Shown: piece by piece, positions 1-31,767 of the stretch
Numbering within the stretch: position 1 is the stretch's first letter
How the letters are laid out: the number at the start of each line of letters is the position of its first letter
Virus record (IMG/VR): IMGVR_UViG_3300020473_000086
DNA length: 31,767 nucleotides
DNA from: a virus
Strand: one strand, 5' to 3'
The notes under the pieces: generated by a model
Told to the model about the DNA's origin: nothing
Databases searched by the model: none
The model's input: only the letters and a program-made list of their open reading frames with translations
Translations under genes and position numbers: made by a program

Positions 1-48
1 ATAATTGCAGAAATTGCAGAAATAGCGGAGGAAAAAAATGATAGCTGA
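1..48 (+). CDS. 3' end of upstream gene (partial)
   Basis: Open frame IIAEIAEIAEEKNDS* ending TGA at 46-48, overlapping the purA start. Confidence 0.4.
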   Translation: MIAEIAEIAEEKNDS

Positions 49-1036
49 TGTTGTGGTAGGATTACAGTTCGGAGATGAAGGTAAAGGTAAGGTTGCTCAT
101 CAATTAGCAAGAAATGGGAACTATACTCACGTGGTCAGGTTCAACGGGGGCTGTAATGCTGGGCACACCATTTATCATGAAGGTAAAAAATTTGTTACCC
201 ACCATATTCCAGCTGGCGTTTTTTATGGAATAAGATCTGTGATTGGCCCGGGCTGTGTAGTCAATCCAGGTAAATTATTCAAAGAGATAGAAGAACTTGA
301 AGAAGGTGGTATAAAAGTTAGAGAGCATTTAAGGATTGCCGCTAATGCTCACGTAATTACTGATTTTCATATTGCAGAAGATAGCCGTGATGAAGATATC
401 GGCACAACAAAAACAGGAAATGGTCCGGCTTATCGAGATAAATACGCCCGCAAAGGTGTGATGGCAATTGAAATTCCGGAATTTGATGATATGATAGTTG
501 ATATGTATACAGAGCTACATGAAAACCCAGACTATGATAATATAGAAATCCTTTGTGAGGGTGCCCAGGGGTTTGGGCTAGATATTGATTGGGGAGAATA
601 TCCGTTTGTCACATCGTCACACTGTACCACTGCTGGCGTTATTGCCAATGGTATTCCCCATAATGCCATTAGGGACGTTTGGGGCGTGGCCAAAGTATAT
701 GAAACATATGTTGGAGCCAAAGACTTTGAAGATAATGCAGATCCTGTATTTGAAGAAATAAGAGAAGTAGGGTCAGAGTTTGGTGCAACCACAGGTCGAC
801 CTAGACAAATTTCGTGGATGCAAATGGATCTTTTAAAAAGATCAATAAATGTGAATGGCGCAAATAAGATCGTTTTTAATAAAGCTGATATATTAGAAAA
901 GGTCGGTGCTTGGTGCATATATGATGGGATGGATGCACATGATTTTAAGAGCTCTGAAGATATGGAACAATGGATCCTAAGCGAAATTGATGAAAAAGAT
1001 GTTGTAATATTTTCTAGAAGTCCTAGCGAAATTTAG
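38..1036 (+). CDS. purA: Adenylosuccinate synthetase (short, 332 aa)
   Basis: GLQFGDEGKGK P-loop, RFNGGCNAGHT, GTTKTGNGPAY, EGAQG, YPFVTSS and GATTGRPR motifs. Confidence 0.95.
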   Translation: MIADVVVGLQFGDEGKGKVAHQLARNGNYTHVVRFNGGCNAGHTIYHEGKKFVTHHIPAGVFYGIRSVIGPGCVVNPGKLFKEIEELEEGGIKVREHLRIAANAHVITDFHIAEDSRDEDIGTTKTGNGPAYRDKYARKGVMAIEIPEFDDMIVDMYTELHENPDYDNIEILCEGAQGFGLDIDWGEYPFVTSSHCTTAGVIANGIPHNAIRDVWGVAKVYETYVGAKDFEDNADPVFEEIREVGSEFGATTGRPRQISWMQMDLLKRSINVNGANKIVFNKADILEKVGAWCIYDGMDAHDFKSSEDMEQWILSEIDEKDVVIFSRSPSEI

Positions 1037-1065
1037 CTGTAAATTAGCACAAGATCTATTATTAT
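1037..1065 (+). promoter_or_regulatory. Sigma70-like promoter (variant -35)
   Basis: CTGTAA-17 nt-TATTAT; spacer resembles promoters at 2501 and 7989. Confidence 0.45.
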
Positions 1066-1071
1066 TAATTT

Positions 1072-1488
1072 ATGAAAACTGGATTCACATGCGGCGCCTT
1101 CGATCTTTTGCATGCAGGCCATATCCTGATGCTTGAAGAAGCAAAGTCTTTTTGTGATTATCTAATTGTGGGGCTACATTCAGATCCTACAATAGATCGA
1201 TCTGAAAAGAATAGACCAATTCAATCTTTGGATGAGCGCTTAATTCAATTACGCGCAGTGAAATTTGTAGACCTTATCGTAATTTATGATACTGAGCTTG
1301 ACTTGATTAATTTGCTTAAAGCAATTAGGCCGAATCTTAGAGTCATTGGTGCAGATTATATTGATAAGAGTTTCACTGGAGACGATTTAGGTATCGAGGT
1401 AAAGTTCAATAGCAGAAATCATAGCTTTTCATCATCAGGACTTAGGAAAAGAATCCAAAGTGCAGAAAATCTAAAGGAGACAAAATGA
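1072..1488 (+). CDS. Cytidylyltransferase-family protein (TagD/RfaE domain II-like)
   Basis: FDLLHAGH (HxGH) motif, VGLHSD, ER..QL.AVKFVD, C-terminal SSSGLRKRI. Confidence 0.85.
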   Translation: MKTGFTCGAFDLLHAGHILMLEEAKSFCDYLIVGLHSDPTIDRSEKNRPIQSLDERLIQLRAVKFVDLIVIYDTELDLINLLKAIRPNLRVIGADYIDKSFTGDDLGIEVKFNSRNHSFSSSGLRKRIQSAENLKETK

Positions 1489-1928
1489 AGTATTTATCAG
1501 GTGATTTTATTGCAGAGTATAGCAGGGCTCTTCATGAGTATAAGAAAGAACAAGATGCAATTGATTCCAAGTGGGGAAATATCATTAGTGATCTTGTTGA
1601 AGAAGAAGTAGAAAGACTTGAAGACACAATTCCATATACGTTTAAAACCGGCGAGACTGTTAAGGACACAAATGGAAACTTAGGAGTTGTAAAAGCATGC
1701 CCTATTATTCTTAACGTTCATGAAGATGAAGACTATCATGGTAAAAAGTTCGGTCCAAATAAGTTTTTTGCTATAAAAAACCAAAGTGATGAAGAAGCAG
1801 TTACTTGTGAAGGTATGTTGAGAATGGTTGACGTTCAATTGCAGACCTCTGAGCTTGAAAAGGACTGGGGCCATGAAACCAAAGCAGCCCGCTATTATGA
1901 AGACGAGTTAACTGTCATTATTGATTAA
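1485..1928 (+). CDS. Hypothetical protein with internal KOW-like segment
   Basis: ATGA overlap, SD aaggag; FKTGETVKD..GNLGVV segment. Confidence 0.7.
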   Translation: MKYLSGDFIAEYSRALHEYKKEQDAIDSKWGNIISDLVEEEVERLEDTIPYTFKTGETVKDTNGNLGVVKACPIILNVHEDEDYHGKKFGPNKFFAIKNQSDEEAVTCEGMLRMVDVQLQTSELEKDWGHETKAARYYEDELTVIID

Positions 1929-1958
1929 CAACTTTGGTCATATTTTATAAAATTGAAT

Positions 1959-2297
1959 ATGAGATCTTTTGCGCTACTGATAGTTTTGTTTTTGATAGCT
2001 TGCGCATCAGAAGTATCTAATAAAGACGAAACAGAGTTCTATAAAATAGAAGCTTCTGACATCGATAATTCGTCTTTAGTTGAGTCTGCTGTTCAAGTTG
2101 AAAAAGTAAACTGGGTGTGCTATCATCCTGGGACGATTTTTCATAATCAACCGTGCGTTGAAGAAGAATATCCAGACGGCTGTTATGTTAGAGGTGATCA
2201 GGGCAAATTTTGCTGGTTATTGCACATAAGTGAGTGTGCAGATCCTTTAAACGATGATGTGCGTGACTCATGTAAAAATGTAGGATATTCAGACTAA
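1959..2297 (+). CDS. Putative Cys-rich lipoprotein
   Basis: Hydrophobic signal MRSFALLIVLFLIA-C (lipobox-like); several further Cys. Confidence 0.6.
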   Translation: MRSFALLIVLFLIACASEVSNKDETEFYKIEASDIDNSSLVESAVQVEKVNWVCYHPGTIFHNQPCVEEEYPDGCYVRGDQGKFCWLLHISECADPLNDDVRDSCKNVGYSD

Positions 2298-2309
2298 TTC
2301 GAGTGTGAA

Positions 2310-2510
2310 ATGTTTTCTGAGCTTAAAGATATTTGCCTAAGTAAAAAGAGTGTGATATCTTTATCATTTTTCTTTATCTTCATATTTTTATTAGGCTTTT
2401 GGGCAGGGTCCTCAGTTCCTCATTCAAGGTTTAATTCAGTTTTTGAATACGCTGTTTTATTAGAAAAAGAAAACTCCAAAATATATAAAAAGCTAAAATC
2501 GTGTAATTAG
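2310..2510 (+). CDS. Small membrane protein
   Basis: One long hydrophobic segment. Confidence 0.5.
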   Translation: MFSELKDICLSKKSVISLSFFFIFIFLLGFWAGSSVPHSRFNSVFEYAVLLEKENSKIYKKLKSCN

Positions 2511-2529
2511 CCCAAATCTATGATATAAT
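2501..2529 (+). promoter_or_regulatory. Promoter, GTGYAA family
   Basis: GTGTAA-17 nt-TATAAT with TGn extended -10. Confidence 0.7.
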
Positions 2530-2613
2530 CTTAATATAAGGTGATGTTGTGGAGTTCGTTTATGGGCTGATTTTTTTAATCGTTTTTTAATTAATTTAAA
2601 TGAGGAGATAAAA

Positions 2614-2796
2614 TTGTATTTTATCAATTATTCAAGATGTAGCATCTGTAATCAAAAAAAGAGCGTTGCTCTTAATAAGAAGACGCTAAATAAGAAAATT
2701 TGTTCTGATTGTAATGATGAATATTATAGCGACGTCGCTAGTAAGCAAAAAGAATATTGGATTAATGGGAGTGGAAAAAATGCACGGAATCGGTAA
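2614..2796 (+). CDS. Small Zn-ribbon-like protein
   Basis: CSIC...CSDC; TTG start after SD gaggag. Confidence 0.5.
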   Translation: MYFINYSRCSICNQKKSVALNKKTLNKKICSDCNDEYYSDVASKQKEYWINGSGKNARNR

Positions 2797-3094
2797 AGGT
2801 AGAAAGCAAGGGGCAAGAAATAAAACCCAACTGGAAAGGATGGTTGAAGCTGTTGTCACCGCCGGTGGTGGAGACTATAGTGATGTCGTATGCATCTTGC
2901 AAGATCATTATGATGCCGCCTGTCGACGTGATGAGCGTGGACAAAATCCAGTAAGGACTGAATTTTTAGATGTGGAAAATCTTCTAAAAGAGAAATATTT
3001 AATTCATGTAGGTCTAGATTCCGCAGACGCTCAAACTTCTATGAAGAAGCTTATTGAGTATTCAAAGAACACTAAGCCTGTTGTAGAGCTTTGA
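2765..3094 (+). CDS. Hypothetical protein
   Basis: ORF; internal ATG at 2765 chosen as likely start. Confidence 0.6.
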   Translation: MGVEKMHGIGKGRKQGARNKTQLERMVEAVVTAGGGDYSDVVCILQDHYDAACRRDERGQNPVRTEFLDVENLLKEKYLIHVGLDSADAQTSMKKLIEYSKNTKPVVEL

Positions 3095-3095
3095 A

Positions 3096-3389
3096 ATGAA
3101 AGATTTTCAAAAAGATTTTCTCTTGAAGGGTGACTCAAATTTGCATGATGATGAACCAATAGGTCCTTTGGAGAGAGCAAGAGAAAATCTTGAGGCTTTT
3201 GCTGATAGTCTTATAATGCAAGATTCTTTAAAGCAAATGCTAGAATGGATGTCTGTTCTTGAAAATATCCTAGATGATCCAGATGTAAGCGATTTAGAAT
3301 TAGCTCAAACTAAAGAAGAGCTTAAGCTAATGGAGCAAGCATGGTGTATTTTGGCTGATTCTCTTTACGAAAAAGGGATTAGCGCTTAA
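3096..3389 (+). CDS. Acidic helical hypothetical protein
   Basis: ORF abutting previous gene. Confidence 0.65.
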   Translation: MKDFQKDFLLKGDSNLHDDEPIGPLERARENLEAFADSLIMQDSLKQMLEWMSVLENILDDPDVSDLELAQTKEELKLMEQAWCILADSLYEKGISA

Positions 3390-3411
3390 ATTTTAACTTC
3401 GGCGCATAAGG

Positions 3412-3891
3412 GTGTATGTGACTACCCGTACGATTAAGGTTGCTTTCTGTAGATGTAGAAAGGGCTGGCGAAATTGGATTATTCGTAAATGGACGGGAAG
3501 TGACATCATCCATGCCGAGGTTGTTTTACCTGATGGATCTTTTATAGGGATCAGTCCGGACGATACTGGTAGAGTTAGAAGAACAAATAGCCCCATAATG
3601 TGTTCGGAAGAAACGTGGGAAATAATTGAGATGAAGATATCTCAACAACAGTTTAAGATGTTGCTTTGTTTTTTCGAAATGACACATGGTATGAAATACG
3701 ATTGGGCTGGATTAATTCTATCGCATCTAACTTCATTTTATATTAAGCATGATAGCAAATGGTATTGTTCTCAATGGATTGCTTGTGCGCTAACATATGC
3801 TGGCATTCATCCATTGTTTTACAATAAAATTAACCCAGGAAAGCTTTACGATATTTTGAAGGTTCGTGTTTGTGATGTCTCGGATTGGTAA
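3412..3891 (+). CDS. Permuted papain-like amidase (YiiX/YaeF-like, NlpC/P60 superfamily)
   Basis: His-before-Cys order: IIHAEVV ... KYDWAGL ... WYCSQWIA. Confidence 0.7.
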   Translation: MYVTTRTIKVAFCRCRKGWRNWIIRKWTGSDIIHAEVVLPDGSFIGISPDDTGRVRRTNSPIMCSEETWEIIEMKISQQQFKMLLCFFEMTHGMKYDWAGLILSHLTSFYIKHDSKWYCSQWIACALTYAGIHPLFYNKINPGKLYDILKVRVCDVSDW

Positions 3892-4060
3892 AATAGTAAG
3901 TGTAACTGTTTTAAGAGAAGAGTATCCACAAATGTGGAGCCAAAAATCAATTACCGGCCTTGTTATAAAAGAGGATAGAGAAATCATTCTTGTGACGACA
4001 GGAGAAGAAACAATTGAAATATCAAAAAAGCAAATTTTGGAGATAGTTGAAGAATCATGA
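3866..4060 (+). CDS. Hypothetical protein
   Basis: ORF, ATGA overlap with next gene. Confidence 0.5.
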   Translation: MFVMSRIGKIVSVTVLREEYPQMWSQKSITGLVIKEDREIILVTTGEETIEISKKQILEIVEES

Positions 4061-4281
4061 TTTATGTTTTGTTCTTTTTTCTGTTTATTTTTATTATGAA
4101 TAAAGCGATACTAAATGCTCACGTAAATAGCCAAAATGAAAATTTTAAGAGAAAGATAAATAAAAGAATCTTGCAAAATAGAAAGCTAGATGAACTTTAT
4201 GGTAGAAAACCAAAAAGCCCAAAGCAAGAAATCGAAAAAGCTATTCTCGATTTGGCAAAAAATGAAAAACGCATTAATTGA
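4057..4281 (+). CDS. Small membrane-anchored basic protein
   Basis: N-terminal hydrophobic stretch, basic tail. Confidence 0.5.
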   Translation: MIYVLFFFLFIFIMNKAILNAHVNSQNENFKRKINKRILQNRKLDELYGRKPKSPKQEIEKAILDLAKNEKRIN

Positions 4282-4418
4282 ATCCTTTACAGAAAACATA
4301 TGTCTAAAATTATTTGCAGCTGTTTTGGCGCTTATAGTTTATTGGTCAATTAATTTAAAATAAATCTGTACAAATTATACATCTTGGTATAATTAACGAA
4401 TCACGAAAGGAGAATGAT

Positions 4419-4550
4419 ATGAAATATTTTGTAATTTTTACAGTTATGTCAATCGCTGGAACCGCTGGTTTAGTTGTAGAGACCAAGGAAGAAGTTCCTG
4501 TAGAGCATATTGAATTTGTTGAGCCCATTTATATCAACGTAAATATTTAG
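4419..4550 (+). CDS. 43-aa membrane/secreted peptide (not in ORF track)
   Basis: SD aaaggag, MKYFVIFTVMSIAGTAGLVVETKEE... Confidence 0.55.
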   Translation: MKYFVIFTVMSIAGTAGLVVETKEEVPVEHIEFVEPIYINVNI

Positions 4551-4568
4551 TAACTAAAAGGAGACCAC

Positions 4569-4778
4569 ATGTTCGAACTCGGAGACATTGTATATTACAC
4601 CAACTCTAGCCATCAAGAGCCTATAGGCGAAATTGTTGGAATTAGAGAAACTACCTGGTCTGATAAAGGTAGGGATGTAATGTATATGATCCGAACTTGG
4701 CGCGGCTCAGTGAGAAATATTTACGACGAAAATAGCATAACTAACAAAAAGCCCAGCATTATTGAAAGTGTAAACTAA
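4569..4778 (+). CDS. SH3/KOW-like microprotein (MKxGDxV family)
   Basis: MFELGDIVYY...GEIVGI; SD aaaggag. Confidence 0.7.
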   Translation: MFELGDIVYYTNSSHQEPIGEIVGIRETTWSDKGRDVMYMIRTWRGSVRNIYDENSITNKKPSIIESVN

Positions 4779-4779
4779 T

Positions 4780-4968
4780 ATGAATATTGGGGACTTAGTT
4801 AGAATTCGCGAATGGTGTAAAGGTAAAGGGAAGATAGCTCTTGTTTCTGAACTATCTTCTTGGGGTAGAGAAGCAAAAATACAACTAATCGATCAAGGCT
4901 ATAAAGAAATTTGGGCTAAGACATCAAATCTAGAGCTAATTGAAGATGTCTCAACTGCAAAAGGGTGA
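4780..4968 (+). CDS. SH3/KOW-like microprotein
   Basis: MNIGDLVRI...LELI. Confidence 0.7.
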   Translation: MNIGDLVRIREWCKGKGKIALVSELSSWGREAKIQLIDQGYKEIWAKTSNLELIEDVSTAKG

Positions 4969-5227
4969 CATTGTAATTCGTGCGTACGCTCATGAGCATG
5001 AGGAATGGGGCGTTGTTATTGATTTAGAAACAGTTGTAATTGACCCACGTCATGAAGCATACCCAGAAGATACCGCAGAGATAGACACTGAATATGCGCT
5101 GGAATACATATACGTTACAGTTCTTTGGCCAGGGTACACTACTCAAGAAATAGATTATGAGCTTTGGACTCCTAAAGAAGCCATTAGTTACGCTATAAAA
5201 TACCATGAAAAACAATCCAAAAAGTAA
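4946..5227 (+). CDS. SH3/KOW-like microprotein
   Basis: MSQLQKGDIVIR...GVVID...VTVLW. Confidence 0.7.
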   Translation: MSQLQKGDIVIRAYAHEHEEWGVVIDLETVVIDPRHEAYPEDTAEIDTEYALEYIYVTVLWPGYTTQEIDYELWTPKEAISYAIKYHEKQSKK

Positions 5228-5268
5228 TATAATTTTAAAGTAAGTCAAACTAAAATCGGGAGATCAAT

Positions 5269-6207
5269 ATGTCCATCCGCCTTGGCTACGCATGCATTAA
5301 TAGCACTCTTCAAAAAACCGAAAAGGTACAATGCAGCCGTGGTATGATTAAACGTACTTTTAGGGCTAAAGGTCCAGAATACGCTGGTGAATTAGCTTTA
5401 TCAAACGTCCAAGATATGTTTAAAGTTATCGCCTGGAATGCTGCACATGGCATTCAGGTTTATCGTATGACATCTTGCTTATTCCCGTGGATGAGCGAAT
5501 ACGAAATATCTAATTTACCACAGTTCGAAAAAATCAAGTCAGCTCTCGAGCTTTGTGGTAGTTATGCAACTGAAAATAATCAAAGGCTGTCTTTTCATCC
5601 TGGTCAGTTTTGTGTACTTGCCAGCCCTAACGAACAAGTTGTAAAAAACGCAGCAATCGAGCTTAATAAGCATGCTGAGATTATGGACCTAATGAAGCTG
5701 CCGAACACCCCACAAGCTAAGATCAATATTCACGTCGGTGGTGCTTATGGAAATCATGATGCTGCCCTTGAGCGCTTTTGTTCTAACTTTGAAAAATATC
5801 TATCATATTCAGCACAATCGAGGCTCACTGTCGAAAACGATGACAAGCCAAGTATGTACTCTACCAAGATGCTTTATGAAGGAGTCCACAAGCGTATTGG
5901 CATTCCAATTGTATTTGACAGCCATCACCACGAGCTCGGTCCTGAGGACCAAGATTACCAAGACGCTTTTTATCTTGCTCGTTCTACATGGCCAGATGGA
6001 ATTCGCCAACAGTGCCACCATTCTAATTCTAAGAAATTATATGAAGATCCTAAGGTCCCTGCTATTTCACACAGCGCATGGTATTATACTCCATTTGAAA
6101 ACTTTGGCGAAGAAGTTGACGTGGTTCTCGAGTGTAAGCAAAAGGAAATGGCTTTATTCAAGTACCTAAAGGATTTTGAGCCAGAAATTACAAGATTAGC
6201 TAGTTAG
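5269..6207 (+). CDS. uvsE: UV DNA damage endonuclease
   Basis: RLGYACIN, RLSFHPGQF, INIHVGG, RLTVENDD, IVFDSHHH, VVLECKQKE motifs. Confidence 0.93.
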   Translation: MSIRLGYACINSTLQKTEKVQCSRGMIKRTFRAKGPEYAGELALSNVQDMFKVIAWNAAHGIQVYRMTSCLFPWMSEYEISNLPQFEKIKSALELCGSYATENNQRLSFHPGQFCVLASPNEQVVKNAAIELNKHAEIMDLMKLPNTPQAKINIHVGGAYGNHDAALERFCSNFEKYLSYSAQSRLTVENDDKPSMYSTKMLYEGVHKRIGIPIVFDSHHHELGPEDQDYQDAFYLARSTWPDGIRQQCHHSNSKKLYEDPKVPAISHSAWYYTPFENFGEEVDVVLECKQKEMALFKYLKDFEPEITRLAS

Positions 6208-7136
6208 CTTAAAGCTTGGACTAATAATACAATCCCAATAGAAACACCTAAGCCAACCATAATTTTCATGAAATCTTTGGCGACCATGGGAAAGACCTTT
6301 TTAATCTTCTTATTCTTTCTTGTTGCGATTGCCAATTCACGACCGCATAGCAAACCAACGAATACCCAAGTTGTGCTCATAGGTATATTGTTCATTTGCT
6401 TCAGGTAGAGAAGAATGAAAGCGTATACACCATCAATGATTGTTGCTGACCTAACATATGATGTTGTGGTCTTTTCAATAACAATCTGTTGAATTTTTCC
6501 ACCACGTTCGTAGAATATAAAGCCAAGCATACCAACCAACATTGCAATTGTACCAACCAAGAATTCAGGGCTCATTTGGCGAGGAGCAAATACTGCAATG
6601 TTAGCTAGGTCATGACTCAACCAAGTAAACCACAAGAACCCAGTAGTACACCACTGAGCCACTCTCCAATATTTCTCATGGTTGCTATCAACTTTCTTCT
6701 TTTCGTCTAAGAACTTAGATATGACCATCCAAAATCCGTAAGCCACTACAGCTGCGATCGCATAGCCGAGCATACTCTTTACCAACATCTTCTCGAAAAC
6801 AATCGTGCTTGCGAATGCTGATAACACAAGAAAAGTCGTCGAGACAGGGATCCCAAATCGAGTCAACATCAATAGCACAGCTGGCGCTAAAGCGTGGTAC
6901 CACTCAACTTGTATGTACGGTATCTTATCTAACCGTCCAAATGATATGTCTCCGTTGTAAGCAAACCAACTGTACAAAACAGTCGATACTAGAACTGCCG
7001 AAGCTGCTCCCCATAGTTTCCACCAAGAGGTCTGCTTGTTTGACGCCATAAATGTCCCAAGCGTCTGAACAGCATCGTTACTGATTACTGATGCACCTGC
7101 CAATACCAGGCCACATAAAGCCCACATTTCAATCAT
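6204..7136 (-). CDS. PiT/PHO4-like inorganic anion (phosphate?) permease
   Basis: Polytopic membrane protein; duplicated motifs SNDAVQT/HDLANIA and GIPVSTT/IPMSTTW resembling PiT repeats. Confidence 0.65.
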   Translation of the reverse strand: MIEMWALCGLVLAGASVISNDAVQTLGTFMASNKQTSWWKLWGAASAVLVSTVLYSWFAYNGDISFGRLDKIPYIQVEWYHALAPAVLLMLTRFGIPVSTTFLVLSAFASTIVFEKMLVKSMLGYAIAAVVAYGFWMVISKFLDEKKKVDSNHEKYWRVAQWCTTGFLWFTWLSHDLANIAVFAPRQMSPEFLVGTIAMLVGMLGFIFYERGGKIQQIVIEKTTTSYVRSATIIDGVYAFILLYLKQMNNIPMSTTWVFVGLLCGRELAIATRKNKKIKKVFPMVAKDFMKIMVGLGVSIGIVLLVQALS

Positions 7137-7149
7137 GTTTACTCCTTTG

Positions 7150-7461
7150 TTAGTAAGTTATATCAAGACGAAGAGCTGGACCGAATCCGAACGCCCAATT
7201 GTCTTTAAGTTTGTTGTCCATGAATACATGGGGATCGATTCTGACATTGTCATTTATTTTATATCGAAACCCAAGCCTAAATTTATTAGCGCTGAATACC
7301 GTTCCGTTCACATCACTTGTAAACGCTACTTCGTTTGCAATGTATGGCTTGATATCGCTTCCATAATCGTACGTAAGCCTAGTATTGTTAGCTACTATAA
7401 ATTTATCAGCATGTGAAACTGCAGGCAACATGAGAACAGCTATTAGTATTATTCTTTTCAT
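7150..7461 (-). CDS. Secreted beta-strand protein, outer-membrane-protein-like
   Basis: SD gggagg; signal peptide MKRIILIAVLMLPAVSHA; alternating beta pattern; C-terminal aromatic (LRLDITY). Confidence 0.55.
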   Translation of the reverse strand: MKRIILIAVLMLPAVSHADKFIVANNTRLTYDYGSDIKPYIANEVAFTSDVNGTVFSANKFRLGFRYKINDNVRIDPHVFMDNKLKDNWAFGFGPALRLDITY

Positions 7462-7592
7462 TTGAGACCTCCCTTTCACGTGCTAACTATAATCTATATG
7501 CTCTAGAGTTAACGGCATCTTAATAGAGTTTTCGCTATTGTTACACGCCTGTTTCTTAAGGAGATTTATTTTTAAAAAAATCACTAAAATAG

Positions 7593-7621
7593 GTGAAAAA
7601 CTATCCCTGCAGGGTTATTAT
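7593..7621 (+). promoter_or_regulatory. Promoter, GTGYAA-family variant
   Basis: GTGAAA-17 nt-TATTAT. Confidence 0.55.
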
Positions 7622-7668
7622 ATAACACGTTCAAAGGAACGGTATCTAAACAAAAGGAGAAAAGATAC

Positions 7669-7899
7669 ATGAGTAACTACTTCAACGAGAAGTCAACCGC
7701 CCGCTTCGATTTCGGTGTTTACCGTAACCACACTGCCAAGAAGGCAGGTAGCAATATGCTTACCATCAGTACACGTCCTGCAGAGGGTCAGCAGTATGCA
7801 GTAGGTACAACAACTATTAGTATGTCTATTCGTGAAGCTCAGGCGCTCCAGAGCTTTCTCAATCAGTCTCTTACCACCGGCGATTCGTCCAACGTTTAA
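7669..7899 (+). CDS. Small protein, possibly PC4/Whirly-like nucleic-acid binder
   Basis: SD aaaggag; own promoter and terminator; pattern LTISTR...TISMSIREAQALQSFL. Confidence 0.6.
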   Translation: MSNYFNEKSTARFDFGVYRNHTAKKAGSNMLTISTRPAEGQQYAVGTTTISMSIREAQALQSFLNQSLTTGDSSNV

Positions 7900-7924
7900 T
7901 TTAACGAAACCAACGTGGTAATTG

Positions 7925-7975
7925 AAAGCCGGGACTCGACCTTTATGAGGCGGGTACCCGGTTTTTTTATTTTTT
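7925..7975 (+). terminator. Intrinsic terminator
   Basis: Extended stem AAAGCCGGG...CCCGGTTTT followed by T-runs. Confidence 0.75.
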
Positions 7976-7988
7976 TATTAGTAAAATG

Positions 7989-8017
7989 GTGCAAATTAGC
8001 CCTAGATATGGTATTAT
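7989..8017 (+). promoter_or_regulatory. Promoter, GTGCAA family
   Basis: GTGCAA-17 nt-TATTAT, TGG extended -10, followed by TAATCATAA. Confidence 0.8.
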
Positions 8018-8061
8018 TAATCATAAGGAATAAAGGAATAAATAAAGAAAGGATACACCAC

Positions 8062-8763
8062 ATGGGTTATCGACGAAACTACTCAAATCGACGTTACAAC
8101 AACTACGCAATGGCTGGAGGCTACGACTCCACCGGTCGCTGGCGCTCAGAGGCGTGGCACATGGATGGTGGAGCTAACGATGAAGGTTGGCACCAAGCGT
8201 ACTGTAACTACTGTGGTAAAGAAACCGAGCACGGTCGAGGTAGCGGATGCGTTCCCTGCGGAGACCGCATGGTTGCCACACGAAACAAGCCGAAGAAAAA
8301 AGCTGTTTCCTCTAATTCTAACTGGAAGCTTGAGCGACAAGTCCACTTGGATCGAGCAGCTGTAATTCGAATTTACGAAGCTAACGCCGGCTCACTTCCA
8401 AACTTCCTAAAGTCTCTGGACGACCAGCTTAGCAACAACTGGAAAGCTCGATACGATAAAACCGTAAGAGCTCGAAAGTTAACTGCGAAGCAAATCGAAG
8501 TTGGCGCGAAAGTTCTCAAGAATATCGTTGATCAAGATATCATTGATCGTCTCTGGTCTCGGACATCTCCTCGCAATGCTGATGCTGAGATGAAGGTCGG
8601 ATCAATAATTCGATTAGATTCAGCATGCGATCCTCGAATCGTCACTGGCAAGAACTGCCCTTGGAGTCGTTATGATAACGAATTCGAAATCAAGAGTTTG
8701 CGAAATCCAGACATGGGTTCTTCTTGGAGCAGCGACACTAGCCGTTATGTGGTGATCAAATGA
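8062..8763 (+). CDS. Hypothetical protein with Zn-ribbon and C-terminal KOW-like segment
   Basis: Start re-assigned downstream of promoter/SD; CNYC...CVPC; MKVGSIIRL near C-terminus. Confidence 0.7.
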   Translation: MGYRRNYSNRRYNNYAMAGGYDSTGRWRSEAWHMDGGANDEGWHQAYCNYCGKETEHGRGSGCVPCGDRMVATRNKPKKKAVSSNSNWKLERQVHLDRAAVIRIYEANAGSLPNFLKSLDDQLSNNWKARYDKTVRARKLTAKQIEVGAKVLKNIVDQDIIDRLWSRTSPRNADAEMKVGSIIRLDSACDPRIVTGKNCPWSRYDNEFEIKSLRNPDMGSSWSSDTSRYVVIK

Positions 8764-8858
8764 TTGAGATTGTTTCAATAGCAGCGGTCGCTAGTATTTA
8801 CGTTATCTTATTAGCGGGTATCATGATGAATATCATGTATCCTATGGGGAGAAAATAA
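8760..8858 (+). CDS. 32-aa single-TM peptide (not in ORF track)
   Basis: ATGA overlap; MIEIVSIAAVASIYVILLAGIMM... Confidence 0.5.
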   Translation: MIEIVSIAAVASIYVILLAGIMMNIMYPMGRK

Positions 8859-8949
8859 TGTCCGTATTTTATCATTCAATTTATAATATCGATACAGCAG
8901 TAATTGCTGACACCAGCGTAGGCTTCGCCGGTCTTATTGTGAGAACAAA

Positions 8950-9141
8950 ATGAAAATCGGCGATTTAATATTTGATGCTGACCTCGGAAGTTCTGGTATC
9001 GTTTTGGAAATAATGGACGAATGTCCAGAGCTAGGTAACTTACCTGTCCGTGAATGCTATTATCGTGTGATGTATGATGATGGTCGTGTAGAGGAAGTTC
9101 GAGATATAGAAGTTCAGCCTTTAGCGGGTGGGTGCTCATGA
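8950..9141 (+). CDS. SH3/KOW-like microprotein
   Basis: MKIGDLIFD...GIVLEI. Confidence 0.75.
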   Translation: MKIGDLIFDADLGSSGIVLEIMDECPELGNLPVRECYYRVMYDDGRVEEVRDIEVQPLAGGCS

Positions 9142-9260
9142 TTGAAGCAGGATTAATAGGATTCCAGATTGCTGAAATTGGTGCAGCTATTTGCATCGCT
9201 ACGTGTGTTGTAGTTGGCGCTGTCATTACTGTTCTGGTCGCTAGGAGATTTTTAAAATGA
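9138..9260 (+). CDS. 40-aa single-TM peptide (not in ORF track)
   Basis: ATGA overlaps at both ends; hydrophobic core then RRFLK. Confidence 0.55.
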   Translation: MIEAGLIGFQIAEIGAAICIATCVVVGAVITVLVARRFLK

Positions 9261-9517
9261 AACCTAGCGTAGGAGACATTGTCAAATATAGAGATTGGAA
9301 ACCAGGAGATCCAGAAATAGAATCTATTCCAATAGACTCTAGAGGATGGGGAAACGTTGGTTTAGTAATTTCAGTTGGAGTTGATACGTTTCGCTCCAAG
9401 AATCAATTCGATTTTGGAGTATTAGAAGAATCAGTAGACTATATCGACGATAATGGAGATATTCATACAGCTCGGATGGAAGATGTGGAGGTTTTAATTC
9501 CTAATGAAGAAGGGTGA
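9257..9517 (+). CDS. SH3/KOW-like microprotein
   Basis: MKPSVGDIVKY...GLVISV...VEVL. Confidence 0.75.
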   Translation: MKPSVGDIVKYRDWKPGDPEIESIPIDSRGWGNVGLVISVGVDTFRSKNQFDFGVLEESVDYIDDNGDIHTARMEDVEVLIPNEEG

Positions 9518-9695
9518 TTTAGTAAAAGTCAAGTTTGTAACTGGCGCTTCACGACGTCGGGCAATGGCTCGAGAGTTTCCAGTTGATGAACCAGGTCTAG
9601 TTATCGAAGAAGCTGAGAATGCTGTCAAAGTTCTCTTTCCATCTTTGGGAAAGATCCGGAGTTTTCTCAAGTCAAGTCTTAAGGAATTAAAGTGA
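9504..9695 (+). CDS. SH3/KOW-like microprotein
   Basis: MKKGDLVKV...GLVIE; 14-nt overlap. Confidence 0.75.
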   Translation: MKKGDLVKVKFVTGASRRRAMAREFPVDEPGLVIEEAENAVKVLFPSLGKIRSFLKSSLKELK

Positions 9696-9919
9696 AGGTT
9701 GGAGATATAGTAAAATATACTTGGCCTGATTCATTTAATGAATATAGAGGTCAAAGCGGGATTATCTTAGAAATCAACCAATGGGTTGATAGAGGAGCTC
9801 CAGACAGAAACTTTGGTATCGATGTTAAGGTGCTCTGGTCTAACGGGAAAGTAGAATCTTTTGATGAGTCTGAGCTAGATTTAGTGAGTATAGTTAGCGA
9901 AGCGGGGCCGAATAAATGA
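9692..9919 (+). CDS. SH3/KOW-like microprotein
   Basis: MKVGDIVKY...GIILEI...VKVLW. Confidence 0.75.
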   Translation: MKVGDIVKYTWPDSFNEYRGQSGIILEINQWVDRGAPDRNFGIDVKVLWSNGKVESFDESELDLVSIVSEAGPNK

Positions 9920-10116
9920 AAATTGGAGATGCTGTAGTCCTTATATTTTTGGGAATAATGTTGGGAGTGGCTGCAAATTCTTGTATAAGTCTTGCAGTCA
10001 AAAAAACTAATCCTAAAATCTCATGTGATATTATGGAAGAATCGCGATTAAAAATAGCATTAAAAGAATGCTCCGATACAGTTATGAGTTATGCCTGGGG
10101 AGAGATTGAACAATGA
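9916..10116 (+). CDS. Membrane/secreted peptide with MKIGD start
   Basis: MKIGDAV followed by hydrophobic segment. Confidence 0.6.
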   Translation: MKIGDAVVLIFLGIMLGVAANSCISLAVKKTNPKISCDIMEESRLKIALKECSDTVMSYAWGEIEQ

Positions 10117-10283
10117 AGATTGGTGATAAGGTAAAAGTTGTGGAACCTTATAACGGTTTCCCTTGTGAAGTCCAAGGAATCGTCTTAGCTTTTTATGAAT
10201 CAGATCGAGTAATCGTTAAAACTAAAACGGGAAATACTTGGGCTTTAAAAAAGTCTCAATTAGAAATGGTAAGGAATTCTTAA
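10113..10283 (+). CDS. SH3/KOW-like microprotein, 56 aa (not in ORF track)
   Basis: MKIGDKVKVV...QGIVL...LEMV. Confidence 0.7.
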   Translation: MKIGDKVKVVEPYNGFPCEVQGIVLAFYESDRVIVKTKTGNTWALKKSQLEMVRNS

Positions 10284-10489
10284 TGGTTAAAAAAGGTGAC
10301 ATTGTTAATTTTTATACGATTATGAGAACGTGGGAGAAAGACTATAGGGACAGAAACCCGGGTATAGTTGTAGCATCTCAAGAGCCTCGCGGTGGTTACT
10401 TTGACAAAGGTCACGCATATATCCTTTGGGCTAACGGAGATATGACTAGAGAGCACATGACCTATCTTAAAGTTGTCCCAGATGAATAA
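10283..10489 (+). CDS. SH3/KOW-like microprotein
   Basis: TAATG-coupled start MVKKGDIVNF...GIVV...YILW. Confidence 0.7.
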   Translation: MVKKGDIVNFYTIMRTWEKDYRDRNPGIVVASQEPRGGYFDKGHAYILWANGDMTREHMTYLKVVPDE

Positions 10490-10679
10490 AATAGAAAATT
10501 ATCAGCTTCTCAAAGAGGGAGATTTAGTTAGGTTAGTCGGTAGTGAAGTGGGTATTGTAACCGAAATACAAAAATGGGGTCAAGTCCAAGTATTTTGGCC
10601 GATGACTAATAAGATTTCTACTCATGGAAAAGAATGGGCAGAATTACATTTCGAACTAATGTTGGATGAAAAAACTTAG
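10482..10679 (+). CDS. SH3/KOW-like microprotein
   Basis: LKEGDLVRL...GIVTEI...VQVFW. Confidence 0.7.
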   Translation: MNKIENYQLLKEGDLVRLVGSEVGIVTEIQKWGQVQVFWPMTNKISTHGKEWAELHFELMLDEKT

Positions 10680-10694
10680 TCTGTGTGCTATAAT
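10666..10694 (+). promoter_or_regulatory. Promoter variant
   Basis: ATGAAA-17 nt-TATAAT with TGn extended -10. Confidence 0.55.
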
Positions 10695-10724
10695 ATAATG
10701 TAAATTAATTTTAGTGGATTGGAT

Positions 10725-11207
10725 ATGTTTAAACAAAAATTAAAGAATGGCAAATGGTTTTCAAAGAAAATAGAAGTTAAAGAATCGACTGTTGACAAAG
10801 AGGGGCTGGGAGTATTCGCTACTGAGTTTATAAAAAAGTATGAGATATTTGAAAGCGCCCCAGTTTTAGTTTGGCATATGGACTTATTGAATGACTATAT
10901 GAGGCTACACCAAGCTGGACACTTATTGTCTGATCATGTTTTTGTTTGGGAGAAATCCAGTCATGCATTGTGTTTAGGCTATGGAACGATCTATAATCAT
11001 TCTAACGAACCGAACTCCAAGCATAGAAGAGTCTTTGATAAAAACCATCCTAGAATAGAATTTATAGCTTTAAAAGATATTCAGCCGGGTGAAGAAATTT
11101 TTCACCATTATGCCCCAAAAAAAGGTGATTTATTTTTTACTGATGGTGGCACTTTCGATTATGAGGGAGTTATAGACTCTAACGAGTTTCGAAAAGTTAA
11201 CTCATGA
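10725..11207 (+). CDS. SET-domain protein (putative lysine methyltransferase)
   Basis: EGLGVFATEFI, IYNHSNEPN and ALKDIQPGEEIFHHY SET motifs. Confidence 0.85.
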   Translation: MFKQKLKNGKWFSKKIEVKESTVDKEGLGVFATEFIKKYEIFESAPVLVWHMDLLNDYMRLHQAGHLLSDHVFVWEKSSHALCLGYGTIYNHSNEPNSKHRRVFDKNHPRIEFIALKDIQPGEEIFHHYAPKKGDLFFTDGGTFDYEGVIDSNEFRKVNS

Positions 11208-11458
11208 TGGTAGGTGATGTTGTTAGATTTGCAAAATGGGAAGAAGTTGATACTCGTAATAGTAAAAATTGGCCACTAACACCAAAGAACCATATTGGCG
11301 TTCTTATAGAACATGATAAACTAATGGGTACTACTCGCATCCTTCATCATGGTGAAGTTTTGAAAGTTAGACCTGTTTTTGTAGAAAAGGCTGGCAAAAA
11401 GGACTTGCTAGCTTATCAAGGAGAAAATAATGGCTTGGACCAAAGAGACATTAATTGA
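11204..11458 (+). CDS. SH3/KOW-like microprotein
   Basis: MMVGDVVRF...GVLIE. Confidence 0.7.
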   Translation: MMVGDVVRFAKWEEVDTRNSKNWPLTPKNHIGVLIEHDKLMGTTRILHHGEVLKVRPVFVEKAGKKDLLAYQGENNGLDQRDIN

Positions 11459-11645
11459 CAGTATGCTTCGTAAAAAGGGGCAAGCGCTTAAGACTGAAAA
11501 ATCTTTATTAAAGATTAGAATGAATAGAGGGGATATTACCCGACAGGAGTATGATGAGATCATTGAAGAGACTAAAGAGTACTACAAAGAGTGGAAAGAT
11601 TTTAAAGAGCCAAAGAGGCGACAACGAAAGCAAGGGTTAAGATAA
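11430..11645 (+). CDS. Small charged helical protein
   Basis: SD aaggag; K/E/R-rich. Confidence 0.65.
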   Translation: MAWTKETLIDSMLRKKGQALKTEKSLLKIRMNRGDITRQEYDEIIEETKEYYKEWKDFKEPKRRQRKQGLR

Positions 11646-12349
11646 TGTCTAGAGATTATAAAGCAGTATTCGCAAAGATTGAAGCAGCTAAGCCATTTAA
11701 GGAGGGCGCAAAGGTAACTCATAAGGGAGATATCGGAACAGATGCCGAGGGTACGGTATACGAAATTACAGTTGAGCAGGGGGTCGGCGCCAGGATTTGG
11801 CTAAGCCCATACCGAAGTGGTACACCTTGTTCATTTGAAGAGCTTGAGCTAGTATCAACCGCGGTTAGTCGATACCAAAAGCTATCTGATGCTTTCGATA
11901 AGCTTGGTGTAAATCCTGAAACCACCGTCAGCTTAACATATGAAGATGATGTTGACGTTATTCATTATACAGGGGAAGCAGAAGAAACAGCGGTGGCAGA
12001 AACTGGGACTGTTGAAGCCTTGGTAGACGCAGCTCGATCGGGTATTAAGTTTCAAGAAGATTTGATCGAAGATATGAGAGATCAAGATCACCTAGAAGAT
12101 TATGAGCGTGGAGATTTTGATTTCGAAAGCTATTGTACGGAAAAGATCGTAGAAAACTTTTATGATTATTACGACTATATTGAATGTAGCACTGAGCAAT
12201 ATGATCATAAGAGAGGTAACACAACAGTGACAGCAACTTTGACATCAACCGCAGGGTGTCTATTAGCTAATGAAAATGGAGTTAACGGACTGGGTGGTTG
12301 GAGTGTAGAGTTCTCTACTGAAAATGGTAATATGACTATTGAGATTTAA
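11645..12349 (+). CDS. Acidic hypothetical protein with N-terminal KOW-like segment
   Basis: TAATG coupling; FKEGAKVTH...LELVS. Confidence 0.7.
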   Translation: MSRDYKAVFAKIEAAKPFKEGAKVTHKGDIGTDAEGTVYEITVEQGVGARIWLSPYRSGTPCSFEELELVSTAVSRYQKLSDAFDKLGVNPETTVSLTYEDDVDVIHYTGEAEETAVAETGTVEALVDAARSGIKFQEDLIEDMRDQDHLEDYERGDFDFESYCTEKIVENFYDYYDYIECSTEQYDHKRGNTTVTATLTSTAGCLLANENGVNGLGGWSVEFSTENGNMTIEI

Positions 12350-12351
12350 TT

Positions 12352-12450
12352 ATGGAATATAGCTCAATGATTATCGCTGCAGTTGTAACGGTATTGTTTG
12401 TTTTACCCATGTGTATGAGAATGGAGGGAAAGAATGAAAAAAGGAAGTAA
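12352..12450 (+). CDS. 32-aa single-TM peptide (not in ORF track)
   Basis: MEYSSMIIAAVVTVLFVLPMCM... Confidence 0.45.
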   Translation: MEYSSMIIAAVVTVLFVLPMCMRMEGKNEKRK

Positions 12451-12694
12451 GGTTAAGATTACTAAAGAGCAACCAGATAGAGAATCCTGGATGATCAATA
12501 ATAATTTTTATTGGGGTTTTGGTGTTAGGGGCGATGATTTTTATCAAACAACCTTGAAGGTTGGAAAGATTTATGAAGTGCTAAAAGTCCGTGGAGTAAA
12601 AGGCCCCAAGCCTGGATTCATCGAGGTCAAAAATGATAATGGCGAAAAAGCTCTTGTTCTAAAAGAAGATGTAGAAGAGGTAAATAATGACTAA
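12434..12694 (+). CDS. SH3/KOW-like microprotein
   Basis: MKKGSKVKI...VEEV. Confidence 0.7.
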   Translation: MKKGSKVKITKEQPDRESWMINNNFYWGFGVRGDDFYQTTLKVGKIYEVLKVRGVKGPKPGFIEVKNDNGEKALVLKEDVEEVNND

Positions 12695-12860
12695 AAAAAA
12701 TCATTATAAGACTTTCGAGATTATTATTAGCGGGCCTGAAGGTAAAGAGAAGAAGTTGGTTGAAAGAATTTCTTTTCCGGAAGCTGTTAGGGATGCATAT
12801 ATGATGGTCGCGACCAGTTGTCATACTAAAAAAATTACAAGTATTAGAGCAATCGATTGA
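12687..12860 (+). CDS. 57-aa hypothetical protein (not in ORF track)
   Basis: SD gagg, overlaps both neighbours. Confidence 0.55.
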   Translation: MTKKNHYKTFEIIISGPEGKEKKLVERISFPEAVRDAYMMVATSCHTKKITSIRAID

Positions 12861-13138
12861 AGTGGGAAGTAAAAGAGCTTCCAGACGGTCGATGGGGAAT
12901 ATTCCTTTGTAAGAAATATTGGAAATTTAAAGATAAACCAGTTATGTACTCTGCTAGTGTTTCGAAAGAACTAGCTGAACAGCGAGTGTATCGTTTAAAT
13001 AATCCGAATGGATATAGTAATGATGAGAAATGTTACACTGTAGGTATGGCTCGAGCGGATGCGAAGAAGAAACGTGAACAAGCTAAGAAAGAAAAAGCAG
13101 AAGCGGCGAAGGCAAAAAGAGAGGCAAAGAAAAAATGA
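12857..13138 (+). CDS. Hypothetical protein with K/A/E-rich tail
   Basis: ORF with overlaps at both ends. Confidence 0.65.
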   Translation: MKWEVKELPDGRWGIFLCKKYWKFKDKPVMYSASVSKELAEQRVYRLNNPNGYSNDEKCYTVGMARADAKKKREQAKKEKAEAAKAKREAKKK

Positions 13139-13314
13139 CTTTCGAAATTGGGGACTTAATCCGAGTAATTCATCCCAACAGTCTAAAAAAAATGAACATT
13201 GTTGGAATAATTATAAATCGGAAGTACCCCAATAATAATTGGTTTTGTATTTGGGTGCCTGACATTTGTAAAGAAATATGTTTTGACAAAAGTCAAATGG
13301 AGAAAATTCTATGA
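13135..13314 (+). CDS. SH3/KOW-like microprotein, 59 aa (not in ORF track)
   Basis: MTFEIGDLIRV...VGIII. Confidence 0.65.
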   Translation: MTFEIGDLIRVIHPNSLKKMNIVGIIINRKYPNNNWFCIWVPDICKEICFDKSQMEKIL

Positions 13315-13508
13315 AGAACAAGTTCGACGTAGGCGATTTAGTAAGAATTAAGGCACTACCAGGTATTTCAATGGCGACATTATTTAATGGAAAGATAGGT
13401 GTTATTGCAAGAACACCTGCTAATAGAGATATTAGTTATGAAGTCTATGTAGATGATAGAACATTATGGCTGATCGCAGGTGAACTTGAACCAGTTGAAA
13501 ATGAATAG
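13311..13508 (+). CDS. SH3/KOW-like microprotein
   Basis: FDVGDLVRI...GKIGVI...LEPV. Confidence 0.75.
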   Translation: MKNKFDVGDLVRIKALPGISMATLFNGKIGVIARTPANRDISYEVYVDDRTLWLIAGELEPVENE

Positions 13509-13599
13509 TTTACTTGACGTTTTGACTGTCATTGGACAAAGCACAATTCTCACGCTTTTTATTACATTGGGTGTATTTTTTTTAATTGTTTCTAAGTAA
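13501..13599 (+). CDS. 32-aa single-TM peptide (not in ORF track)
   Basis: MNSLLDVLTVIGQSTILTLFITLGVFFLIVSK. Confidence 0.45.
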   Translation: MNSLLDVLTVIGQSTILTLFITLGVFFLIVSK

Positions 13600-13603
13600 A
13601 GTC

Positions 13604-13632
13604 GTGCAAAAACCCGACAGATATGGTATTAT
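13604..13632 (+). promoter_or_regulatory. Promoter, GTGCAA family
   Basis: AAAGTC-GTGCAA-17 nt-TATTAT-TAATCATAA. Confidence 0.85.
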
Positions 13633-13656
13633 TAATCATAATGGAAAGGAGGCCAC

Positions 13657-14988
13657 ATGGCTGACAAAGGAACAACTACTGACATCGCCCCAGTTAATCA
13701 CGCTGACGATGTTGCCGCCAAAAATTTTGACCTTGATAAGTTCTTGGTCAAGCTTCAGCTTGAGGAGCCATTCTTTTGCAAGGTTCTTCGTAAGGTTACG
13801 AAGGTGCGTACCGACGCAATTCCAACTGCTGGTGTACTTGCCCGGGATGGCGATATTAAAATGTGGTGGAACCCCAAGTTCTTGGCTAGCTTAACCCCTA
13901 AGCAGGTTCTTGGTCTTCTAAAGCACGAATGTTACCACTTGGTCTTTGAGCACACAACTACTCGACGATTTGATCCCCATGTTGTTTGGAACTATAGCGC
14001 TGATTTAGCCATTAATTCTCTTATTCCAGAAGATGAGCTTCCTGAAGGTGGCTTGATTCCTGGAAAGGCCTTTGAGGCTCTAACTGAAGAGCAGCTTGAG
14101 AAAATGACTGAAGCGCAGCTTAATCGATTTAACGTTCTTTCTGCTAAGATTGCATCTTTTCCTAAGTGTGAAGCCAGCGAGTGGTACTTCGCACGTCTCA
14201 TGGAAGATGAAGAAACCAAGGATGCCTTGACCAAGCCAGTCGATGGTGATGGAGAAGGAGAGGGTGGCGCTGCCTCTGGGCTTCCAGGCTCCATGGATGA
14301 TCATGAAGGCTGGGGAGAAATGACTGATGAAGAACGAGAAATTGCCAAAGGAAAGATTCGACAGGCTGTTGAAGAGGCCGTCAAGGAATGCGATAGGAAA
14401 GGTCAGTGGGGTTCGGTCTCCTCTGAGACTCGCGGCAAGATTCGTGAAGCTATCAGTAAGGAGATTCCTTGGGAGATGATCCTTAAGCAGTTCGTTGGTA
14501 TGACTCGACGATCTAATAGGTCCACTTCTCGAATGCGACTCAACAAGAAGTACCCTGGAATCCATAGCGGTCACAAGCGTGGATACACTTCTTCGATTGC
14601 GGTATACATCGATCAGAGTGGTTCGGTATCTAATGACGAGCTTAGTCTTCTCTTTGGAGAGCTTCGTAATCTGGCTAAGAACACTGAGTTTGTTACTTAT
14701 CACTTCGATACCGAGGTCGATGAGAGCAGTGAAACAGTGTGGCGCTCAGGTAAGACTCCTGAGACGCACCGGACCCGTTGTGGTGGTACTTGCTTCAAGG
14801 CGCCAACTGAGCACGCTAACAAGAATAAGCATCGCTTTGATGGCTACCTTATTCTAACTGACGGATACGCTCCTGATCCTGGTCACTCCCGCCTTAAGCG
14901 AGGCTGGGTTGTTACCACCGATGGCGCAATTGCCGACTTCATGAGCAACGAAGTTAAGGTCAAGATGAAGGAGCGAAAAGCAGCATGA
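13657..14988 (+). CDS. DUF2201-type putative metallopeptidase plus VWA-like domain protein
   Basis: HECYH (HExxH) in N-domain; G/D/E-rich linker; VYIDQSGS MIDAS, GGT and ILTDG motifs. Confidence 0.85.
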   Translation: MADKGTTTDIAPVNHADDVAAKNFDLDKFLVKLQLEEPFFCKVLRKVTKVRTDAIPTAGVLARDGDIKMWWNPKFLASLTPKQVLGLLKHECYHLVFEHTTTRRFDPHVVWNYSADLAINSLIPEDELPEGGLIPGKAFEALTEEQLEKMTEAQLNRFNVLSAKIASFPKCEASEWYFARLMEDEETKDALTKPVDGDGEGEGGAASGLPGSMDDHEGWGEMTDEEREIAKGKIRQAVEEAVKECDRKGQWGSVSSETRGKIREAISKEIPWEMILKQFVGMTRRSNRSTSRMRLNKKYPGIHSGHKRGYTSSIAVYIDQSGSVSNDELSLLFGELRNLAKNTEFVTYHFDTEVDESSETVWRSGKTPETHRTRCGGTCFKAPTEHANKNKHRFDGYLILTDGYAPDPGHSRLKRGWVVTTDGAIADFMSNEVKVKMKERKAA

Positions 14989-15158
14989 CATTAGATATGT
15001 TTGCTATACTAGTAAACGCAATAGTGAAAGCCATGGAAACAGCCGATGAAGCCCAGCATGTGCTTGCTATTGTGTTTATTGGTGTCGTCTTAGGAGTCGG
15101 CGCTTGGTGGGCTCTATCAATCGTGGCGGCATCTTTTTTAAAAAGCTTAATATTATAG
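14985..15158 (+). CDS. 57-aa membrane peptide (not in ORF track)
   Basis: ATGA overlap; long hydrophobic segment. Confidence 0.5.
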   Translation: MTLDMFAILVNAIVKAMETADEAQHVLAIVFIGVVLGVGAWWALSIVAASFLKSLIL

Positions 15159-15167
15159 TATAAAGTC

Positions 15168-15196
15168 GTGCAATTCGTCTCTACATATGGTATTAT
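15168..15196 (+). promoter_or_regulatory. Promoter, GTGCAA family
   Basis: AAAGTC-GTGCAA-17 nt-TATTAT-TAATCATAA. Confidence 0.85.
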
Positions 15197-15224
15197 TAAT
15201 CATAAGGTAGGAATGGAGCTTAAC

Positions 15225-15614
15225 ATGGCACGCAAAAGAAGAAACGACAGAAACCACGTCATCTATCAACTCACCGCGCCCAATGGTGAACGCTATGTTG
15301 GTATCACATTCGCCAGAGGTCGAGCGTTCAAGCGCTCAGCAAAAATCCGCTGGGAGGCCCACGTTAGAAATGCTCTGGATTATGATAGGCAAAATCTTTT
15401 AAGCGTTGCAATTCGTGAACAGGGTATCGATGGTTTTCGTCGAGAGGTACTTGAGATTATTCGCGGAAAACAAAACGCCCACAATAGAGAAAGAGAGTTA
15501 ATCGCAGCAACCCAGCCCGAGCTTAATATGGAGGGTATGGGTCGTAAGATTAATTCAATAAAAACACAGAAAGTCGTGCAAACGTCATCTAATCCTGGTA
15601 TAATAGAACTATAA
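15225..15614 (+). CDS. GIY-YIG nuclease family protein
   Basis: VIYQL...YVGIT, conserved Arg helix (RWEAH), RERELI, PELN; start re-assigned downstream of promoter. Confidence 0.7.
   Translation: MARKRRNDRNHVIYQLTAPNGERYVGITFARGRAFKRSAKIRWEAHVRNALDYDRQNLLSVAIREQGIDGFRREVLEIIRGKQNAHNRERELIAATQPELNMEGMGRKINSIKTQKVVQTSSNPGIIEL
15576..15604 (+). promoter_or_regulatory. Promoter, GTGCAA family (inside GIY-YIG 3' end)
   Basis: AAAGTC-GTGCAA-17 nt-TATAAT. Confidence 0.85.
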
Positions 15615-15619
15615 GGAAA

Positions 15620-15634
15620 TGGGGAAGGTCCCCA
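15620..15634 (+). promoter_or_regulatory. Leader inverted repeat TGGGGA-AGG-TCCCCA
   Basis: 14/15 identical to 22480-22494; both just downstream of a promoter. Confidence 0.55.
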
Positions 15635-15652
15635 CAAAATGAAGGAGAAAGC

Positions 15653-16537
15653 ATGAAGCTCTCAATGTACAAAGAATTACTCGCCAAGAACCCAAAACTC
15701 GCTATGCTCTTTGATTTGAGTGAACGCTTTCCACGCGGTCCACAAGCCAATCTTCGCGCTCATCACTACGAGGGTTCGCACGGTGGCTACTACCAGCGAC
15801 ACGAAACGCAGCTCAACGCTAACGAGATTCGCGGAGATAAGAAAACCGCTGGCGTTTACGAAACCTGTACGGTTGAAAAGCACGGGTTCTGCCCAGTTGC
15901 TTATGGTTACGATGTCTTGAAGCTTCACGCATGGTTCCAAAAGAATCGCATCTACGATGGTGGCGATTTCAAGCGCGCAATCGAGCGTTTGATGGACGTA
16001 ACTTACGAAGGAGAACGTTCTGAAGGAGAGCAATGGGTGCTCACACGGTTCATGGGCTGGAGCAAGCAAGCGACCCGTACTCGCCGGTCAAACAGGATCG
16101 GTTTACGAATTCGCCAGCTCAAGAAATGGGTAGAAGATAATGTCACAACTGCTTACTATAGAGTTGGTTTGGGATACGCAACCGGCGATCTTTACGTACA
16201 CGCTGATAGCGAAGCTGCAGCTCAAAGTCAATACGAACTTTTTCTCAAGCCTGCAGTTGCTGCAGTTGAAAAATCTGAATGCAATCCACGGTATCGCGAT
16301 GGTCGTGAGTTTGGCAACCACGGTGTTCGATATTCTCGTCACGCCCTTGAAGGTCCAGTCGGTTTAATGCAAATGAACAAGGACTATAGCGCGAAAGCTA
16401 ATGAGAAGATCGCTGCAGCTAGGGAAAATATTGCACGGCTTGAAGAACAGATTGCTGCTCTAGAAATGGCTCAGCAAATGGTCGAGTCCTACAGTGCTAA
16501 TATGACTTGCAGCTACGATTACGAAGAAACCGTATAG
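15653..16537 (+). CDS. Hypothetical protein with C-terminal coiled coil
   Basis: SD aaggag; 294 aa; heptad-like tail. Confidence 0.8.
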   Translation: MKLSMYKELLAKNPKLAMLFDLSERFPRGPQANLRAHHYEGSHGGYYQRHETQLNANEIRGDKKTAGVYETCTVEKHGFCPVAYGYDVLKLHAWFQKNRIYDGGDFKRAIERLMDVTYEGERSEGEQWVLTRFMGWSKQATRTRRSNRIGLRIRQLKKWVEDNVTTAYYRVGLGYATGDLYVHADSEAAAQSQYELFLKPAVAAVEKSECNPRYRDGREFGNHGVRYSRHALEGPVGLMQMNKDYSAKANEKIAAARENIARLEEQIAALEMAQQMVESYSANMTCSYDYEETV

Positions 16538-16589
16538 TTTTAGAGATAAAATTGTAAACACTTTTGGCATTCCCTGTATATTTTATATA

Positions 16590-16686
16590 GGTCCTCCGGA
16601 GGAGGGGGCTAATTTCCCCACGCTGACTTTCCGTTCTGGCAAGAAGGCTTAACTGCCAGGAAAACAAACTTTCCTGGCAGTTTTTT
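16590..16686 (+). ncRNA. Candidate small structured RNA or attenuator
   Basis: Non-coding; palindrome TCCTCCGGAGGA, hairpin GGGG..CCCC, competing stem, terminator. Confidence 0.4.
16651..16686 (+). terminator. Intrinsic terminator
   Basis: Perfect 13-bp stem AACTGCCAGGAAA/TTTCCTGGCAGTT, 6-nt loop, T-run. Confidence 0.85.
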
Positions 16687-16695
16687 ATGTATTTC

Positions 16696-16724
16696 GTGCA
16701 AATTGCTTCTATACGTGGTATAAT
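16696..16724 (+). promoter_or_regulatory. Promoter, GTGCAA family
   Basis: GTGCAA-17 nt-TATAAT, TGG extended -10. Confidence 0.85.
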
Positions 16725-16765
16725 TTAAATATAAAGAAAAGGTAACCACAACAAAGGAGCCAAAG

Positions 16766-16960
16766 ATGGCAAAGAGAATCAAAGTTGGAGATAGAGTTTA
16801 CTACCGAGCACCACGGATTAAAGACCGTAAGAAGGGCTCAAAGCCAGAGTTCACAGTGGTAGAACTTTATTACGGTGGTACGATGGCCAAAGTCAAGCAT
16901 GACAACGGTTATATCTACAGTGGTTACATCGTGTCTAATATGACCAAGTACGAAGGGTAA
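16766..16960 (+). CDS. SH3/KOW-like microprotein
   Basis: IKVGDRVYY; SD aaaggag. Confidence 0.75.
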   Translation: MAKRIKVGDRVYYRAPRIKDRKKGSKPEFTVVELYYGGTMAKVKHDNGYIYSGYIVSNMTKYEG

Positions 16961-16964
16961 ATAA

Positions 16965-17171
16965 ATGAAAGCACCACAATCAGCGATTAATCATATCATC
17001 ACATCGTTTAACGGTGAAGAAGAGATCGGTGGAAGCGACGGTTTGCTCGTTACTTTCCGGAACCAGGAGGATACTGAGAGTGTCATCAAGTTGGTTGAGA
17101 TGCTTAACGGCTGGAAGGCTACTGAGCACCCTAACATTCTTTACATGGTTCAAATCCAAGGAGTTGCATAA
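16965..17171 (+). CDS. Hypothetical protein
   Basis: ORF in operon order. Confidence 0.6.
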   Translation: MKAPQSAINHIITSFNGEEEIGGSDGLLVTFRNQEDTESVIKLVEMLNGWKATEHPNILYMVQIQGVA

Positions 17172-17431
17172 TGGAATGGAAAAACAGGCCAAGAAAAACA
17201 AAAGAACAATTTCAGAAAGAGATCATCGGATACTTGAGTCAGGAAGTTGAAGCATATAGTGGAGACCTCGTGGCTTCATCGTCGTGGGGTATTCGAAGGA
17301 AGACCGATAACGAGTACGCCGGACCGGAGTTTTTCGAAGCTCTTATGGATCTTGTTGATCAAGGAATTGTAGAAGTGATTCCAACAACTGGTCTCACCGG
17401 TGACGATTGGTACAAGTTAGCTAAACGCTAG
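17171..17431 (+). CDS. Hypothetical protein
   Basis: TAATG coupling. Confidence 0.6.
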   Translation: MEWKNRPRKTKEQFQKEIIGYLSQEVEAYSGDLVASSSWGIRRKTDNEYAGPEFFEALMDLVDQGIVEVIPTTGLTGDDWYKLAKR

Positions 17432-17441
17432 GAGTTAAATA

Positions 17442-17651
17442 ATGTTTGATGTTGAACACGAAGATGATGCATGGGAGCTTGGGGTTCTAAAAGCTTGCGG
17501 GTTTTTCGATAGCCCTAATGGTTCTCAATCGGCTGAAGCGCTTGGAGTGCCCGCTAATCTAGCCAGCTTTTTTAATGCTGGTATGCATGATCATAAGAAT
17601 CTGACTGATATTCGTATTGAGCAGTTTGCTAATCAGTGGGGAGTCAACTAA
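17442..17651 (+). CDS. Hypothetical protein
   Basis: SD aggag. Confidence 0.6.
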   Translation: MFDVEHEDDAWELGVLKACGFFDSPNGSQSAEALGVPANLASFFNAGMHDHKNLTDIRIEQFANQWGVN

Positions 17652-17809
17652 TGAAAGTTGGAGACCGAGTAAGTTATCTTAACGACAAAACGTATACCGG
17701 CGTAATCATTGCCGTTGGCTCTAATATGGTCAGGGTGAAATGGGGTAAGGAAGGCATAGAAGAGTGGATGCCAGAATATGCATTAGAGAAGATCAATGAA
17801 GGTCGGTGA
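17651..17809 (+). CDS. SH3/KOW-like microprotein, 52 aa (not in ORF track)
   Basis: MKVGDRVSY...GVIIAV...VRVKW...LEKINEGR. Confidence 0.75.
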   Translation: MKVGDRVSYLNDKTYTGVIIAVGSNMVRVKWGKEGIEEWMPEYALEKINEGR

Positions 17810-18047
17810 TATTGTTAGGTTCAACCCCAACCAACGTTGGCTAACTTCAGAAGAGCATAGCGCTAATGGAATTATCTTAACTGTCCTTGACGGGGGAAGT
17901 CATAGAAAGAATACAAGCTATCAGGTCATGTGGTCTTCTGAGATGGACCACGGTGGGCTGTCCCCACTCTTTGATGTTAATGGTAGTGGAACTATTGGGT
18001 GGTATGTAGCACCCAGTTTGGTAAAGGTAGAAGACGTTGAAGAATGA
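17796..18047 (+). CDS. SH3/KOW-like microprotein
   Basis: MKVGDIVRF...GIILTV...QVMW. Confidence 0.75.
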   Translation: MKVGDIVRFNPNQRWLTSEEHSANGIILTVLDGGSHRKNTSYQVMWSSEMDHGGLSPLFDVNGSGTIGWYVAPSLVKVEDVEE

Positions 18048-18095
18048 ATCGTTCGCAGAAAGAATTAGAAAAACAGAAGAAGTAGTAGGCATAGT

Positions 18096-18374
18096 TTGTC
18101 TCTATTCGATGGTCTTTATTGTCACAGGATTGGTTGGTACTATATGTTTATAGATCTTATTGATGTAGACTGGAGCGATTATCAAGGTGATGTTAAGGTC
18201 GGAGATCTTCTTAAGATCAAAGAGGGCATGATGCTTATTGAACCAATCGATCCAGTTCTCGTTCTTGAAGCCGACAATGATAAAGGCATCTACGAGATCA
18301 TGTATACACGAAACAATTATATCATTGGTTGTGGTCGTATGGAGATTGAAAGAGTGATCAGTGAAAGTCGGTGA
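18096..18374 (+). CDS. Protein with internal KOW-like segment; start uncertain
   Basis: VKVGDLLKI...IERVISESR. Confidence 0.65.
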   Translation: MSLFDGLYCHRIGWYYMFIDLIDVDWSDYQGDVKVGDLLKIKEGMMLIEPIDPVLVLEADNDKGIYEIMYTRNNYIIGCGRMEIERVISESR

Positions 18375-18570
18375 CGTAGTTTCAGAAGCTCTAGATTTTG
18401 GGGTAGACTGGGAAGAAGCTGAGCGTATGGATCAAACGCAAAGAGGGGTAATCTTTAGTAAGAGCAAAGGCTTATTTCATGTGCTTTGGTTCGATACTCA
18501 GGAATCTTCTTCACGTACAGACTATTGGGCACGCAGCAAATCAGTGAGAGTGATTAATGAAAATAGGTGA
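18361..18570 (+). CDS. SH3/KOW-like microprotein
   Basis: GTG start, KVGDVV...HVLW...VRVINENR. Confidence 0.75.
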   Translation: MKVGDVVSEALDFGVDWEEAERMDQTQRGVIFSKSKGLFHVLWFDTQESSSRTDYWARSKSVRVINENR

Positions 18571-18757
18571 CATGGTTAGGTTGCAGCGAGGTGTGGGCAA
18601 TCATTTTAACTTGAAAAGTTATATTGCCATATTAATCGAAAAGATTCCAAGAGATGATAATCTCGAGTATGACTGGCTTGTGATGACTGATGGCCGTTTC
18701 ATTTCCTTAGGAAGACAGATAGAACAAAGCGCGGAGTTAATTGATGAAGCCGGGTGA
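18557..18757 (+). CDS. SH3/KOW-like microprotein
   Basis: MKIGDMVRL...ELIDEAG. Confidence 0.75.
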   Translation: MKIGDMVRLQRGVGNHFNLKSYIAILIEKIPRDDNLEYDWLVMTDGRFISLGRQIEQSAELIDEAG

Positions 18758-18947
18758 TGTAGTAAGAAGAAAAATGTATCCTGATAATTTAGGGCTTTTC
18801 ATGGGAATGCGCACATTTAAAAATTCGAATTTAGGAGATGACTATACATGTGCTGAAGTTATGTGGTTCCACACGCGTGCATCAAACGGAGACGTAGTCA
18901 GTACCATTCAGTATGATCTTATTGAGGTTTATAATGAAAATCGGTGA
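18744..18947 (+). CDS. SH3/KOW-like microprotein
   Basis: MKPGDVVRR...EVMW...IEVYNENR. Confidence 0.75.
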   Translation: MKPGDVVRRKMYPDNLGLFMGMRTFKNSNLGDDYTCAEVMWFHTRASNGDVVSTIQYDLIEVYNENR

Positions 18948-19080
18948 CCTGGTGATATCACGCGGGTGGCGCCGGGCAGGGTTAGTGGTGGACTTAGACC
19001 TATGTAATGGCGATGCATATGTGAAGTGGGAAACAAAAGTTACATGGTCTGAAATTAAATACTTGGAAGTCGTTCAATGA
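18934..19080 (+). CDS. SH3/KOW-like microprotein, 48 aa (not in ORF track)
   Basis: MKIGDLVIS...GLVVD...YVKW...LEVVQ. Confidence 0.7.
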   Translation: MKIGDLVISRGWRRAGLVVDLDLCNGDAYVKWETKVTWSEIKYLEVVQ

Positions 19081-19313
19081 AGGTCGGTGATTTGGTCGCA
19101 ACAACAAGCCGCGCCCTGCGTCGGTCAGCAGCCGCAGCAGATGGCAGCCACCCTAACCTCAAGATCCCGGCCGGTATTGTTCTTAAGCTAAGAAAGGACG
19201 GCCATAATGCAGGACCACCAGAGACTGCGAAGGTCTGCTGGAGCGAAGGCGGCCAACATTTCGAATGCTGGTGTTGGGTTACTGACTTGGAGGTTATCAG
19301 TGAGAGTCGGTGA
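19077..19313 (+). CDS. SH3/KOW-like microprotein
   Basis: MKVGDLVAT...GIVLKL...KVCW...LEVISESR. Confidence 0.75.
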   Translation: MKVGDLVATTSRALRRSAAAADGSHPNLKIPAGIVLKLRKDGHNAGPPETAKVCWSEGGQHFECWCWVTDLEVISESR

Positions 19314-19488
19314 TCTAGTTAGGCATAAGCGAGTAGGGAAGTTGGCTCTGATTACAAAGTCAGATGTATCGCTTGGTGATCATGCCATCGATAAGATATA
19401 CCAGTTCCCTGAGTTTATGTGGTTAGATAATGGTGAATTTGACTCATGTGCGCACGACCATTTGGAGGTTATCAGTGAAGATGAATAA
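19300..19488 (+). CDS. SH3/KOW-like microprotein
   Basis: GTG start after GGAGG; RVGDLVRH...LEVISEDE. Confidence 0.7.
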   Translation: MRVGDLVRHKRVGKLALITKSDVSLGDHAIDKIYQFPEFMWLDNGEFDSCAHDHLEVISEDE

Positions 19489-19909
19489 GCTTTTTATATT
19501 AATAGTATTAATAATGGGCTGCGGCTCTGAAAGTGAAGTGCTTGAATGTCCTTACACCCAAGAAGACCAGGCGGGAGAATATGCAGTAGTCCTAAAAGAA
19601 ACTTCCGGAGACTGCGGGCCTATCGGAGAGATCACTACAGACATAGTACATGGTGTTATTTACCCTTCAGACAATTTAGGGTGCAATCATCCTCCGATGG
19701 TGGTTTGGTATCTAAACTCTTGTACTACTATTTCTCGATTTGAATGTGATGATGGAGATTGGGAAACTATTATGACTTGGGAATTACAGTCTGATTTATC
19801 TGATCCTTCTAGAATAACGGGAACTCTCCGGACCGACATGGTTCGCTGGGGTGGACTTTATACTTGCTCGAGCGAATATAGCTTGGAGGCGGTCAGTGAA
19901 AGTCGGTGA
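19481..19909 (+). CDS. Putative Cys-rich lipoprotein
   Basis: MNKLFILIVLIMG-C lipobox-like signal; multiple Cys; ends LEAVSESR. Confidence 0.65.
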   Translation: MNKLFILIVLIMGCGSESEVLECPYTQEDQAGEYAVVLKETSGDCGPIGEITTDIVHGVIYPSDNLGCNHPPMVVWYLNSCTTISRFECDDGDWETIMTWELQSDLSDPSRITGTLRTDMVRWGGLYTCSSEYSLEAVSESR

Positions 19910-20108
19910 TTTAGTAAATTTTAACGATCAGCCTGGATTCGTGTTTGGCAAAGATGAATACGGGATTGGGCTAATTATTGAAGAAGAATCTGTTGGGACA
20001 ATCAATCCTTTCAAGCTGTTCACGGTATGGTGGCCTGAGTATGCTCATGGTTCTGTTGAGTTTGAACATGAAGAAATAGACTTGCTACCAGTCCCGAAGG
20101 AAGAGTAA
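19896..20108 (+). CDS. SH3/KOW-like microprotein
   Basis: GTG start after GGAGG; KVGDLVNF...GLIIE...TVWW. Confidence 0.75.
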   Translation: MKVGDLVNFNDQPGFVFGKDEYGIGLIIEEESVGTINPFKLFTVWWPEYAHGSVEFEHEEIDLLPVPKEE

Positions 20109-20110
20109 AA

Positions 20111-20251
20111 ATGTTTCAACATCTAGCAAACTGTCATGGTGAGTGGAATATCATCTTTGCAATGTTGGGGTCTATTCCATTTATTGGTTTCTGGCTTAAG
20201 ATGAAGCTGCGTAGTCTACGAAAGAAAGAAAAAATAGATGAAACCCGGTGA
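20111..20251 (+). CDS. 46-aa single-TM peptide (not in ORF track)
   Basis: Hydrophobic core, basic tail ending IDETR with 14-nt overlap. Confidence 0.55.
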   Translation: MFQHLANCHGEWNIIFAMLGSIPFIGFWLKMKLRSLRKKEKIDETR

Positions 20252-20450
20252 TATTGTTGAAGTTCATTCAAGGGTAGAAGTAGCTGGCTTTACATGTATC
20301 GCCCATGGAATCCTTCTTAACGAAGTTCCCTCTAAACTTGATTCAACTTGGTGGCATGTTTTAGTTAGTGAAGGTAATGTGTTAACTTGGAACGAAGAGT
20401 TTCTTGTTGCTGCGAATGATAAAAGGTATTTGATAGATGAAACCAGGTGA
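20238..20450 (+). CDS. SH3/KOW-like microprotein
   Basis: MKPGDIVEV...HGILL...LIDETR. Confidence 0.75.
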   Translation: MKPGDIVEVHSRVEVAGFTCIAHGILLNEVPSKLDSTWWHVLVSEGNVLTWNEEFLVAANDKRYLIDETR

Positions 20451-20658
20451 CGTTGTCAGATACAGGATCTTCCCCCATGAAGAGCTTCACTTCTCCGGTA
20501 TGACTGGTCTTGTCCTTAGTGAACCACACGTCAAAGAAGATCAGTACGGAGACATGGTTACTGTGGACGTCATGTGGTCTGAAGAGCGCTCCTCAAGCTG
20601 GGGAGGATTGAACATTACTTGGGACTATATTGACGAGATAGAGGTAATCGATGACTAA
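20437..20658 (+). CDS. SH3/KOW-like microprotein
   Basis: MKPGDVVRY...GLVLS...DVMW...IEVID. Confidence 0.75.
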   Translation: MKPGDVVRYRIFPHEELHFSGMTGLVLSEPHVKEDQYGDMVTVDVMWSEERSSSWGGLNITWDYIDEIEVIDD

Positions 20659-21151
20659 TTCAAACACTTTTGTGTGGTGTGGCAAGAAGTGCCGGCATGG
20701 AAAATATTCTTCTGTTCTCTATTGTGACAATGTAGCTATCATCGGTAAGAAAATCATTGACAATAGAAACTATTCCATCAACCGCGGGCATAAACAACAG
20801 ACAGAACTTAGGTTTGATAGCGTAGATAGCAAGCACTATTGGAAAAGACATGCCGAGAGGAACGTTTCTGTTTTAGATACGATAGTTGCTATGCAGTACG
20901 GAATCAGCTTTAGAAGCGACGTAAGAAAAGGTAGAAGGTGGAGCAAAAGAACTGTCTATCTCCTGAATGATATTTTTGTCTGTGCTACAACTCATCATAA
21001 GGACAGAGATTTAATCACTTGCTACAGGATCGACCCGATCAGGAAGTCATGTTTTGATTGGTTTGTATCTTTAGGAGAGGAAGAAAGAAACGCCCTAAGA
21101 AATGAAATTGTAAATTCGCAGCATAAGGACTATAATATATCTATAAGTTAA
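20651..21151 (+). CDS. Basic hypothetical protein
   Basis: SD gaggt; 166 aa. Confidence 0.65.
   Translation: MTNSNTFVWCGKKCRHGKYSSVLYCDNVAIIGKKIIDNRNYSINRGHKQQTELRFDSVDSKHYWKRHAERNVSVLDTIVAMQYGISFRSDVRKGRRWSKRTVYLLNDIFVCATTHHKDRDLITCYRIDPIRKSCFDWFVSLGEEERNALRNEIVNSQHKDYNISIS
21108..21136 (+). promoter_or_regulatory. Sigma70-like promoter
   Basis: TTGTAA-17 nt-TATAAT inside upstream gene end. Confidence 0.55.
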
Positions 21152-21219
21152 TGGTACTCCGAGCAATAGAATTAATAGAATTGCATCATGGTCTTAAATG
21201 ACTAATGAAAGGAGATATC

Positions 21220-21681
21220 ATGAAGCAACTTATTAATAAAGGTCGGCTCGTTCGACACAGCATGAAAGAATACGGCTGGACTGAAGCGAAAGCGTCGCAG
21301 GCAGTAGATCGCTATGAGAAACTGTTTAAGCTTTTCGGTAAGGGAGTGTCAATCGTTCCAACCAAAGAGATTGATGATGTCTGGCATCTGCATATGCTTG
21401 ATCCAGTTTCGTATTACCAGTCCTGTATGTCTTATCATAATAAGATAATTGGGCACAATCCAGCGCTAGAAAATTCGAAAGAAGAAAAGAGTAGACTGCA
21501 CTCGATTTTCTTAATGACTGCTCGCTTGTGGAAAGAGACATACGATGAAGAGTACACTGGATTTGCTGCGGATTGTGACGGCCCGGATCATGCATGTACG
21601 GAATGCTCGATGGGAGACTGCCACTGGGGCATTGAAAGGTTTGAGGTAATTGACAATGCAGACATGCTCACAGCTGTTTGA
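21220..21681 (+). CDS. Glycine-rich-domain (GRDP/DUF1399-like) protein with Cys-rich tail
   Basis: PTKEIDDVWHLHML...Y...C...IIGHNP motif; SD aaaggag before ATG 21220. Confidence 0.65.
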   Translation: MKQLINKGRLVRHSMKEYGWTEAKASQAVDRYEKLFKLFGKGVSIVPTKEIDDVWHLHMLDPVSYYQSCMSYHNKIIGHNPALENSKEEKSRLHSIFLMTARLWKETYDEEYTGFAADCDGPDHACTECSMGDCHWGIERFEVIDNADMLTAV

Positions 21682-21775
21682 GTACGCAGAACTCTACTGG
21701 AAAGGCTTGGTCACTACGAGTGTCCCCCATGACCTGGCCTGGTGGTTCTACTTCAACTGCGAAGTCCTGGTCTGA
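21656..21775 (+). CDS. 39-aa aromatic-rich peptide (not in ORF track)
   Basis: MQTCSQLFEYAELYWKGLV...LAWWFYFNCEVLV; SD gaggt. Confidence 0.4.
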   Translation: MQTCSQLFEYAELYWKGLVTTSVPHDLAWWFYFNCEVLV

Positions 21776-21778
21776 CAG

Positions 21779-22430
21779 TCTCACTCTCTACCTCACCCTC
21801 TCTCAACAAAAATTCAAACGCGACTAACTATAGAAATTACTAAAGAAGTAAGAGAAGAGAGAGAAGCTTCTACTATAGAGACAATCACACATACGCACAC
21901 CACTACGAAGCACACTAAGACTCCAATAGTACCCAGTCTCGCAGCCTGCTCGGCCCTCTCGGCACACCTGGCATAACACCCTTTTACACCCACAAACCCC
22001 CTAATAACACCAACTTACACTCTTTTACACCAATTCCCCCTCCTTAACGAAGACAAGTGTCTATTCCACCACCTGTCCTGGCTCTGGACAAGTGTACCTG
22101 TCGTTGACGAAGAGAGGGAGTTTCCATACTATGATTCTGGAGATTAAGATCGCTGTGGTCGGAGGTAGCCTGTAGCTTAGCCCGCGCTCGCGCACTTGTA
22201 CACCACAAAATGCACAAAAGTAGAAATTAATGTACTTACATATGTAAAAAAAAGCCAACGATTTCAACCACTTAGAGTACTTTTTTTATTGTGTACAAAA
22301 TAATTACAAAAAAAGAAAAAACGAGAAAGTAAAGGAAAAAGAGCATGCGAGACAAAAATAATTTTTCCACGTGGCGCGCGCTGAGATTTAGTTTTGCGTG
22401 GGCGGAAGTGAAAAAAAATACTTTTTTTAC
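21779..22430. other. Non-coding, strand-biased tract (origin/terminus candidate)
   Basis: G-free runs of 41 nt (21779-21819) and 77 nt (21972-22048), 15-nt near-repeat, then A-tracts. Confidence 0.5.
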
Positions 22431-22439
22431 TGCAAAGCG

Positions 22440-22468
22440 GTGCAAATTGGCCGCTACTGTGGTATAAT
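22440..22468 (+). promoter_or_regulatory. Promoter, GTGCAA family
   Basis: GTGCAA-17 nt-TATAAT, TGG extended -10. Confidence 0.85.
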
Positions 22469-22479
22469 TTAAATGTTGG

Positions 22480-22494
22480 TGGGGATGGTCCCCA
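22480..22494 (+). promoter_or_regulatory. Leader inverted repeat TGGGGA-TGG-TCCCCA
   Basis: Near-identical to 15620-15634. Confidence 0.55.
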
Positions 22495-22524
22495 GCCGCT
22501 CATGAAAGAAAAAAGGAAAAAGAA

Positions 22525-23610
22525 ATGGAAATTTCAACCTTCAAGACAGTCGCCCGTAACCTTCCACCCCACATCGCTGTCCTCATGCGCGGCCCCACCG
22601 GAATCGGTAAGTCCCAAGTGACTCGTACAATCGCGGACGAGCTCGACCTACCATTCATCGACGTTCGAGGATCGACCATGCAGGAAGGTGATGTGATTGG
22701 TTATCCGGATCTCGAAGCGATGAAACGGGATGGTGTCTCCACCTTCTGCCTTCCGAGTTGGTTCATCCGCGCTACTAAGGAACCCTGCGTTCTCATGCTC
22801 GATGAGCTCAACCGCTCGATGCCAGGCGTCATGCAAGGCTTCTTCCAGATCGTCCTCGACCGAGAGTTGGGTAACGACTCGGAAGGCAACCCAATTTGTT
22901 TACACCCTGAGACTCGCGTCTTTGCGGCAGTCAACGTCGGTAACGAATACGACGTCAATGACATGGACCCCGCGCTGCTGCGACGATTCTGGGTTGCTGA
23001 CCTCGAGCCTGATGTAAAGGGTTGGATGGACTGGGCACGCGATGCCGGTCTTGATGCGACTCTCATTGAGTTCGTCGGTCAGAATCCTGAGCACTGGCGA
23101 GTAGACGCCGCACAGGCTGAGCCTGGTAGCGTATGTCCCAACCCAGCTTCTTGGCATCGATTGGACGAAGCACTCAATCACTGCGATTGGGCGCCAAGCG
23201 ATATCGCTGGTAACAGTCTTCCTAACGGGTTCTACCCAATGTTGACTGGCTTCATCGGTACTGAGGCTGCGATTGCTTTCGCGGACTTCGTCAAGAACTA
23301 CGAGAAGAACATTACTGCTGAGGATATCCTCGACGGCAAGGTAACCGCAAAGGAGCTTGAAGATGCTCCTGCTAGTCTGGTAACTGGCGTCATCGATAAG
23401 CTCGAGCACCACAGCAAGGACAATAAGTGGACTGCCAAGCAGGTCAAAGCTGTCGCGGCATTCGCTAAGTCTCTCGGCGGTGAGCTCCTCCTACAGACCT
23501 TCACGGCTGTACAGAAGAGTAACAACATCGACAACCTGGTCAAGCTGAACAAGATTATCGGCAAGGATGTTGTGACTATCGTTAACGGCGCTCGTAACGC
23601 CACCAAGTAA
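22525..23610 (+). CDS. MoxR-like/dynein-related AAA+ ATPase
   Basis: Walker A GPTGIGKS, Walker B LMLDELNR, FAAVN sensor, MDPALLRRF Arg finger, PNPASW. Confidence 0.9.
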   Translation: MEISTFKTVARNLPPHIAVLMRGPTGIGKSQVTRTIADELDLPFIDVRGSTMQEGDVIGYPDLEAMKRDGVSTFCLPSWFIRATKEPCVLMLDELNRSMPGVMQGFFQIVLDRELGNDSEGNPICLHPETRVFAAVNVGNEYDVNDMDPALLRRFWVADLEPDVKGWMDWARDAGLDATLIEFVGQNPEHWRVDAAQAEPGSVCPNPASWHRLDEALNHCDWAPSDIAGNSLPNGFYPMLTGFIGTEAAIAFADFVKNYEKNITAEDILDGKVTAKELEDAPASLVTGVIDKLEHHSKDNKWTAKQVKAVAAFAKSLGGELLLQTFTAVQKSNNIDNLVKLNKIIGKDVVTIVNGARNATK

Positions 23611-23680
23611 AACCCTGGAGGGTGCAAGCTGTAGTAACAGTCCGGCTGACTCGGCTTCGCCCCTCTCATTTGGAGAGACC

Positions 23681-23971
23681 ATGTCAAGCAATCTAGACAT
23701 TATTGAGACCCTTGCGCACTCCCTCAACGATTCAGATCTTGCAGATGCAATCAACATCCTGCATAAAGCGCGAAAGGCTAGACAAGCAAATCAACTGCTC
23801 GAAATGAAGAACACCCTGGCGAAGGGAGACGTTGTCGAGTTCTACCACTCCACAAAGGGAGAGTATATTCGCGGGTCGATCAAGAAGGTTAAGACCAAGA
23901 AAGCGCTGGTCATTGAAGAGAATTCATTGATGACTTGGGACGTTCCTATGGGAATGCTTAAGAAAGTATGA
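23681..23971 (+). CDS. Helical plus KOW-like protein
   Basis: LAKGDVVEF...RGSIKKVKTKKALV. Confidence 0.7.
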   Translation: MSSNLDIIETLAHSLNDSDLADAINILHKARKARQANQLLEMKNTLAKGDVVEFYHSTKGEYIRGSIKKVKTKKALVIEENSLMTWDVPMGMLKKV

Positions 23972-23996
23972 ACACCCTACTACAGTAGTTTATAAT
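23968..23996 (+). promoter_or_regulatory. Promoter variant
   Basis: ATGAAC-17 nt-TATAAT; ATG 7 nt downstream. Confidence 0.45.
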
Positions 23997-24002
23997 ATTA
24001 AT

Positions 24003-24248
24003 ATGAAGGACAGCAAATTGGAAGAAAAATATATAGTCGATATGGTCAGCAATTTGAGGTCGGCCGCTGACCAACTGGTTGTAGCATTGGCTCAGCTACA
24101 GGCAGGACAGAATGATGGTTGGGTCCGTGAATACTACCGAGAAACAATAACCAGGTTACAGGAAGACCTGTGTATCCAGCTCCGAAAGGTACCCAAAGGA
24201 GACGACAGACTGGAGCAATTAAACATATTCGGTACGGAAAACGACTAA
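24003..24248 (+). CDS. Helical hypothetical protein
   Basis: ORF directly after promoter. Confidence 0.6.
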   Translation: MKDSKLEEKYIVDMVSNLRSAADQLVVALAQLQAGQNDGWVREYYRETITRLQEDLCIQLRKVPKGDDRLEQLNIFGTEND

Positions 24249-24259
24249 CTGTCTGACCC

Positions 24260-24312
24260 GGGAGGGCGCCAAGTATTACAGGAGAAATATTTAGGGAGGT
24301 TGGCGCCCTCCC
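24260..24312 (+). terminator. Long hairpin, probable terminator
   Basis: Perfect 13-bp stem GGGAGGGCGCCAA/TTGGCGCCCTCCC, 27-nt loop. Confidence 0.55.
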
Positions 24313-24350
24313 ACGGTCTTTAAAAAAGTAAAAATAACCACTATAAAGTC

Positions 24351-24380
24351 GTGCAAAACACCTTGAAACTGTGATATAAT
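24351..24380 (+). promoter_or_regulatory. Promoter, GTGCAA family
   Basis: AAAGTC-GTGCAA-18 nt-TATAAT-TAATCATAA. Confidence 0.75.
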
Positions 24381-24409
24381 TAATCATAAGTTAAATAAAG
24401 GAATTAATC

Positions 24410-24742
24410 ATGACTAACAAAAACACACTTCACATCCACAAATGGGAAACTTTCGAATCCGTTATCTTTGAGGACGCTGCACTTCGCGCTGGTGATCACG
24501 TTACCTGTGAGCTCTGGGGTAAAGGTGAAGTCAAGGAAGTATTCTGGAACGGTAAAGGTAAGCACTGCCTCGTTAACTTCTTTGACGCTGGTACGCTCCT
24601 TGTCCGTCGTGAGGATATGAACCTAGGTGAAGATGGTTGGTTAGCTGATGCCACCCTTTCCGGTGCTCATAAGCGCATCCGTCATGACAAGGAGCTCCGG
24701 AAGTTACTAGATGCTCAGGTTTGGAAAACCGCACGAAGATAA
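24410..24742 (+). CDS. Hypothetical protein with KOW-like segment
   Basis: LRAGDHVTCELWGKGEV. Confidence 0.7.
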   Translation: MTNKNTLHIHKWETFESVIFEDAALRAGDHVTCELWGKGEVKEVFWNGKGKHCLVNFFDAGTLLVRREDMNLGEDGWLADATLSGAHKRIRHDKELRKLLDAQVWKTARR

Positions 24743-24760
24743 TAAAAACATCTGAATATC

Positions 24761-24789
24761 GTGCAATAGTCCAGATAGTGTGGTATAAT
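24761..24789 (+). promoter_or_regulatory. Promoter, GTGCAA family
   Basis: GTGCAA-17 nt-TATAAT, TGG extended -10. Confidence 0.85.
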
Positions 24790-24818
24790 AATAATATAAA
24801 GAATAAAGGATTAACCAA

Positions 24819-25004
24819 ATGCAATTCGAAACAACACGTCGAATGTTCGACATCAACTACCGGGAAGCTGGTAGCAACAGTTACTACACTGCAGTCCATA
24901 CACGGGCTGACGGATCGCGAGAAGTATACACCCGGAAGTCACTCAGTTCTCTGAAGTCTTTCCTCCGGGAAAAGAATGCGGACTTCGTAGTTCGTAGCCG
25001 ATAA
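24819..25004 (+). CDS. Small hypothetical protein
   Basis: Follows promoter and SD aaagga. Confidence 0.65.
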   Translation: MQFETTRRMFDINYREAGSNSYYTAVHTRADGSREVYTRKSLSSLKSFLREKNADFVVRSR

Positions 25005-25040
25005 GAAAAAGTTAATAGAATCAACCACTTAGGGGATATC

Positions 25041-25160
25041 ATGAATCGTATTAAAAATTATTTTATTAATCAAGCATCACGGCCAGTCACACATTTGGTG
25101 GCTGACTTTGTTATTGTCGGCGGTGCTGTAGCGTGTGGGTACTTCGGTTTTATCCACTAA
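25041..25160 (+). CDS. 39-aa membrane peptide (not in ORF track)
   Basis: SD agggga; hydrophobic C-terminal half. Confidence 0.45.
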   Translation: MNRIKNYFINQASRPVTHLVADFVIVGGAVACGYFGFIH

Positions 25161-25165
25161 ACAAT

Positions 25166-25429
25166 CCATGGGTGCACTGCTCACTCTACCGGAAACGGAA
25201 ATGTCTGGAGCCGAAAGGCTAGGCACCATGGGTTCTACATTAGAGCCATTAAATATAGGGATTCAGCTGGCTGGCTTTGAAAGTCAGACCCTCATCAAAC
25301 CCAACGCGCACTGATCACCGCAACGGGAGGGAAGACAGAGAGTTTGAATCTGTTGCTCGGATAAAATATGCGGGCGTTCGGTGAGTCCCTATTTTTAATC
25401 GCTCTAAAAACGTAATAAAATTAATGGCT
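25166..25429 (+). ncRNA. Candidate multi-helix structured RNA
   Basis: Two GAAA-capped hairpins, 9-bp and 11-bp long-range stems with G-U pairs, no ORF. Confidence 0.55.
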
Positions 25430-25441
25430 TAGGATGCTACA

Positions 25442-25645
25442 ATGTCAAACACATTCAAACATAAGGGATTCATTATTGAATTTGTGGAGACAGAGCGTCG
25501 GTATAAGTACACCAGGACTGGTTACTGGACTGCGCGTCGCAGCTCGAATGGGAAGGTTGTGCTGCGCGGCAAAGACCTAGGTCCCATCCTAAAAGCTATC
25601 AAGGTTGAAGAGAAGCTGGCTGTGATACGGTCGGCGCGTAACTAA
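25442..25645 (+). CDS. Small basic hypothetical protein
   Basis: ORF following RNA element. Confidence 0.6.
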   Translation: MSNTFKHKGFIIEFVETERRYKYTRTGYWTARRSSNGKVVLRGKDLGPILKAIKVEEKLAVIRSARN

Positions 25646-25743
25646 ATGTCAAAGAGCGGGGAAGCTATATTAATAGTAACCCCGGCTGGAAGGTTTTACA
25701 AAAGAAGAATAAACTCTTGCGCGGCTAAAAATAAAATCTTTAC

Positions 25744-25965
25744 ATGCAGTATGGGTACACGTTCAAGACAGGCGAGATAGTAATAGTCAACATCCAGGTA
25801 GAGTCGGATGAGAACTTCGGACTCTGGATAGTAATAGAGCACAAGGCAGTCAACTATCCGGACGGAATGCTGGAGGAAGTCGAGTGTCTCAGTCCCTGCG
25901 GTACAGTCGTCGCGTGGTCGCCCCAGTATCTCAGCTATCCGGAGTCATCGCAGCGCTGTGACTAG
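25744..25965 (+). CDS. SH3/KOW-like microprotein (divergent)
   Basis: FKTGEIVIV...GLWIVIE. Confidence 0.55.
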   Translation: MQYGYTFKTGEIVIVNIQVESDENFGLWIVIEHKAVNYPDGMLEEVECLSPCGTVVAWSPQYLSYPESSQRCD

Positions 25966-26340
25966 TGTTATAACTGTGACATGTTATGACATATAAGCCA
26001 TCCCGTGTCATATGACTTATGACATAAGCTATCGAAAAGCGTAATGGTTCCAATGGCTTATGAAGCTATACATGCTACACTGGATGGTGGTAGGGGGCCC
26101 CAGAGGGGGCCTTAGAGAGGGGCCCCAAATAGCCTAAAAATGGCCCCTTCTGGGGCCGCCAGGGATACTCTGTGGGGCTTCTGGGGGGCGCGGTGCGCAA
26201 GGCAAGGCTCAAAAATTTCTCGGAGCATTTTGAAACCGGACGCAAATATCGCACGCAATTTAAAATAGAAAGTACCAAAAGTCAAAAAAATTTCCCGAGA
26301 AAATTTTGAAAACAAATGCCTTATGACACCCTTATGACTA
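25957..26340. repeat. Non-coding tract with T(A/G)TGAC repeats, G-runs and two TCAAAA..TTTTGA dyads
   Basis: Seven T(A/G)TGAC copies; G-runs 26093-26188; dyads 26209-26235 and 26282-26311. Confidence 0.55.
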
Positions 26341-26378
26341 GTGAGTTTTGTGAAAGTACTAAACATGCGCCCAAAGTC

Positions 26379-26407
26379 GTGCAATATTTTTCAGGGGATG
26401 ATATAAT
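26379..26407 (+). promoter_or_regulatory. Promoter, GTGCAA family
   Basis: AAAGTC-GTGCAA-17 nt-TATAAT, TGA extended -10. Confidence 0.85.
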
Positions 26408-26431
26408 ACTACTATAAAGGAAGGAACAAGA

Positions 26432-26608
26432 ATGCAGGGACTCGAGCGACTAATAACCAGAATCAAGCAGAGAGCCATGATGGGACAAGCCCCAATAGCG
26501 ATCGCCCAAGACCTCCTTGCCCAGGGAATGAATGAAGACTTAGTGTACTGGGCTCTTCGAGCCGCCGAATTTGAAATGACCCAAGAGAGAGGAAAAGAAA
26601 ATGCCTAA
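26432..26608 (+). CDS. 58-aa helical protein (not in ORF track)
   Basis: First ORF after promoter; MQGLERLITRIKQRAMMG... Confidence 0.6.
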   Translation: MQGLERLITRIKQRAMMGQAPIAIAQDLLAQGMNEDLVYWALRAAEFEMTQERGKENA

Positions 26609-26915
26609 ATACGATAGCTCCGGCCGGCCAGAGTGGGAGGCAGTTCACTGCGCCGATGGCTTTAACATGTCAGTCCAGGCCAGCCGGTACAACTACTGCA
26701 GCCCACGCAATAATACAGGTCCATGGTATAGCGTTGAAGTGGGTTACCCAAGTCACCTGGACGTGCTATTACGCCCCTATGCAGAAGAACCCGATCGGCC
26801 GACGGATACGGTATACGGCTATGTCCCGAGTGAAATCATCCTTGCGGTGGTTGAGGCCCATGGCGGCCAGGTCGGCGGAGAGCTTCCTGAACTAATCCTT
26901 GAGGAGAAAGACTAA
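26601..26915 (+). CDS. Phage hypothetical protein
   Basis: CADGFNMSVQAS..YCSPR...VEVGYPS...TVYGYVP pattern resembles a recurrent phage protein of unknown function (recall, unverified). Confidence 0.7.
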   Translation: MPKYDSSGRPEWEAVHCADGFNMSVQASRYNYCSPRNNTGPWYSVEVGYPSHLDVLLRPYAEEPDRPTDTVYGYVPSEIILAVVEAHGGQVGGELPELILEEKD

Positions 26916-26916
26916 C

Positions 26917-27207
26917 ATGCCAACTCGGCCAAGACAACCTTATCGTGGATATAACATCGATTTCATCGCCCAATACCTATACGAGAAGCCGGGCGCCCGA
27001 AGCGGAGAAATCCGCGATGCTCTCGCCCGCTCTCGCGGGATGGAGTCGGCACCCCCTGGCTGGTTGACCGATTACTTCTATCGAAATCGAACACGAGCGG
27101 GTGGCACGGCGTACGCTGGACGCCTTTGGGAGCGTGTAGATGAAGGCAATCCTCGGCGGGGGTGGCGGCTATGCTTAGAGGGCTATGCTCGAGTAAGGAG
27201 ACCATGA
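26917..27207 (+). CDS. Basic hypothetical protein, possibly winged-helix-like
   Basis: SD gaggag; IAQYLYEKPGARSGEIRDAL. Confidence 0.55.
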   Translation: MPTRPRQPYRGYNIDFIAQYLYEKPGARSGEIRDALARSRGMESAPPGWLTDYFYRNRTRAGGTAYAGRLWERVDEGNPRRGWRLCLEGYARVRRP

Positions 27208-27431
27208 TGGAAGCGGGTACCATTGTTCGCCTAAGAGCGCCGAAACACAAGAACACGCTGGAGGATGAGTGGTATTGTCGGCATTGGGAAGCTCTAACTC
27301 CTATGGTGTACTTGGGTGCTCGAGGTGGAAGCCCCGGCTTCGGCCGGGTGATGACGCCCGATGAGGGTGTGAAGACGATCTGGCGTGATTATTTGACGAC
27401 GCGCATGCGGCGGGGGTTTTACGATGTTTAA
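27204..27431 (+). CDS. SH3/KOW-like microprotein (divergent)
   Basis: SD aaggag; MEAGTIVRL. Confidence 0.6.
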   Translation: MMEAGTIVRLRAPKHKNTLEDEWYCRHWEALTPMVYLGARGGSPGFGRVMTPDEGVKTIWRDYLTTRMRRGFYDV

Positions 27432-27600
27432 AAAAGGCTCTTTGGTATGGGGTATCTACCCCCCGATTCGAGGTGAGGGCTATCCTGGACCCAAGGTCCT
27501 AGGTATTGTTTATGCTCATGTGAAAGAGGGCACATGGGTCGAGTATCCCGGAGGTTACCTATGTCTTTTTCGCTCCCTGGATCTCGAATCCGCCGATTAG
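27424..27600 (+). CDS. SH3/KOW-like microprotein, 58 aa (not in ORF track)
   Basis: MFKKGSLVW...LGIVY...LDLES. Confidence 0.55.
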   Translation: MFKKGSLVWGIYPPIRGEGYPGPKVLGIVYAHVKEGTWVEYPGGYLCLFRSLDLESAD

Positions 27601-27971
27601 GGAATCACACGTTACCCTCCCTGTCCTTGGCGAGTGGGGCGTTAGGACGCCCGGGCGAGACCAAGTTGCGCTCGGCCTGCCTCCCGGTAGAAAACCAGGT
27701 GCGTTCTCCGGCCTCCGGCCCAAAAAAAGTGAGTGAATCGCCGTCCCGGCGCAATAAAGTGAAAAGTCCCTGTGCCCCGAGCGTCCCGCTTAATTGTTTT
27801 TTTTACTAAAAGGCCTGTCATTAATACAATTATATTGCATATTTAAAGAATGTAAGTGGGATTGTTTGGTCTGTGCCCACTATAAAATAAAATGGGATCG
27901 GCATATTAGCAACTAGTTCAGTTTATGCTGCCGGTCTCATGCAAAGTGATGATAATAAAGGCGGTTAAACA

Positions 27972-28352
27972 ATGAAGATCACCAAGCGACAACTGCGAAG
28001 AATCATTCGTGAAGCAGTAATTAACGAGGCGCTGCCACCGCATCTTAAAAAACACTTCAATAAAGACGGTTCTGCTAAAGTTCACAACCCAATGGGTTAC
28101 GAAATAAAGGACGTTACTCCAGCAGGTTACGGTCCGGATGAAGTTGACAGCTATGATCTCGGTCGAGAAGATTCGCTTGCTGGCATTCGACCTCAACTAC
28201 CTGATGAAGAATACATGCGGGGATACAACGAGGCACAGGTGGATGCTGGTTTACCGAAAATGCAGGCACCTAGTGATAGTGGTCGAGGTAAGAAACTTGA
28301 TCCGAGCAAGCTCAAAGGCGCGTTCGCCGGCAAATACTATGGGAGTAGATAA
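27972..28352 (+). CDS. MKITKRQLRRIIRE-leader protein 1
   Basis: Shared N-terminal leader. Confidence 0.8.
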   Translation: MKITKRQLRRIIREAVINEALPPHLKKHFNKDGSAKVHNPMGYEIKDVTPAGYGPDEVDSYDLGREDSLAGIRPQLPDEEYMRGYNEAQVDAGLPKMQAPSDSGRGKKLDPSKLKGAFAGKYYGSR

Positions 28353-28616
28353 ATGAAAATTACCAAACGACAACTTCGAAGAATTATCAGGGAAGAGAAA
28401 GCTAGGCTTGTTTTAGAAATGAATCCCGACGGCTCAATATCTGATGATGAGGTAGACCTCGAAGACGAGCTGACCCAAGAGGTAGTTCGTGATCTAGAAG
28501 GGCTTATTGCAAAAGTGCATACTCAAGCAGAGCGAATAGGTGGAGACTTCAGGTCACCCGGCATTAAATCGAGAGTTTTCAAGGCCATGGCTATGGTTTT
28601 ACACGGAGCAAGATAA
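28353..28616 (+). CDS. Leader protein 2
   Basis: MKITKRQLRRIIREEKARLVLE. Confidence 0.8.
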   Translation: MKITKRQLRRIIREEKARLVLEMNPDGSISDDEVDLEDELTQEVVRDLEGLIAKVHTQAERIGGDFRSPGIKSRVFKAMAMVLHGAR

Positions 28617-28617
28617 T

Positions 28618-28899
28618 ATGAAAATCACAAAACGACAATTAAGAAGAATTATCAGGGAAGAGAAAAATCGTATCCTTCGCGAAGAGACAGGCTATCAGGC
28701 ATCAGTTGGCGGAGTTGATATCCCAGAAATGCTGGATGTTGCATACGAGCCAATCCAGGAAGAGATGGACCAGATGCAGTTATCTGATCTTATGGAGTTC
28801 AAAGCAGCCGTAATGCAAGGTGGTTTTGACTTGACACAAAGAATCCTGAGAGACATTGAGGCGCTCATTCAGTTTGCTCGAGAAGACGAAGGAATGTAG
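28618..28899 (+). CDS. Leader protein 3
   Basis: Start re-assigned to MKITKRQLRRIIREEKNRILRE. Confidence 0.8.
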   Translation: MKITKRQLRRIIREEKNRILREETGYQASVGGVDIPEMLDVAYEPIQEEMDQMQLSDLMEFKAAVMQGGFDLTQRILRDIEALIQFAREDEGM

Positions 28900-28908
28900 G
28901 ATATACCA

Positions 28909-29757
28909 TTGCAGCTTTTACGTGAATATATCAGGTGTTTGCTTATTGAATCTGTCGAGCTTGACGATCGGTTAATTAACCCCAACTATCCTGCCGAGGA
29001 AGTAAGGGTTGCCATCGCTCAGGCAGGACTAACACCGGAAGATATCAGCATGCTTAATCAGTATTTCGAGCTCGATAGCGTCGGCGACCCTGAGATGACT
29101 AGGGATGCTTTGAAAGCATTCGGTGGAGATTACAGTAAAATAGAACCAACACGGGAGGTTGGGTACAAACTGATGGGAGCTCTTAAACCTTTAAAGCAAA
29201 AGGGTTATAGAAGCAAGTATTACAAAAAGCAAAGAGAATCCTTTCCCGATATATCTCCTGCGGAATTTGACAGTATAGAGCGATTTAAGGAAGCTGTCAT
29301 GATCGGAGGCCAGTCGGCACTTAACACTGCGAATGATCCTATTTTAAAAAAGTTAGGATATACAGATTATGTGCAGCGTTTGGTTAAGCTTTCTGGAGAT
29401 TGGATCAGTTTCTTTAAGAAGTTTCCTGAAGTATTCGAACTTGAAGTTACTAGACGTAATAAGCATATTGAAGAGTTTAAATTGATGGGTGCAATTCCTC
29501 ATTATGAGAAACTTCAGGACGATTACGATGTAATACGCGAATTAGAGAAGAAATTGATTAAAGAAACGCCATGGGCTATTAAGGGCGGGGCCTTTTCAAG
29601 TGGGCCGGATCAACTTGTTAGACTCTTGATAAATGGCTTTCAGACAGAGCTTACCGATATGGTCATACCGTGGGAAGACGGCGCTGGGATAGAGATTGGG
29701 AAAAAGACAGGATTGCCAGAATCCGTTGCAAAAATAACAAAATGGTATAACAGTTAG
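28909..29757 (+). CDS. 282-aa protein with variant leader MQLLREYIRCLLIE
   Basis: TTG start; amphipathic leader ending LIE. Confidence 0.7.
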   Translation: MQLLREYIRCLLIESVELDDRLINPNYPAEEVRVAIAQAGLTPEDISMLNQYFELDSVGDPEMTRDALKAFGGDYSKIEPTREVGYKLMGALKPLKQKGYRSKYYKKQRESFPDISPAEFDSIERFKEAVMIGGQSALNTANDPILKKLGYTDYVQRLVKLSGDWISFFKKFPEVFELEVTRRNKHIEEFKLMGAIPHYEKLQDDYDVIRELEKKLIKETPWAIKGGAFSSGPDQLVRLLINGFQTELTDMVIPWEDGAGIEIGKKTGLPESVAKITKWYNS

Positions 29758-29765
29758 GATAAACA

Positions 29766-30134
29766 ATGAAAATCGCAAAAAGACAACTAAGAAGAATTAT
29801 CAGAGAAACAGTAAGAGAAAAGCTTCAGCCTAGTGATCAGGCGCCGGCAAACTTTTCTAGAAAGTTTTATGAAGATGGTACCCTTACAACTCCAGAAGAC
29901 TTTAAATCATTACATCCTGGTGATAACTTATCTTTAAATGGAAGACCTATAGTCGTCATAGGAGTCAGTCCGATGACTGGCGAGGTTGACTATGTAGATC
30001 GGGGCAAAGCGACCCGAAAGCACTTTGATTATAGAATGGCACTGGTTGATGAGCCCGGAGAAATGCCCGAATACGACGTGGTTTATCTCGGCCCGGGTGA
30101 ACCACCACAAAACACGAGGTTACCAAGAAGATGA
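29766..30134 (+). CDS. Leader protein 4
   Basis: MKIAKRQLRRIIRETVRE. Confidence 0.8.
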   Translation: MKIAKRQLRRIIRETVREKLQPSDQAPANFSRKFYEDGTLTTPEDFKSLHPGDNLSLNGRPIVVIGVSPMTGEVDYVDRGKATRKHFDYRMALVDEPGEMPEYDVVYLGPGEPPQNTRLPRR

Positions 30135-30394
30135 AAATTACAAAAAGACAATTGAGAAGAATCATTAGAGAAGAGAGAGCTAGGCTCTTAAGAGAAGAAG
30201 ACCCATTCGATGCTGATAGAAGAGCGTGGAAAGGTGAACCCGATATGGATGTAGTAGAGGCTGCAGACGAACTTTACACTGCGCTTAAAACCCTGACAAG
30301 GCTGGGCGTTGAAGCGCTGAGCGATGATGAGCTTTATATAATGACAGGTGAGCCAGAGGGCATTACTGTTAAGGTACTAAGGAGAGGTAGATAA
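30131..30394 (+). CDS. Leader protein 5
   Basis: MKITKRQLRRIIREERARLLRE. Confidence 0.8.
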   Translation: MKITKRQLRRIIREERARLLREEDPFDADRRAWKGEPDMDVVEAADELYTALKTLTRLGVEALSDDELYIMTGEPEGITVKVLRRGR

Positions 30395-30395
30395 G

Positions 30396-30722
30396 ATGAA
30401 AATCACAAAGAGACAACTTAGAAGAATTATTAGAGAAGAAAAACAAAGGCTTTCAAGAAGAAAATTAAATGAGACTCATTCGATGGATGCCGTCAAGGAG
30501 TTAGATGATATTAGGATCGCTATTGATGATATCGCTGTCGGGGTATATCAAAATGATCCACACTTAGCCCAAGACTTAGAGATGCAAGTGGAAAGATTAG
30601 AGATTCTTCATGATAAGCTTAAAAGATCGTTAGCTCAAGGTGGGAGAACACCTACTGAAGAAGAGAGCGGTGTACCCGATTCTAAGAGATCAGTTATTCA
30701 CAACAGAAGACCAGATTGGTAG
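30396..30722 (+). CDS. Leader protein 6
   Basis: MKITKRQLRRIIREEKQRLSRRKLNE. Confidence 0.8.
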   Translation: MKITKRQLRRIIREEKQRLSRRKLNETHSMDAVKELDDIRIAIDDIAVGVYQNDPHLAQDLEMQVERLEILHDKLKRSLAQGGRTPTEEESGVPDSKRSVIHNRRPDW

Positions 30723-30727
30723 GAATT

Positions 30728-30952
30728 ATGAAAATCACAAAGAGACAATTGAGAAGAATCATCAAAGAAGAAAAAACCAAGCTTATGAACGAAATGGCAT
30801 CGGATGATAGCTACGGGGATGAATATATGGAAGCGATGATGAACCTATATATGGACCTCGAAGCTGCCTTCACAAAGGCAAAAAGAGCTGGAATCGATTA
30901 CACTGATTTAGATACAGCTTTGGATGATGCCAAGCAGTCGACTGGATATTAA
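30728..30952 (+). CDS. Leader protein 7
   Basis: Start re-assigned to MKITKRQLRRIIKEEKTKLMNE. Confidence 0.8.
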   Translation: MKITKRQLRRIIKEEKTKLMNEMASDDSYGDEYMEAMMNLYMDLEAAFTKAKRAGIDYTDLDTALDDAKQSTGY

Positions 30953-30994
30953 TTCAAAAATCGAAAATGTAACAATTGATAAAAGGAGAAAACA

Positions 30995-31090
30995 ATGAAG
31001 AAATTATTACATAGACTAACCAAGTTATTTAACGAGCACTGCTGCTGTTGTTGTGGGTGTTGTACATGCGCAGATTGTGGATGTAAGTGA
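30995..31090 (+). CDS. 31-aa Cys-rich peptide, metallothionein-like (not in ORF track)
   Basis: Strong SD aaaaggag; MKKLLHRLTKLFNEHCCCCCGCCTCADCGCK. Confidence 0.7.
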   Translation: MKKLLHRLTKLFNEHCCCCCGCCTCADCGCK

Positions 31091-31217
31091 AGATAATAGA
31101 GTGGCACAAAGATAAACTTGATAGCCTCATATTTCGATGGGGTTTATCAAGTTATCAATTGGCGTGGATATCGTTTATCAAAGGATTAATCATAGGATAT
31201 ATAATAGGGTTATACAC

Positions 31218-31523
31218 ATGAAAATCACAAAGAAACAACTTAAAAGAATTATTCGAGAAGAGAAAGCTAGGCTAGTGAAAGAAGCCTGGGGTGGCGCGCT
31301 AGGTCTTCCTGGTACCATTGACGCCCGTGCACGAGGTGAGCATCAGAAGGCTGCGCCTCCTGAATCCGAAGGTAGGAACATGGTGCAATGGAAAAGTAAC
31401 GGCGACATTAAAAAGTATACTCAGAATCTAGAGTATATCATTGAGTATGGTGGTATGGATTTTTCCGATGCTGAAATTAAAAAAGCGGTGGCTGAAGCCA
31501 TGGCGAACCTTGGGATCAAATAA
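31218..31523 (+). CDS. Leader protein 8
   Basis: Start re-assigned to MKITKKQLKRIIREEKARLVKE. Confidence 0.8.
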   Translation: MKITKKQLKRIIREEKARLVKEAWGGALGLPGTIDARARGEHQKAAPPESEGRNMVQWKSNGDIKKYTQNLEYIIEYGGMDFSDAEIKKAVAEAMANLGIK

Positions 31524-31744
31524 TGAAAATTACAAAAAGACAACTAAGAAGAATTATCCGTGAAGAGAAGGCAAGGCTCGTTAAAGAGCAAAGGGGCGGC
31601 CGAAGAGAGGGCCTTGATATTCTCGACGAACTGAGAATGATGGGAATTCCTGATAGTGTGCTAGTTGACTATCTTGTTGGTAACTGGATGTCAGGCGATG
31701 ATGCATTTCAGTCTATGCTCGATTTCAAGGATAGCGAGGTTTAA
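31523..31744 (+). CDS. Leader protein 9
   Basis: MKITKRQLRRIIREEKARLVKE. Confidence 0.8.
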   Translation: MKITKRQLRRIIREEKARLVKEQRGGRREGLDILDELRMMGIPDSVLVDYLVGNWMSGDDAFQSMLDFKDSEV

Positions 31745-31767
31745 ATGAAAATTACAAAAAGACAACT
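31745..31767 (+). CDS. Leader protein 10 (partial, runs off window)
   Basis: ATG AAA ATT ACA AAA AGA CAA = MKITKRQ. Confidence 0.75.

Follow-up and report, generated by a model that had tools for sequence, protein, structure and literature searches.

What occupies the gene-free stretch at 25161-25441 on the + strand of IMGVR_UViG_3300020473_000086, a viral DNA of 31,767 nt (hereafter the window, by which we mean the whole of the DNA examined)? A preliminary description had read it as one multi-domain RNA of about 265 nt, ending just before the SD of the ORF that begins at 25442, and had taken it for a novel ncRNA, a ribozyme or a large cis-regulator. Comparison with homologues leads to a different picture: the stretch consists of two adjacent, independently inherited structured-RNA cassettes on the + strand, which we call D1 and D2 (domains 1 and 2; Table 1). 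The window is phage-like in its gene content, with homologues of a PurZ-type adenylosuccinate synthetase, UvdE, a DUF2201/VWA protein and a MoxR-type AAA ATPase, together with dozens of small + strand ORFs. Its DNA is present in marine metagenomes from nine studies, and a blastn search of 25100-25500 against 50,697 phage records gave no match to a cultured phage. Since a 50.6-kb sister contig was rated only 14% complete by CheckV, a genome of jumbo size is suggested, and with it an uncultured large marine phage as the source. As separate observations on the window, the 332-aa synthetase homologue (38-1036) matches the phage PurZ family (phrog_1211, E 4e-72), a hint at possible synthesis of 2-aminoadenine (Z) DNA by the phage, and a 45-60 nt similarity that recurs about every 300 nt, both at 27970-31767 and in the related contig L006 (3100-6300), is the shared N-terminal leader of a gene array.

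Homologues were collected by three routes. A 19-nt string from domain 1 retrieved one IMG/VR contig, a homologue rather than identical DNA; a gapped pattern across both D1 junction strands retrieved 14 marine metagenome contigs; and two more were reached through homologues of neighbouring proteins, without any RNA pattern (L058, which carries D1, and L052, which carries D2). This gave one viral and 16 marine metagenome contigs in total, with 12 distinct D1 sequences and eight distinct D2 sequences, which all belong to a single phage lineage. When IMG/VR was scanned with four patterns for D1 and one for the D2 core, only one sister contig was recovered, the 14 other matches to the D2 pattern being due to chance, and two patterns run against 185,579 prokaryote species genomes yielded no match. 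When IMG/VR was searched with the protein of the 67-aa ORF that follows the RNA, no match was obtained, while the AAA ATPase led to one distant contig, which is without the RNA.

The stretch as a whole behaves as RNA and not as coding sequence. On the + strand, 25160-25441 folds with -91.4 kcal/mol (z -3.88), which none of 200 shuffles equalled; the z-score of its minus strand is -2.79. The preliminary description had seen no ORF here, and no conserved ORF crosses the stretch: the crossing frames vary in frame and length among homologues, disrupted as they are by hairpin indels of 2-4 nt. A coding reading was rejected on the same grounds, the frames across D1 not being the same between homologues. 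Nor does the stretch belong to a known RNA class. A covariance-model scan of the window against Rfam 15 (4227 models) returned no family at gathering thresholds, and relaxing the threshold to E<10 for 24900-25700 produced only SNORD11, at 20 bits on the minus strand, and nothing credible; the same scan of eight homologues (L002, L004, L007, L008, L011, L014, L016 and L052) found only tRNAs elsewhere in the contigs. Likewise, ARAGORN found no tRNA or tmRNA gene in the window, and these scans bear out the earlier judgement that the RNA is not a tRNA, a tmRNA or an RNase P. A literature search for the D1 core strings matched no paper. Taken together with the comparative evidence set out below, it is well supported that D1 and D2 are real structured-RNA families whose shapes have been kept by evolution, and that they are new, a word that here covers the RNA family only; so far they come from one lineage of uncultured marine phages.

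Table 1. Features of the locus, in window coordinates
Feature	Positions	Strand	Remarks
Nearest upstream promoter-like site (GTGCAA, 17 nt, TATAAT with TG)	24761-24789	+	Read from the sequence; not listed by the consensus scan
39-aa membrane-peptide ORF	25041-25160	+	Stop 5 nt before D1; homologue downstream of the RNA in L005 and L012
D1 module, 66-nt three-way junction	25166-25231	+	Model R1, 93.6 bits; one copy per contig in 12 distinct homologues
D1 P1, 5' strand	25166-25175	+	Pairs with 25223-25231; G25172 bulged; 7 of 9 pairs change on both sides
D1 J1/2, 13-nt pyrimidine-rich single strand, ACUGCUCACUCUA	25176-25188	+	Identical in 12 of 12 sequences
D1 P2 hairpin, 3 bp and GAAA loop	25189-25198	+	Third pair G-C or U-A
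D1 J2/3, 10-nt invariant strand, AAAUGUCUGG	25199-25208	+	From the alignment; same in L058
D1 P3 hairpin, 4 bp and GAAA loop	25209-25220	+	Second pair G-C, G-U or A-U
D1 P1, 3' strand	25223-25231	+	Pairs with 25166-25175
D2 module, 166 nt, long closing helix and four inner hairpins	25241-25406	+	Model R2, 185.9 bits
D2 closing helix, 5' strand	25241-25269	+	Pairs with 25379-25406, about 27 pairs; 16 of 24 outer pairs change on both sides
D2 hairpin A, variable loop	25271-25287	+	From the alignment
D2 hairpin B, conserved core: three short helices, internal loops, apical loop 25309-25318	25289-25331	+	Middle pair of inner helix G-C, C-G or U-A
D2 hairpin C, near-invariant 9-nt loop	25334-25354	+	3 of 6 pairs compensated
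D2 hairpin D, variable	25355-25375	+	4 of 5 pairs compensated
D2 closing helix, 3' strand	25379-25406	+	Pairs with 25241-25269
A-rich gene leader (P motif, core 25413-25434) with the SD of ORF 25442	25407-25441	+	Outside the RNA fold
67-aa ORF	25442-25645	+	Replaced by unrelated genes in other contigs

The helices that had been named beforehand were recovered at 25166-75/25223-31 (with one bulged G), 25189-98, 25209-20, 25255-65/25382-92, 25271-87 and 25334-54, and the collected homologues upheld a structured RNA through covariation in both domains: 9 pairs in D1 and 27 of 52 in D2 were changed on both sides, levels that none of 500 shuffles reached (for D2, on any measure).

In D1, 92% of cells are paired across the 12 sequences, as against 24-48% in slid controls, and all three stems covary. 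The closing stem P1 (9-10 bp) occurs in four quite different sequences with pairing kept in all of them, the stems of P2 and P3 range from 3 to 4 bp and from 4 to 7 bp among homologues, and the loops vary freely (GAAA, GACA, GCAA, UUAA, AAUA, UUCU); G-U and A-C combinations stand at 4:0. The junction strands (13, 10 and 2 nt, the third being AG) are identical in all 12 distinct sequences, a count to be read with the search in mind, as 22 of the approximately 25 invariant positions were fixed by the search pattern (12 of the 13 of J1/2, and the J2/3 strand). L058, which was found via a protein and has the same junction, is the sole pattern-independent check, and is close to L006. A further GUCU/AGGC pairing is invariant, and hence shows no covariation; it competes with the two inner P1 pairs. 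Folded alone, D1 is unremarkable in energy (z -1.82, not significant) and the minimum-free-energy (MFE) structure gets its interior wrong, so that the case for D1 rests on comparative evidence. The complement of its 13-nt strand has 9 matches in the window, no excess over chance (7.7 expected). A fixed junction combined with free stems reads as the signature of a putative catalytic or ligand- or protein-binding core.

One homologue bears on where such an RNA might end. In L007, an otherwise unrelated contig, the closing stem of D1 is directly followed by six U and then by a sigma-70-like promoter (TTGACT, 17 nt, TATATT; L007 293-376, minus strand, and downstream). D1 may therefore end a transcription unit there, and an RNA that ends a transcript would fit a stand-alone molecule better than a leader.

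The evidence for D2 comes from both comparison and energy. Its eight sequences are 49-99% identical and share one common structure, in which 96.8% of cells are paired, as against 37-45% in slid controls; alone, it folds far better than its shuffles (z -5.21), and its MFE structure is the comparative one. G-U outnumbers A-C by 43:1, which identifies the fold as that of a + strand RNA and excludes both a DNA cruciform and a minus-strand RNA, and on the minus strand the R2 model stays below 40 bits in every homologue. The closing helix (24+3 pairs, about 25 bp, nearly perfect) carries compensatory changes along its whole length. Its conserved outer closure is formed by 25241-46/25400-06 plus 25249-54/25393-99, and in the window this outer helix differs from every homologue on both strands and still pairs. 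The preliminary description had offered two alternative partners for a TAGAG motif, suggesting a pseudoknot or switch: the one at 25402-06 is in fact the conserved outer closure, the one at 25184-88 has no support among homologues, and the pseudoknot or switch itself is not conserved. The 9-bp helix 25244-52/25421-29, proposed at the same time as the closure of D2, does exist in the window but is missing from all homologues, and its 3' half is part of the gene leader motif.

Within D2, the apical loop of hairpin B holds the palindrome UGAUCA (25312-17) in seven of the eight sequences, the divergent L002 having CCGG instead. This loop could form a kissing dimer; alternatively, it could pair with AUCA of the internal loop, an option absent in L002. 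The loop of hairpin C reads like a T-loop (UUGAA), and may be one.

Are these two domains of one obligate molecule? Their distribution shows that each is inherited independently of the other, and the idea of one obligate RNA of about 265 nt is largely refuted by it. D2 directly follows D1 in six contig types, six types carry D1 but no D2 (L005/L010, L006/L013, L007, L014, L016 and L058), and L052 has D2 but no D1; most of the syntenic relatives (L031-L045, L049-L056) lack both. There is one copy of each module per contig, even in the 31.7-kb window and the 50.6-kb contig. Since close relatives do without either, neither module is essential. In L016, whose flanks are 80-82% identical to the window, D1 is present and is followed, at the place of D2, by a different 76-nt pseudoknot-like fold. 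In L033 and L034 (4580-4697), the outer helix and flanks of D2 surround an unrelated interior of about 60 nt, and D1 is missing; the frame of helix and flanks thus seems able to carry different cargo. The leader runs uninterrupted in L005, and by comparison D2 has the look of an element inserted precisely into it.

The genes on both sides of the modules also change between contigs. The window, L002, L011, L012 and L006 each have another gene downstream, and D1 is followed by no fewer than five unrelated genes or RNA modules. Because neighbours differ in this way, the large cis-regulator that had been envisaged is unlikely as a regulator of ORF 25442. The 67-aa protein of this ORF has no match in Pfam or PHROG. 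The arrangement of the contigs thus makes the region a shuffled array of small genes and small RNA folds, and two of its cassettes, D1 and D2, chance to stand side by side in the window.

Other folds were seen in the same contigs. The one at the place of D2 in L016, the window's closest relative, is a third module (L016 about 753-828, minus strand; also in L004 after D2, and in L011, L012 and L052 upstream) that reads as an H-type pseudoknot, GGGC..GCCGG..GCCC..CCGGU; one stem covaries (GCCGG/CCGGU versus UCCGG/CCGGA) and a GC-rich hairpin often comes after it. L052 has a 570-nt ORF-free stretch (1123-1691) with several other small folds and D2 at its end; the fold energy of the region upstream of D2 is not significant there (z -0.5). 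A segment of about 130 nt in L052 resembles L007 373-500 (minus strand), just upstream of D1, a likeness that suggests a further shared module.

The modules are set among recurring gene-expression elements. The P leader, about 32 nt long and ending in a Shine-Dalgarno (SD) sequence, has a second copy at 25013-25034, before the 39-aa ORF. In related contigs it has 26 copies, on the gene strand only, before different genes and with or without an RNA module; it also precedes some non-coding folds. It could be a shared translation-initiation region, a site for a regulatory protein or a phage promoter, and we take it to resemble T7/T3-type promoters loosely, with the spacing off by about 2 nt. Given the promoter-like site upstream (Table 1), D1 and D2 would belong to a polycistronic unit. 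In four contigs (L005, L011, L012 and L052) the strand of the modules also bears tRNA genes, 0.5-1.3 kb upstream of them; none was found in the window, L003, L006 or L013-15. Those genes (Arg, Met, Thr, Leu, Lys) are located at L005 8346-9124, L011 2655-2803, L012 1624-2244 and L052 1-67.

Is the sequence present in RNA? Two RNA-library contigs from different studies, of 270 nt (from an rRNA-depleted metatranscriptome) and 207 nt (oligo-dT), cover 25263-25399 at 95-99% identity, and both run on into the closing helix and leader of sister variants. This shows the presence of the sequence in RNA libraries, which carried-over DNA could also explain. Two other RNA runs gave no coverage; in these two it is confined to 25263-25399 and includes nothing of the flanking genes, a gap that we do not read as a low level of mRNA: an assembled contig can break off at a cassette border where strains from one sample differ, and the flanks of such strains may also be less than 88% alike.

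What might two such cassettes do? We give a probability of about 40% to the reading in which they are autonomous RNA cassettes in a polycistronic, early-type transcript, with D2 released by RNase III and the D1 junction acting as a partner-binding or catalytic element. On this account, the modules would be transcribed together with early genes and then cut out of the mRNA, D2 by RNase III within its duplex of about 25 bp. Once released, they would function on their own as stable RNAs, much as do the orphan small RNAs encoded in phage tRNA regions; the invariant single-stranded junction of D1 would be a contact surface for a protein, an RNA or a small ligand, and the conserved core of D2 would present its self-complementary loop and its T-loop-like loop for tertiary or intermolecular contacts. 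RNase III is proposed because some 25 consecutive pairs of D2 are kept via compensatory change, including those in the window's divergent outer part. Against this, the long duplex could serve only to insulate the fold. Much of the arrangement could also be explained in cis, with the D2 helix as an RNase III processing and stability site that uncouples cistrons in the manner of the R sites of T7 early mRNA, D1 as a put- or nut-like element that modifies RNA polymerase for read-through or as a protective fold, and no functional free RNA at all. The position of the modules is in keeping with such a role: intercistronic and without exception in sense orientation, they come a few nt after a stop codon and 250-450 nt downstream of the promoter-like site; D1 is about the size of a put RNA, and L033 keeps the outer helix and flanks of D2 despite its different interior. 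Yet a mere cleavage site would have no need of the conserved core and the 11 compensated inner pairs of the D2 interior, while D1 is without similarity to the HK022 early region, is missing from the same operon in syntenic relatives, and in L007 stands directly before a U run. We consider a purely cis-acting role somewhat unlikely, though more probable than the other rivals.

The remaining explanations differ in which part of the evidence they leave unaccounted for. That D1 is a new class of small self-cleaving ribozyme, cutting the polycistronic transcript, would suit its anatomy (about 66 nt, a three-way junction with approximately 25 fixed nucleotides, covarying stems and free loops) and its habits, for it is neighbour-independent, always sense and patchy among relatives, as are phage hammerheads and twisters. 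The same anatomy would, however, suit an aptamer or a protein-binding site, the models of known ribozymes give no match with the threshold raised to E 10, and the hammerhead core (CUGANGA ... GAAA) is missing from the junction strands. We consider self-cleavage quite improbable. A single obligate RNA of some 265 nt, or a riboswitch-like cis-regulator of ORF 25442 with its outer helix reaching the SD region, would account for the six contig types in which D2 directly follows D1 and for the presence of the 9-bp helix in the window, and the 270-nt RNA-library contig could span both modules. Modularity nonetheless largely refutes this reading: besides the occurrence of each module alone and the changing downstream gene, the 3' half of the 9-bp helix belongs to a leader that is also found where there is no RNA module, no conserved expression platform was seen, and the downstream genes form no consistent class. 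We therefore regard it as very improbable. As to a platform, P1 is followed by a U run in L007 alone, and no conserved alternative pairing with the SD was found. Scarcely credible, finally, is an element that works as DNA, be it an origin, a recombination site, a cruciform or an insertion of MITE type flanked by terminal inverted repeats. It would draw on the apparent insertion of D2 into the leader of L005, on the long inverted repeat formed by the ends of D2, the outer part of which is conserved in most copies, and on the presence of D2 in some close relatives and its absence from others. But the 43 G-U against a single A-C mean that the fold works only as + strand RNA, the stem is kept by compensation and not by sequence, including in the window's outer part, and no further copy exists in the 31.7 or 50.6 kb.

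Returning to autonomous cassettes, a bolder version of that account would place D1 at the heart of a small functional RNA of a new class, be it a ribozyme that cleaves itself or an aptamer that binds a ligand, working as a free-standing cassette rather than a gene switch, for example as an RNA decoy or sponge among early host-takeover genes, with D2 as a second new RNA that pairs with itself via its palindromic loop. We think this version unlikely; if either RNA were a ribozyme, an aptamer or a decoy, it would represent a phage accessory function overlooked by protein-centred annotation. Of the two modules, D1 is the more attractive, as 66 nt with about 25 fixed junction nucleotides. More broadly, it appears that large marine phages harbour a set of small folded RNAs, which are reshuffled in the same way as gene cassettes.

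How, then, do the modules compare with known systems? MITEs have many dispersed copies with conserved terminal repeats, whereas D2 has one copy per contig and ends kept by compensation. The small ribozymes (hammerhead, twister, pistol, hatchet, HDV-like) resemble D1 in size, in a junction-centred core, in a phage intergenic setting and in patchy occurrence, but the D1 core sequences are different: the hammerhead core of CUGANGA, GAAA and UH is absent from the junction strands, which read ACUGCUCACUCUA, AAAUGUCUGG and AG, and no model matches; catalysis by D1 is a candidate property only. D1 is also similar to the put RNA of phage HK022, which confers processive antitermination by making RNA polymerase resistant to terminators in cis: it is about 70 nt long, multi-stemmed and sense, and in an early operon it comes behind one or more initial genes. 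It differs in that it is a closed three-way junction where put is two tandem hairpins, and in being dispensable in relatives. The R1 model, run with filters off against HK022 24000-36000, which holds the put sites, gave a best score of 8 bits (E about 1).

RNase III processing offers the nearest parallel to the helix of D2. RNase III cuts rRNA precursor stems and the R sites of T7 early mRNA. Its substrates have about 20 bp or more of near-continuous duplex, and the D2 helix, with its 24+3 pairs and 97% of cells paired in eight sequences, has as much. Like those stems, the near-perfect duplex of D2 encloses an RNA and lies between cistrons; unlike D2, the T7 sites are plain hairpins that hold no conserved cargo of several hairpins, and cleavage of D2 is a prediction. 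In their context, the modules recall rnaC and rnaD of phage T4 (species 1 and 2), orphan structured RNAs, small and stable, which are released from longer transcripts and lie in sense orientation in a region of small ORFs and tRNA genes. Four of the related contigs have tRNA genes upstream of the modules, and the window has none. The modules here are optional and are flanked by genes for proteins. Neither nhmmer profiles of D1 and D2 nor blastn found a match in the T4 rnaD-rnaC region, and the D1 model had no match in the annotated rnaC-rnaD span of the T4 locus.

A further comparison is with GOLLD and ROOL, the large 'ornate' RNAs that phages and prophages carry, often in the neighbourhood of tRNAs and with an elaborate fold. 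They assemble via loop-loop contacts (bioRxiv 10.1101/2024.12.08.627333). D2 shares with these the retention of a self-complementary apical loop, which makes its multimerisation a candidate only; D1 and D2 differ from them in being much smaller (66 and 166 nt), modular and without an Rfam match. By analogy of context, then, the closest counterparts of D1 and D2 are the stable RNAs of T4 and the ornate RNAs GOLLD and ROOL and, for the helix of D2, the RNase III processing stem.

Follow-up and report, generated by a model that had tools for sequence, protein, structure and literature searches.

The prohead protease gp21 of bacteriophage T4 cleaves after a glutamate at a short motif, and the capsid-targeting sequence (CTS) of this phage is a peptide of 10-19 residues with a site of this type at its end (PMC9026906, PMC5694885). 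The CTS is carried by IPI, IPII and IPIII, which are internal proteins, and by Alt (Mullaney and Black 1996, as reviewed in PMC9026906, PMC3012670 and PMC5694885). The T-even phages' internal proteins are diverse, and the CTS alone is conserved among them (PMC3012670). Propeptides of head and ejection proteins have also been studied in the giant phages phiKZ, 201phi2-1 and SPN3US (PMC5694885, PMC10052503).

The 31,767-nucleotide stretch of DNA analysed here (IMG/VR record IMGVR_UViG_3300020473_000086, hereafter the window) belongs to a lineage of marine T4-like phages that is uncultured and has genomes of about 270-300 kb, and it ends in an array of ten co-oriented genes on the + strand, nine of them complete, all of which open with MKITKRQLRRIIRE. 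A first-pass annotation, made from the letters alone, had likened this shared leader to the T4 CTS; the ten start positions that it gave are all correct, namely those of the nine complete genes and that at 31745, where the gene is truncated by the end of the window. Its listing of ten tagged genes stands; it overlooked a second class of tag and a tag-like 31-residue peptide. The array opens with tagged genes encoding 126 aa (27972..28352), 87 aa (28353..28616) and 93 aa (28618..28899). These are followed by the first of the overlooked genes (28909..29757), which starts at TTG and encodes a protein of 282 aa with a leader of the form M-x-LLREYIR-x-LL-x-E; this second leader class, also 14 residues long, is present at 16 N-termini of the loci analysed, which frequently follow one another in tandem. 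Four further tagged genes encode 122 aa, with alanine as residue 4 (29766..30134), 87 aa (30131..30394), 108 aa (30396..30722) and 74 aa (30728..30952). The overlooked peptide (30995..31090) is Cys-rich, has 31 aa and a tag-like N-terminus in which residues 1-14 form a basic helix with a terminal Glu, and its membership of the array is uncertain. Tagged genes of 101 aa (31218..31523) and 73 aa (31523..31744) and the 5' part of the tenth (31745..31767) complete the series. An AT-rich stretch without genes lies 5' of the array (27800..27971, + strand), directly preceded by a terminator-like hairpin with a T-run at 27779-27800.

Residues 1-14 of the window leaders are invariant at M1, K2, I3, K5, Q7, L8, R10, I11, I12 and E14, and the leader helix contains six basic residues and one acidic. 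The conservation had been attributed to the protein level, and the codons bear this out: pairwise differences in codons 2-14 comprise 177 synonymous and 32 non-synonymous changes, with Leu8 encoded by CTG, CTT, TTA, CTA and TTG, and Arg by CGA, AGA, CGT and AGG. Nucleotide identity falls from 0.84 across the leader to 0.29 immediately upstream of it and to 0.28 across codons 23-36. A recent DNA repeat or a signal at the level of the mRNA is ruled out by the mostly synonymous differences together with the unrelated flanks. The tag is strictly N-terminal: 498 of 511 motif matches (97.5%) lie on ATG, GTG or TTG. When residues 1-8 alone were used as the seed, the 432 unique ORFs recovered in related loci had I11 in 93%, I12 in 96% and E14 in 97% of cases, and their conservation collapsed beyond residue 15. 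In 97% of cases the tag closes with I-(K/R)-E, which as a sequence motif is that of the T4 gp21 head protease. The conserved block had earlier been described as ending in a hydrophobic-x-Glu site further downstream; such an end is present, but the sharpest boundary falls after E14, where I12-x-E14 already forms a site of this kind. The downstream hydrophobic-x-Glu, at about residue 22, occurs only in the subset that bears an EEK-x-R-L extension. The likeliest predicted cut is after E14, rather than solely at the downstream sites. An AlphaFold model of the 28353 product shows the leader as a helix of residues 5-21 at lower confidence, then a flexible linker, and then a confident helical body. 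The tag sequence is absent from the papers of the literature searched.

The portions that follow the tag, here termed cargoes, are acidic as first reported: from residue 15 to the end, their pI is 4.1-6.9 in all nine complete genes. The claim that they diverge completely after the leader was too strong, as they are varied but in part related. The cargoes of 27972 and 29766 belong to the same BLAST cluster, the largest one, and a helix / GG-x-(D/F) / helix layout is common to 28353, 28618, 30728, 31218 and perhaps 30396. The product of 28353 represents a conserved family with more than 120 relatives, which is well folded and under purifying selection. Across about 45 genome fragments, 409 cargoes fell into 211 BLAST clusters, 156 of them singletons and one uniting 67 cargoes; lengths range from 64 to 551 aa, and some fused ORFs repeat the entire tag-plus-cargo unit. 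Among 79 cargo representatives none matched Pfam, and eight matched PHROGs families, all of unknown function; the nine complete window genes had no PHROGs match. A fold search with the 28353 model against viral structures returned nothing with E < 1, and the matches in the ESM Atlas were unnamed viral clusters only. One candidate lead from the ESM Atlas pointed to Pfam DUF8139. It is speculation that the cargoes might serve in anti-defence or host takeover, as had been suggested at the outset.

The window is syntenic with G002, a complete relative of 293 kb. Each complete relative carries 27-41 tagged genes, about a tenth of its genome, and a profile search of public data recovered 8,803 tagged protein clusters at 50% identity. 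The first-pass annotation had named co-occurrence with a T4-like prohead protease as supporting evidence, and counting both leader variants, Peptidase_S77 was indeed found in 21 of the 22 contigs of relatives that are at least 50% complete. All five large relatives encode a Gp23-type capsid protein as well as Peptidase_S77; the genes for protease, scaffold and capsid were examined in the relatives, to which the window is linked by its synteny with G002. Cellular genomes lack the tag with few exceptions: only two of 185,579 species genomes contain it in exact form, each a marine MAG assembly in which an S77 gene is present as well. INPHARED yielded no match to the tag, P-SSM2 and S-SRM01 are without it, and the sole cultured match is gene 190 of Flavobacterium phage immuto, in which the tag is shortened. 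A giant-virus origin, hinted at by CheckV completeness values of 2-3% for two tagged contigs, was rejected, both contigs being syntenic with G002.

In at least seven genomes, genes with the tag or a tag-like start adjoin those for protease, scaffold and capsid. One conserved gene that separates the protease from the scaffold has a tag-like start (for example MAKITKRMLKGIVKE in G003), and a second gene in this interval begins with KITPNFLKRIVVEE plus the extension. By profile score the likeness of these head-module genes to the tag is weak (E 2e-4 to 0.4 among 59 ORFs), which we counted against loading into the head. The capsid gene of G004 is directly followed by five tagged genes, and a sister group of about 180 kb has tagged genes either directly upstream of the protease, in the slots of T4 genes 67 and 68, or directly downstream of it. 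The putative scaffold is so named because of its position, its acidity and its conserved ends only, and it has no BLAST similarity to P-SSM2 gp22. The capsid protein of the lineage contains, between a conserved ENQ motif and the mature domain, a single hydrophobic-x-Glu site, (V/L)-L-(R/K)-E followed by (A/S), which corresponds by position to the cut of T4 gp23 after E65. VLRE followed by A is the predicted maturation site of the capsid protein, and it resembles the tag end I-I-(R/K)-E.

On balance we consider it probable that the 14-residue tag is a propeptide that targets proteins to the prohead core, a functional analogue of the T4 CTS that is non-homologous to it and greatly expanded. Its basic amphipathic helix would dock the freshly synthesised protein to the acidic scaffolding core during assembly of the head; the gp21-type (Peptidase_S77) prohead protease would then cut after I-(K/R)-E14 and, where the extension is present, also after about E22. 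The mostly acidic, fast-turning-over cargo would stay in the head, and part of it would probably exit together with the DNA when the phage infects. By analogy with T4, packaging, cleavage and injection are predicted. The original interpretation is supported in part: its likening to the CTS is upheld by the lineage, the protease and Gp23-type capsid protein, the N-terminal position, the end motif, the near-absence from cells and the head-module genes; the cargoes are not all unrelated.

The tagged proteins might instead never be packaged but act as small takeover or regulatory proteins, with the basic helix as a handle for one conserved partner in the cell, such as a nucleic acid, a polymerase or a chaperone. 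Most tagged genes are indeed found in variable parts of the genome, at a distance from the head genes and beside auxiliary genes for a MoxR-like ATPase, a VWA protein and a SET-domain protein, a setting that we counted against head-loading, and phage early regions are typically rich in small acidic proteins. The charge of the helix would suit such a handle too, and no late promoter was found, a result that likewise speaks against head-loading: the T4 late promoter TATAAATA has no copy in the window and eight in G002, where 24 are expected, and k-mer enrichment upstream of tagged genes brought out no promoter. Still, the early-type promoter motif has nine copies in the window, none within or just before the array; this motif is absent from G002, and Rfam gave no match in the window. 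Nor does an intracellular handle account for tags that finish in the head protease motif, for tagged and tag-like neighbours of the head genes, or for the confinement of the tag to T4-like phages with the S77 protease, and we regard this explanation as unlikely.

Another way to read the same arrangement is that the tag does load proteins into the prohead, there to take part in assembly as such by adding to the core, to the scaffold or to a charge-balancing filler, and to be degraded or stay inert, so that no effector is delivered. The tagged genes of the sister group occupy the positions of T4 core genes 67 and 68, T4 gp67 is likewise small and acidic, and the acidity of the cargoes matches that of scaffold proteins. 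However, the high turnover and wide range of lengths of the cargoes are a better fit to accessory cargo, and some families, that of 28353 among them, fold well and evolve under purifying selection; a pure assembly role appears to us quite improbable. The tandem arrays, the helix / GG / helix layout of several small members and the large BLAST cluster could also be taken to mean that all these genes form one divergent paralogue family, spread by tandem duplication, with the N-terminus merely its best-conserved part and not a portable module. Against this stand the number of cargo clusters and their spread of lengths, the sharp drop in conservation past residue 15, the same tag at the start of conserved head-module genes, the thousands of clusters in public data and the ORFs with repeated tag-plus-cargo units, all of which make common descent a very improbable account.

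A bolder extension of the head-loading propeptide can be offered tentatively. The tag may be a sequence-readable address for proteins carried in the capsid and delivered to the host along with the DNA, which would then make up about a tenth of the genes of this abundant clade and more than 8,800 clusters in public data, a huge and unexplored library of injected effectors. It would include a second tag class that can be interchanged with the first, and natural polyproteins of the form tag-cargo-tag-cargo that the head protease cuts apart. Should the tag work as proposed, sequence alone would suffice to predict which proteins a major group of ocean phages injects or keeps inside its heads, and thousands of "hypothetical" genes would become candidates for counter-defence and host takeover. 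What is known of three or four proteins in T4 would then turn out to have been extended to tens of genes in each genome. As a loading signal, the tag could also be tried on foreign proteins in growable relatives.

Like the T4 CTS, the tag is a short peptide at the N-terminus of proteins that otherwise have little in common; it has 14 residues, as against 10-19 in T4, with an M-K start and a hydrophobic-x-Glu end that fits the gp21 motif. Both kinds of phage encode a gp21-type protease and a gp23-type capsid protein along with a scaffold, here putative, and in both the cargo genes vary between relatives and lie mostly away from the head genes. The two peptides have no sequence similarity beyond both ends, and the tag is strongly basic whereas that of T4 is not; because its match to the T4 string is limited to M-K at the start and I-x-E at the end, a dissimilarity that was counted against head-loading, we regard it as an analogue rather than a homologous CTS. 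The cargoes are acidic whereas the T4 internal proteins are basic, a difference that we counted against head-loading. There are 27-41 tagged genes per genome as against about four in T4, unusually many for different packaged proteins, and this too was counted against it. Here there are in addition at least two tag classes and tandem tag-plus-cargo fusions; packaging and cleavage are proven in T4 and predicted here. T4 genes 67 and 68 are small and lie directly upstream of the protease, slots that tagged genes hold in the sister group, and gp67 is acidic and contains LIKEEK; the N-termini of gp67 and gp68 are unlike the tag, and homology was not detected. The giant phages differ in that their propeptides are mostly longer than 100 residues with the motif A/S-x-E, their gene order is not T4-like, and their proteins have been detected in virions by mass spectrometry. 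They nevertheless offer a close parallel, since numerous proteins inside their heads, some of them paralogues that share the same N-terminus, are cut after Glu at a short motif by a gp21-related protease, and their propeptides are thought to direct proteins to the prohead.

From position 27972 to the end of the window, nine complete genes and a tenth, truncated one lie closely packed in the same orientation, and all ten begin with the same 14-residue peptide, here termed the tag, the remainder of each protein being the cargo. The codon details reported in the first-pass annotation hold, with the shared leucine using five codons and the arginine four, and its view that conservation operates at the protein level, with no recent DNA repeat, is borne out by pairwise comparison of codons 2-14, which gives 177 synonymous versus 32 non-synonymous differences, and by nucleotide identity of 0.84 in the leader versus 0.28-0.29 in the flanks on either side. 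Thus, the tag is conserved by selection on the peptide, and a DNA repeat is excluded. The same annotation described the cargoes as unrelated and acidic: downstream of the tag all nine complete proteins are indeed acidic to neutral (pI 4.1-6.9), but they are not all unrelated, as a helix / GG / helix layout recurs in several of the small ones and those at 27972 and 29766 fall into one BLAST cluster. Two features of the array had been overlooked. The gene at 28909-29757 carries a different 14-residue start of the LLREYIR type, likewise ending in hydrophobic-x-Glu; 16 proteins of related loci, frequently arranged in tandem, begin with this second peptide. Further, a 31-residue peptide begins at 30995 (stretch 30995-31221), with a tag-like first 14 residues and ten cysteines among its last 17; a 44-residue hydrophobic ORF overlaps it, just after. 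Immediately ahead of the array, positions 27590-27800 form a GC-rich (~60%) stretch with a hairpin and T-run at its end, which has no Rfam match; the long ORFs called in it seem spurious.

No phage in GenBank matches the window in DNA or protein, and its many relatives are found in marine metagenomes and IMG/VR. It is syntenic with a complete 293-kb relative (G002; protein identity 33-80%), and all five large relatives (273-293 kb) encode a Peptidase_S77 prohead protease of the T4 gp21 type together with a Gp23-type major capsid protein; judged by this synteny and these head genes, the window is a fragment of an uncultured T4-like jumbo phage of marine origin. Among cultured phages, Microcystis phage Mel-JY01 and Flavobacterium phage immuto have the closest proteases. 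In G002, two near-identical major capsid protein genes stand in tandem with a GC-rich hairpin between them (176269-180150; L078, L088, L090). Auxiliary genes in the window encode a UvdE endonuclease (5269-6207), a SET-domain protein (10719-11207), a DUF2201 metallopeptidase with a VWA-like domain (13657-14988) and a MoxR-like AAA ATPase (22525-23610), the last two of which are conserved beside the array in G002. A short adenylosuccinate-synthetase-like gene (38-1036; 332 residues), a PurA or PurZ candidate whose phage matches include groups known for PurZ-type enzymes, is followed by a cytidylyltransferase-like gene (1072-1488).

The tagged genes number 27, 30 and 41 in complete relatives, where most of them form long arrays. 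Across the fetched loci there are 432 unique tagged ORFs, with a length range of 64-551 residues and a median of 102. Searching with a profile built from residues 1-33 recovered 8,803 clusters (50% identity; E <= 0.001) among 1.84 billion representatives. An equally common variant with K-S-Q-L-K-Q in its middle occurs on at least 120 IMG/VR stretches, its carriers being a sister group of ~180-kb T4-like phages. Cultured phage immuto encodes a 253-residue protein (gene 190; L097:1145-1903) starting with a shortened tag, M-K-K-S-Q-L-R-Q-I-I-K-E. The tag strings were not found in the literature searched. In 498 of 511 motif matches the tag coincides with a start codon; the remaining matches belong to ORFs in which two or three tag-plus-cargo units are fused in frame (proteins P0124-P0134; L021:4949, L013:7666 and others), joined by what reads as a translated ribosome-binding site (G-E-S or E-G-K) and often with the internal methionine replaced by Ile, Val or Thr. 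From their sequences, these may be natural polyproteins. Although the search was seeded with residues 1-8 only, I12 and E14 are conserved in 96% and 97% of tagged ORFs, and conservation is sharply lost beyond residue 15. In the predicted structure of the 28353 family the tag forms a separate, lower-confidence helix on a flexible linker, next to a confidently predicted helical body.

T4 capsid-targeting peptides are 10-19 residues long and end in hydrophobic-x-Glu, the short signal after whose Glu gp21 cleaves (PMC9026906, PMC5694885); the T4 string was confirmed in this analysis. By the same principle the tag is probably a prohead targeting and cleavage signal: it would dock proteins onto the acidic prohead core, the head protease would then remove it, and the cargo would be left behind in the head. 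Peptidase_S77 is encoded in 21 of the 22 tagged contigs that are at least half complete, the shorter ones being fragments; two tagged contigs whose CheckV values are anomalous show synteny with G002. The exact tag occurs in only two of 185,579 species genomes, both marine MAG assemblies and both with an S77 gene. In the lineage's capsid protein just one candidate maturation site is conserved; it reads (V/L)-L-(R/K)-E with A or S next, resembles the tag end and corresponds in position to the T4 gp23 cut after E65. All five large relatives have, between protease and putative scaffold, a conserved gene with a tag-like N-terminal peptide, and a second head-module gene bears a tag-like stretch and its extension; these similarities are short, and their profile scores are weak though in register. 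In the sister-group head module the conserved tag-like gene is followed by one for a small and very basic protein (L234:3752-3967, L233:175-408, L237:1247-1465), and the Mel-JY01 head module likewise has a gene whose annotation is ribosomal protein S21.

We consider it unlikely that the tag instead serves unpackaged proteins as a shared handle for a cellular partner. Most tagged arrays are distant from head genes and surrounded by auxiliary genes, and promoter evidence for late expression of tagged genes was sought and not found. On the other side, nine plus-strand copies of GTGCAA and TATWAT spaced by 17-18 nt (7989-26407; chance expectation 0.03), most with TGG preceding the -10 element, look from their sequence like early-type promoters of one family; every copy is upstream of the array, none within or just before it, and the motif was not found in G002. 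In G004, another relative, the capsid gene and a terminator are followed by five tagged genes with no space for a promoter, and sister-group phages have tagged genes immediately upstream of the protease, the position of T4 core genes 67 and 68, or immediately downstream. That the tagged proteins are packaged yet serve as assembly filler and not as effectors seems rather improbable to us. Their being injected effectors is a tentative proposal. That the tagged genes are a single divergent paralogue family we regard as highly implausible: 409 cargoes fall into 211 BLAST clusters with 156 singletons. Of the cargoes in the fetched loci 86% are acidic, and none of 79 representatives has a Pfam match.

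For T-even phages, internal proteins that are diverse but carry a conserved tag have already been described (PMC3012670), and the proposed prohead signal, as read from sequence, would share that principle with the T4 capsid-targeting sequence. Here the peptide is a different, basic one and its cargoes are acidic; the tags fall into at least two classes, and the tagged set is about ten times the size.
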